DNA of 64,000 nt, from contig OZ316899.1 of the NCBI GenBank assembly GCA_973895155.1, forward strand, positions 457,573 to 521,572, given 5' to 3'. The DNA comes from Marsupella aquatica (taxonomy: Eukaryota; Plantae; Marchantiophyta). Under the pieces are notes generated by a model, which saw only the letters and a list, made by a program, of their open reading frames with translations, ran no database searches and was not told the DNA's origin. The position numbers and the translations under genes are program-made. Below, piece by piece: positions 1 to 64,000 of this stretch (its first letter is position 1; every line of letters begins with the position of its first letter).

Positions 1-2887
1 AGAGATGATCAATTTCTTGCGGGTAACCATGCAGCATTGTAACTTGCCGAGGCCAGAGATTGGCAAGGCACAGGTCTACCTGGCGAGAGGCCAAACCCAA
101 GCCGGGATTACAACGAGTACCTCCTCATCCAACTAAAGAAGATATTGAAGGAGGAACAGCAGGTGATTGGCAAGGGAAGCGTGTCCCAACTTGGCTATCA
201 CATGCCGCTATTGTGCCGGTATGCCCAGAGTCAGATCTTTGCCCGGTACTTCCCCTACAGGCAAGGGCACCAGAGGAGGTTTTGGAATAGAGGCCGACAG
301 CAGAGAAACCCAACCAGCCCGATAGTCCTACGATCGAGCAGGTGTTTAGGCCAAGGACAAAAAACTTGCCGATGCAGCAACCAGGCATGCAGAATCTGCT
401 GAAATTGTTGGAGAAGGAGAAGAGGACAGCAACGGCAACAACAATGGCACCGGTACAGGACACTGCCCTAGAAGTTGGCCTAAGCTGACTCGTGAGGGAA
501 AACCCTTTATCGGAGCCAAGGAAAGAAGAGCCGGAACACGAGCCGGGGGTTTGAATGTATGTAGGAGCCTCGAGTCCCGAAGCCGAGGAAGAGCAGCCTA
601 AAGCTCTTGTTTGCGGTAAATAGAGGGAGAAGACAACTTGGAAGCCGGAGGAGGAAATAGACCTGTGAGTTATGATCGGCAAGAGGCCGTGTTCACAGCA
701 AGACAAGGAAAGCAGCGGGGGGAATCGGTAGTGGAAGTCAGGGAGGTGGTGAGGACTACGGCAACTCTGGCTACGGGTCAGACGTCGCTTCTCCATGGCC
801 TTGCTGAATCCCCTTCGACCCTCTCGTTTATGCTACTCGCGCCACCTTCGGCCCTCTCGCATATCGCTCAGCCGAAGTCTGGTGCCTACGGATCCTGGCG
901 ACATCTTGCTTTCAGTTCTTTTTTTAATCGAAAAAGCGACGTAAGTTTATAAAAAGTAAAAAAATACTTATCTTTTTCGAATTTCCGTGAAATAAGCGTT
1001 TCAGTAAAAGCGCAAAGGGCTTTACGAACGAGCTTTCCAGAGCCCGAGGATCGGATAGCCGCCGCCGGATGCAGGGAAATCCGCCTGTCAAACGTAACGA
1101 AGTAAAAAAACTGACAAAAGGAAGAACTGACCATCATGTCCCAGGAGTAAGGACCTGTGGCCGTTTCATCCCCATGCTTCCAAGAGTAGTTTGAGGGGAC
1201 CCCACCCAGTAGAGCAGCCCAGAGTATCCCCCACCAGATGTTGCTCCCCCGAGATTCGACGAGATAAAACAAACGGCACAGGAGTTTCAGGAGCGACTCA
1301 AGGAAGCAGAAGAGGCAGCCTTGGCTAGGGAGAAGGATTTACCTGGGGGAGAATGGCCAGAGGACATCTGGCGGCTTGCAGAAAGACGGGGCAGCCCTCC
1401 AGCCACAATAGAAGAAATAAGGAAGGCGACTTGGGAACAAAGGCCGCGGTGGTTGATGCCGATGACTACTACTCACTCCACCTATGCTAAAGAAAGAGCC
1501 ATGGAGTACGGGGAGATGTGTGGGGAACTTGCGCTCAACATCTTAGGGGAGGAGTTGGAGCAAGGACCTTTTTTCCAGAGAGAGATGTTGGAAAAATTGC
1601 CGATTGGAAGAAGCGGTGGCTTTGGAAAGAAGAAAGAAGGACAAGGTCATCCAATGGCTTCGAGAGAAGGAAGCCAAGGTAGAGGACCTAAAGGCGGCCA
1701 AGAAAGCCCAAGATGAGCTGCGGATTAAGTGGCATGAACTAAAAATCATGCAGGGGCAGCTGGATACCGCTCAGTCTGATAATCAGATTATCAAGGATAA
1801 ACTGACTCGGACCCAAGGGAGTTGGCCGATGCGGTCAAGGAAAGGAGAAGTGGAAGCAAGAGCCGAGGGATGCAAAGGAGGCCCACATAGCAACCAACAA
1901 TTGGCCATGGCGGAGACCCAGAGGAGGGAGAGGGCATTGAAGGGGGAGCTCAAGGATATCCGTGGAGCCCTTGAACAGAAGGAGGCCGAGTTAGGGAAAT
2001 CCTATCAAGGGATTATTGTGCTGCAGCAGGAGCTTGCATCCCTGACGGCCAGCTTCAAGGCCGACCTGCATGAGAAAGACGACCAGCTCGATCAGACTTA
2101 TGCCAAGATGAACAAGATGGAGTCTGAGGTCGTGACAAAGCTTGACAAGGAGCTGAGAGCAACCCAGGAGGAGAGGCTACCTTAAAGAAGGGATTGGAGG
2201 AAGCCCAGAAGGAATTGGAGGAAGCCCAAAAGGAGTTGGAGGAGGCGCGGAAGACCTAGACGAAACGCACGAGGAGTTGGAAGAAAGCACAAGGAAGATG
2301 GAGAACTTATAGCGACGGGGCGACAACCAAACGAAGTGGCTGAAGAAACAAGCCGCAGTATTTAAGTGCTTGGCTTCATTAGTTCCAACTCCAAGTGGGG
2401 CAACCAAGTGCCAGGGGTAGTATCGGCCGAAGGACAAGCCGCGACACTCGCACCGGTGCCGGAAGTAAGTGGCAAGGGGAAGGGACCAGCTGCCAAAACA
2501 GGGAAGAAGAAGAAGCAAAAACCTTCTGGGTCAGGAAGTAACACGGCTTCTCATGCCATCGTGACCACGAAGGAGAACCGGCACCACCTCAGGCAGGGTC
2601 ACGGCAGAGGATCCACTATCCTAGAAGGCGGGGATAGCAAAGCTGAGGCCAGGACAGTTAGTGATGAAGTCGGGGTATTGGATCCACCACTAGAGCATGT
2701 CGGGGAGGCCGTACCCGTATTAGAGGCCGTGGCCGATGCTGAGGCTGAAGCCGAGGGCGAACCTAGTCATGCTGATGGAGAGTTGACTCGGTCTGGGGCA
2801 GGTAATCTGTCAAAAGACAGACCTCCAGCAGTGGCTGCGGAGGAAGCATTGGGGGCGTCCATTGAGGATCAGACACCGCTACCATGA
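1..2887 (+). pseudogene. Fragmented LTR-encoded ORF: end of PMD-like domain, Pro/Glu-rich linker, long coiled coil
   Basis: Frame-broken pieces EMINFLRVTMHCNLP..., AREKDLPGGEWPEDIWRL..., KWHELKIMQGQLD...ELRATQEER. The same pieces recur in A2, A4 and A5. Confidence 0.75.
784..1128. other. ~345-bp AT-cored insertion private to copy A1
   Basis: Absent from A4 and A5, where the frame runs through (DDLGYEWDCVVPRVPTCGP). Flanked by a GAC direct repeat at 781-783 and 1129-1131. Confidence 0.65.
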
Positions 2888-3366
2888 CGGTGGTGGAGGG
2901 CCGCTCCTTTTGAGGAGGGCGGACGTGAAGGGAGGAGCGTGAGTGGGCAGGGCGGGCTCAAATCTCCAAGTTTAGACTTAGGATCAGGACCAAGAGGCGG
3001 CCTTGACACTTAGATTAGTGGGATTGCGGATCCGCTAGAAGGTAAGAGCAACACTTGTGCTCCTACCTCATTGTGCATAGGTAGATTACAGTTAGGATAG
3101 ATTAGGCTTACGCTGCAAGGAATTAGGCGGATCCACTGCCATGATAAGTACCTGGGCAGCGGGGAGTTGAAGGCCTTCTTCCTTAGCAAGTTTTTAGTGC
3201 ACCAGCAGGGCTGGGATCACGTAGTAAAAGAAGCTCCCGGTTAGTTTTACTGTGACACTTGTGTATATTCATGTTCCGCATGCCTAAGAGATGAATAGAG
3301 TTGGCCTCACGGCTTAGTTCGCAGATCTTTTGTATGAGAAGTACTGTTTGTATGGCAAATGCATGG

Positions 3367-6300
3367 TGTCAGACCCTCGCTTCTAAGCTAATAAGCCTTA
3401 TTGTACTAAAAGCTTGCACTTGATAGCTCTTTATCACCAGGAACTACGGGAGGGACGCTCCATAAGAAGGAACTACCTCTATTTCCATTAAGCCGTTGCT
3501 TCTCCTTGAGACTATGCAGATGTATTTGGTTTCCGTCACCAGAAATGGGTATTCTTTGGTTTCCACCGCTGGAAATGTCCCCCTACCCAGCAAGACAACT
3601 AATCTAGGTCTCCCCTACCCAAAGAGAAGACTTCTGGACTCACAAAGATCATATGAGCAACATGCTAGACCACAAGGGCCTCAAGATTTCAGATGAGTGC
3701 ACATCAACAATTTCTATCCCAGAAACGCGCTGAACTTCATAAGCATTTCAAAGGAAGTACATGGGTAGGTTGTCACTACCTACTTGCTATACTTTAGCTT
3801 CTTCAACTCCTACTACTTAACACTATGGTCCTTTCAAGCCTCAAGGCATACACTTGAGTTCTAGTACCCCTAGAACATCTACCTTAGTTCCCCTAAGGTC
3901 TCTTAGTGCTACTCCTTGATTCTCCATACTTGGATGCACACAAAGTAACTCACACCAACTTAAGTATTCCTTGCTTGGCTCCAACTCATCACAAAGTCCA
4001 AACCACCCCAAAGGCCAGCAAGTGACTCACCACTAAAACAAAGACCAGCCCACCTTTCAAGGGGGGTCAAAGATCCTTACTTATCCTCCTAACTATCTCA
4101 CTAACTCACTTGTTTGTCTTACCTAACTAATGAGCTAGTTGGTGGCCTTTTGAAAGCCTAAATCAACTCCTTGATTTCAGCCCTTCATTCAGGTCCACCT
4201 CACCTCCTGACTTGGCTGTCCTATCCCTCCAAAGCAGGGACTAAGTCAGCCTCCAAAGTATAGTCATTCATATCTACCAAATAGCTCTAAAAATAGTAGA
4301 GGGATCAACTTCCAATGGCCCTCCAAGTTCCTCCAAAGTCTCCATGTAACTCAGGTCCCTAGGTACCCTCCATGTTGGCTTTAAGGACTCCACTCCTTAA
4401 CCTCCTTATTCCTGGACTCCAGAACCAGCCTAGGTCCCCTTGAAATGAAAGAGCCCTTCTCCAGGCCTCACCCATCCGATTAGGGCCTTGTGAATGACCC
4501 AAGCATGGTACTTCCTTACTGTACTGGTTAGTGGCTTGGTAATCTGGTTGTCCTCTCTGAAATGCTTGAGGTACACCTTGGTGAAAGCCCTCAGATTTGA
4601 ACCTCTGCCCCTCTTGTCCACCTTTGAGCAAGCTAGGTATTGGGCCAGCCAAATGTTGGGGTCAGCATGTGTTCTCCCATGCTTACTCCACAAGGTGAAC
4701 TTAGCCTTGTGGACCAGGGGAGGAAAATGCTGATCAGGCAGCCCTCTTGGATCAGGAACTCTGGGATCAGCCATGCACTTTGATTGTAGTCCCACTTGAC
4801 CTCCTTTTAGAGTGTAACTACGATCAAAACCTCTCAAGTAGCCAGCAAAATCAAACTGTTATAGAACCTGATTTCCAGGAGAATCTTAATGAACTCCCAA
4901 TCCTCCTAGCTCGTGCCAGCCTCTAGACACCGTCAATAGCTTTCCAATGCATTTAAAAGTACTCCGATTGAGTCTAAACTGAGCGAGTTATTCAGGTTTC
5001 AGCAGAACCCATCAATATCATCACTTTAAACTAGGGTCAGCCTTATCTCAAGGCTTAGTTACTTGTGTAAACTCGGTTTGCCTGACCCTGCCTGTGTAAA
5101 CTCAGGTGTATAAAGCCAAATAGTAACCCCGTGAGACTACAAACGTAAAGGCCCAGTACTCCTGTGAAATATAAGCCCTGGTCTTGACAGTAAGTGCATG
5201 GGTGAACGGAGAGAAAGAACTCATGGACATAGGAGAATGAATGCTTCCAATCTATGGCAGAGTCGACTGCCTGATTCAGTTTGGAGCAAGGAGAGAACTA
5301 AGCTAGAACTTAGAGAACTGAACTTGTTTGAAGGGATTGTGGGTTATTTGAAGGAAGTCTAGCCAGTGCTTCCGTTCAGAGCAGCCCTTCATTCTCACGA
5401 AAATATCTCCCTTCCGTGTGTTCTTCTCTCGACTGTCGGTTGACCTTGGTAGCATTCAATTCTTGAGTCCAAAGAGCAGCCATTCTAATTTCAGAAATAT
5501 CTCTATGGACTTGATCCTGCATTCAATTCTTGAGTCCAAAGAGCAACCATTCTAATTTCAGAAATATATCTATGGACTTGATCCTGCATTCAATTCCTGA
5601 AGTTAAGGGCCACAACTCAGATTTCTTGTCAATCGCCCTAGCTGAGGAAATGGTCTTCTAGCTGTCCACTGTGCCACCTTGAAGTTCCCCTGTAGAAGGT
5701 GCAAGTTGATTCGCCTGAAGAGCCCCCTTGTTAGCAGTCGATGACTTCTCCTTTCTGTAAAATATTCTCTCTGATTCAGAAATTTCAATCTTCTCTATTA
5801 ATTTCCCTTCCAGCCTTTGCTTTCCCTTCGATCTCCTCCTTTAATTCGTGCTCCAGGATTTCCTCTTCTAGTTCAGGTCTTCTGATTCTCCTTGAGCCCA
5901 ACATTCCAGCCCAGTTCTTCTTACTTGATTTGGTGGAGTATTGGCTCTCCATTCAGCCGCAGCGTTGAGCTCCATTCTCCTTTCAATTTTACTTTGATTT
6001 TGCTCTATTGAATTCTGGGCTCGACACCTGGCCTTAGCTAGCTTTTTAACATTGTAACCCTGCCCTTTACAGATGTAAATGAGTCCACCACGTTTCTCTA
6101 CGCAGCTGAATTACCCCTTTGTATGCACAAAGAACATTCCTCTCTATAAGTCTCCCTTTAAGTGCTACTTATGGCATTTAACATTAGCCATCTTCGCCTA
6201 TAGCTCAAAATTCACTCATAAAGAAAAAAACTATTATGAACATACTCCTGGCTTTCCTAGTCCTAGGGCTTCCTAAAACAATTCTTAGAATTGATATATA

Positions 6301-6848
6301 ACTAAACTTGGCTTTTCTATAATTGTTCAAAGTCTGCAATCCGTCATACTTCATAGCTACTTTTACAGAATTCAGACCACTCCCAAAAAGTATCTATAAG
6401 TCCAAAACTAGGTTTAGTAATTCTAAGGGATAGTGTTAGGTATAGTAACACCATGGCCAGCCTTCAAAATACATTTGTTGCTCTCTGGCTATTTCCCCTA
6501 GGTCCTGCAAGTTGGCTATTTTAAGTTTTGTTCCACTGTAAATAGCTTCTAATTGAACAATCGAAATGACTTGCACTTTTACAAGGGTTCTCCGGGGCCT
6601 GCCTAGAACCTTCAGAAAAAATCTCAGCTTAAATTACAAACTCTAAGGATCTGATTACCTATCTAATCCACTGTTAAGTTAACCATGGTTTAAACTAATG
6701 AAACTTTCTTACTCTGCTTTACTAAAGAGAGTTTACTTCAGTTTCACTTCTACTTCCCATTCATTTACAGGCATAATATGCTTACTTAGAACAAAAAAGA
6801 AAAAATCTAACCTAAAACTAATTTAACCCACTAATTGAGCGGCTCACA
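3367..6848 (-). repeat. 3' LTR of element C (3,482 bp)
   Basis: On the minus strand it starts TGTGAGCC right after PPT+CTA (same layout as element H) and ends GTCTGACA. Confidence 0.85.
5452..5597. repeat. 67-bp tandem repeat, ~2.2 copies, inside LTR C
   Basis: CATTCAATTCTTGAGTCCAAAGAGCA...TTGATCCTG starts at 5453, 5520 and (partial) 5587. Confidence 0.9.
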
Positions 6849-6885
6849 TAGCCCCCGTCTCAATTGTGAAGCGTCCTTGCAAACA

Positions 6886-8106
6886 CTAAACTCCCATGTG
6901 ATACTTCTTGAGCCGATCAAAGTGTACCCTGACTGGATAAACTTCACCCTCCAACGTTGCCAGTTGGACTGAGCCATTCTGAAAAACAGTATGCACAATG
7001 TATGGCCCCAACCAGCGAGTATGAAGCTTACCCGGGAAATGGACATAGCGAGAATCATATAGCAAGACCAAGTCACCAGTATGTAGTGCGGTGGGCTTGA
7101 TCTTCTTGTCATGATATTTCTTTGCAAGCTGCCGGTGATGCTCCAAGCGCTCGTTGGCATGCTCCCTAGTCTCCTCCAATCTCTCCAGTTGGCATGTTCT
7201 CTCCCTTAGACTTGAACCCGCCGGCATTCTATCTTCCAAAGTGACTCTCAAGGAAGGCACTTCAAATTCAACCGGTACAATTAGAGCGTGTTGTCCAAAA
7301 ATCAGGAAGTATGGCGTCTGACCTGTTGTGATCTTGTAGGCCAGGTTGTAAGCATATACCGCCGAATAGAGCTTGACGTCCCAATCAGTCTTGTGAGATG
7401 CCACTGTCTTGTTGAGAATTTTGCCAATGATTCCATTAGCTCTTTCTGTCAGACCACTAGCCTTCGAATGATAAGGAGTGGTCTTCCGGTGCTTCACCCA
7501 GTACTGGTTGGTAAGCTCCTCGATAGTTGTATTCAAGAAATGGGTCCCCCGATCACTCACTAGTTCTAAGGGTGGTCCAAATCTACATAAAATCTGCTCA
7601 TATAGAAATCTGGCCATTGTTTTGGCATCGTCCCTTGCTGTTGGTCTAGCTTCTACCCACTTGGTAGCATAATCAGTAGCTAGCAAGATGTATCTATTCT
7701 TGCGACTCTGAGTGACTGGGGTGATTGGACCAATGAAGTCAATACCCCACTTCTCAAAAGGAGCTAGAGGCAAAATTGGAGTAAGAGGATGATGTTGCGA
7801 GAAAGCTGGTTTACCTGTCTGTTGGCAGGGGTCGCAAGCCCTGATAAACAATTGAACATCCTTGTGCAAAGTAGGCCACCAATAACCAGCATCCATGACC
7901 TTCCTTGATGTGGTTGCTGCTGCAAAATGTCCTCCGGCCTCTTCTTCATGTAAAGCTCTTATCACTACCTCTACTTCGTTCTTCTCCAAGCATCTCCTGA
8001 TCGTTCCATCAACTCCTTCCTTGTGTAGCACTCCCTTGATCAGCATGTAGGGTCTGGTCTTTCTCAAAAAGACAGCAGCAACCTCTTGGTTCATCTCCCT
8101 TGGCAT
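6886..8106 (-). CDS. pol: Integrase region of element C pol (open fragment)
   Basis: HHCC zinc finger (H..GGH...WWPTLHKD...CDPC), core WGIDFIGP...LVSDRGTHF...GLTERAN, C-terminal RWLGPY. Confidence 0.92.
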   Translation of the reverse strand: MPREMNQEVAAVFLRKTRPYMLIKGVLHKEGVDGTIRRCLEKNEVEVVIRALHEEEAGGHFAAATTSRKVMDAGYWWPTLHKDVQLFIRACDPCQQTGKPAFSQHHPLTPILPLAPFEKWGIDFIGPITPVTQSRKNRYILLATDYATKWVEARPTARDDAKTMARFLYEQILCRFGPPLELVSDRGTHFLNTTIEELTNQYWVKHRKTTPYHSKASGLTERANGIIGKILNKTVASHKTDWDVKLYSAVYAYNLAYKITTGQTPYFLIFGQHALIVPVEFEVPSLRVTLEDRMPAGSSLRERTCQLERLEETREHANERLEHHRQLAKKYHDKKIKPTALHTGDLVLLYDSRYVHFPGKLHTRWLGPYIVHTVFQNGSVQLATLEGEVYPVRVHFDRLKKYHMGV

Positions 8107-8177
8107 CCTTGCCGAGGATAGAAACTCGATGATATCCTTAATACCAGGTTGGCGGGTTGAGATTGACTTGGAACAAG

Positions 8178-11100
8178 TGTGGTAGAGTGGTCAGACCGTT
8201 AAAGAACACTTTAACCTCTAAAGACCTGAATTCGTTCCCTGTAAGAGTGAATGAAAAGCAAATTGGTACTAAAAAGATCAAATAAGATGTTGATTTGGCA
8301 TAACCTCACCAAGGAGTTCTCTCTCCTGAGGATTGATAGTAATCAATGCACAAAAACTAATAATAAAAGAAAGGCATGGAAAAGGACTAGTAAGAATGTC
8401 TTATCAATTGACTCATGAGAAGAGATGATGGAAAATGACGATCCCCAGCAAATCAATAGGATTCTGGATTTTTAAGATTCAGAACGCAACAGAGCTCATA
8501 ACATGGTCGAATTAGAATAGACATCAAACATTAACTAGAAATTGACATGGAGATCTAGCTATCAAACCAAGAATTCTTTCTGGTCAACAAATGTGACGGT
8601 ACTAGAATGCTTGAATTGGTATCTTCTCACACAAAGATTTCTAGATTGTCAAATTGATATCTTCTCAATCAAATTTAGATAATTACTCATGGGAAAGGAA
8701 ACATTCCATTTCGACTACTGGAACAGCAAGAGTTCAATGCTACCTAGAATCCATATGAGTAATTCAAATCAAAATCCAACTTCAAAGTATGATGGTAAAA
8801 TTTCTAAGTATTAACTTCTCAGAAGAAGGAGTCTGCAGTTCTGCTCACAACAGGTCAAGGCTCAATAGGAGCACCTGAGGAGGAGCTTCTATGCTTCCAA
8901 CAGAAACTGAGAACTAAAGAAAAATGAATCTGTGTTCCTCCAAAGATACACAAAGGAAGGATCCCAAAAGTCACAAAGTGTCATTTCCGGTTTTCGTGGA
9001 AGAAAAATTAACTATCAATAAAAATCCGGAAATGAGAACAAAGGAAAATCCAAAAATGGATGTAAGGCAAAATCAGGATTTTGATTTCCGGTTCTACTAC
9101 TAAATCCGGATTTAGATCCTAGTCGGATCCGGAAATGCTAACTAACTAACTAAAACAACTAATCTACTGAGCATCATCAACTACATCTACTCTAACTGAC
9201 TCATGTGTAAGATCAACTGGACTAGCAAGTTTCAGAGGAGTAGATGTAACTAAACTCGCAGTAGCCTCCAAGTCCTTCAAATCAAAAGGTGTTCCCCGTG
9301 TTGGACTGATAGTCGGAGGTGACACTGACGGAAAACGGAACTCAACCTTCTCAAATCCGGGTGGAGTGCCTCCTGCTTCATTTTCCTCTTGCAACACCGG
9401 AGATGTTCTGGATTCCGGAATCCGGATTCTGGGAGGAGTCAACATGGACTTTGCATCCAAAATCACTTTCTCCATTTGCTCAAACGTTTCGGAAATCTTC
9501 TTGGCAAAGCGGTTATTGCACTCAATAACCTTAACAAGGGTGCCTGGGTTGGCTGTCGCTAAATATTTATCTATCAGGTTAGCTTCCAACAAGCTCAGGA
9601 CTGGTACAAGAAGTGCTTCCTGAATACTGGTAACTGCAGCATTCAGTAGTTTTCGGATCTTCAGGTGTTCCTCCAACTTCTTCTGTGCAACATCCAACTG
9701 GTCCACCAAAGAGTCAATCTTCTGTCTGTCCTTGAAGGCCTGATCCTCCAAGTCCCAGATCCGCTTCTTAGCTTGACTCTTGATTACCATGTCCAGAGTG
9801 GAAACGATGACAACCGGGCTGCAGTTGAGCATCTCAGCAACCGTCCCAACAAGGTCCTCAAGTTGTTTTGTCTTTCCGGCCGCACTCTCCAAGAAAATCC
9901 GGACATGCTCCAACTCTGCTGATGCCATCCACTTTGAACTGGGGGTCACACCCGGAAGACTTTCTCTACTTTTTGGTCCCCGGACAGGTTCCGGAACTTC
10001 AACAGGATCCGGTTCCGGACTCTGCACAAATTTCTTCTGTGTCCTGGGAGGTCGCACTTCCACAACCGGTTCTTCTTCCGACTCAGTCCCTTCAGATGGT
10101 TGTCGATCCGGATCTTTGAGTTGGGCTAACATGGCTTGATTCTCATACTCCTCCGCTTCTTCATCTGTAAGAATCTGGTCCATCGCGTAAATATTGGCTA
10201 GATAGCAAGAAAGGGATGTGGGAGTCTTCAAATGAAGATTCCGGACCTGGTTGGCTATAACTTCCTCCAAAACTTTGGCCCAGGAAATCTTCTTCTCCCC
10301 TATGTAAGAAGCAGCAATAGTATTTCCAATCCGGATTGTAACTTGTCGAGGCTTGGCAGGGGAAAGAAGTGGAAGCAAAAAGGACAGAACGTCGTAAAAC
10401 TCCTTATTACAGCACTGGGACACCTTCCAACCGTCTTTCGGATCCACTTCACCATCAAAATAGTTATCTGCAAAGGAATTCTTGGAGGTCAGGAAGCCTT
10501 CTCCTTTCAAAGGCACATCCAAGAGTGAAGAGATTACTGCCGCAGTCCACTTTTCCGGTTTGGCTCGAATAGAATCCGGAAATTCCGAAGCAAGGGTCGT
10601 ACAATTCCGGACCTCCTTCACAAATACTGCACTCTGGTAGCCCCATGGCAACTCCATCAACTTTGCACAACCCATGGTCTCAAGGTTCTTTTGCAAGCGG
10701 TCCTTCCTCGCCAAATCCGTGGGAATCTCCGGTCGGAGTGGCTTTTCATTCACAATCACTGTCCACTCCTTGGTCGTTCGCTTTGGTAGCGTCTGGATTC
10801 CGGATTTGTCCGGGGAAAAATCCGGATCCTTTCTCTTCACCATAATGAGAAGATGGAGAGAAAGAACCAAATTAAAATCCTTCCAAAAACCGGAATTCCC
10901 AAATCCGGAAATCTCAATCAAGTCGCAAACTTCCCCTCTCAATCGAACGATCACCCACTTCCCCTGTAACCAACTTCCTTTCAACTATTGCCTCAAAACG
11001 GCAGCCTTGTCCGACTCTAAGCTCTCCTATGATTCCTCGCAAAAGATTTATGCAGCAGTTTGGTGGTGTGAGGAATGCTCGGTCTGGCGCGGTCTTAAGA

Positions 11101-11366
11101 ACTCGGTTGCCAATTTCCGGTCTCCGGTCGGACGTCAGACTTATGGTTTTAATATTCATTCTCCCACGCCTACTCGCATGGCTCAACGGTGTCGTTACTT
11201 AAGAGTTCCACAAAAAAGGTGCTATCCGGATATTTCCGGATTCGATATTGCAAAGTAGTTTGTTATGGTCTTTTCCGGTCAAAGTATACGCCGTTAACCA
11301 CTAAAAGTTAAATTTTTTTAAATTTTTGTACTTTTTAATTTCCTTATTTATAACCATGGTATCACA
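8178..11366 (-). mobile_element. Family J solo-LTR-like element (3,189 bp) carrying an intact ORF
   Basis: TG...CA termini (TGTGATACC / CTCTACCACA on minus) and perfect 5-bp TSD ACAAG (8173-8177, 11367-11371). Removing it rejoins C pol (..DEDL|FQV..W). Confidence 0.9.
9164..10843 (-). CDS. LTR-encoded protein, 559 aa from ATG: PMD/Transposase_32-like domain, acidic/Pro linker, coiled coil
   Basis: Uninterrupted frame (ORF track 606 aa from an upstream alternative start). Motifs LMELPW, W...VISSLLDVP, YFDGEVDPKDGW...C...LSFLLPLLSP, SW..VL, LSCYLANIY align with the A and F proteins. Confidence 0.85.
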   Translation of the reverse strand: MVKRKDPDFSPDKSGIQTLPKRTTKEWTVIVNEKPLRPEIPTDLARKDRLQKNLETMGCAKLMELPWGYQSAVFVKEVRNCTTLASEFPDSIRAKPEKWTAAVISSLLDVPLKGEGFLTSKNSFADNYFDGEVDPKDGWKVSQCCNKEFYDVLSFLLPLLSPAKPRQVTIRIGNTIAASYIGEKKISWAKVLEEVIANQVRNLHLKTPTSLSCYLANIYAMDQILTDEEAEEYENQAMLAQLKDPDRQPSEGTESEEEPVVEVRPPRTQKKFVQSPEPDPVEVPEPVRGPKSRESLPGVTPSSKWMASAELEHVRIFLESAAGKTKQLEDLVGTVAEMLNCSPVVIVSTLDMVIKSQAKKRIWDLEDQAFKDRQKIDSLVDQLDVAQKKLEEHLKIRKLLNAAVTSIQEALLVPVLSLLEANLIDKYLATANPGTLVKVIECNNRFAKKISETFEQMEKVILDAKSMLTPPRIRIPESRTSPVLQEENEAGGTPPGFEKVEFRFPSVSPPTISPTRGTPFDLKDLEATASLVTSTPLKLASPVDLTHESVRVDVVDDAQ

Positions 11367-11371
11367 ACAAG

Positions 11372-12795
11372 TCCTCGTCAGGGAATTTTGATCATCAATC
11401 ACCTTCTCATCTACTGGTCCTTCAATCCTGGAGAAAAAATCAGCATTTGTGTGTTGCTTACCTGGCCGCACCCGGATCTCATAGTCAAATTCTTGGAGTA
11501 GTAGCATCCACCTTGCCACTCTCCCAGTCAAATCAGGTTTGTTGACCATATATTTCAGAGCATTATGGTTAGTGTGAAATACTACCTTGTAGCCCAGCAA
11601 GTAGTGTCAAAACTTCTTACACGAGTAGACTATCCCTATAGCTTCTCGATCGGTAGCAGAATAGTTCTTTTCAGCAGCAGCTAGGAGTCTACTTGCAAAA
11701 TAGATGGGATGATCTCTGCCATTGTTATCTAGTTGACTGGGAACTACTCCAATACAAAAGCTAGAGACATCAACAAAGACATGGAATGCCTTGTTCCAAT
11801 CAGGTACCATCAGAATGGGAGCTTCTACGAGCTTTTGCTTCAGTTGGTTGAAACTTGCTATCCTCTCAAGTGTAGGCTCAAAATCAGAGTCTAATTTCAA
11901 CATGGAAGTCATTGGGAAAGCTATCTTTGCAAACTCTTGAATCAACCGTCGATAGTAGCCAACGCAGCCTAGAAACCCCTTGACCTCGGTAATAGTAGTT
12001 GGAAAAAGAATGGCTAACCAAACAGCCACTTTATCCAGGTCTACTTCAATTCCACGCTTGGAAACCTTGTGCCCCAACAAGATACCCTCACTTACTCCAA
12101 AGAAGCACTTGCCTGGATGTAATTTGAGACCGGTTTCTCTGCAACGCTGGAAGGTTTGTCTCAAGTAGTTGACATGGTCCACAGCCTTCCTGTAAACAGC
12201 AAAGTCGTCAATGAAAACCTCTAGAAATATCCGCAAAAAGTCATGGAAAATGTTCATCATCAATCGCTGGAACATTCCTGGCGCATTACAAAGACCAAAC
12301 GGCATTCTACGAAAGGCAAAGACTCCCCACTCAGTTGTAAAGGCAGTCTTGAGTTGATCCTCTAGTTGGATCCAAATCTGATTATAGCCTGATTAACCAT
12401 CCATGAAGCTATAGACCTCTTGCCCAGCAACAATGTCTAGTATCATTTCCGTGAACGGAATGGGATAACGATCTTTCATGGTGGCCTCATTCAACTTTCT
12501 ATAATCTTGACATATTCTGATTTTTGGTTTTCCATTAGGTCCCGGTTTCTTTGGTACAATCACTAGTGGAGACACCCACTCACTAGTCATAACTGGATAG
12601 ATGAAACCAGCATCAAGAAGCCTATCAATCTCTTCCTTCACCATTAGTGAGTATCTAGGGTTCATCCTATATTGCCTTTGCCTGATTGCCTTAGCTCCGA
12701 GCATCAAATCAATCTTCAGTTCACCAAGTTCAGGGTTGACTCCTGTGATATCTCGATGACTCCAAGCAAAGACATCCATGTACTGATTTTGTAAG
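11372..12795 (-). pseudogene. pol: RT and RNase H of element C (frameshifts and stops)
   Basis: VFAWS, YRKLNEAT, MPFGLCNAP, FIDDF, VDVS.FCIG, YSATDREA, RWMLLLQEFDY. Confidence 0.92.
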
Positions 12796-13126
12796 ATAGA
12801 GAGCTGAGCGAGAGCTGAGGAGAGCTGGGGGAGCTGGGAGAGCGAAACATCGTCGTTTCTCTTTTCTCTTCCATTTTTTTGTTTCTAAATTGTCATGCTG
12901 AGCTTCACTGATTTGTCTATTTGTCAGGCCGACAGGAGATTTGAAAAGCTCTGCCTTTGGCCTTTTGAACGAACCGCGTATCACCAACTTTAGACTATCT
13001 TAGACATAGGTTCGACTTGCATAAGGTTTTTTGAACTTCTTTAGTTCCTCCATTGAAATTGGATAGATTTTGGTTGAACCATTCGAGCGAGTGGTTGCTT
13101 AATCCCTGGTGTATCAACAACGCTCT

Positions 13127-15370
13127 ATGGATACAAATGCACACTATGGATTTGGACGATCATTTTGCTCCATTGGTGGCAGGGGACCAAATCGCTATCC
13201 TTATGCCCTTTCTGGCCGAGGAAACGGGAGGGGACCATCTGATGCCTCTTGGCGGCATGAAGGTGCGCCTCTCTCTGCGGGGCGACGCCCTTGGAGCGGG
13301 GATGCGCATGAGAAATCCCTACCGGAGAAAGATTCAAGTAGATTTTCTATTCAGGATGCACGTGGTGGTCCAAAAGCAGCACCTTTTGATCTGTTTGATA
13401 ACTCTCGGGCGCAGAGGGAAAGAACTCCCCCAGAACGACTTCAACAAAGCGGCCGTTTCATTTCCCGACATGGCACTTTGTGGGCTGACCAAATGGAAGA
13501 AGAAACGACGGCACGAGATGATGCTACTTTGGCCCCGCCCTTGCCTAGAGGGAAAAATGCAGAAAATGTTGCCAAACCGGATCCAACCATTCCACCATCG
13601 ATGGAATATAATGACGCACATGACAGAAATGGAGGTGAGCATAGAGACCATTTGGATACTTCACAAGATCACACAATGGATTACAACTTTCCACACGACG
13701 GACTACGCAGTAGAGAGGAACTTTTAGAGAACTCACAGGACACCTGCCTGGATATCTTAAGGACTATTGCCTTGAACTTGACAGAGGATTGGACGGACCA
13801 ACTTCACACTACCATTCAATGGTCGATTGAGGAAGCTACTCTCTCCGTCCAAGAGCTTTACAGTTGCACTATGATGTGCTTCTTCACTGACCGTGCCCCT
13901 CTCCTTCCTTCATTTCGTGATTGGATGGAAGGAGTTTTCATTAGGGATTTAGGCTGGCCGGTTACACAGATCAAGTATGTTGGGAAGAACTTTTTTATGA
14001 TCTCTTTCGAATACCCGACACACAGAGACGCAGCGTTGGAACTGTCCCCTCTCTTCTTGGATCGGAAAATTGTACACACGTTCCCTTGGGAACCTTCATT
14101 CGATGTGAGGAATGATTCTTATACCAAGCTGCCAGTTTGGATTGAGATACCCTTTCGAGCTCTTGTTCTTGAAGGTTGTCGTAAAAGGATTGCGGAATCT
14201 TTTGGTAAACTTCTTTACTACATCCAAGGTGATGTCCGCAGCTCTTTTCCTCACGATCGCGCTTGCATTCTTTGGGATACAAGTCGTGAAATTCCTCGTA
14301 GTGTTGGAATTGAGATTACAGAAGACATCACTATTTGGCAGCCGGTCAGATTCAAAAACATTCCTTATCACTGCTTTCGATGCAACAAGAAGGGGCACCT
14401 TGCCAGAGAATGCAGAATTTTGGAAGAAAATGCCACCTCAACTAAAGATACTGAGGTGACTAAGGCGAACGAAGTAGACGCGGGGGCTAAGCAGCACGAT
14501 AATGATAGCGGTAACGGTGCTACTGAACAACACGTGGACTCCGCTATTGATAGTCAGACAAAGCTACCACCTGGCGCTGACACGGTGATTGAATCAACGA
14601 TAGTGGACGCTGCACTGGCTGTCTCTCCTCCTGGTGCGGATCTTATGATTGCTGCTAACATATTAGCAGCTGAACCAAGTGGTGGGCCATCTATCTCTAC
14701 TGACTTTCTTGTTGGTAGCTCCTCTCGACCCCTGCAAGTGAATGCGCATCGTCTTACTCAAGCCGTCACACTACCACGCACCGACGAGTCTCACAGCATT
14801 GACCACCAGATTGTTGAAGCCATAGCATCCCCATCTCCAACTTGCTCTCCTCACCACGTTGTAAGCAACGCAAATGAATTTTGTCTCCCCTTACTCAGAG
14901 ACAACGCTCTTTTTCAAGCACTTCCAAGCTCAGAAGATGGCCTAGCTGAACATGGGCTTGATCAGGATCCGACTGCCCCTTTGGGGTCTGATAAATTGGC
15001 AGTCCTGATTGAGAATCCTTTGGATCCTCCTTCCACCTCGAATGATGATATGTGCTTACCTGTCATTGGATTAGACACGACTGACCACCAATTACCAATT
15101 GTGGCCAGCGGGGACGAGATAGTATCAGTTCTGGGTGGTTCGGATGTAGAGATGTCTGAATATGAGGAATACATTTTGAAAAGTCAGCTCAAGAAGGATC
15201 GTGCCAGGAAACTGGAACTCCAAACTCCTCCGTCTGATCAGAAGAAGAAGAAAGACAAAAAAGCCAATACAAAGAAAGGTCGCTTGATACAATTCTCGTC
15301 TCACGATACTCAGGCTTCTAGCTCTCAGACTCGAACGAGATCCAAATCAAATCGCTATCCGACGGCGTAG
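13127..15370 (+). CDS. ORF1: L1 ORF1 protein (DUF4283/RRM-like region plus CCHC zinc knuckle)
   Basis: Open 747-aa frame from ATG; VGKNFFMISF...WEPSF...PVWIEIP...IAESFGK; knuckle CFRCNKKGHLAREC. Confidence 0.88.
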   Translation: MDTNAHYGFGRSFCSIGGRGPNRYPYALSGRGNGRGPSDASWRHEGAPLSAGRRPWSGDAHEKSLPEKDSSRFSIQDARGGPKAAPFDLFDNSRAQRERTPPERLQQSGRFISRHGTLWADQMEEETTARDDATLAPPLPRGKNAENVAKPDPTIPPSMEYNDAHDRNGGEHRDHLDTSQDHTMDYNFPHDGLRSREELLENSQDTCLDILRTIALNLTEDWTDQLHTTIQWSIEEATLSVQELYSCTMMCFFTDRAPLLPSFRDWMEGVFIRDLGWPVTQIKYVGKNFFMISFEYPTHRDAALELSPLFLDRKIVHTFPWEPSFDVRNDSYTKLPVWIEIPFRALVLEGCRKRIAESFGKLLYYIQGDVRSSFPHDRACILWDTSREIPRSVGIEITEDITIWQPVRFKNIPYHCFRCNKKGHLARECRILEENATSTKDTEVTKANEVDAGAKQHDNDSGNGATEQHVDSAIDSQTKLPPGADTVIESTIVDAALAVSPPGADLMIAANILAAEPSGGPSISTDFLVGSSSRPLQVNAHRLTQAVTLPRTDESHSIDHQIVEAIASPSPTCSPHHVVSNANEFCLPLLRDNALFQALPSSEDGLAEHGLDQDPTAPLGSDKLAVLIENPLDPPSTSNDDMCLPVIGLDTTDHQLPIVASGDEIVSVLGGSDVEMSEYEEYILKSQLKKDRARKLELQTPPSDQKKKKDKKANTKKGRLIQFSSHDTQASSSQTRTRSKSNRYPTA

Positions 15371-15509
15371 GCTGCATTGGATCTAATCTGGATCGGGCGG
15401 ACCTCAGGGAGTGCATTTTTGATGGTTGCGCTTCCCTTTGGAAATTTTTGCACTAGAAATAGGAAGCCTTAATCTTTTTCCTCATTTTGCGGCACAAGGA
15501 TTCAGGAAC

Positions 15510-16421
15510 ATGGACACTTGTCTCTTTATCGGTTCATGGAATGTTTGTGGCTTATGTGAAGCCAATCGGAAACACATTGTGAAAAACTGGATTACCTCGC
15601 TCAAAAACTCCATTGATTGCTCTAGCACTACAAGAGGTTAAAGTTGATAGGTTTCGTTTAGACTTAGCTTTACGTACTATTCTACCTTCCTATCAACATC
15701 TTTCTGTTGAGTCTTATGAGGGCAAGGGCGGCACTTCCCTGCTGGTGCACCCTTCGTTTCAAATCACTCAATCCGGTATCATTGACAAGGGCAGAGCAGT
15801 CTGGGTCAAAGGTAAACTTGCAGAAGGACATTTGGGGATTGTGAGTATTTATGCTCCCAATACCCCCAGAGAGCGGGCTATTTTGTGGCACAATTTAAAA
15901 ATCACTCTACCTCAGGACAACTGGATCATTTGCGGAGATTTCAACATGGTCGAAAGAAGTTTAGACTCCACCGGTCCTTCACCACTGCTCAAAGGAAGAG
16001 AAGCGGAATTCTGGAGGTTTTTCAAAATGAGATTCGACTTAGAAGATGTTGCCAACGTTACACAAGCCTTTCGAGGTGCGGAATTTACTTGGCGGCGTCT
16101 CATAAACAGCAAACTAGTGCAATCTCGACTAGACAGGTTCTATTTTAGTGGAAAAAGCTGGTGGACGGGAGCAGTGATCGACCTGCTACATGAATGTGAA
16201 ATGGCTCTATCTGATCATGACCCAGTTATCCTATGTTTTAGTCTCTCTCCTTCGGCTCTAGAAAAAAATGCGGCACGAAAATCCTCTTTCTTCAAGGCTA
16301 ACGCCGGGCTACTCAAATTGAAAGGATTTATTGACAAACTAGCAGTGGCCTGGACTTTGAGTGGAGTCACGGTTTCAGACCCGCACCTTTGCTTTTATCA
16401 AGCGAAACTACGTTTGAAAGA
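15510..16421 (+). pseudogene. ORF2: L1 ORF2 APE endonuclease domain (one frameshift, truncated)
   Basis: SWNVCGL, LQEVK, SIYAPN, GDFNMV, SRLDRFY, LSDHDPV. Confidence 0.92.
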
Positions 16422-18757
16422 TGTCACGTCGTCGGCTTCGGCCTTAACTCAGACTTAAGCTTAGACGGGCACATCCCTCGTAAATCTGAGGGTTCGGGCA
16501 GGGAGGGAAGCGTGTAATGCACCTAATTCACGTAAACTAGCGCTAAGTGCGCCTACTGTTAGATACGGACATCTCCTAGGTATGGTTTGTGTTCCGCCGC
16601 CGAAAGGTACCTTAGTCGATAACAGGATCGACCCCGGCTTAAGGACTTCTAAGCCTTCGTGTTGTCCGCCTTCGATCCGGATTCCATGATATAGGTCCTC
16701 AACCCGTGCTCGCAACCACATCCCCGCAAGCTGCACCTCGTGCACGATTCGGGTAGTGTGTTTGGCCTGGCGTTGTCACCTATACACGAGATTCACACAC
16801 ACATACACGCGCACAAGCATACAATCTTGATTTACACGAAGGAAATAATGGGAAAGGATTTTACTACATAGGGGACATGTGCGTACACTTGGTTGACCCG
16901 ATAGCTCCGGAATGAACAGGTTCAAGGCTGAGAGAGTATACTACAATGGAGCCCGGCTCCGCACTCGCCTGACGAGCTTAGTCCTACCCCCTCCCCTTGG
17001 TACTCTTTCACTCCCAGAGGCCGGGACTCCCCGCACATACCACGGATGTCCAACTCTGAGACTAAAACCCCCCCTGCCTCTACCGAGGGGTGCACTAAAT
17101 ACTAAGGGCCGAGGGATGGGGTGTTCTCTCGCCGAAGATTCGCTGACTAAGGTCCTAACTAAGCTGACAGTCAGGCCGGAAAACGGCTGTGTCTTATTAG
17201 AAGATCCTAATCTACGCAGGCTGGACAGCATGACAGCGCTGCTGTACCTAAGGCAGGTGCCTGTCCCAAGAGCCTGACTAAGCTAGTCCTAATCCTAATC
17301 TATTCCTGCTCTGCTGCTAATGCCTGGCACGCTTGCCAGAGCCGCCCGAATGGGAGCGGCCATCCCGCTGCCTTTGAAGCCTGTCATTGTCCGCCTTGAG
17401 GAGCTGGACCTGGTCCAGCAGAGATTCGTTCTCTCGCCTTGCCGCGTCCGTCTCCTCTGCTGCCTCCTGACATGCCTCCTCCAGCTGCTGGGCGTCGCTC
17501 GTCAGTTTACCCGCCAGCTGGTTCTGCTTCTCGGCCTCGGTTTGGAGTCACGCCACCTTGGCCTGCAGCGTGGCTATCTCCGTAGTGTCCCGCTGGGCCC
17601 GTTCTTCGGCCTCCTCCAGGTCCTTCTGCCAGATGACAGTTTGATTCTTCAAACTGTCAATCTGGTTCCGGAGTCGTGCAATCTCGGCCTCGTTCCCAGC
17701 TTTGGCCTGCTCGGCTAGGGCGGTAAGGGCGTGCGCCTTTGCTAACAAATCATCGGCGGCTGCAACCTTGGGTCGTAGTTGCAGAAGCTCAGCCTCTTGA
17801 GCCGCAACTTCGTTCTTTAAGTAGACGGACTCCACCCGGTACCGCTCTATCCTCTAAAGGGCCTCTGACTGGGCCCGACCTGCCTTTACTGCGGCAACTA
17901 ACTCCTGATTGAAGAAACAGGCTACCTTCCAGGCCATGAACTCCCCGGTATCCCGGGCAATTTGATGAGAGAAATCTCCCAGAAGCCCGTTCAGAAATGT
18001 ACCCGGTACGAAGAGTTCCGAGTGGTCCAGGTTGTGCCTGTCCGGAGTTGGGCATGGGCAGACGTCAACACGCGCGGGGGCCGGGGCAGTGACGTCCAGC
18101 CCTAGGGATGTAATGTTGGAAGGGGCTGGAGTGTCCTCCTGCAGCAATGTCCGGTTCTCCGGAATAGCCACCGGTGGGTCTTTGGGAGACCCGGGCTCGG
18201 GTAAGACCTCCGCCGTACCGACTTCTGTACTTAGCCCGGCCTGTTGGATCGCATCAACGGTTGCGACAACCGACCCATCCGGTACCTCCTCGGTTACGAC
18301 TACAGCTACTTGTGGAGGTGGGGTGGGTGAAGCTGGCGTGTCCGCTGGACTTTGGGCCTCGGGTTGGGGCCGTCTCTCCAAGGCCGGAAAAACCCACCTA
18401 GCTGGGACCAACTTTGTAACGTTGACACGGGGAAGGGTTTGTCGATCAAACCGAGCGTACCACTCAAGAATGATCTCGATGTGGCTAGCGAAATATGCCT
18501 TCCCGCCAATGTACAGCATCTTCCTTTGCCGCTCCATCTCTTCATGGAATTTCTTAGCGAAGTACGACGCCCATTTCCTAGGTCGATAGTTCTCGACCTG
18601 GATAACCTGGGCGGTGGAGATCTCCCCCCGGGGTTCCATCATGTGGAGGGCGTACCTCTAGAACTCCAGTCGCTAGGCTATCTCGGGGATGAGGCAGGTC
18701 CTCATCACAAACCCGTTGTCCACTGCTCCTTCCGAGGGAAAACTTGAGGATTGGTAC
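16422..18757 (-). mobile_element. Family F LTR, 3' portion, carrying a PMD-like/coiled-coil ORF remnant
   Basis: Terminus ...GACGACGTGACA on the minus strand interrupts the L1 frame. The other end is lost behind A2, so no second TSD is visible. Confidence 0.7.
17290..18757 (-). pseudogene. F LTR-encoded protein remnant: PMD-like C-terminal half, Pro-rich linker, coiled coil
   Basis: FPSEGAVDNGFVMRTC..PEI..RLEF.RYALH..PR...KWASYF...FASHIEIILEWY, followed by EVAAQEAELLQLRPKV...LEEACQEA; a few stops. Confidence 0.75.
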
Positions 18758-20583
18758 TGTGATGCCTAGCCAGGAATCACTCGGCCAGTTAAGTGGGTAA
18801 AGCAGGAATGCACCCTAGAAACACCTTAGTATAGGGACAAAACAAGGAAAATATAAACAATTAGGGGCGACCATGGAACCCGGGCCGAGGCCGGAGGTAA
18901 GGACGCTGGGGGTGAAAACTCGATTAGGGTTAGGGCGCGTTAAGCGTCGGTGGCTAGGAAGGATCAACGGGAGGAAGGACCGGAAGAGGAGAGGGGTAAG
19001 GAGCACTTGCAGGAGATGGTGGCTCATTTGCGAGCACGAACTAGGCGGACGACTACGGGAGGCCAACTACTGTCAGCTGCTTAGGCAAGCACTCGGGGAG
19101 AGAGTAGATACCGACGATCGACCTAAGGAGGGTATGAGCAACGTCAATCAAGCGGCACATTTCTGGGGATGCCTGTTCGAACGGGCAACTGAGTACATCA
19201 AGACTTACGAGGACAAGGAATCAGAAAGGGCAGCTCGAGAACGGCAGGAGCTCGCTCGATTGTGGGAGCTGTAGAAGACGGTTTTCTTAGGAGGCAAACT
19301 CATCAACGCCGAGTTCTTGTGGACTCCTACTTCCAATCAGCTCGACGATCTTCTGTTTTGTGAAGACAGAATCATCGGCATTCGAGAGGCCATCAAGAAC
19401 TGCAACGGCATACACTAGGAATTGAAGGGTAGCACGGAAGGGTGGACCCCGGCAACGGTGCTAGGAGAAACCTCCACGGCAGCAGAGATGAAGAGGAAGG
19501 GAGCCGTCAACGATGAAGCCACCCCGGCAAAAAGAACGAGGTCGGCGGCACCAAGGAAGCCAGCCGAGCAGCAGAGCAGGAGGCAGGGAGAAGCCGAAGA
19601 GGAGGAGGTTGATCCCATCAATGCCATTCCAACCAGGGATGACACCTGGAAAGGCTAGGCGGCAACCCTACCGGTGGAGGTGCAACTACATTTTGCACGG
19701 GAGGAGGATGCATGCTTTACGGCCATGCAGACCAAGAAGTACCAAGGCTTCATGGCCGGATCCGGCTTAGAGGCCTTTGTAAGATTACCATGGCTGAAGC
19801 CGGAGGTGCCGGATTCAGACCTATTAGAATTTGTGGGGTCATGGGAACCCGAGACCAATTGCACGAGGATATATGGGAAGGATTTCTATCTTACTCCCAA
19901 GGTGATTGCCGAAGTGTTTGGCTTGCCGATAGGCAATAAGACCAAAGTTGATACCAGGAAGACCTTGCCTGACAAGGAGTTCCGGTCGTTCCCCGGGCCA
20001 TCAACGAAGAATGGCTTCTTCCGGAACACCTGCACCAACCCACACATAGGAGAGATGATCGACTTCTTGCGGGTGACCATGCACTGTAACTTGCCGAGGG
20101 TAGAGGTCGGCAAGGCATAGGTCTATCTGGCAGAGAGGCCAGACCCAAGCCGGGACTACAACGGGTACCTCCTCAACCAATTGAAGAAGATCTTAAAGGA
20201 GGAGCAGCAGGTAATTGGCATGGGGAGCGTGTCGCGGCTTGGCTATCACATGCCGCTGTTGTGCCGGTATGCCAGAGGTCAGACCTTTGCCCCAGTACTT
20301 CCCCTGCAGGTAAGGGCACCCGAGGAAGCTCCAGCACCGAGGCCGGTAGCAGAGAAGCCTCAACCACCTGTTAGCCCTACGATCGAGCAGGTGTTTAGGC
20401 CAAGGACGGAGGACTTGCCGATGCAGCAACCAGGCATGCAGAATCTGCTGAAACTACTGGAGAAAGAAAAGAGATCGACATCGGCAACGACAACGGCAAC
20501 GGCAACAATGCAGGACACTGCTCCAGAGGTAGGCCTACACCGGCTTACAAGGGAAAACCCCTTTACTGGAGACAAGGAGAGAA
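18758..20583 (+). mobile_element. Family A LTR, copy A2 (5' 1.8 kb) with N-terminal and PMD-like coding region
   Basis: Starts TGTGATGCCTAGCCAGG. Encodes MEPGPRPEV..., VGIREAIK..., GLEAFVRLPW...EFVGSWEPETNCTRIYGKDFYLTPKVIAEVFGLP, with TAG stops. Confidence 0.85.
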
Positions 20584-21498
20584 TGTGATGCCTAGACAGG
20601 AATCACTCGGCCAGTTAAGTGGGTAAAGCAGGAAGGCACCCTAGGAACACCTTAGTATAGGGACAAAACAAGGAAAATATAAACAATTAGGGGCAACCAT
20701 GGAACCCGGGCCGAGGCCGGAGGTAAGGACGCTGAGGGTGAAAACTCGATTAGGGTTAGGGCGCGTTAAGCGTCGGCGGCTAGGAAGGATCAACGGGAAG
20801 AAGGACCGGCAGAGGAGAGGGGTAAGGAGCGCTTGCAGGAGATGGTGGCTCATTTGCGAGCACGAACTAGGCAGACGACTACGGGAGGCCAACTACTGTC
20901 AGCTGCTTAGGCAAGCACTCGGGGAGAGAGTAGATACCGACGATCGACCTAAGAAGGGTATGAGCAACGTCAATCAAGCGGCACATTTCTGGGGATGCCT
21001 GTTCGAACGGGCAACTGAGTACATCAAGACTTACGAGGACGAGGAATCAGAAAGAGCAGCTCGAGAACGGCAGGAGCTCGCTCGATTGTGGGAGCTGCAG
21101 AAGACAGCTTTCTTAGGAGGTGAACTCATCAAGGACGAGTTCCTGTGGACGCCTACTTCCAATCAACTCGACGATCTTCTGTTTTGCAAAGACAGCGTCG
21201 TCGGCATCCGAGAGGCCATCAAGAACTGCAACGACATACACTGGGAATTAAAGGGTAGCACGGAAAGGTGGACCCAGGCAACGGTGCTAGGAGAAACCTC
21301 CACGGCAGCAGAGATGAAGAGGAAGGGAGCCGTCAACGATGAAGCCACCCCGGCAAAAAGAACGAGGTCGGCGGCACCAAAGAAGCCAGCCGAGCAGCAG
21401 AGCAGGAGGCAGGGAGAAGCCGAAGAGGAGGAGGTCGATCCCATCAAGGCCATTCCAACCAGGGATGACACCTGGAAGGGCTGGGCGGCAACCCTACG
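20584..21498 (+). mobile_element. Family A LTR, copy A3, nested in A2 and truncated
   Basis: New TGTGATGCC terminus at an internal site of A2. Near-identical to the first 0.9 kb of A2; abrupt switch to pol at 21499. Confidence 0.85.
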
Positions 21499-22815
21499 GA
21501 GTAGTCAATGGCTAGCAAGATGTACCTACATCTGCGTCTTCGTGTAACTGGAGTGAACGGCCCGATGTAATCGATGCCATATTTTTTGAATGGTGCAAGC
21601 GGAAGTACGGAAGTGAGAGGGTGGTTGTGGGTTCTTCTTGGGGTGCTAGCCTGTTGGCACAAATCGCACCCCTTAATAAAGCTTTGTACATCTTGATGTA
21701 ACATAGGCCACCAATATCCCAAATCCAAGATCTTTTGGGCTGTTGTAAAGCCACAAAATGGCCTCCAGCTTCTTCCTCATGCAAGGCCCGCATAACAATG
21801 AGCGTCTCCTTGTACTCTAAGCAGCGTCGTAATTTCCTGTTAACTCCTTCCTTGTGTAAGTGCCCTTGTATCATGACATATGGTCCGGCTTTCCGTAGAA
21901 ACACAGCGGCGGCCTCTTGATTGATGCCATTGGGGATGTGGCCTGTTAAGAGGAAGGTGATCATTGAGCCATACCACGTGGGTGTTCCCACCCCTACGTG
22001 GAATAACTCCTCATCCGGAAAAGTATCATTAATAGGCTGATCGACAGGTACACCATCCAGTCTTGAAAAGAAGTCGGCGTTGAGGTGTGCTTTTCCTGGC
22101 CAAACCCGAACCTTGTAGTTGAATTCCTGGAGGAGTAGCACCCACCGGGCTATCCCTCCCGTGACATCTGCTTTGTTGACCATGTACTTCAGGCTATCAT
22201 GATCCGTGTGGAATATGACCTTATATCCGAGCAGATAGTGTCAGAGTTTCTTGCACGAGTAGATAATACCGAGAGCCTCTTGGTTGGTGGGGGAGTAATT
22301 TTTCTCTGCAGCAAAGAACTGAAGACTGGCGTAATAGATGGGGTGGTCACGATCGTCCTCGTCGAGCTGGCTCAGCACAGACCCAATGCAAAAACCGGAA
22401 ACATCGACGTAAACATGGAATTCTTTATTCCAATCCGGGGTAACCATGATGGGTGCTGTGATGAGTCGCCTGCAAAGTTCTTTGAAAGCAATCTGTCTTC
22501 GTGGTGTCTCCTCAATCGCAGCATCTCTCTTCATCATCTCTGTGAGAGGGAGTGCGATCTTAGCAAAATCTTTGATGAACCGGTGGTAATATCCTACGCA
22601 ACCCAAGAAGGATCGTACCGCCTTTTGATCTACGGGAAACACAACCGCCATCCATGCTGCGACCTTCTCTTGGTCCACTTTGATACCCCGTTTGGACACA
22701 CGATGCCCGAGTAACACTCCCTCCTCTACCCTGAAGAAACATTTGGCGGGATGCAATTTGAGATTAACCTTTTGGCATCGTTGTAGGGTACGTCGGAGAT
22801 GTTCCCACTCCGCCA
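21499..22815 (-). pseudogene. pol: Isolated Gypsy pol fragment (RT end, RNase H, integrase start), a third Athila/Phygy-like family
   Basis: LKLHPAKCFF, FLGCVGYY, VYVDVSGFCIG, RWVLLLQEF, GGHF, YGIDYIGP. Both ends are blunt; no LTR. Confidence 0.88.
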
Positions 22816-23088
22816 ATCCAGGTCAGCATGTGTTAGTGGCCGCCTCCTGGAGTTTGTTATACGGACCCGAGGAAGGGGCCCATTACACGCTCGCAACCCG
22901 GGCATGTGAATGGCGACCCGCCGCCGGCCCAAACACGAATGCCCCTTATTGACTAATGATTTCCTACTCATAATAGCTACCTAAATACTGTCGTTACTCT
23001 AATAATTACGGCCTAAGATACCCCTAATGTGCGTGCTAAGTGCGGTTAGGCCGAATTACTCATTTCCCGCCGTACCGGCAGCGTCACA
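22816..23088 (-). repeat. Family G LTR 5' end, copy G2 (nested in G1, truncated)
   Basis: Starts TGTGACGCTGCC on the minus strand. Diverged but colinear with 36520-36799. Confidence 0.7.
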
Positions 23089-24179
23089 CAATGTCACCGT
23101 GTTATCCTCTCGGGCTTGCTGGAGTGGTGCCGGGTTGCTTGGCGCCTATTGAGTCGTACCCTGCGGCCATCAATTCAGAGGAGGGTGAGCTTCCTCGTCT
23201 TCGGAGCTAATATTCACCGCATTCACCCACAGATCATACTCGGAGAGGTGGTGCGACCGGTGGTGGGGATCGGCTTGGCTGAGGCCGAGGCGGTGTTGGT
23301 GCGGACACGGATTGGTGGGTGCCAGTTGCAGTTGGGGGAGGCGTCATTAGATTCAGGTAGTTCCTGGGGAAGTTGAGTGATGTGGGATGGCTCAGTGTCA
23401 GCTAGTGTAGAGAAACATGACATTCTTTCGTTTAGAAGAGGAAATAGTTAGGGAAAAAGTTTTAGTGCTATCAGAGTAGCTAGGTTTAGGGCACTTAAGT
23501 AAGAAGGGAAGCTTAGTAGAGGTAAGAGGGAATTTTAGTTATGCAAAGTTATCTAGGGGTAAGCAAGTTACTATAGGAGGGGCAGGAAACTAGTTCCGTC
23601 CTTAGTTATAATAGGCGACTAAGTCGGGACCGAAAAATGACCCGACACCGGACATCTTATTTTTGGCTGATATTTCTCCCATGGGTGCTGGGAGGTCCCT
23701 AGGGAACCCTGAAAAAGTATGAAGTCAAGTGGGGTCTTAACCTAGGAGTTATAAGTATTTTGGCAAAAATCAAAGTTACCAAATAGCGGGTCCCGGGAAA
23801 AATAGCTGATGGGTAAATGTAGGGGTTCCAAGTTTGGAAGTGGGTTAAGTATGGTCCCCTCTATCCCTAGAAACTTGTGGGACAACTTTGTCACACTTGG
23901 TTACTTTTTGGGAGCATCTCAAAGTTGAGAAGAATTTTGGAAGACATAAAGACTTGACCCTCTTTGCCTAATTTTAGAAAAGTTGTTATAGGGTTTTGTT
24001 TATATCTTAGTAAACCCGGACATAGTCCTATGTCCATAGAATCAGTGGAGCTACTCAGAAGTCCTTTTGGACTTATGTGTGAGTTTTGGAGGGGGGTCCA
24101 AAATCGCCCCAAAATGCTGTTTTTCCAAAAAAAAATGTATTTTTTTCTAAGTGTAAACCGCGTGGGCGACGATCACGCG

Positions 24180-24855
24180 GCGAGCACGAGGCAAGGAGGA
24201 GCGAGCACGAGGCAAGGAGGAGCAAGCACGAGGCTGGTGAGGACGTCAAGCACCGGGAGGCTGTCCAAAGGTGCTGCATGATTACTTGAGGAATCAATTG
24301 AGCACAAGGGCGGCTGAATTGAAGGAAGGGCGGCTGAATTGAAATGGCTGCTGCTGATTGAAGAAGCAAGGGCTGCTGCTGATTGAAGAAGCAAGGGCTG
24401 TTGCTGATTGAAGAAGCTATGGCTGCTGAGAAGGAAAAGAGCTATGGCTGCAAATTAGGATCGCTGCTGGCTTTGAATTGGGAAGGCTGCTTGCTGCTAT
24501 GACAGCTGCACACTAGATTAGAGGTGCTCCTACTAATCAGGCACGAGATGCTCATGAGAATTGGCTGGCTGCTGCCTTGATGCTGCTGAATTGAATGATG
24601 CTGCTGCTAGCTGCGAAATTGCAAAGGTGGGCAGCTACGAAATTGAGAAGAGAGACCTGCTTGACTGAGAAGGAATCAAGCTATGGTTGCTGCTGCTGTG
24701 CTTCAAATCTGCTGTTGTTGTGCTGTAAATGCGCTGATGTGACTGTGCTGCTAGCTGCGAAATTGACTGTGTTGCTAGCGGCAAAATTGAAGAGGTGAGC
24801 TAGCTGCGAAATTGACTAGGCTGGCTGTGAGCTATGGTGGCTGTGAAATTGAGGG
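24180..24855 (+). repeat. Short tandem and dispersed repeats in U3 of the H LTR (also at +9353)
   Basis: 21-bp unit x2.6 at 24180, 25-bp unit x3 at 24346, GCTAGCTGCGAAATTG-like motif about x6. Confidence 0.85.
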
Positions 24856-25725
24856 GCTGGCGGCTGATCAGCTGGACTGCTGCACAAGAAAGAATCCAAT
24901 AGAGAATGCTGTGGTTTTAGATTGAATTCACGAGAGAGAAATGGCTGCAAACATTGCTGTCCTTACAATTTCTTCATAAGAAACATGAGTATAATGAGAG
25001 TGCTCTCCCCTCATGACACGTGGAATCCCCATAAGGGGCATGTAAGGTAAGTGTAATCGGGCCGCCGCTTACACCCGCTTTACACCAAAAACAGGCCTTG
25101 GGAGAATGGGCATAACTTTGGCTAGAGGTATCCGTTGGGGCCCAAATTTTTTTGTGCTGAGTTAGGGGAAGATAAGGCACCCCCTGGTGAAGGTGGAACC
25201 CCAGAAAAGTAATCACTCAAATATATTTTTAACCGAGGCCACGAGGGAGTCCCGACAACTTGCAAACCAAAGTCGGCATAGGGGAATGAATACCAGATTT
25301 AGGGGCTGACCTTTCTTGCACCCATACCACTTGAGTTAGGCTCTAGAGAAGGGTACTTACCTTTGGCCAAAGGTGTAAGGCCATCAAGTTAAGAAAAGTA
25401 AATATAGGGGGTAGTTTACTTAGGGTAGTAAAGGGGTTACAAGTAAAATAAGGCCAACTTTGACTAGGCACAACTTGAGACTCACTCACTCTTTTTGCGA
25501 GCTTTCAAGTGGGTTGGTAAGCTGGTGAGGAGGACCATAAGTGGGAGTAGGTTTGGAAGTCAAAGCATACCACTCATGTGTGGCATATTCCAGGGCTTGG
25601 AAGGAGGCAAAATAGCAAGTAGTAGGGTGGGCTATGAACTATAGAGTTGGACTTTGTGTGTTAGGAGGACTTGGGGGAGGTATAGTTGGACCCCAGGTCA
25701 AGCTTGGTGTGATGTGGAAGGAGAT

Positions 25726-25735
25726 AGTATATAAG
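25726..25735 (+). promoter_or_regulatory. Putative TATA box of the H LTR, with AATAAA ~155 nt downstream
   Basis: GTATATAAGG followed by AATAAA near 25885; position fits a U3/R boundary. Confidence 0.55.
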
Positions 25736-26590
25736 GAGGAAGTTTTCATTTGTTAGGGACCGGGAGTCTCATCTCTTAAGTGAAATCTCTACCTTGCCAA
25801 GGTAGGGCTAAGCTTGAGAAAGGAGAGGTGGTCCATGCTTAGTGTGGAGAATGTGTAGTGAACTTTTGTTGTAAAGGTGATGCAATAAAAGGAGACTTAC
25901 CAATCTTCATTGTGACCATTAAGTGTGAGTGCATTTGAAGTATATGAGAGCAAGAGAAGAGTCCATGCTATGGTATAATCTTGGTCTAAGCTTGAAGGGG
26001 ATGTGCTAGTACAAAACCAAGGCCAAGGAGGCAAGGTTAAGGTATAGCATTACTTTGAGACTTAGAGAGGATTATAGCTTGAGGGTGGAAAGTACTTTGC
26101 TTGGTGTGTGGTGTTAACAAGAAGTAAGAACAAGAGGAAGAGTCCTTAGATAGAGGAGCCTTCTCTAGGGCTCAAAGGGGATGTGTGGACCCAAACCAAG
26201 GCCAGGGGGGCAAGGTTGAGGGGTAACACTACTTTGAGGGTCTTGAGGAGACTTAAGCTTGAAGAGGAAAGTACTTTGGGTTCTTGGGTGTTTGTGTGAG
26301 AATCTACTCTAAGGTGACAGCTTGGAGCGGAGATCCCCCTTGCTGATCCTTGGAGTAGAGGAGAGGGGAAGGGGTGAGTACAAAAGTAGTCAAGGGGACT
26401 ACCTCTCTAGAAGTGGAGAGTTGAAACTACTTATGTATGGAGTGATTGGACATTGTAAGCACACTTCAGAAGTTTTGTCAATCCTTTGTGACCCTGGTAT
26501 GACATGGAGCAGGTATTAGGTAGTCTTTTGGGGAGAAAAGCCGCTTAAGCTCCTTGACAAGTGTTTGACATAGAGTCCCACCCTTGTTTT

Positions 26591-26608
26591 TGGCGCCGCT
26601 GCCGGGGA
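26591..26608 (+). promoter_or_regulatory. Primer-binding site, tRNA-Asp type
   Basis: TGGCGCCGCTGCCGGGGA, one base from the Athila-type TGGCGCCGTTGCCGGGGA; 20 nt downstream of the LTR end. Confidence 0.8.
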
Positions 26609-26714
26609 CAACTCTTTACAGTTTTTGTTGGAGTGGAGCCACAAGACTTGGAGGTGTGTTTGCAGGTTTGCTGTTCAAGAGAAGAAGGGAGATAAGAAGG
26701 TGATTGTGAGTGGC

Positions 26715-29700
26715 ATGCCCACTACAAGGAGTCAAGCACTAAAAGAAGCCTCTCTTAGTTTCAACTTTGGTGACCAGTTGGAGCAACCAGATTGGGTGGA
26801 CATTCATTTGCAAGCTGAAGCGGAACCTGGTGTAGGGTGGAGTGATACATCTTCTTCCACTACCAACACAAGTGAAGATCAAGAAGCAGCCATGGTGGTG
26901 ACTCAAAGAGCAAGATTTCAGTACAAGACATTCCATGGCAAGCCCAAGGAGGATCCTGATGCTTGGTTGGAGGACTTCATTGGGACAGCCCAAGCCAATG
27001 GAGAGTTTGATATTAAGTTGACCACTTTGGCGGGGGTCTTGAGAGGAGAAGCAAGACCTTGGTTCAATAGCCTATCAAATGCCATCAAGAATGATTGGGA
27101 TGCCTTCAAGCTAGCATTCTTGCAGGAGTTTAGGAAGGTGGGAGAAGAATCGGAAGCTCTGATCAAGATGGGAGAGATCAGAATGGGATCCAAGGAGTCA
27201 GTAAGGAGGTTTCTGCAAAGGTTTCAAAGGTTAGCTACCAAGCTTGACCCCAGACCAGTAGACTCCATGTTGTTGGCTTGGTTTGTGGCAAGCCTACCCA
27301 AGAAGATGGGTGTCTCAGTAAGGCAATCTCACCCTAATACGTTGGATGAGGCCATTGAGGCGGCTCAGTCTTATAGGAGTGCTGAGATCTCTAGTTCCAA
27401 GAGTAGGAGAAAGAAGAAGCGATTTGCTTATAGTGATTCTTCTTCTAGCTCAAGTGAATCAAGTAGTTCAGTTGAGGATACTTCTGAGTCGGAATCTGAG
27501 GAGAGTAGTTCCAGTTCTGATTCAGAATCTGATTCTGAGGAGGACTCCGAGAAGAAGAAGAAGAAGAAGAAGAAGAAGGCAAAGAGAAAAAGCGACCAGA
27601 AGAGGAGAGCCAGCAAGAAGAAGCCAGGTGGTAAGCACCACAAATCTGCAACCTTCAACTTGGTGGAAGGTTCTACACCAGCAACCAAGGAGAAGAAGGT
27701 GATGGATAACAAGATGAGTGAGATCACCAACCAACTCAAGGCCCTATCAGTTCACTTTGCTGGTGTGCAACCTGATAGGAGAAAAGTGCCGGTGAATAGA
27801 GCCCATGTATGGTGTGTCAAGTGCAAGAGTTTTGGCCATACACCTCAAGAGTGTCAAGGTTGGAGGAATCAAGTTCAGTATGTCAATGAAGAGTCCAACG
27901 ATGTTTATCAAGCAAGTGAAGTGGTGGACTACTTCTATGAAGAAGCCCCGGAGATGGTGTACCAGATTTCAGGAGGCCCAAGAACTTTGCAAGGAAGACC
28001 AGCTCCACCCATGGCACCTCAACTGATGCCTGGTCTTCAACCAAGGATGGTGGATCAAATGGGACCTCAAGGACCTGGGGGAGTGGCAAGAACTACCGTG
28101 GTGATCTGCTGGAACTGTCAAAAACCAGGGCACTATTCCAACAGTTGCCCCGAACCAAGGAGGCAGGGACAAGGAGCTCCCTATCCTCTTTGTGCTGTGT
28201 GCAAAAGGGAGGGTCATACCACAGCCAACTGTCCTATTGGATCTGCTGCCAAGATGATGATAGGAAGGATAGAAGCACCACCACCAGCGGTTGCCAAGGC
28301 TCCCGGTGAAGCCACAGTGAACTTCTTGAGTATGGAGTGGCAAGAGGAGGCCAAAGATGGAGTGACACAAGTTGCTGGTGGGGAGAACCAGCCAGATCTA
28401 CCAGGAATGGAGACACCTGAGGAGGAAGCTGTGTGTTACAAGGTGTCTACCAGGTCCACAAGAAAGAAGGAAAGAGTGGAAGAGAGGAAGAAGAGGAAGG
28501 AGAGAAAGGAGCACTCAACGGAGTCACCAATCGAAGTTGAAGTTGGAGCAGAAGTTCAAGTCCCACCAGCTGAAGATAGTGACTACAAGAGAGACCATCC
28601 GAAGCTCTTCTATCCCAAGGTGAATGAGGAAGTCAAGAGGCAACTAGAGGAGATGGAGGCTAAGGAGCATCAAGAGGCCATCAACAAAGACCTGAAGGTT
28701 GCTAAAGCTTTGAAGGAAAAAGCTGAGGTGGAAGAGAAGAAAGAGACCAGCAAGGTACCCTCTTATGACATCAAGAAGGATGTGAAAGATTGTTTGGTTA
28801 CTGCTACAGTGGGGCAGCTGATCAAAGACAACCCTTTGTATAGGAGGCAACTGAAGGAGATGTTGGTAGGAAGGAGAAGAAGGAAGCTTCCAAAGGTTGG
28901 TACCCCAGCTGATGTGATGATGGTTTGTGAAGACCTTGGAGCACCTGAGATTGATGTTCAAGTAAATGGGTGTGTACTCTCGTATGTACCAGTTGATGGA
29001 GGCTCAGGTGTGAATATCATGATTGAGGCTACTGCCCAACAACTAGGTTTCAAGAAACTTCAGCCAACAGCAAGGACAATGAGGCTAGCAAATGGAGCAA
29101 GAGTGCTACCGGTGGGGACACTTACTCAAGTACCTACTCTCATTGGGGGGCAGGAGTTCTTGTTGAATTACTTGGTGATGAGACCAGCAAGGCCATCTAC
29201 TTACCCAATCTTGATTGGGAGGCCTTGGCTATATGGAGCCAAAGTAGTGTCTGATTGGGGCAAGAAGGAGTTTAGGTTTGGCAAACCAGCCACTTCAGTT
29301 TCATGGGGTCATGACAAGCATCAAGGAGAGACTACTGATGAGTTGGATGAATATGATTCTGAACTTTCCGATGAGTTGAGTACCAAATCTGAATCTGATG
29401 AGGATGAGGTATACATGTTGAACATGGTGAGCCAATGGACTGAAGAAGAAGTGTTTGGAGAGGAGCAAGAGCAGGAGGCTCTTACCAGCCATTCACCTCT
29501 GCCCAGTCTCAGTGAAGTGACCAGTCTCGAGGAGGTGAAGCAGGCTGAGACCTCAGCCAAGGAGAGCAACCAAGAAGACACTATCACAATGGCTCAGGAG
29601 GTTGATCAGACCAGCAAGGGTGCTGCCCAAGTTGAGATCAAGACAAGGAGTAATGACCAGAGTTTAAAGGCTAAGCACTTAGCCTTGTTAAAGCTCAAGA

Positions 29701-32693
29701 TAAAGGAGCTAGAGGACCAATTGAAGGCTGCAAACTCAGAGGAGGATGAGACTCAGGAAGACCAGCATTCAAGCAAGGAGAAGGAGGAGTTAAGTGCTGA
29801 AAATGCACCCGTCTATGGAGGCATGAGGTTGGCACAACTTGAGGGCACTTTTGACTCCACAATGAGGAACAAGATGGAGGTGATTCGAGCTGAGCAGTAC
29901 AGAACCATCTCTGTCCAGCAAGACAAGACCTTCAACTTGGGAAATGCCCTGGGATCAGGTGAAGAGAAAACTATCCAAGATTTGCTAGGTGAATATGTGG
30001 ATGTGTTTGCTTGGAGTCACTTGGATCTTACTGGTGTAAACCCTGAACTTGGTGAGCATAGAATCGACTTGATGCTAGGAGCTTCACCTGTGAGACAAAG
30101 GCAATATCGGATGAATCCCAAGTACTCCTTGATGGTGAAGGAAGAGATAGACAAATTGCTGGAAGCAGGTTTCATCTATCCTGTGTTGAATAGTGAGTGG
30201 GTTTCTCCAATTGTCATAGTACCAAAGAAACCAGGCTTGGATGGTAAGCCTAAGATCCGAGTTTGCCAAGACTTTAGGAAACTCAATGAGGCCACTAAGA
30301 AGGACCACTATCCCATTCCATTTACTGATATGGTACTTGATTTAGTAGCTGGTTGGGAAGTGTATAGCTTCCTAGATGGGTACTCAGGTTACAACCAGAT
30401 TTGGATAAGGAAGGAGGACCAGTTGAAGACAGCCTTTACTACTGAGTGGGGGATTTATGCCTTTCGGAGGATGCCTTTTGGTCTTTGTAATGCCCCTGGT
30501 ATGTTCCAAAGGTTGATGATGAATATCTTTCATGACTACTTGAGAAAGTTCTTGGAAGTATTCATAGATGACTTTGCTGTTTTTGGAAGGGGGAAGGACC
30601 ATGTTGAACATTTGAGGATGACCTTCCAAAGATGTAGGGAAGTTGGTTTGAAGCTTCACCCAGGGAAGTGCTTCTTTGGTGTGGAAGAAGGGATACTACT
30701 TGGCCACAAGGTATCCAAGAAGGGCATAGAAGTGGACCAAGAGAAGGTTGCTGTTTGGATGGCTGTCAAGTTTCCAACTTCAGTGACAGAGTTGAGGGGA
30801 TTCTTGGGATGTTTAAACTACTATAGAAGGTTCATTAAGGACTTTGCTAAAGTAGCTTTACCCCTAACCAGCATGCTTAAGAAGGGGGCTGAGGTTGAAC
30901 CCTCAGTTGAGAGGCTAGCAAGTTTTCAGGAGTTGAAGAACAGGTTGGTTGAAGCCCCTATCTTGATAGCACCAGATTGGAGTAGAGAATTTCATGTGTA
31001 TGTGGATGTGTCTGGCTTTTGTATTGGTGTGGTGCTTAGTCAACTTGATGACCAGAATAGGGATCACCCTATCTACTTTGCAAGTAGACTATTGGCACCA
31101 GCTGAAAAGAATTACTCACCAACCGATAGAGAAGCTCTAGGAATCATCTACTCTTGTAAGAAGTTTAGGCACTACTTGTTGGGCTATAAGGTGGTCTTTC
31201 ATACTGATCACAATGCTCTCAAGTATATGGTGAATAAACCTGATGTAACTGGTAGAGTGGCAAGGTGGATCTTGTTGCTCCAAGAGTTTGATTATGAGGT
31301 GAGGGTCAGGCCTGGTAAGAAGCATGGGAATGCAGACTTCTTCTCAAGGATTGAAGGAGAAGAGGACTTGAAGGAGGTGGATGATCAGTTTCCAGATGAA
31401 GACCTCTTTCATGTGGGAAGTGGAGGAGATACATGGTATTTGGATATCATCCAATTTCTTCTCACAACCCGGCTACCAAGAGATTTGAACCAAGAGGAGG
31501 CTGCTGTTTTCCTGAGAAAAATCAGACCTTACTTATTGGTGAAGGGTGTCCTTCACAAGGAAGGAGTTGATGGGAGACTAAGGAGGTGTTTGGAGAAGAA
31601 GGAAATCTCCATTGTGATGAGAGCTATGCATGAGGAGGAGGCTGGTGGCCATTATGCAAGTGCAACAACAGCAAGGAAAATTCTTGATGCAGGGTATTGG
31701 TGGCCAACACTTCATAAGGATGTAAGTCTTTTTGTGAGGGGATGTGACCCTTGCCAAAGGACAGGTAAGCCAGCTCACTCAAGGCATCACCCTCTTACCA
31801 CCATCTTACCTCTTGCACCTTTTGAGAAGTGGGGTATAGATTTCATAGGTCCCATCACTCCTGTGACCAGGTCTAGAAGGAATCGATACATCCTTCTTGC
31901 AACTGATTATGCTACTAAGTGGGTAGAGGCAAGACCAACCAGCAAGGATAATGCTCTCACAGTAGCAAGGTTCATGTATCAACAGATTTTTACCAGATTT
32001 GGGCCACCTCTAGAGCTGGTTAGTGATAGGGGGACTCACTTCTTGAATGAAGTTGTGGAGGAGCTCACTAACCATTACTTGATTAAGCATAGGAAGACCA
32101 CCCCCTATCACCCCAAGGCCAATGGATTAACGGAGAGAGCTAATGGCATCATTGGCAAGATCTTGAACAAAACCGTGGCGGCACACAAGACTGATTGGGA
32201 TGACAAATTATACTCAGCTGTGTACTCCTACAACCTTGCTTTCAAGACCACAACCGGCCATAGTCCTTTCTACCTAGTATTTGGACAACACTCCCTTGTA
32301 CCTGTTGAGTTTGAAGTGCCTACTTTGAGGGTAAGTGTGGAGGAGAGAATGGAGGCTGACCAGAGTTTAATGGAGAGAGCTTACCAGCTGGAGGAGTTGG
32401 AGGAAATCCGGGAAGAGGCAAGCAAGCAAGTGAAGAAGAAGCAAGCTCAAGTGAAGCAACATCATGACAAGAAGTTGAAGAAGCCAACTTCTTTACTTGC
32501 TGGACAACTGGTATTACTCTATGACAGTAGGTATGCTCATTTTCCAGGCAAGTTGCATACTCGGTGGTTGGGTCCTTATGTTGTTCACCAGGTTTATGCT
32601 AATGGGTCAATTCAGCTTGCTACTCTTGAAGGAGAGGTGTTCCCTACTAGAGTGCATCATGATAGGTTGAAAAGGTACTTTAATCAGGAATAA
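26715..32693 (+). CDS. gag-pol: Gag-Pol polyprotein, 1,992 aa from ATG (capsid, three CCHC knuckles, protease, RT, RNase H, integrase)
   Basis: EDPDAWL; three CX2CX4HX4C; VDGGSGVN; MPFGLCNAP/FIDDF; VDVSGFCIG; WGIDFIGP/SDRGTHF/ERAN. No stops. Confidence 0.97.
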   Translation: MPTTRSQALKEASLSFNFGDQLEQPDWVDIHLQAEAEPGVGWSDTSSSTTNTSEDQEAAMVVTQRARFQYKTFHGKPKEDPDAWLEDFIGTAQANGEFDIKLTTLAGVLRGEARPWFNSLSNAIKNDWDAFKLAFLQEFRKVGEESEALIKMGEIRMGSKESVRRFLQRFQRLATKLDPRPVDSMLLAWFVASLPKKMGVSVRQSHPNTLDEAIEAAQSYRSAEISSSKSRRKKKRFAYSDSSSSSSESSSSVEDTSESESEESSSSSDSESDSEEDSEKKKKKKKKKAKRKSDQKRRASKKKPGGKHHKSATFNLVEGSTPATKEKKVMDNKMSEITNQLKALSVHFAGVQPDRRKVPVNRAHVWCVKCKSFGHTPQECQGWRNQVQYVNEESNDVYQASEVVDYFYEEAPEMVYQISGGPRTLQGRPAPPMAPQLMPGLQPRMVDQMGPQGPGGVARTTVVICWNCQKPGHYSNSCPEPRRQGQGAPYPLCAVCKREGHTTANCPIGSAAKMMIGRIEAPPPAVAKAPGEATVNFLSMEWQEEAKDGVTQVAGGENQPDLPGMETPEEEAVCYKVSTRSTRKKERVEERKKRKERKEHSTESPIEVEVGAEVQVPPAEDSDYKRDHPKLFYPKVNEEVKRQLEEMEAKEHQEAINKDLKVAKALKEKAEVEEKKETSKVPSYDIKKDVKDCLVTATVGQLIKDNPLYRRQLKEMLVGRRRRKLPKVGTPADVMMVCEDLGAPEIDVQVNGCVLSYVPVDGGSGVNIMIEATAQQLGFKKLQPTARTMRLANGARVLPVGTLTQVPTLIGGQEFLLNYLVMRPARPSTYPILIGRPWLYGAKVVSDWGKKEFRFGKPATSVSWGHDKHQGETTDELDEYDSELSDELSTKSESDEDEVYMLNMVSQWTEEEVFGEEQEQEALTSHSPLPSLSEVTSLEEVKQAETSAKESNQEDTITMAQEVDQTSKGAAQVEIKTRSNDQSLKAKHLALLKLKIKELEDQLKAANSEEDETQEDQHSSKEKEELSAENAPVYGGMRLAQLEGTFDSTMRNKMEVIRAEQYRTISVQQDKTFNLGNALGSGEEKTIQDLLGEYVDVFAWSHLDLTGVNPELGEHRIDLMLGASPVRQRQYRMNPKYSLMVKEEIDKLLEAGFIYPVLNSEWVSPIVIVPKKPGLDGKPKIRVCQDFRKLNEATKKDHYPIPFTDMVLDLVAGWEVYSFLDGYSGYNQIWIRKEDQLKTAFTTEWGIYAFRRMPFGLCNAPGMFQRLMMNIFHDYLRKFLEVFIDDFAVFGRGKDHVEHLRMTFQRCREVGLKLHPGKCFFGVEEGILLGHKVSKKGIEVDQEKVAVWMAVKFPTSVTELRGFLGCLNYYRRFIKDFAKVALPLTSMLKKGAEVEPSVERLASFQELKNRLVEAPILIAPDWSREFHVYVDVSGFCIGVVLSQLDDQNRDHPIYFASRLLAPAEKNYSPTDREALGIIYSCKKFRHYLLGYKVVFHTDHNALKYMVNKPDVTGRVARWILLLQEFDYEVRVRPGKKHGNADFFSRIEGEEDLKEVDDQFPDEDLFHVGSGGDTWYLDIIQFLLTTRLPRDLNQEEAAVFLRKIRPYLLVKGVLHKEGVDGRLRRCLEKKEISIVMRAMHEEEAGGHYASATTARKILDAGYWWPTLHKDVSLFVRGCDPCQRTGKPAHSRHHPLTTILPLAPFEKWGIDFIGPITPVTRSRRNRYILLATDYATKWVEARPTSKDNALTVARFMYQQIFTRFGPPLELVSDRGTHFLNEVVEELTNHYLIKHRKTTPYHPKANGLTERANGIIGKILNKTVAAHKTDWDDKLYSAVYSYNLAFKTTTGHSPFYLVFGQHSLVPVEFEVPTLRVSVEERMEADQSLMERAYQLEELEEIREEASKQVKKKQAQVKQHHDKKLKKPTSLLAGQLVLLYDSRYAHFPGKLHTRWLGPYVVHQVYANGSIQLATLEGEVFPTRVHHDRLKRYFNQE

Positions 32694-32720
32694 GTGTGTT
32701 TGCGGGGACGCTGCACACTT

Positions 32721-32730
32721 AAGTAGGGGG
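32721..32730 (+). promoter_or_regulatory. Polypurine tract of H
   Basis: AAGTAGGGGG, 3 nt before the 3' LTR. Confidence 0.8.
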
Positions 32731-32733
32731 CTA

Positions 32734-35700
32734 TGTGGGATGGCTCAGTGTCAGCTAGTGTAGAGAAACATGACATTCTTTCGTTTAGAAGAGGAAATAG
32801 TTAGGGAAAAAGTTTTAGTGCTATCAGAGTAGCTAGGTTTAGGGCACTTAAGTAAGAAGGGAAGCTTAGTAGAGGTAAGAGGGAATTTTAGTTATGCAAA
32901 GTTATCTAGGGGTAAGCAAGTTACTATAGGAGGGGCAGGAAACTAGTTCCGTCCTTAGTTATAATAGGCGACTAAGTCGGGACCGAAAAATGACCCGACA
33001 CCGGACATCTTATTTTTGGCTGATATTTCTCCCATGGGTGCTGGGAGGTCCCTAGGGAACCCTGAAAAAGTATGAAGTCAAGTGGGGTCTTAACCTAGGA
33101 GTTATAAGTATTTTGGCAAAAATCAAAGTTACCAAATAGCGGGTCCCGGGAAAAATAGCTGATGGGTAAATGTAGGGGTTCCAAGTTTGGAAGTGGGTTA
33201 AGTATGGTCCCCTCTATCCCTAGAAACTTGTGGGACAACTTTGTCACACTTGGTTACTTTTTGGGAGCATCTCAAAGTTGAGAAGAATTTTGGAAGACAT
33301 AAAGACTTGACCCTCTTTGCCTAATTTTAGAAAAGTTGTTATAGGGTTTTGTTTATATCTTAGTAAACCCGGACATAGTCCTATGTCCATAGAATCAGTG
33401 GAGCTACTCAGAAGTCCTTTTGGACTTATGTGTGAGTTTTGGAGGGGGGTCCAAAATCGCCCCAAAATGCTGTTTTTCCAAAAAAAAATGTATTTTTTTC
33501 TAAGTGTAAACCGCGTGGGCGACGATCACGCGGCGAGCACGAGGCAAGGAGGAGCGAGCACGAGGCAAGGAGGAGCAAGCACGAGGCTGGTGAGGACGTC
33601 AAGCACCGGGAGGCTGTCCAAAGGTGCTGCATGATTACTTGAGGAATCAATTGAGCACAAGGGCGGCTGAATTGAAGGAAGGGCGGCTGAATTGAAATGG
33701 CTGCTGCTGATTGAAGAAGCAAGGGCTGCTGCTGATTGAAGAAGCAAGGGCTGTTGCTGATTGAAGAAGCTATGGCTGCTGAGAAGGAAAAGAGCTATGG
33801 CTGCAAATTAGGATCGCTGCTGGCTTTGAATTGGGAAGGCTGCTTGCTGCTATGACAGCTGCACACTAGATTAGAGGTGCTCCTACTAATCAGGCACGAG
33901 ATGCTCATGAGAATTGGCTGGCTGCTGCCTTGATGCTGCTGAATTGAATGATGCTGCTGCTAGCTGCGAAATTGCAAAGGTGGGCAGCTACGAAATTGAG
34001 AAGAGAGACCTGCTTGACTGAGAAGGAATCAAGCTATGGTTGCTGCTGCTGTGCTTCAAATCTGCTGTTGTTGTGCTGTAAATGCGCTGATGTGACTGTG
34101 CTGCTAGCTGCGAAATTGACTGTGTTGCTAGCGGCAAAATTGAAGAGGTGAGCTAGCTGCGAAATTGACTAGGCTGGCTGTGAGCTATGGTGGCTGTGAA
34201 ATTGAGGGGCTGGCGGCTGATCAGCTGGACTGCTGCACAAGAAAGAATCCAATAGAGAATGCTGTGGTTTTAGATTGAATTCACGAGAGAGAAATGGCTG
34301 CAAACATTGCTGTCCTTACAATTTCTTCATAAGAAACATGAGTATAATGAGAGTGCTCTCCCCTCATGACACGTGGAATCCCCATAAGGGGCATGTAAGG
34401 TAAGTGTAATCGGGCCGCCGCTTACACCCGCTTTACACCAAAAACAGGCCTTGGGAGAATGGGCATAACTTTGGCTAGAGGTATCCGTTGGGGCCCAAAT
34501 TTTTTTGTGCTGAGTTAGGGGAAGATAAGGCACCCCCTGGTGAAGGTGGAACCCCAGAAAAGTAATCACTCAAATATATTTTTAACCGAGGCCACGAGGG
34601 AGTCCCGACAACTTGCAAACCAAAGTCGGCATAGGGGAATGAATACCAGATTTAGGGGCTGACCTTTCTTGCACCCATACCACTTGAGTTAGGCTCTAGA
34701 GAAGGGTACTTACCTTTGGCCAAAGGTGTAAGGCCATCAAGTTAAGAAAAGTAAATATAGGGGGTAGTTTACTTAGGGTAGTAAAGGGGTTACAAGTAAA
34801 ATAAGGCCAACTTTGACTAGGCACAACTTGAGACTCACTCACTCTTTTTGCGAGCTTTCAAGTGGGTTGGTAAGCTGGTGAGGAGGACCATAAGTGGGAG
34901 TAGGTTTGGAAGTCAAAGCATACCACTCATGTGTGGCATATTCCAGGGCTTGGAAGGAGGCAAAATAGCAAGTAGTAGGGTGGGCTATGAACTATAGAGT
35001 TGGACTTTGTGTGTTAGGAGGACTTGGGGGAGGTATAGTTGGACCCCAGGTCAAGCTTGGTGTGATGTGGAAGGAGATAGTATATAAGGAGGAAGTTTTC
35101 ATTTGTTAGGGACCGGGAGTCTCATCTCTTAAGTGAAATCTCTACCTTGCCAAGGTAGGGCTAAGCTTGAGAAAGGAGAGGTGGTCCATGCTTAGTGTGG
35201 AGAATGTGTAGTGAACTTTTGTTGTAAAGGTGATGCAATAAAAGGAGACTTACCAATCTTCATTGTGACCATTAAGTGTGAGTGCATTTGAAGTATATGA
35301 GAGCAAGAGAAGAGTCCATGCTATGGTATAATCTTGGTCTAAGCTTGAAGGGGATGTGCTAGTACAAAACCAAGGCCAAGGAGGCAAGGTTAAGGTATAG
35401 CATTACTTTGAGACTTAGAGAGGATTATAGCTTGAGGGTGGAAAGTACTTTGCTTGGTGTGTGGTGTTAACAAGAAGTAAGAACAAGAGGAAGAGTCCTT
35501 AGATAGAGGAGCCTTCTCTAGGGCTCAAAGGGGATGTGTGGACCCAAACCAAGGCCAGGGGGGCAAGGTTGAGGGGTAACACTACTTTGAGGGTCTTGAG
35601 GAGACTTAAGCTTGAAGAGGAAAGTACTTTGGGTTCTTGGGTGTTTGTGTGAGAATCTACTCTAAGGTGACAGCTTGGAGCGGAGATCCCCCTTGCTGAT

Positions 35701-35923
35701 CCTTGGAGTAGAGGAGAGGGGAAGGGGTGAGTACAAAAGTAGTCAAGGGGACTACCTCTCTAGAAGTGGAGAGTTGAAACTACTTATGTATGGAGTGATT
35801 GGACATTGTAAGCACACTTCAGAAGTTTTGTCAATCCTTTGTGACCCTGGTATGACATGGAGCAGGTATTAGGTAGTCTTTTGGGGAGAAAAGCCGCTTA
35901 AGCTCCTTGGCAAGTGTTTGACA
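32734..35923 (+). repeat. 3' LTR of H
   Basis: Direct copy of 23381-26570. Confidence 0.97.
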
Positions 35924-36799
35924 AGTGATGTTAGGATAGGAGTCTCACTTGTTTGAGCAGGACCGAACTGACAGTCGATGGAGGCTTGAACCCGGGCGGG
36001 GATATGGTCGTAATGGTGTGGCTGCAAGTCTATTGTGCCCGGGAGATGGTAAATCTTGTCCGGAAGCCAAAGAAGGGCCTCCCGAAATCCGACATACTTC
36101 TTGTCGACAAAGAAGTATTTGCTGATTTTGTTGACTCGGCAAAGCTCACTCTGAAAAGGGAGGGCAAAGTCGTGGTTATAGTGATTTTGGCTGGCTAAAC
36201 AAATGGCTCTCTCGTAAGCTCGTTCGGTCTTGTATCGGCGCGGGTTGACTTCGGCTAAGGACTTGGCTAAGTGACTTCCTACGGATAGGAATTGCAGCCA
36301 AAATCAAAGGGCCAAACTGGACAATATCGTGACAGACATCTAGGAGTGACGGTGGGCGACTAGGGAGGGACAAAGTGGCTGAGGTCAAAGCTGGCGTGCG
36401 GAATGGAGTTTAGGGTTTTGCGAGAGAATGGCCCTCCTTTTATACTCTGAGGCTCATTGTCCGACCGGCCCCTCCTCTCTTCCCATAGGCCGAGCTTTTC
36501 ACGCTCTCACTGTACTGGCCACTTGCAGGTCCGGTTCAGAGCGTGTCAGCGGCCGCCTTGGAGAATTTTGTTATACAGACCCGAAGTGTCCCCTTACACG
36601 CTCGTAACCCGGGAGTACGAATGGCGCTCCGCCGCCATCCCGAATGTAAATGCCCCTTATTAACTAATGATTCCCTAGTCATAAGTACTACCTACTTAGT
36701 GTCGTTATGCTAATAACTACGGCCTATGGTGCCCCTAACGAGCGTGCTAAGCAGGGCTAGGCTGAATCAATCATTAACCGCCGTGCTGGCGGCGTCACA

Positions 36800-38098
36800 A
36801 GAGCACTAAGGGATTTATAGCCAGAGTTGAGCTTGCAGGGCAAGCGTGAGGCCGGGCCTCACTACAGTCTGGGGTAGATTGTCGTTAGGCCTAGTACCAG
36901 CTTTGAAGTCGAGTCAACTGTGCATGCATAACTTGCCATTCTGAAATGGAGGTGTGAGATTTGTATGTGCCCCCAAGAATGAAGTGCAGTGAAGGAGGTT
37001 GAGTTCAGGATTGAGTTTGCAAGGCAAGTACGGGATTGGTTTGAGTCCAATCTGCCGTCGCAATCTGGAGTGAGTCGGGCTCAGGTTCAGGATTGAGCTT
37101 GCATGGCAAGCACGTCGTGAGGTATTTACAAATGACAGCAAACAGCAAACGGTAACAGCAAACATAAACTGGTAACAGGAAATAGAAACTGTTAACAGGA
37201 AAAAGGGTGGTAATTTTTTTCTGAATTTTTATTTTTTTTAGCCAGCGCCCGGCGCTGGAAATGCTAGCGCCCAAAGCTAGCCAAAAAATGTTTATTATTA
37301 TTTTTTTTGGAAAATGTGACTTTTTTGAAAATATTTTTGATTGTCATTTTTCCTGGTAACAGTAACTTTTTGCTGGTAATAGGAAAATTTTTACTGGTAC
37401 CAGGAAACCTGTTTCCTGTTTTCTGTCACGGGTGCCATACCCCACGTCGCAATCTAGAGTAGACAACCTTTGGGCCTATTGTTTAGATCAAGTGTTCTCA
37501 GTGAACTATTGTGCACATCTTTGAATGTAATTGGGTTTTTCTCTCAGGCCTCATTTCTCATATGGATGTGTGTGTGTGTGAGGAAATCTGAGTGTATGAT
37601 GGGACTAGCAGTGCCACTGAGAGGTGTACCAGGTGCATTGAAGTGGGTTGGGTGAGGGCTATCACAGCACTGATTGCTGAGAGTGGAATGGCAGAGTGGT
37701 GGGGCAATGGCTTAGAAGTCCCTAAGCCGAGAATCAGTCAGGAGTCACTAGTTTATGGGTACATTCTGGCGGCGGAATAGAAATATATCTATGATAGTAA
37801 GCGTACGTATAGACATATGTGCACCGTAGCGCTAGGCCCTGTGTGTACGGGCCCGATATGAAGACCACTTCTCACCAGAACTATCATGAGCATAGGATCT
37901 GATTCCCAACCTTGGTTCCTAGGGATTGAGCTTGGGTGATGTGTGACAGAGTCTTGCTATGATAGTCTAGTGTTAAGGGCATAAACTAGTGTTTACCAAC
38001 CTTCACAGCATCCCTTCGTGATCCTCAGGTACAAGGAGATGGTTTTGGCACCCAATAGTGATATTTTTGGTGTTAAGACCCATGTCAATCGCGTGACA
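36800..38098 (+). repeat. Family B LTR, 3' part only (copy B3)
   Basis: Colinear with 61929-62913; ends GCGTGACA; 5' half is missing behind G1. Confidence 0.85.
37118..37442. mobile_element. MITE-like insertion (325 bp) with 7-bp TSD
   Basis: CACGTCG at 37111-37117 and 37443-37449; imperfect TIRs (GGTAT..TGACAG.AAACAG.AAAC); absent from B2. Confidence 0.7.
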
Positions 38099-38411
38099 AG
38101 AACCATGACTATAATCGACAAATTGAGACTTGTGAAAGTTAACTCATTACATCCCTAAAACTCAAGCACAAGCATACAAGTCTTACATGAAAACAACAGG
38201 GACAAGATAATTCTATTCGAATCTTAGAACTCATATTAACTATTGAACACACATGCATAATTTCATACAAACAAAATTGTCACAACATGATCAATGAATG
38301 ATCCAGGGAATCTCAATTGAGTTATGCATTATGAAATGTCTTGGTAACATTGGCACCAATCATGCATCTGTTTTTAGCTATCAGAAACTACATGTTTTTA
38401 AGTATCAGAAA

Positions 38412-38700
38412 CTACAAACCACACATTTCAGGTGTCCCTATGTAATCTGTTGGCCACAACACCAAAGAGTTCAAAGCATCTACAATAGTTGTCTGTGGCG
38501 GGTCATCATTCAAATTAGGAATTGGTAAAGGGGTCTTTGGCTTCACAGGCTTTGTCAACAACACCACAGAATACCCTATTGGCACTTCTTTGCACAAGAA
38601 TGTAATTTTCTCAAGGCGCAATTTTCCAAACCCTACACACAACTCATCTTGTTGTGGTGAGAACAATACATACTCAAGTTGTGCCTGAGTTTCAATTCTT
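38412..38700 (-). pseudogene. C-terminal remnant resembling CACTA/En-Spm-type accessory protein (Tnp1-like)
   Basis: PLPIPNLNDDPPQTTIVDALNSLVLWP resembles the LP.P...T+.DA+G..+.WP motif as I recall it; not database-checked. Confidence 0.5.
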
Positions 38701-38716
38701 TACACTACTTTGCCGC

Positions 38717-39400
38717 TGAGTCATGGAACTCGACTACCTTAATACTTAGTTCCAGCGTCGCTAACTCCAACGCCAAGCTCCCTTATGGTCCAGGCCTGGA
38801 TAGGCCATCCGGGGAGGACTTAGCATGGGGAGACTTGTGGGCAATGAGACGTGGCACTAGCAAAGGCAAGGAGTCAAGCTGGTGACACACACTAAGGACT
38901 TAGGCGAGCTGAGAGCTGGTCGGGTCAAGGGGAAAGGGGCCGGACTCAAGGTCAACCATCCGGGCCCCCGAACGGACTTTGAGTTTTGAGGGCTTGAGTG
39001 TGAGCTCCTCTTGGGCCCCAAGGCCAATGGAGTTGACGCCATGGGCAACGGACGCTTGGGGCGTGAGTTATGGCCCAATCTGGGTTTGGCCGATCGGGGA
39101 CCCCGAGCGGCAATGAGACCTGAGGGCCTAGGCATGAGCACTGGGTTGGCCGAATCACAACGGGCTAAGGCACTCCGCTTGCGGTCGCCTAACAAGAAAG
39201 TTATGGGCGTTGCCAGTTGGTGGCACGCCCACTATGCGCGATAGGATCCGGGTTGGAGGCCAAATGTTTAGGGACCAAAGTTGGACTGGGGGTGGCAAGT
39301 CTCCAGAAGCATATATGAGGGGAGTGGTGTCTCCTTGGGGGCCAAGGGCGAGCCAAAGTCGTGAGCCGCGACGGTTGCAACACTAAGGGAAAGCGCCAAA
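38717..39400 (+). repeat. Family D LTR, 5' part, truncated
   Basis: TGAGTCATGGAACTCG start; reverse complement of ~46240-46923. Confidence 0.85.
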
Positions 39401-40796
39401 TGGAATCTTCCCAATCTTGAGTTTGAGAGAAAGGAATGGCCTACATTGGACATCTGGTGCTGGATATTTATGCTCTGGCCAATCCTCCACAAAGAAGAAG
39501 ACACCGCCTGGGATGATGATAGTGTTGAAGAGATACTAACATGGCACATCCTTAACAAAGAAGAAACTTTTCCAAGACTCAAGTGTTCACGAGGTCCCTT
39601 CACATTTTAGGATGGGGTTATGTGGAATGGCAAAAACGAGCATTGGAGTGAAAATGGTACATTTTAAAACTTTTTGGCTTTACTTAAAGCTTCTCCAAGT
39701 CAACAAACCACCCCTTAATTCATTTTAAGCCCTAAAGGAATGTTTTGGAGAAAGTTGAGAAGATTGAATTTTTGACGGAACAATCGCTTTGGGAGCTCTC
39801 TGAAAGAAATCGCTCAGAACCGAAGCAAAAGAATGGCTTTGCAGAAAAACTGGCTGAAGAATCGCTTTGGAAGTTGGAAAATCGGTTTGGACTTTTGGCA
39901 TGAACTTTGACGGACGATTGCGGATCGGCCCAATGTTGGTTTGAGAAGATTTTTAGTGCGTTGGAAAGGTATTTCCAAGAGCTACAATGAGAATTTTAGT
40001 TTGGAGCCAAAGCATAAACTTCAAAATATACCAAACCGATTATGCGGGATATTTTGGTATATATTACTTAAATTGTTTTTAACTCACCTTTGCACCTCTT
40101 GAGCTTTCCCATTAGTTTATTAGAATAGGATATAGAGGGACATAGTTTAGTACACCCTTAGGAATTAGATTTAGAGAGTCTTAGTTTCATCTCACCTTGT
40201 AGGACTTAAATTTTAGATAAGAAAGGTTTGTAGACTTTTAAACCTTTTGGCATCTCAAGCCTTTTGAGGGAGCCTACAATTGGACTCTGAAGACCATTTT
40301 TCATTGTCTTTTCCTTTGAATATTAATCTCTGACCATTTTGGGTCTTTCTCTCATGCCAATCTTGGGCTTAGGAGAGAAGATTAAACTAGAAGGGATTGT
40401 ACCACACTTATGCATTGAAATCATATCATTTATCTCAGTTTCATAAATGAATGTCATAAGAAACATGGATTTGTAAGATAACACTTTGATATCTAGGGAA
40501 AGGAGATTGTAGTGAGTCATTGGACGTAAAGCCGATCTCTATTTGAGTATATGGAAGTCTATGATGAGTGAAAATCAGATTACCTAGAGATAAGAAGTTA
40601 GACTCTGTGAATTTATTGATCTAAGAGTTTATTGGAAAATTGTTTTAGGATTCTGGAGGAAGAATCAGTAAAGAAATTGTTGTAGGATTTTGAACACCAC
40701 AAAACTGGAGTAAAACGCTTTACTTATTCCTTACAGGACTGAATCTTGGTTATTTTGAGCAAGATCACACACAATTGGTGTGTTCTACTTACCACA
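39401..40796 (+). mobile_element. 3' end of Gypsy element E: pol C-terminal tail, PPT, 1,176-bp LTR (39621-40796)
   Basis: Open tail ...EEDTAWD...FPRLK...F*, purine tract AGGATGGGG, then TGTGGAA...TTACCACA abutting the D integrase. Confidence 0.65.
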
Positions 40797-43400
40797 TATC
40801 CGCAGAAGGAACCCTGTGGCCAACACAAATGGCGCAAACCCCATCACCGAATGTTTGGTTGGGTTATACCTAAACTCGGCCATTGTTAAGTGCTTTGCCC
40901 AATTCTTTTGATTGGCCGTCACAAAGTGACGCAAGTAGTCCTCCACAATACCATTCACCCATTCCGTTTGGCCATCTGTCTCGTGATGATACGCTGATCC
41001 CCCAGTCAGGTCCGTTCCGGATAACCGGAACAATGCCTTAAAAAATGGCCAATGAACTTGGTATTGCGGTTGGACAGGATATGCAACGGCAATCCCCATT
41101 GTAGAAAGACATTGTCAAACACTAGACTGGCAACCTCTCGGGCCGAAACCATTTTCATAGTCGGTAAGAAATATGCCATCTTGGAAAAATGATCCACGAT
41201 TGTTAAGTTGGAGTTATTGTCGTGGGACTCAGGTAACCCAACAATGAAGTCCATGGAGATAGACTCCCATGGAGCCGCAACTACTGGTAAGGGTTGCAGA
41301 AGTCCTCCTTTTGCCCTATAGACTGTTTGGTTCTTTTGGCACAAGTAACAACTTTGCACGTGGTGAAGGACCGATTGCTTCATGTTTTGGCCAATACACA
41401 TCTCGCAACATGCTGCGGCACGTAGAAGCTTGTCTGCCTTGCCCTCCCCAGGGCGAGTCGTGGTATTTTTGCAGAACCTCTAATCTTATGGGCTCTGGGA
41501 TGTACACACGCCTCTGCTTGTATTGCCATACTTGGACATTATGCGTAGTATCCAACCCCAACAAAACGTACCTTACCTTGCCTTGGCTACCCCCATTTCT
41601 TTGCCATTCCTTAGCTAACCTGTCATCCCCATACACCTTAGCCAAAACCTTTGGTCACTCGGATTTGAGCATCGTGATCCCATCGACACGATGGTGGTCC
41701 TTACGCAATAACGCGTCAGCTACTGTGTTTGTCTTCCTTGGAATGTGACGGACTTTGAAATCAAAATTTGCCAAGAACATCTGCCAGCGCATTTCCTTGG
41801 GGTTCAGCCTTGGCTTAGAACTAAAGTACCCAGCCAACGAGCTATCTATGTGTATTACCACTTTGAGACCGTTCTTAAGGTAAATCTCCCACTTCTTCAA
41901 TGCATAGATCATAGCATACATTTCCCTTTCCGGTATGATCCAATGATTTTCCAACTTGCATGACTTGAAGGCCACAAGATGCCCATCTTGGTGAAGATAG
42001 GCGCCAATGGCATAATCACTTGCATCAGTCCAAGTCTCAAACAGCTTTCCCATCTCAGGTAACTTTAGAATCGACGGTGTTATCATTAGCCGCTTAAGTT
42101 CTAGGAATGCTAACTTGCAATCCTGTGTCCACAAAAACACTTTGTTTTTCAACATTAGCATGTTTAGGGGCCTCTTGATCCTCGCATAGTCTTTCATGTA
42201 TCTCCGATAGAACCCCATAAATCCTAAGAAGGCTCTAACCTGCCTTACATTGGACGGGCGCTCCCATTCTTTGATCTCCTTAAGCTTGTCCTGACCAAGC
42301 GTAATCCCCTTTGGGGTAAAGGTATGGCCGAGGAACTGAATCTTGTTCATCGCAAACTTGCACTTGCTAGGTTTAGCAAAGAGACGAGCCTTACAAAGGC
42401 AAGAGAACATTTCTCTAAGCAACTGCTCATGCTCCTCCAATGTTTTCGAGTATATTAGGATATTGTCAATAAAGACAACCACTCCTTGGTCCAACAAGTC
42501 ATGAAAGATGGTATTCATCATCTTCATGAACGTTGCGGTTGCATTACACAACCCGAATGGCATAACCAAAAATTTGTAGGATCTAAACCTTGTGCACATC
42601 GCGGTCTTATACTCGTCTCCCTTAGCCATGCGGATCTGGTAATACCCAGACCGCAAGTCCACCTTAGAAAACTTCTTAGCCCCGGAGAGGCAATTGAAGA
42701 GGTCATCCATATGAGGTAACGGGTACTTGTTCTTTACCCTTTTGCTTATTGAGGGCCCGATAGTCTACGCACAATCTCAAAGTACCATCCTTCTTGGACA
42801 CAAATAGCGCGGGCTCCCCATAAGGACTCTTACTAGGACAAATGAATCCTTGGTTGATCAACTCATTCAAGGTGTTCTTCAACATCATTCGTTCATTCAA
42901 GTTCAGACAATAAGGAGCTTTAGCCTGAGGAGCAGAACCTGGCTCCAACTCAACTTGGTGATCCACTTCTCTTCACGGGGGTAAACCTTTAGGTAGCTTC
43001 TGCGAGAGCACGTCATTGAATTCCTCTAAATTTTCAGGAATTCGACCGCAGTCGGGCCCAACCTTAGCTGAATTAACCTTTGGTTGCGACGTAGCCTCCT
43101 TAACTGGGTGGAGATGGAAGAAGAAACATTCATGTCCACCCTTGAAGTCTTTCCACCATTGCTTCGCCGATACACACGGAGACAACCACAACTCTTTAGT
43201 TACTTTGAGAAATCTTTCTTTATTTTTGGTAATTTCATGTACAACGATGGGCTCACCGCCCTTATTGGGAAAATGGAGCACCTTATCCCCCGGTTTCAAG
43301 GTAACATTGTGGTTTCAGAGATAACCTACCGACAAAATGAAGTCTACGGCTAGACCGTCTAGAATATAGAACATCTCCTGACTAACAAAATTTTGTTGTT
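40797..43400 (-). pseudogene. pol: pol of D (RT, RNase H, integrase; several frameshifts)
   Basis: ORF fragments 42703-42966, 41655-42710, 41316-41645, 41006-41401 and 40785-41099 join into a Ty3 pol. Confidence 0.9.
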
Positions 43401-43416
43401 TGCCTATGACCTCTAC

Positions 43417-44580
43417 TCAAAGTCTATGTACCACTCTCAACACTATCCCTTTTGTGTCGTTGGCAAACTTGCACACTACCGGTTGTAGCAACTCTTGCAC
43501 GTCCACCCCAAGACGTGCCGCCGCCTGCTTACTTATGAAGCAGGCGGTCGCGCCTGTATCCACCAAAGCAACACCCAGATTACCGTTAGAAGTGACATTC
43601 ACAAAAATCAGCTTTTCAAGATCCATTGTCTTAACTTTAGGTATCTTCTCTCGCAACGACATCTTCTCTCTGGCAGGACCCTCCCCTATAGGGACCTTGT
43701 CAGCTACTAAGGGTTTGGTTAGAGCGATACTTACCTTAATGCCGTTCTGCCCTCCATCTCCGCTCGGCTTGCCTCCCTTCGAGGGGCAGTCCTTACTTTG
43801 ATGGCCCATGGCGCCACACATGTAGCACAAACCTTTAGCCCGCCTCTGCTCCGTGAGTGCCTGCTTCTTTGCTTTCTGTGCTGATGAGGTTCCTTTCTTG
43901 AAGTTGTCAATCTTCTGGTTTTGCTTGGCTTCTCCATTCTGGGGCTGGGGATCCGAATCGGCGGCCCCCGCCCCATCAAGTTGCTTACGCTTATTCCCGC
44001 AACTTCTTGCTTTCCCAGCTTCCCCCTCAGTTCCCTTGCCACCCACCTTCGCCAAGTCCGACCGGTTATTCACCAACGTAGTGGCCTTGTCGAAGGCCTC
44101 AAAAAGCGTTTTGAATTCTTGACGCTTTTCCTCTAACTTTTCCTTGAGCAACGGTAGGAGCTTCACTATAAAGTTGTGAAGCTGCGTATGTAGGGTCTCC
44201 TGTCCCTCCGGGATACATGCTAATTGGTTTTGGTAATAAGTGATGAACTTTTGGATATCACCCCTAAAGCTTATCTCCGTTACACATTTTTGAGCGTGTC
44301 GCTCCGGGTACTTAGTGGTGACATGAGCACGGAGACTTTCAACCAGGTTTTCTCAAGTTAACGGCAAGGAGGAGTCCTCTCGCAACTTCTTCCATGACTT
44401 GTACCAAGTCAAAGCATAGTCCTTCAGGTAAGGAGCGGTTGCGATAGCCCAAGTGGAACACTCAATGCACGCTTGGAGATGAATCTCCATCGTTGAGAGC
44501 CAACTTAGGAACTTTTGTCCACTTTACTCATAGGCCCCGTTGTAAGTTGGAGGAGTCGATAGCTGGTTCACTTGGAACAT
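43417..44580 (-). pseudogene. gag: gag-protease of D
   Basis: PPTYNG...FLSWL...YALTWY; zinc knuckle; DTGAT; internal stops. Confidence 0.85.
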
Positions 44581-45419
44581 ACTTCGTCCAACTACCATTC
44601 CCCCCTCAAGACGCATCGCACTCTAACTACCCAGACTAAGCAAGTACTTAATCTGGGCCCCCTTGTTGTGTTCTAACTGCTCATAGATGAGTCGTTGGTC
44701 TTGAGTCAACGGACCCAAATCATCGTCAGCGGCTGGGCCCTTGCGGGTTGTATGAGGACAGTCCTCCAACCGTCTTTCCTTTGCAGGCCGCCTGTCCTTA
44801 GGTTCCTTTGTGGATTTTGGTGAAATCCCCCGCGTCTTGCGGGCAACATGACCTCCCGGGGCTAAGGCATCACCCGCATCGCCCTGGTTTTGCTTGGTAA
44901 AATTATCCATAATGACGTATGGCTTGACATCATCCTCTAGTTTTGCATCCAACCCTCTTAAGGCTGTGATCAGTTCCTCCTCCGGGTCCTGACCCTCTTC
45001 CTCTAATTAAGCTTTTGTATCATCATCGCTTCCTTCCGCGTTAGAGCCGTTGTCATCTGACCTGTCCTCTAAAGGATCGGCCACCTCCTTCCCTTTAAGT
45101 CGACGGCGCTCTACACTTGACGTGTTTGCTGCGGCGGTCAACGGTTTGGCTGCCACGTCTTTGTCATCCTGCTTGTAACGTTTGTCTAGGGAAGTTGACC
45201 TGTCCTTCTTCTGTTCATCTTGAACTTGGGCTCTCCCCTTGGCGGGGGGAGCCTGTTTTGCCACTCTTTGATCGAGTGTTTTTACCATGTTCCCAGTGAC
45301 CAATTCTGTACGTAGTCGACCCACCGGGCACGTTGAAGCACTAAGTCCGCACAAAAATCCGTTAAGATTTTTGGATTCTGACCTAGCACAACCCCAGCTC
45401 GATGTCTATGCCAACAATC

Positions 45420-45431
45420 GCTCTGATACCA
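45420..45431 (-). promoter_or_regulatory. PBS complementary to initiator tRNA-Met
   Basis: TGGTATCAGAGC on the minus strand, 4 nt from the LTR end. Confidence 0.9.
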
Positions 45432-45435
45432 CAAG

Positions 45436-46923
45436 TGGTGGACCTTGCCACCCAACGCCCTCACCAATCCCAACACTCACGCCTAAGTGCCCCTGGTGCC
45501 CAAACACCTCCATGGAATACCTTGAGCAAGCAACCTAGTGCCCCTTGCACCACCAGTGGCCCCTCCCATACAAAGTCGCACTTGCTCTCCAACACGACCG
45601 CTACTCAACGGTCCTCATTGTCTGCACAAGCAACCAAGCACCTCGGTAAGTAACCCTTTAGGATCTAGAACTCGCCAAATCTAGCATCCTAACTCAAACT
45701 CAACAGACGTTGGTAAATAGGTCAGCGATAGGTCCTCCCAATGCCATAAGTTGGAACCAAAACTCACGCCCACTGTTCATCTAGAACAGCTCCTTCCTTG
45801 GGTGCGGCCCGGGTTCCTCCTTGTACCTATCCATCACCAATTGACCGCCCTGACCCCAGGACATGCTCATGGCCCAAATAGCGTAGCTTGTCCTAAAGCT
45901 TGTCCCAAGCTTGTCCCAAACATGCTGGGACCAGAATGGCCCCGACTCTAGCAACCAAGTACCCTTGGAACTCAATGGGGCCATGCACCCTTGGAACTCA
46001 ACCTCCACGCCTACTTGGCCTTGCCTCCCCAACACAAGCTCCCTTGGGAGACTGAATGCGGCTTGGCTGTTGTTTGACAGATTTTGACAAGCGAGCAAGC
46101 TAACACCCGCAAACCTCAAGAACCCATGTCACCCCCAGACCCAGCTGAGCTCAGGAGGATGTATCCCTCCTTGAGATCTTTCCAACGCACCCAAGAAGTC
46201 CTCCAACGGACTTCCTGTTGGGAAGATATTGTTGTTTTTGTTTGGCACTTTCCCTTAGTGTCACGACTGCCGTGGCTCACGACTTCTGCTCGCCCTTGGC
46301 CCCCAGGGAGACACCACTCCCCTCATATATGCTTCTGGAGACCTGTCACCCCCAGACCAACTTTGGTCCCTAAACATTTGGCCTCTAACCCGGATCCTAT
46401 CGCGCATAGTGGGCGCGCCATTAACTGGCAACGCCCATAACTTTCTCGTTAGGCGTCTGCAAGCGGAGTGCCTTAACCCGTTGTGATCGGGCCAACCCAG
46501 TGCTCATGCCCAGGCCCTCAGGTATCATTGCCGCTTGGGATCCCCGATCGGCCAAACCCGGATTGGGCCATAACTCACGCCCCAAGCGTCCATTGCCCAT
46601 GGCGCCAACTCCATTGGCTTTGGGCCCAAGAGGAGCTCACACTCAAGCCCTCAAAACTCAAAGTCCATTCGGGGGCCTGGATGGTCAACCTTGAGTCCGG
46701 CCCCTTTCCCCTTGACCCGACTAGCTCTCAGCTTGCCTAAGTCCTTAGTGTGTGTCACCAGCTTGGCTCCTTGCCTTTGCTAGTGCCACGTCTCATTGCC
46801 CACAAGTCTCCCCATGCTAAGTCCTCCCCGGATGGCCTATCCGGGCCTGGACCATAAGGGAGCTTGGCGTTGGAGTCAACGATGCCGGAGCTAAGTGTTA
46901 AGGTAGTTGAGTTCCGCAACTCA
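45436..46923 (-). repeat. 5' LTR of D (1,488 bp)
   Basis: TGAGTTGC...GGTCCACCA; homologous to the solo LTR 47265-59520 after its insert is removed. Confidence 0.88.
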
Positions 46924-47259
46924 CTAGTTGGTATGAATACTCACTTGGTTTGAAGGATCACTCTCACCAGATTTTTGCTTCTGTTTTCTTGCTTCAGCTC
47001 TCACCTCTTCTTTGTAGGGGACTGTCCATTTTGTTTCTTCTGCATACATCATATTTTCACACATTATTTGCAATGTCCAAGGAAAACTCAAATGCACTGT
47101 AGAAACTAGGTCTTACCATCCAACGATTATTCTTACTAGTTGCTATTATTTTTGGAGCATTCCCTTTCCTTCCTGTCAAGTTAAGATTCTAAACGTTGCC
47201 ACAAGCATACGTTGTCTATGAACTCTTATTCTTGTCGGACTCACTCAAGAAGTGATGGA
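46924..47259 (+). other. 3' internal (untranslated) region of a family A element, continuing at 59526-59559
   Basis: Removing the D solo LTR (CTAGC TSD) joins it to ...TTTGTCAATGGGGGAG|TGTGATGCC. Confidence 0.65.
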
Positions 47260-48882
47260 CTAGCTTAGTCGAGGAACTTGACTACCTTAACACTTAGCTC
47301 CGGTGTTGCTGACTCTGACGTTGAGCTCCCTTCTGGTTCAGGCCCGGATAGGCTATCCGGGGAAGACTTAGCATGGGGAGACTTGTGGGCAATATATGGG
47401 AAGTGGCGCTGGAAAAGGCAAGGCGCCAAGCCGATGTCACACACTATGGACTTAGACTAGCTGAGAGTTGGTCGGGTCGAGGGAAAAAGGGCCAAGCTCA
47501 GGGTTGTGGTGCGTCCCATGGCTCCCTAAACCCAAGAACCCGCCCTAAACAAGCCGATTCCCATCGGTTTCACTCTTGCCAAGGCTGGTTACGCGGCTTA
47601 TCGGCATGGGACGCTGCTAACTCTTCTTCTACTAACTTTTTAACCACATATACTGGACAGATCCTTCATCAGATCATGAGATATGTACCCGGCCTACTCT
47701 AAGTCTCTCCTTGGTCTCTTCTATCGGTCTCCCTTCCAGTATGTTTGGATTCCGCCCCCGGAATAATGCCCAATCGGGTTGGGTGGCCGCTAAGATCCCT
47801 CTCAACTCAACACATCCAACTCTCCCTGCTTCTGCACTTCCTTTCTCTTCTATAGTTGATGTGGGCAATCTTCACACAAGTTGATGCGACACACAATTAG
47901 AAAGATGACTCCTATTGACTAAGTTATACCATGCCTATTGCCATACAAGGAGTACTTCTCATACACAAGGTCTGTGAACTAAGCCAAAAGGCCAACTCTA
48001 TTCAACTCTTAGGCATGAGGAAACATGAATATACACAAGGGCCACTGCATAACTAACCAAGAGCTTCTCTTTAATAATTGATCCCAGCCTTGTTGGTGCA
48101 CTAAAAACTTGCTTAAGAAGAAAGCCTTGGGGTCCCTATTGCACAGGTATTTATTGTGGCAACATACCTGCCTATTTCCTTGCTGCGTAAGCCAAATCTA
48201 CTTCTAACTAGAATCTACCTATGTACAGCGGGGCAAGAGCACAAGTGTTGCTCTTACCAGTGGATCCGCAATCCCACTAATCTAAGTGTCAGCGCCGCTT
48301 CTTGGTCCTGATCCTAACCCTAAATTTGGAGGTCCGCGCCCGCTTTGCCCACTCACACCTCCAACCTCCACTTCCGCCCTCCCTCAAAGGGACGGCGCCC
48401 CTCCACCATCATGACGCTGGTGGCTGACCCTCAATGGACGCCCCCAATCCTTCCTCAGCGGCCAATGTAGGCATCCCGTTCTCTGACAAGTTACCTGCTC
48501 CTGACTGGGTCAACCCATCCTCGGCGTGATCGAGCCCCACCCCTACCTCGGCCTCTGCTACTTTGGCCTCTGCTTCCCCGGCTTCTGTCTCCCCGACTTC
48601 TGACTCCCCGGCTTTTGACAGTGGGGGGTCCGCCCCTCCGGCTTCAACACTGTCTCTCCCGACATTGGCTATCTTGCTGTAGGGGTCTTCCTCATAGGCT
48701 CATTCTATGAGTCAGGTTGTCTCATCCTCCCAAGGTTGCAGTTGATGCCGATCAATGATTGGCAACCTTGAGTCAGTGCCTGTCATGGCCTCACCCAACC
48801 GGTTTTCTTGGCCTACCTCCAAGACTGCCACTTTGACAGCCACTACCCCGCATAAGGCCGGTGCCATGCTCTCCACCTTAGC

Positions 48883-51379
48883 TATCACGCGATTGACATG
48901 GATCTTAACACCAAAAACATCACTATGGGTGCCAAAACCATCTCCTTGTACCTGAGGATCACGAAGGGATGTTGTGAAGGCCGGTAAACACCAATTTATG
49001 CCCTTAACACCAGACTATCGTAGCAAGACTCTATCACACATCACCCAAGCTCAATCCCAAGGAACCAAGGTTGGGGATCAGATCTGCGCTCATGATAGTT
49101 CTGGTGAGAAGGGGTCTTCATATCGGGCCCGTACACATAGGGCCTAGCGCTACGGTGTGCATAGGTCTATACGTATGCTTACTGTCATAGGTATGTTTCT
49201 ATTCTGCCGCCGGAATGTACCCATAAACCAGTGACTTTGACCGATTCCCGGCTTAGGGACTTCTAAGCCATTGCCCCACCACTCTGCCATTCCACTCCCA
49301 ACAATCAGAGTTATGACAGCCCTCACCCAACCCACTTCAATGCACCCGGTACACCTCTCAATGGCACTGCTAGTCCCATCATACACTTAGATTGCCTCAC
49401 ACACACACACACATCCATGAGAGAAATGAGGCCTGAGAGGAAAACTCAATTAGATTCAATGATGTGCACAATAGTTCACTGAGAACACTTGATTCGAACA
49501 ATAGCCCCGAAGGCTGTCTACTCCTGAACCTGAGTCGGGCTCACTCCAGATTGCGACGGCAGATTGGACTCAAACCAATCCCGTACTTGCCTTGCAAACT
49601 CAATCCTGAACTCAACCTCCTTCACTGCACTTCATTCTTGGGGGCACATACAGATCTCACACCTCCAATTCAGAACGTCAAGTTACGCATGCATAGTTGA
49701 CTCGACTTCAAAGCTGGTACCAGGCCTAACGGCGATCTACCCTAGACTGCAATGAGGCCCGGCCTCATGCTTGCCTTGCAAGCTCAGCTCTGGCCATAAA
49801 TCCCTTAGTGCTCTCTACCAGACAAAGGCCGGGACTCCCCATGGATCACGTAGCCTTGCCAGACCAAACTGTAAATGCTCCTTCTGCTGCCCCTCAATCA
49901 GTATCTTAGCCTCCCTAATGTGCTCACCACAAATCAAATTGACATCCTCCCCACAGTTTACAATCACCAATACATCACCTATCACCAAGGCTCTGTATCG
50001 GGGGAAAAGAACCCAGTTGTGCTGCCCACTAGAAAGAGCCACAATCCAGCTCGCAAACCTAGCAACCCGTTGCAGCTGTGAAGCTTGGCTGATTACTCCC
50101 TGAGTAATAGCACAACCAAGCTCTCCCCAACACGCAGCGTCCAAGTCCAGCCTTGCTTGCACAGAGCTCCTCCCTGCTGCTGAGTCTAAGTGAGATCACA
50201 CAACTGAAGTCCCCCTACCTCTACCGGGGGGCTGCTCTATATACTCTCATACTGAGCCCAAATGGGTGGATACTACGCTTTTGGAGCCCCATCCCAGCCC
50301 TAACAGAGCCGCCACTATCTCTAACTACTGAACCCTAACTCGCAACTTTATTTTTATCTCGAATTGGCTATGTACTTCGGATTTGGCCCTCCTCCATGGT
50401 TTTTGCGAGCTTGCGCCTCCTCTCCCGATTTCTCTATTCAACCATTTGCTGCGTGGATAGCAGCGTTGGAAGCGGCTTGAGGTCCTCTTTCCAACGAGGT
50501 CAATTATAGCCGATTTGGCCAAATACACAGAAAGTTATGCCCCCACAATCGAGAGGGGGTACTCATTGCTACGCTAACCCGAGTTACATAGCTAACCCGA
50601 GTTCGGCTAGCCTAGCTATCCTATCTAACCTTAGAAGAGTTAACCCGTGGCCTCGGGCTAAGCCGCTATCCGTGTCCGTGTCCGCTATCCGTGTCCGTTG
50701 TCTGTGTCAGTTGTCCGTGTCCGTTGTCCGTGTCCGCTATCTGTGCCTGCTGTATACTATCCGTGTCCGTTGTCCGTGTCCGTTGTCCGCTATCCATTGT
50801 CCGTTGGCCGTGTCCGTTGTCCGCTATCCGTTGTCCCGGGTTTAGTCTAACCCCAATCTAAATCCGCTAGCCACTAGCCACTATCCGGTATTTGTATCCG
50901 CTAACCTCTATTCGCTATCCGCTATCCGTGTCTGCTAACCTCTATCCGTATCTGCTATTCGTGTCCGCTAACCTTTATCCGTATTCGCTATCCGTGTCCG
51001 CTAATCTCTATCTGTATCCGCTATCCGTGTCCACTAACCTCTATCCGTATCCGCTATCCTGGGTTACACACTAACCCATCACACTAATAAAATCATATCT
51101 TTCCTAATACACCTCCGTTTTGAGAGTGTTTTATATCAATTTTACTTGCCTTGACCGGATCTTTCCAATGCTCTTTACAGATCCGGATTTGGTAACATAT
51201 TGAAAGAGATATGGTTGCCGACCACCCGCGACATAACTTTTATTTCCCTACTCTTAATGCCATGATTGCCCTTATTCTTGCCATCTTGCTAATTGTTATG
51301 CAATATCAATAGCTACTCCTTGCATACAGCAGCCTAGTTAATCAGATTAAAGAATAAGAACCATGTCATCGGCGTCACA
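48883..51379 (-). repeat. Family B solo LTR, copy B1 (2,497 bp)
   Basis: TGTGACGCCG...GCGTGATA; perfect TSD TTAGC (48878-48882, 51380-51384). Confidence 0.92.
50660..51062. repeat. Two degenerate CCG-core satellite arrays in B1
   Basis: Units CCGTGT, CCGTTGT, CCGCTAT, CCGTAT, CCGCTAACCTCTAT. Confidence 0.9.
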
Positions 51380-51744
51380 TTAGCCACGGTGGCTTGACAA
51401 ACGGTGTGGCTCCTTGACCTGGAAGGCTTCTGCTTCTTGTCCTTCCCCTCCCAGGCAGCTAGTGCCTTCCCCTTGCCACTTACTTTGGGCAAAAGTGAGG
51501 GTACTTCAGCCTGTCGCTCGGTCATGATCACACTGTGCAACCTTGTTGCCGCCACTAGGGGTTCACCTGCTGCTGCCTGCCAATTTAACTCCTCGGACAG
51601 TTTCTTCAGCCACTCTGTTTGGTTGTCTGCCCACCTCTGCATGTTCTCTAATTTTTGTGTGGCGTCCTCCAACTCCTCCAGGGTCTCATCCAAATCCCTG
51701 CAAGCTTCCTTCAACTTCTTTAGGCTATCTGGATGCATTGCTAA

Positions 51745-54700
51745 TTAAGGGGGAGGTATGGGGGGCGCGCTACACATAGAGAAGAAACAAGATGGGGTCT
51801 CTGGTTCAATTGAGACTGGATAGGTGCGAACGGGGACTGGATTTATAAACTGGTTGATTTGGTGCATGATAGGGGATCGGCACTGTCTGATCATGACCCG
51901 GTTATGATTTGCATTAGTCTCATGGAAGGAAGGCAGGAAGGAAAATTGGGACTAAGAAGATCTCTGTTTAAGGCTAATCCTGCCCTGGTCAGGATGGAAG
52001 GCATGATCAAAATACTAGAAAGGGCATGGGTGGAGGGAAAGGGTGACTGTATTGAACCTATTCTAGCCTTTGACAAGGCTTGCAGGAATATGAGAAGCAA
52101 ATACATTGAGAAGCAAGCGACACCTAAAGAGAAAGATGAAGAAATGCTTTTGTTGAGAAATAAGCTTCGGGTGTTGAAAATGGAGATCCTGGAGGAATAC
52201 ACAGAAGAGGAGTTGCAAGATTACGTGGATATGGAGGATCAAGTACATGCAGCAGAGTTAGAGGAGGCCCACAGAGGATGAAGGTTAGCACGAATTAAAT
52301 GGTTGGGTGAGGGGGAGGAACCTTCGAGGTTTTACTTCGCAACTGTAAAGGCAAAAAGAGAACGGAAGGCAATGAGGAGCCTCACGGTGGAAGATGGCAG
52401 GGTGATCACAGATCCAACGATGATATTGAGAGAAGTAGAGAAGACATGTAAGGAATTATATGTGCCTAAGGAGCCATCTAGGCATGAACGGATGGAAACT
52501 CTGAATGAGCGAAGCAGACTACTGGAGCACACAAAGTGTGTGTTGACGATTACGGAAATACAAATGCTGGAAGGGCTGCCAACAAAAGAAGAAATCAAAG
52601 AAGTCTTGTGGTTGCTTCCTAGAGATAAGGCCCCTGGACCAGACGGGATGACAGCGGAGGTTTATCAGGCCTGTTGGGTGTTCATGCAGGACGACCTGGT
52701 AGCGATGGTGCAGGAATTTTGGCTGACGGGGAACTTGGCAGCAGGGATTAAAGAGGGGATGATTAAGTTCATTCCAAAGAAATCTGATAAGCAGTATCTT
52801 AGGGACTGGCGGCCTCTTACTATGCTGAACACAGGCTACAAGCTGATTGCAAAGTTATTGGTGTTAAGGCTAATTCGAATCCTACCGAAGGTTATTAGTT
52901 CTCAACAAACAGGTTTCATTCTAGGAAGAAATATACTGGAGAACATTTCGCTGGCTTGGCTAATGTTTGCCTGGGTGAAAAATAGGAAGGTTGAATCACT
53001 TTTCCTTAAGCTAGATTTTGAGAAAGCGTTTGACAGAGTGGATCAGAGCTATATATGGGAAACTATGCACTTGTTGGGGATAAGCGGAACGTTCATAAAA
53101 CTAGTCAAGGCGCTATTACAACAGGCATCCTCAAGGATTTACGTGAATGGGTTGCTTTCCTCTGAGATTGGACTGTCGAGGGGTGTTAGGCAGGGTTGCC
53201 CTCTTTCACCTCTTTTATTTGTGATATCAACTCAGCCTTTAATGGATTTTTTGGATGCTGAGATGGAGGCAGGGCGTTTAGATGGCATTCAAGTCTCAGC
53301 GGACTTGAGGATATGCTATAGGTTCTTTGCTGATGACTTGGGGATGTTCATCCCGGCTAAGCAGAGGAGTTTCCTGAAAGCAACAGTAGTGATACAGTGC
53401 TATGAATTAGCCATGGGGGCCAGACTGAATTTGCGTAAATCAATAGTCATCCCGCTAGCACTGTTGAGTATTCCAGCATGGTTACAAGAGACTGGATGTG
53501 TGATTAGCAAGAAAGGAGAGCTACAGAAATATCTGGGTGTTCCTTTGGGGGTGGACCTGAAAACGGAACAACTGCATAGCTTTTGTCTGGATAAAATTGG
53601 GAAGAGGTTATCTTCTTGGTCGAACAAAATGCTTACCTTTACAGGACGCTCGCTTTTGATTAGGCACATACTTCAAGCAATTCCCATTTATCATACAATG
53701 TTCCTTAAGGCGTCTGCTGGTTTGGCTAGGAATATGACTGCACTATGTAGGGATTTTTTATGGGGTCATAACAAGGAAGGGGGCAAGCAAGTTCCGCTGG
53801 TTTCCTGGGCACGTCTCTCGCGTCCCAAGTTGGATGGCGGACTGGGGTTTAAAGATTTCCGCAGTCACTCGGATGCGCTGTTATCAAAATGGGGTTTACC
53901 TGTGCAATGGACTACCCGGATACGAAATGGGCTAGAATGTTTGCTGAAAATCTGAATAGGATTGGATGGACTAACTATAAAGAGATGCGGAGGAATGGGT
54001 ATACCTTCCGGGACAAAATGGTACTTGGCTGTCCCGGGGGACTCCACGGAATGGCATATACAGGGGATCTCTGGAAGGCCTGGGAATTGCTGCAACGAAC
54101 CTGATTTTCTGTCCCTCTGAGCGGATACCTGGTAGATGGTCGATTTGTGATGTGCTCCGATGTTTAAAGGGAACGCAGGCGTGGAGCAGTGGTGACAGGG
54201 AAGTAGTGACAGTCCTTTGTGGATGACTGGGTATTAGGAGCACGCAAGATTTATGGTCAAGTGAAAGGAATGGATGGCGAGGGCTGGCAGGACGGTGGTT
54301 ACATCTACGTGGATTCTCAGAGGAACACTTAACTCTTGGATGCAGATTCATTGGGCTGTTAGCTGACATCCCTAGCTGTGAGTGGGGGGTGGAGCCTGGG
54401 CCGGAGAGCTGGTGTTGGGCTGACAACCCTATTGCTCTCAGGAGGTTCAGAGTATCAAATAAGAGAGCATATCAGATGCTGCAAGAGGAGGTGAGAGATT
54501 TACAGAGTTTAAATAGGACATGGGGAATAGCAAGCACGGGCGACGAATGGAGGGCAAGGTGGGCGGGGCTGTGGGGATCGTACTTGTCAATGAGGGCTAA
54601 GACATTTATGTGGCGAGTAGTAGCATCGGGGCTCTTCACCGGGGTTAGGGCGGTCAAAATTGGTAAAGGAAATGGAGAGTGCAAGCTATGTCCTGGAACA

Positions 54701-55368
54701 CTGGAGACTATTTCACACTTGTTCATGACCTGTCAACATGCACAACGCTGTTGGCAGCTCTGTGCACAAAGCTTTGAGGGCATATTTGCAGATTATTCTG
54801 GGGGGCTGCTTGGGATGATAAATTCTGCTGTGGGTAAGGAATATAGGAAGATAGTTAAAATGATTGTCTTATACCAGATATTGTGGATGATCTGGTTGGG
54901 TCAAAATGAGCATATGTTTGTGATGGGCGGGCCCGGAGGTTTGATATGCGATTCACTCTCTCGGAGGCGGTGGACCATGTCACTGCGGTCGGGCTTGCAC
55001 TGCCAGCGAGCAACAGACGGACTAGGCTGCTGAGAGTGAAAGAGATTATCAATGCAGAGCGGCTCACTTGGTTGAGGCGTAGAGACTGCTGGATCACATC
55101 AGGATAGTGTAGGAATGACTGATGGAAGGGTAGTAGGCTGGCTAGGTGGATGGATTGCAGTAGAATAAGTTTGTTAAGGTTGTTAGGATGGTCTCTGGTG
55201 CCGGATGGCTGGTAGGAATACATGCTACCGGTGCTGCTGGTAAGCGGATAGCAGTTGTGTGTGCTGGCTGGGCTGGGATCTGTTGTGCTGGTATTGGTGG
55301 TGACTTTTCTGTTTGTTTCCCCTCAGCCATGGGGTTTGCGTGGCCCACAAAAGTTATAAAAAATCTAA
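51745..55368 (+). mobile_element. 5'-truncated L1 LINE (endonuclease end, RT, zf-RVT, 3' UTR, short A-rich tail)
   Basis: QLRLDR/LSDHDPV; KAPGPDG, WRPLTMLN, LDFEKAFD, GVRQGCPLSP, FADD, KYLGVP; C..C...ET..HLF..C; tail TTATAAAAAATCTAAAAA. Boundaries approximate; no TSD resolved. Confidence 0.88.
52303..53955 (+). pseudogene. ORF2: L1 ORF2 reverse transcriptase region
   Basis: 550-aa open stretch with non-LTR RT motifs; stops and frameshifts on both sides. Confidence 0.92.
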
Positions 55369-58300
55369 AAACGTTTAAAGGAAGGCCGCCCTCTCCTCTT
55401 GGGTTGCTTTCAGCTCTGCGTTGAGCTCATGGACGACATCAAACTCTATCTTATTCATCTTCTTGTAGGTTTGATCGAGCATGTAATCTTTCTTATGCAG
55501 TTCAGCTTGACAGATGGCCGACAGGGTTTTGAGGTCCTCTTTATACTTGTCGACGCTCCTGTAGGCCTCATCTAAGTTGTCCTTTTTTTGATGGAGGACC
55601 CTGCAGAATTCTTTGATCTCCTCCTTTAGTGCCCGCTCCTTCCTCTGTGCCTCAGCCGCGGCTTTGTTGACGACCATTAGGTGAGTTGCTTTTGTATTTT
55701 TGAGCTCTTGCTTCCACTTCTCCTTCTCCTTGAGGGCCTCAACCAACTCTCCTTGGGTCTAGGCCAATTGCCCCTGCATGATTCTTATCTCATGCTTCCT
55801 AACCCGCAGCTCATCCTGGGCCTGCTTGGCCGCCTTTAAATCTCCAGCCTCAGCTTCCTTCTGTTTAAGCCATTTAATGACTTCCTCCTTCTTCATCCTC
55901 TCCAAGGCCAGTGCTTCCTCCAACCGGCTTCTCTCCAACATCTCTTTGTGGACAAAAGGCCTTGTCTCCAACTCTACCCCAAAGATGTCGAGGGCAAGTA
56001 GTCCGCACATCCTCCTGTACTCCAGGGCTCTGGAACGTGCATAGGTGGAGTGGTTAGGAGATGCCGGCATCTCCCAATGTGGCCTTTGTTCCCATGTCGC
56101 CCTCCGTATTTCATCAAACGTGGGTAAAGGCCTGGCTTGAGTCCCTGCAAGACGCAAATGTCCTCCGGCCATCCTCCGCCTAGCAAATCCTTCTCCTTGG
56201 CCAGGGTTGCCCTCTCCAGATCTCTGAATTGCTGATGCGACTCATGATCGGCCTGTTGTCTCCCATCATAATTTGGAAGAGGGACATCCGGTGGGGGAGA
56301 CTCCAGGCTTTTCTGCTGTTGTGGGTCCCCATGCACCACCCTTGGAAGTGTGGGAATAAAAGGGCCACAGGTCGGCACCCTTGGTACCACACAATCCCAC
56401 TCGTAGCCCAAGTCGTCCTTGTGGTATTCCTCCACATCCTCCCCGGCCTCTGGAAGTATTGGTGCTTGCCAGTCCTCTCTAGGACTAGCCGCAAACACGG
56501 CATCCTGCCAGGAACTATGCATGCGTGTAGCTTTCTCTTCTTGCTCCCTCACCCGGCTTCCGCTCTCCTTCTCAGGGCTGGAAACCCTGGGTCCATGTCC
56601 CTCGGATTCTGGACTTGAGGCTCCCACGTACATCCGCATCCCCGCCTCCTTTTCCGGTCTGCTTCTCCTCACGGCCCTGGTCATGGGTTCTGCTCTAGCG
56701 GTTCTTGTGGTGCCCGCTATCGGTGCCTCTGCCGCTATTGCCGCCTTTTCCTTCTTCAGTATCTGTAGAAGGCTCTATATGACCGGTTGCTGCATCGGCC
56801 CACGTTCGACATCTGTTGAAAGATCTGTGCTATCATGGGGCTGTCGGGCGGGTTGGGATTCCTTGTTGCCAGCCTCGGCTCCAACTCCTCTTTTGGCGCT
56901 CTTGCCTGTAGGGGGAGTATAAGCGCAAACATCTAACTCCGGGCATACCGGCACAACAACGGCATGTGATAACCAAGCCGGGACATGCTCCCTTGGCTGA
57001 TCACCTGCTGTTCCTCCTTCAATATCTTCTTTAGTTGGTTGAGGAGGCACCCATTGTAGTCTTAGCTTGGGTCTGGCCTTTCCGCTAGGTAAACTTGTGC
57101 TTTGCCGATCTCTGGCCTTGGCAAGTTGCAATGCATTGTCACTTGCAAGATAACGATCATTTCTCCAATATGCGGGTTGGTGCAGGTGTTTCAAAAGAAG
57201 CCATTCTTTGTTGATGGCCCGGGGAACAATCTTAACTCCTTGTCTGACAAGTTCTTCCCCAAGCCCGATCCGGCCATGAAGCCTTGATACTTTTTGGTCT
57301 GCATGGTTGTAAAGCATGCATCCTCATCTTGTGCAAAATGTAGCTGTATTGCCTTCGGTATTATCGTCACCCATCCCTTCCATGTGTCATCTCTGGGAGG
57401 GATGGCACTAACTGGGTTGACTTCTTGTTCCTTGGCTTCCTCTTGCCTATGCCTCCCTTGCTTGGCCGGCCTTCTTGATGTTGCCGACCTCGTCCTTTTG
57501 GCCGGTGTGGTTTCTTTGTTGTTGGCCATCTTCCTCTTCATTTTGGCCGTTCCTGACAATTCCCCCAACACTGTTGCTTTTGTCCACGCTTCTGTGCAAC
57601 CCTTCAGGTCCCAATGTTTGTCGTTGCAGTTGTTGATGGGCTGCTGGATGCCGACAATTCTGTTGTCTCAAATTAGAAGATCGTCAAGCTCATCAGCAGT
57701 AGGCGTCCACAAGAATTCAGCCTTGATGAACTCTCCTCCTAAGAAGGCCAACTTCTGCATTTCCCACAGTCGAGCAAGCTCCTGTCGTTTGCGGGCTACT
57801 CTTTTTGACTCTTCCTCCTTGTAGGTCCCAACGTACTCACTTGCCCGTTTGAACAAGCATCCCCAAAAATGTGTTGCTTGATTGATGTTGCTCATTCCCT
57901 CCTCTATCGTTGCTCGGTATCTGTTATGCCCACCGTGTTTACCTTTGCAGCTGACAGTCGATGGCTTCTACTTGCAATTTGCTTGATCAAGGTGCGAATG
58001 TGAGCCGCCACTCCTTGGTGAACCTCCCTTACCCCCCTCCAGCTTGTGTTGCTTGTCTCGTTTATTGATTACCGGAAACCGCTAGTATTAACGTGCCCTA
58101 ACCCTAATCATGACCCTTAGTGGCCGTTACGCCTCTTACTCCCGGCCTCAGCTTGGGTTCCATGTATACCCTTAATTATTTATGTTTTTCTCATCTTTTC
58201 CTCATACTAGTGGTTTTATTGAATACCACTCGGTTTTACCTTTTATATGGCCTAGTGATTCCTGGCTACGCATCACAAAGGTCAACCGTCCGTACCCCTA

Positions 58301-59550
58301 GATGGAATTTGAGTTTTGAGGGCTTGAGTGAGAGCTCCTCTTGGGCCCAAGGCCAATGGAGTTGACGCCATGGGAAACAAATGCTTGGGGCGCAAGTTAT
58401 GGCCCAATCCAAGTTTGGCCAATCGAGGGCCCCGAGCGACGATGAGACCTGAGTGCCTAGGCATGAGCATTGGGTCGGCCCAATCACAACAAGCTAAGGC
58501 ACTCTGCTTGCGGATGCCTAACTAGGAAGTTATGGGCGTTGCCAGTTGGTGGCGTGCCCAGACGTGCGGGATAGCGTCCGGGTTGGGGACCAAACGTGGT
58601 CCGGGGGTGGCAGGTCTCCAGAAGCATATATGAGGGGAGTGGTGTCTCCCTGGGGGACAAGGGTGAGCTGAAGTCGTGAGCCGCGGTGGTCGCGACACTA
58701 AAGGAAATTGCCAAACGGAAACGGCGATAACTTCCCAACGGGAAGTCCGTTGGAGGACTTCTTGAGTGCGTTGGAAAGATATCAAGGAGAGATACATCCT
58801 CCTGAGCTCAGATGGGTCTGGGGGCACCTTAGGTTCTCGAGGTTTGTGGGTACTATTTTGCCCGCTTGCCAAATCTTGCCAAAACAGCAGCCAAGTCATG
58901 TTCAGTCTCTCAAGGGAGCTTGCGTTGGGGAGGCAAGGCCAAGTAGGCGTGGAGGTTGAGTTCTAAGGGCACTTGCCTCCTAGACCATCAGTGAGGCAAG
59001 AACCAGGAGTTGGTGGCTAAAGTTGGGGCCATCCTGGTCCCGGCGTGTAGGGACAAGCTTTAGGACAAGCTACATTATTTGGGCCATGAGCATGTCCTGG
59101 GGATAGGGCGGTCAATTGGTGATGGATAGGTATGAGGGGGAACCTGGGCTGCGCCCATGGAAGGAGCTATTATGGACAAATAGTGGGTGTCGGTTTTGGT
59201 TTTGGCTTATGGCATCGGGAGGACCTATTGCTGACCTACTTACCAATGTCTGTTGAGCTTGAGTTAGGATGCTAGAGTTGGGGAGATCTAGATCCATAAG
59301 GGTTACTTACCAAGACGCTTGGTTGCTTGTGCAGATAGTGAGGACCATTGAGTAGTAGTCGTGTTGGAGAGCAAGTGCGACTTTGTATGGGAGGGGCCAT
59401 TGGTGGTGCAAGGGGCACTAGGTTGCTTGCTCAAGGTATTCTGTGGAGGCGTTTGGGCACCAAGAGCACTTAGGCGTGGGTGCTAGGATTGGTGAGGGCG
59501 TTGGGTGGCAAGGTCCATCACTAGCTTGCTCCATTGAAGAGGATTTGTCA

Positions 59551-59559
59551 ATGGGGGAG
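59551..59559 (+). promoter_or_regulatory. Polypurine tract directly before LTR A5
   Basis: ATGGGGGAG|TGTGATGCC. Confidence 0.7.
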
Positions 59560-60553
59560 TGTGATGCCTAGCCAGGAATCACTAGGCCAGTTAGGTGGGG
59601 AAAACGAAGGTGTACCCTATAAACACATTAGTATAGTAACAAAAACAAGGAAAATATAAACAATTAGGGTGACTATGGAACCCGGGCCGAGGCCGGAGGT
59701 AAGGACGCCGGGGGAGAGAACACGATTAGGATTAGGGCGCGCTAAGCATCGGCGGCTAGGGGTAACCAACGGGAGGAAAGACCAGAGGAGGAGAGGGGTA
59801 AGGACCGCTTGCGAGGAATGGTGGCTCATTTGCAAGCACAAACTGGGCAGACGACTACGGAAGGCCAACTACTGTCAGCTGCTTAGGCAAGCACTCTGGG
59901 TGGGAGCAGATACCAACGATCGAGTCAAGGAGGGTATGAGCAACGTCAATCAAGCGGCACATTTTTGGGGATGCCTGTTCGAACGGGCAATTGAGTACAT
60001 TAGGACTTACAAGAACGAAGAATCGGAGAGAGCAGCTCAAGAACGGCAGGAGCTTGCTCGACTGTGGGAGCTACAGAAGTCTGCCTTCTTAGGAGGAGAA
60101 CTCATCAAGGCCGAGTTCTTATGGACTCCTACTGCCAATTAGCTCGATGACCTTCTGTTTTGCGAAGATAGAATCGTCGGCATTCGGGAAGCCATCAACC
60201 GCTGCAACAACGTGCACTGGGAGTTGAAGGGTAGCACGGAGGGGTGGACGAAGGCAACTGTGCTAGGAGAAACATCCACGGCAACCAAGATGAAGAGGAA
60301 AGGAAACAACAACAAAGAGGCCACCTCGGTAAAAAGAACGAGGTCGGCGGCACCAAGGAAGCCAGCAGAGCAGCAGAACGGGAGGCAGGGAGAAGCCGAA
60401 GAGGAGGAGGTCAATCCCATCAATGTCATTCCAACAAAGGAGACACCTGGAAAGGTTGGGTGGCGACCCTACCAGAGGAAGTGCAATTACATTTTGCACG
60501 GGAGGAGGATGCATGCTTTACGGCCATGCAGACCAAGAAGTACCAGGGTTTCA

Positions 60554-62913
60554 TGTGACGCCGATGACATGGTCCTTATTCTATAATCTGAGTAAGTAGG
60601 TTGCTGTATGCAAGGAGTAGCTATTGATATTGCATAACAATTAGCAAGATGGCAAGAATAAGGGCAATCATGGCGTTGAGTAGGGAAATAAAAGCTATGT
60701 CGCGGGTGGTCGGTGACCATATCTCTTTCAATATGTCACCAAATCCAGATCTGTAAAGAGCATTGGAAAGATCTGGTCAAGGCGAGTAAAATCGATATAA
60801 AACACTCTCAAAACGGAGGTGTATTAGGAAAGATATGATCTTATTAGTGCGACGGGTTAGTGTGTAACCCGGGATAGCGGATATGGATAGCGGATAGCGG
60901 ATACGGATAGAGGTTAGCGGACACGGATAGCGGATAGCAAATAGAGGTTAGCGGATTTAGATTGGGGTTAGACTAAACCCGGGACAACGGATAGCGGACA
61001 ACGGACACGGATAGTATACAGCAGGCACAGATAGCGGACACGGATAACGGACACGGACAACGGACACGGACAACTGACACGGACAACGGACACGGATAGC
61101 GACTTAGCTCGAGGCCACGGGTTAACTCTTCTAAGGTTAGATAGGATAGCTAGGCTAGCCGAACTCGGGTTAGCTATGTAACTCGGGTTAGCGTAGCAAT
61201 GAGTACCCCCTCTTGGTTGCGGGGGCATACCTTTCTATGTATTTGGCCAAATTGGCTATAATTGACCTCGTTGGAAAGAGGAGCTCAAGCCGCTTCCAGC
61301 GCTGCTATCCACGCAGCAAATGGTTGAATAGAGAAATCGGGAGAGGAGGCGCAAGCTCGCAAAAACCATGGAGGAGGGCCAAATCCAAAGTACATAGCCA
61401 ATTCGAAATAAAAATAAAGTTGCGAGTTAGGGTTCAGTAGTTAGAGGTAGTGGCGGCTCTGTTAGGGCTGGGATGGGGCTCCAAAAGCGTAGTATCCACC
61501 CATTTGGGCTCAGTATGAGAGTATATAGAGCAGCCCCCCGGTAGAGGCAGGGGGGACTTCAGTTGTGTGATCTCACTTAGACTGAGCAGTAGGGAGGAGC
61601 TCTGTGCAAGCAAGGCTGGACTTGGACGCTGCGTGTTGGGGAGAGCAGTCGGGAGTAATCAGTCAAGCTGCAATGGGTTGCTAGGTTTGCGAGCTAGATT
61701 GTGGCTCTTTCTAGTGGGCAGCACAACTGGGTTCTTTTCCCCCGATACAGAGCCTTGGTGATAGGTGATGTATTGGTGATTGTAAACTGTGGGGAGGATG
61801 TCAATTTGATTTGTGGTGAGCACATTAGGGAGGCTGAGATACTGATTGAGGGGCAGCAGAAGGAGCATTTATAGTTTGGTCTGGCAAGGCTACGTGATCC
61901 ATGGGGAGTCCCGGCCTTTGTCTGGTAGAGAGCACTAAGGGATTTATGGCCAGAGCTGAGCTTGCAAGGCAAGCATGAGGCCGGGCCTCATTGCAGTTTG
62001 GGGTAGATCGCCGTTAGGCCTGGTACCAACTTTGAAGTCGAGTCAACTATGCATGCATAACTTGACGTTCTGAATTGGAGGCGTGAGATCTGTATGTGCC
62101 CCCAAGAATGAAGTGCAGTGAAGGAGGTTGAGTTCAGGATTGAGTTTGCAAGGCAAGTACGGGATTGGTTTGAGTCCAATCTGCCGTCGCAATCTGGAGT
62201 GAGCCCGGCTCAGGTTCAGGATTGAGCTTGCATGGCAAGCATGGGGCTTGCGGGGCAAGCACGTCACAATCTGGAGGAGACAGCCTTCTGCCCTAGTGTT
62301 CGGATCAAGTGTTCTCAGTGAACTATTGTGCACATCTTTGAATCTAATTGAGTTTTCCTCTCAGGCCTCATTTCTCTCATGGATGTGTGTGTGTGTGAGG
62401 CAATTTGAGTGTATGATGGGACTAGCAGCGCCACTGAGAGGTGTACAGGGTGCATTGAAGCGGGCTGGGTGAGAACTGTCATAGCTCTGATTGCTGAGAG
62501 TGGAATGGCAGAGTGGTGGGGCAATGGCTTAGAAGTCCCTAAGCCGGGAATCAGTCAGGAGTCACTGGTTTATGGGTACATTCCGGCGGCGGAATAGAAA
62601 CATACCTATGACAGTAAGCATATGTATAGACCTATGCGCACCGTAGCACTAGGCCCTATGTGTACGGGCCCAATATGAAGACCCCTTCTCACCAGAACTA
62701 TCATGAGCGCAGATCTGATCCCCAACCTTGGTTCCTTGGGATTGAGCTTGGGTGATGTGTGATAGAGTCTTGCTATGATAGTCTGGTGTTAAGGGCATAA
62801 ATTGGTGTTTACCGGCCTTCACAACATCCCTTCGTGATCCTCAGGTACAAGGAGATGGTTTTGGCACCCATAGTGACGTTTTTGGTGTTAAGACCCATGT
62901 CAATTGCGTGACA
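60554..62913 (+). repeat. Family B solo LTR, copy B2 (2,360 bp)
   Basis: TGTGACGCCG...GCGTGACA; TSD TTTCA/CTTCA (60549-60553, 62914-62918). Confidence 0.92.
60870..61100. repeat. CGG/CCG-core satellite arrays in B2
   Basis: ACACGG, ATAGCGG and ACAACGG units; shorter than in B1. Confidence 0.88.
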
Positions 62914-64000
62914 CTTCATGGCCGGATCCGGCTTGGAAGCCTTCGTAAGATTACCATGGCTAAAGTCGGAGGTGCCGGACTCAGACTTATTAAAATTCGT
63001 GGGATCTTGGGAACCCGAGACCAATTCCACGAGGGTGTATGGGAAGGATTTCTATCTCACTCCCCGGGTGATTGCCGAGGTGTTTGGCTTGCCGATGGGT
63101 AATAAGACCAAGGTTGATACCAGGAAGACCTTACCTGACAAGGAGTTCCGGTCGTTCCCAGGACCATCAACAAAGAATGGCTTCTTTCGGAACACCTGCA
63201 CCAACCCGCACATCGGAGAGATGATCAATTTCTTGCGGGTGACCATGCATTGTAGCTTGCCGAGGGCAGAGATCGGCAAGGCTCAGGTCTACCAGGCAGA
63301 AAAGCCAGACCCAAGTCGGGATTACAACGGGTACCTCCTCAACCAACTGAAGCTTGAAGGAGGAACAGCAGGTGATCGGCGTGGGAAGCGTGTCCCGACT
63401 TGGCTATCACATGTCGCTGTTGTGCCGGTATGCCAGAAGTCAAATCTTTGCCCCAGTTCTTCCCCTATCGGCAAGGGCACCGAAGGAAGTTCCGGAGCAG
63501 AGGCCGGCAAAAGAAGAGCCCAACCTGCCAATCCTACGATTGAGCAAGTGTTTCGGCCAAGGAAAGAAGACTTGCCGATGCAGCAATCAGGCATGCAAAA
63601 TCTGCTGAAATTGCAACGGCAACGACAACGGTACAGGACACTGCCCCAGAGGCTGGCCTAAGCCGACTCAGGAGGGAAAACCCCTTTACCAAAGCCAACG
63701 AGAGAAGGAGGCCGGAACACAAGCCGGGAGTTCGAATGTATGTGGGAGCCTCAAGCCCCGAATCGGAGGCAGAGCAGCCTAAGGCTCCTTCCCGCGAAAA
63801 GCAGAGGGAGAGGACAGCCTGGAAACCAGAGGAGGAACCAGAGCCCGTGATCTGTGAGGCCGTTTTCACGGCAGGACCAGGGGAACGGAGGGGGAAGCCA
63901 GGAGTCCAAGCAGTGGAGGAGGCGGTGGAGGACTACAGCAATGATAACTCCGGCTATGGGTTGGATCATCATGTTCCAGGAGTAAGGACCTATGACCGGT

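Follow-up and report, generated by a model that had tools for sequence, protein, structure and literature searches.

The window analysed here, a 64,000-nucleotide stretch of DNA from the liverwort Marsupella aquatica, contains a genuine solo LTR, the 3189-bp unit J, which belongs to a liverwort Ty3/gypsy family; the 3-5 kb LTR of J-related families holds a complete sense-strand gene. The N-terminal domain of the encoded protein is predicted to share the fold of the VANC21 DNA-binding domain (DUF1985), PMD, Transposase_32 and ATHILA ORF-1. This anatomy together with the fold we consider highly probable. The best explanation overall, to which we give a probability of roughly 0.6, joins the LTR-borne gene and the VANC fold to binding of the protein to a motif of its own element.

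J is a solo LTR inserted in a Ty3/gypsy pol gene

J, its insertion site and the intact sister element G, whose polyprotein served as tblastn query, are located as follows:

8178..11366, minus strand (sense): J, a solo LTR from a Ty3/gypsy family whose PBS is apparently of the Athila type; TG..CA ends, TSD, no internal repeats
8173..8177, no strand: left copy of the TSD ACAAG, read directly, same letters as 11367-11371
11367..11371, no strand: right copy of the TSD ACAAG, read directly
6901..8136, minus strand: integrase portion of the host gypsy pol, separated from the rest by J (aa 1607-2018 of the G polyprotein, 75% identity)
11388..12794, minus strand: RT/RNase H part of the host gypsy pol (aa 1120-1588 of the G polyprotein, 78% identity)
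23381..35923, plus strand: intact sister element G; LTRs of 3190 bp, 99.97% identical; TSD AGTGA
26591-26606, plus strand: PBS of element G, TGGCGCCGCTGCCGGG

On the plus strand J begins TGTGG and finishes ATCACA; read in sense, it starts TGTGATACC and ends CTACCACA. It thus has the TG..CA termini and the 5-bp TSD of a solo LTR, and it splits a minus-strand Ty3/gypsy pol between the RT/RNase H and integrase parts. The interior holds neither gag nor pol, and no internal terminal repeats; with internal repeats absent, J was rejected as a small LTR element with short LTRs and as a TIR transposon. The anatomy given in the preliminary description, a TG...CA unit with a perfect 5-bp TSD, no gag or pol and a 559-aa ORF over more than half of its length, is borne out in every part (ACAAG twice, 52.7% coverage).

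Contigs from two public runs contain the empty-site joint 8178->11388, that is, the host pol without J, and each run yields 700-900 contig pieces of J copies. At the 8177 side of J the loose contig ends read ACCACA + GCTTTT + TGGCGCCGTTG, a PBS junction, and at the 11366 side GGGGGTGG + TGTGAT, a PPT junction, both being consensus sequences from a few contigs with an agreement of 0.53-0.88. Other copies of J therefore adjoin a PBS on the 3' side and a PPT on the 5' side. The same layout is found around homologues of the gene, since homologous ORFs in other assemblies lie between the pol end and the PBS. In locus L004 the order is pol end, PPT, LTR with a 640-aa homologue, CTTT + PBS, and gag, and L009 is a complete element with PBS and PPT, whose LTRs, 99.3% identical around gag-pol, each carry a 492-aa homologue. 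An LTR pair with a homologue, 97.4% identical, is present in L001 from Calypogeia fissa, and L007 from the same species is counted likewise for LTR status. These junctions and placements uphold the view that the unit is an LTR and the gene LTR-borne.

The reading of J as something other than an LTR, be it a non-autonomous mobile element in its own right or a host gene that was captured, with TG..CA ends by chance, is largely refuted and very improbable. It can draw on the single J copy in the window and on the fact that a J pair around gag-pol was not seen directly, such pairs being those of homologues (J itself: contigs only). Against it stand the J copies with PBS and PPT junctions in reads, termini like those of genuine LTRs in this lineage, homologues inside paired LTRs, and the absence of internal repeats and long TIRs.

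The PBS of the J family, judged by its sequence, is of the Athila type (tRNA-Asp/Asn): it follows the pattern TGGCGCCG(T/C)TGCC after a short AT-rich spacer at the LTR end, 4-8 nt long in the junctions of J, L001, L003, L004 and L009 and 20 nt in G. This type agrees with published ATHILA, Calypso and Diaspora junctions (bioRxiv 10.64898/2026.03.20.713144; PMC1142308), and membership of the J family in an Athila-like lineage is provisionally assigned on it. A search for tRNA genes in the window and three loci, as a direct check of the PBS, found none. In the open-access literature we found no description of a protein gene laid out within a plant LTR.

The LTR gene encodes a member of a large protein family under purifying selection

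The gene and the parts of its product occupy the following positions:

9164..10843, minus strand: intact ORF of 559 aa within the LTR (coordinates include the stop codon); 394 homologue clusters
10118..10756, minus strand: N-terminal globular domain, aa 30-242, predicted VANC21/DUF1985-like and PMD-like fold (AlphaFold pLDDT >90)
9932..10111, minus strand: acidic, Pro-rich disordered linker, aa 245-304 (pLDDT <50)
9440..9928, minus strand: long helical, coiled-coil-like region, aa 306-468 (AlphaFold helices)
9167..9409, minus strand: disordered Pro/Ser/Thr-rich C-terminal tail, aa 479-559 (pLDDT <50)
11046..11052, minus strand: candidate TATA-like box CATAAAT, ~200 bp upstream of the ORF ATG

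The ORF is counted from its ATG, and no other ATG lies between the candidate CATAAAT box and this start codon. Homologues of the protein form 394 clusters at E<=1e-3 and 179 at E<=1e-10, the named ones coming from the liverwort C. fissa. The dN/dS of the family is 0.117 and 0.28, and the J protein family is real, large and under purifying selection. An exact look-up and a word-index protein search with the J protein gave no match, nor did the word-index search with A (see below), and none of the public RNA runs searched for J contained it.

The predicted protein has four parts: a ~210-residue domain (pLDDT >95 over aa 30-240), an acidic and Pro-rich linker that is disordered, a long stretch of helices and a tail, again disordered. 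The AlphaFold helices span residues 306-339, 343-355, 357-411, 415-430 and 433-468, and the alignment of some homologues reaches aa 460-520.

The N-terminal domain is predicted to adopt the VANC21 fold

The closest structural match of the J N-domain is VANC21 bound to DNA, with Z 7.3-7.8 and an rmsd of 3.9 over 194 of ~210 residues at 8-12% identity, a match that counts as moderate, Z being below 8. Among 48,161 PDB chains it is the sole one with Z>=5, the next best reaching Z 4.0. VANC21 is also the top match of Foldseek against the PDB, at an E of 0.31 that alone is not significant and becomes convincing only with VIA-align. In the Atlas, where predicted models are compared on both sides, the J N-domain matches ATHILA, Transposase_32 and PMD clusters with a TM of 0.52-0.55 (query-normalised); the ATHILA ORF-1 cluster is among the best of these, with a TM of 0.52 by query and 0.64 by target. 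On these comparisons the domain appears to have the fold of the PMD/DUF1985 superfamily across its whole length. Published work ties PMD-C structurally to the VANC DUF1985 domain and locates PMD-A in gypsy elements (bioRxiv 10.1101/2024.09.27.615353; PMC5418596).

Sequence profiles give no such connection. J has no Pfam family at E<=10, the families PMD, Transposase_32, ATHILA ORF-1 and DUF1985 are all absent from the Pfam results of 50 J homologues and, at E<=1, from those of families A and F, and there is no membership by gathering score in PF10536, PF20167, PF03078 or PF09331; a PDB sequence-profile search with J returned noise only. Two checks had been proposed for the PMD-like architecture, and they diverge: comparison of structures among the PF10536, PF20167 and PF03078 families gives predicted-fold matches (TM 0.52-0.55 by query), but HMM comparison gives none for J, A, F or the 50 homologues. 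Since Pfam finds no match, "PMD-like" is valid at the level of the fold only (VANC21 Z 7.8, Atlas PMD cluster), and the claim does not extend to Pfam HMM membership.

Families A and F carry diverged homologues of the gene

Two further repeat families in the window, A and F, bear on the history of the gene:

47505..58277, minus strand: family-A unit, about 4.7 kb plus two insertions (partly checked)
19659..20117, plus strand: family-A copy, J-type domain (J-family HMM E 1.3e-4; hhalign 93.6%)
62912..63658, plus strand: family-A copy, J-type domain (J-family HMM E 2.9e-4; open reading frame 62918-63661)
17000..18757, minus strand: family-F relic with the C-terminal half of the domain, interrupted by two stops, then a Pro-rich linker and a coiled coil, ended by an A insertion at 18758

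The family-A unit has termini TGTGATGCG ... GCACCACA, other A copies beginning TGTGATGCC, and is flanked by the near-identical ACCTT and ACCCT. The J-family HMM matches the two A copies at an E of about 1e-4 among 1237 six-frame pieces, and hhalign aligns J with A at 93.6% probability (E 2.2e-7, 111 columns) over the same stretch as in the preliminary description. The language-model neighbours of the A copy at 62912..63658 are Transposase_32 (0.85), ATHILA (0.84) and DUF1985 (0.75). Between F and A the Smith-Waterman score is 106, against 26 +/- 4 for shuffles. F and J are not detectably similar directly, the J-family HMM giving no match to F with X at the stops, and tblastn of J over the window matched neither A nor F. 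The alignable peptides once reported for all three families are thus retained for J and A, as weak homology, and clearly for F and A, but not for F and J directly. The Pro-rich linker and coiled coil claimed to follow the domain in A and F are visible by eye in their translations, and the linker and long helices of J in the AlphaFold model. Stops are abundant in the A and F copies of the window. Separately, a faint J-HMM match (E 0.9) was observed at 51748-51951.

The three families had been called unrelated. The termini TGTGAT.CC ... ACCACA are, however, common to J and A, and J-family elements appear to share the Athila-type PBS lineage of G; given the shared LTR termini, J, A and F are better regarded as diverged relatives. 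A and F carry diverged homologues of the J gene, and common descent with fast DNA divergence is the best reading of the gene common to the three families. The sister element G lacks the gene despite an equal LTR length, the longest ORF of its LTRs being <=105 aa.

Motif type changes with protein clade

J contains a dense array of short motifs:

8986..11278, no strand: ~35 NCCGGN sites (TCCGGA 18 vs 0.8 expected)

These sites occur on either side of the ORF and, in all three frames, within it, and are absent from the final 800 bp of the LTR; expectations here and below are from a first-order Markov model. L007, whose protein is 51% identical to that of J and whose DNA is unalignable, has TCCGGA 19 times vs 0.9 expected. 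More distant relatives have variants: L001 has CCCGGAC-type motifs, L004 and L009 ACCGGAT-type motifs, and L003 TCCGTAT 25 times, so that the motif type changes together with the protein clade. No array is present in the ORF-less G LTR, in family-A LTRs or in the non-LTR copies L002 and L008. Enrichment of the motif extends into gag-pol in L007 and L009. Targets of VANC proteins evolved as tandem arrays of short motifs (PMC8756742), and J-family elements likewise have short family-specific arrays in the element that encodes the protein.

Possible functions of the LTR gene

In the mechanism that we propose, each LTR would be a promoter-gene-terminator unit, a full element carrying the gene twice and a solo LTR keeping one copy. 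The J-type protein would bind a short family-specific motif packed into its own element; the putative targets are TCCGGA for J and its closest relative, with CCCGGAC, ACCGGAT or TCCGTAT for others. Through anti-silencing or transactivation, such binding would maintain transcription of the element, in the manner of VANC21 on VANDAL21. DNA binding with an anti-silencing action of the J protein is put forward tentatively, with the odds somewhat against it; a fold match at Z 7.8 with 8-12% identity is not proof of shared function. Against the mechanism, family A carries the gene without an obvious motif array, and the sister G does without the gene; the motif could also be a site for a host transcription factor or an oddity of base composition. 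The fuller picture of a self-targeting LTR module, in which a VANC-fold protein and its own arrays (YCCGGA and variants) would co-evolve and every LTR, solo ones included, would be both source and target of the factor, so that the family could hold itself or its dispersed solo LTRs open to transcription in trans, is a reading that we regard as doubtful.

The fold and the arrays can be read otherwise. The LTR gene might encode an accessory protein of replication or of the particle, such as a Gag partner, a nucleic-acid chaperone or a targeting factor, similar to the Athila ORF1 domain, with the CCGGA arrays as promoter or enhancer sites for host factors. The place of the ATHILA ORF-1 cluster among the best fold matches, the frequency of the motif in gag-pol of L007 and L009 and the array-less gene of family A all fit such a protein; we nevertheless think it unlikely, because VANC21 on its target DNA is the one solved structure to show this fold, the motif is common to J and L007 despite their unalignable DNA and shifts with the protein clade, and a location in the LTR, apart from gag, is more in keeping with a trans-acting regulator than with a component needed in stoichiometric amounts in the particle. 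We know of no function for the Athila ORF1-associated domain. A different doubt, with nearly even odds, concerns this locus: the gene may be a dead passenger in a recent solo LTR, silent and drifting, with an ORF intact by youth, solo LTRs then failing to preserve a working gene. Compared with nearly all family contigs, the ORF of the J copy differs at 14 sites, of which 10 are non-synonymous and 4 synonymous; most of these changes are of the C-to-T type, as in a methylated unselected copy. The lack of J in the RNA runs and the stop-riddled A and F copies point the same way. Yet the ORF is complete and the TSD perfect, the polarity of the changes comes from mixed-subfamily contigs and 14 sites give low power. 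Moreover, a non-LTR copy in C. fissa, L002/L005, has been kept in two collinear duplicated segments (ORF 97.2% identical, flanks 92-94%; dN/dS 0.28), which indicates that isolated copies can be maintained. L002 and L005 were rejected as solo LTRs themselves, having no termini and no motif arrays.

This J copy is young and intact, without sign of selection of its own, and it appears to be drifting neutrally. The balance of its non-synonymous and synonymous changes, as expected of neutral drift, makes doubtful the earlier statement that no solo LTR loses the gene. Domestication of copies by hosts is conceivable, the syntenic C. fissa pair L002/L005 being a possible case.

Comparison with known systems

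VANC21 of the Mutator-like transposon VANDAL21/Hiun of Arabidopsis (DUF1985; PDB 9lnj, 9lnk) is, like the J protein, encoded by a transposon; it binds short motifs arrayed in its own element and strips DNA methylation there (PMC8756742), and J-family elements likewise have dense family-specific arrays. VANDAL21 is however a DNA transposon whose gene is not in a terminal repeat, whereas J belongs to an LTR retrotransposon with the gene in the LTR, and the J protein has an added long helical region and no DUF1985 HMM match. Extra ORFs of angiosperm Ty3/gypsy elements (PMD-A; Ogre/Tat/Athila), described by Steinbauerova et al. 2011 as cited in PMC5418596, encode accessory proteins that resemble J in predicted fold and Athila-type PBS, but those known are internal, before gag or after pol, while the J gene lies between PPT and PBS, inside the LTR, and its hosts are liverworts. 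The Arabidopsis host PMD-C proteins MAIN, MAIL1 and MAIL2 counteract silencing, and the DNA motifs with which they associate are specific and in part palindromic (bioRxiv 10.1101/2024.09.27.615353). They are predicted to share the fold superfamily of the J N-domain, but are host genes with no detected sequence similarity to J and lack its coiled-coil architecture.

For the location of the gene, the nearest parallel is the Sag superantigen of MMTV, a complete ORF encoded in U3 and present in both LTRs of the provirus, which papers on that virus call "LTR-encoded". MMTV is an animal retrovirus, and Sag, an immune modulator, is unrelated to the J protein; we know of no self-targeting motif arrays for it.

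To our knowledge, PMD-type accessory proteins were described in plant gypsy elements years ago, but no function has been assigned to them. The J gene ties the fold of such a protein to VANC21, an anti-silencing factor with a solved target-DNA complex, and a motif that tracks the protein clade yields a testable protein-to-motif hypothesis. A gene inside the LTR is present twice per element and stays in place when a solo LTR forms. If the hypothesis is true, counter-silencing of the VANC kind, so far a matter of DNA transposons in flowering plants, would also operate in bryophyte LTR retrotransposons, and this would bear on how the host PMD genes MAIN and MAIL arose. Solo LTRs, usually taken as inert scars or promoters, could then be protein-coding loci.

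J is a solo LTR with a protein gene inside it

J, the 3.2-kb unit of the window, cuts a host minus-strand Ty3/gypsy pol in two:

8178-11366, sense minus: J, solo LTR (3189 bp)
8173-8177 and 11367-11371: TSD ACAAG, on both flanks of J
9164-10843, minus: J ORF, 559 aa from ATG, 52.7% of J
11388-12794, minus: host pol, RT/RNase H part
6901-8136, minus: host pol, integrase part
23381-35923: G, intact gypsy element, LTRs of 3190 bp, 99.97% identical, TSD AGTGA

Both host pol parts show 75-78% protein identity to G. In sense, J starts with TGTGATACC and ends with CTACCACA; it lacks gag and pol, and no direct or inverted repeat above 13 bp occurs within it. The preliminary description of J (TG...CA, 5-bp TSD, no gag/pol, one intact 559-aa ORF over more than half its length) was correct. 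The same degenerate gypsy element also carries a LINE insertion (13109-16458, plus), in which a 753-aa ORF1 bearing DUF4283 and a CCHC knuckle precedes an endonuclease ORF (Exo_endo_phos).

As J occurs only once in the window, we sought evidence outside it, aligning to 8000-11600 the contigs from four public runs, which carry two organism labels and come from two studies. Each run yielded 700-900 contig pieces over the J region, a quarter to a seventh of them at least 99% alike, which marks J as a multi-copy family with recent activity. In two of the four runs, a contig joining 8178 to 11388 represents the host pol without J. Contigs leaving J at 8177 read, in sense, LTR end, GCTTTT and TGGCGCCGTTG, a PBS, and those leaving at 11366 read TTGGGGGTGG followed by the LTR start, i.e. 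a polypurine tract (PPT). Published ATHILA junctions show the same PBS type, TGGCGCCGTTGCC (tRNA-Asp/Asn), with a short AT-rich spacer before it (bioRxiv 10.64898/2026.03.20.713144), and the type is also published for Calypso and Diaspora (PMC1142308). G has a PBS of the same type at 26591 and a PPT with a TGTGG junction. Its PBS (region 26571-26606) begins 20 nt past the LTR end, versus 4-8 nt in J-type relatives. Note that the G LTRs, as long as J, contain no ORF above 105 aa, and thus an LTR gene is not obligatory.

Homologues of the J protein occupy the same place in elements of other assemblies. L009 is a complete element: its LTRs, 99.3% identical, each contain a 492-aa homologue and enclose PBS, gag, pol and PPT. 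The order in L004 is pol end, AAAAAGGGG, a ~3.5-kb LTR with a 640-aa homologue in sense, CTTT plus PBS, and gag; in L003, the homologue ORF is followed by a PBS. From Calypogeia fissa, L007 reads gag-pol, PPT, LTR start and ORF, and L001 carries two copies, 97.4% identical, the first ending in CTACCACA, TTTT and PBS.

The contig PBS and PPT junctions, the PBS type, G and the homologue loci together establish that J is a solo LTR whose gene lies between PPT and PBS, within the LTR, bearing out the earlier claim of an LTR-borne gene. Paired copies around gag-pol with PBS and PPT are found for the L009 homologue; a J pair was not directly seen, J being present once in the window and elsewhere in contigs only.

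Conservation of the gene and state of the window's copy

The J protein has no Pfam match, and a word-index protein search and an exact look-up were likewise empty. Exhaustive phmmer returned 394 cluster representatives at E<=1e-3 (179 at E<=1e-10), conserved over J aa 20-300, with some also aligning to aa 460-520. Of 50 homologues, none matched a relevant Pfam family. All homologues with a named source are C. fissa entries labelled "unnamed protein product"; the others come from ENA, JGI and Logan assemblies. The dN/dS check across copies gave 0.117 between L004 and L006, whose genes are LTR-borne and differ at 52 sites, 34 of them third codon positions, and 0.28 for two C. fissa copies, values not near 1.

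The window's J copy departs from nearly all family contigs at 23 positions. Fifteen of these are C-to-T or G-to-A changes in J, several of them in a CpG or CHG context, a pattern consistent with a methylated, silenced copy undergoing deamination. The 14 ORF changes private to this copy (10 non-synonymous, 4 synonymous) are in the ratio expected from neutral drift; the ORF is intact and no selection is seen on this solo copy. Among the public RNA runs searched, none contained J. A candidate TATA-like box, CATAAAT, precedes the ATG by ~200 bp, and no other ATG intervenes; it is only suggestive.

A J-family gene of 399 or 402 aa also occupies the same place in two collinear duplicated segments of C. 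fissa (L002:10001-11200, L005:10001-11209). In both segments a Pro_isomerase gene lies upstream, and the surroundings lack pol, LTR termini and motif arrays. The ORFs are 97.2% identical versus 92-94% for the flanks (dN/dS 0.28). This gene is a candidate host-domesticated copy.

The predicted fold resembles VANC21

AlphaFold, with a 92-sequence alignment, modeled J aa 30-240 at pLDDT >95; in the full-length model, this domain is followed by a disordered acidic/Pro-rich linker (aa 245-304), long helices (aa 306-468) and a disordered tail (aa 479-559). Foldseek against the PDB gave a sole notable match for the domain, VANC21 with its target DNA (E 0.31), the DUF1985 anti-silencing protein of the Arabidopsis transposon VANDAL21. 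VIA-align scored this chain at Z 7.3, and at Z 7.8 when 48,161 chains were searched exhaustively (rmsd 3.9, 194 residues aligned, spanning the whole domain), where it was the only chain with Z of at least 5; the runner-up reached Z 4.0 over 59 residues. In a predicted-structure search, for which the best matches having a Pfam family were noted, TM by query and by target was 0.52 and 0.64 for an ATHILA ORF-1 cluster, 0.55 and 0.46 for Transposase_32, and 0.55 and 0.34 for PMD. The PMD-C domain has been structurally linked to the DUF1985 of VANC, and PMD-A occurs in angiosperm gypsy elements (bioRxiv 10.1101/2024.09.27.615353; PMC5418596). The term "PMD-like" used previously holds for the fold (VANC21 Z 7.8; TM 0.55 to PMD) and fails as Pfam membership (no match).

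Families A and F carry a related gene

The LTR family A starts with TGTGATGCC at four sites with differing left flanks; one unit can be followed to its end:

47505-58277, minus: A unit with two insertions inside, end GCACCACA, flanks ACCTT and ACCCT

Given this start and end, A and J have common termini. The J-family HMM matched two A copies (E about 1e-4), and a small alignment of A and F sequences, compared with the J family by hhalign, gave 93.6% probability (E 2.2e-7, 111 columns), with A positions 24-140 paired to J aa 53-166. This span covers the stretch of the A-J peptide alignment proposed at the outset, which is thereby upheld. Language-model neighbours of the A ORF (Transposase_32 0.85, ATHILA 0.84, DUF1985 0.75) are leads only. 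F, a relic with stops truncated by an A insertion, scores 106 against A versus 26 +/- 4 for shuffles; direct comparison of F with J, including the J-family HMM, gave no match. Both A and F run on into Pro-rich and coiled-coil sequence, in agreement with the J model and with the architecture first described.

J, A and F are thus three LTR families with the same gene. With termini and a PBS lineage in common, they are best read as carrying diverged forms of one ancestral LTR-borne gene, and not as the unrelated families of the preliminary description.

A copies begin directly past purine-rich, PPT-like stretches at 20570-20600 (GACAAGGAGAGAA) and 59540-59575 (AATGGGGGAG). At 18758-21497, a second A start 1826 bp past the first suggests a tandem or recombined structure. 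A ~2.4-kb repeat family has three copies (48885-51380, 60553-62913, 36800-38098), one of which sits inside an A copy and resembles a solo LTR; near this repeat, 51748-51951 (minus) gives a faint, non-significant J-HMM match (E 0.9).

Motif arrays and proposed self-binding

J contains TCCGGA 18 times (0.8 expected) and ~35 NCCGG sites, at LTR sense positions 89 to 2377, outside the ORF and in all three ORF frames; the last 800 bp of the LTR have none. The closest homologue, 51% identical, is encoded by L007 in DNA not alignable with J; the 3' LTR region of L007 has TCCGGA 19 times (0.9 expected), with more clusters elsewhere in the element. L001 has ~25 copies of ACCCGGAC and its reverse complement GTCCGGGT, clustered directly upstream of the ORF and also downstream of it; L004 and L009 have 23-33 copies of ACCGGAT-type motifs (5-11x expectation), and L003 has TCCGTAT 25 times (~80x), 18 of them in an array directly upstream of the ORF. 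No comparable array was found in G, A or the non-LTR copies L002 and L008. CCGGA-type clusters also occur within gag-pol of complete elements (L007:2737-2780 and 4024-4168; L009:3460-9300).

Across these loci, the motif is kept where the surrounding DNA diverges, and it varies with the protein clade. VANC proteins have targets that evolved as short motifs arrayed in tandem (PMC8756742), a pattern that the clade-specific arrays of the J family mirror. By analogy, a J-type protein would bind the motifs of its own element, chiefly because the motif outlasts the surrounding DNA, tracks the protein clade and mirrors VANC targets. Their presence inside gag-pol counts against self-binding, and the motifs may instead be host-factor sites.

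Relation to known systems

In layout, the nearest analogue of J is the sag gene of MMTV. In the open-access literature, we found no plant LTR described as containing a protein gene. Extra ORFs with PMD-type domains are known from plant gypsy elements, but the published ones are placed in the internal region, whereas the J-type gene lies within the LTR.
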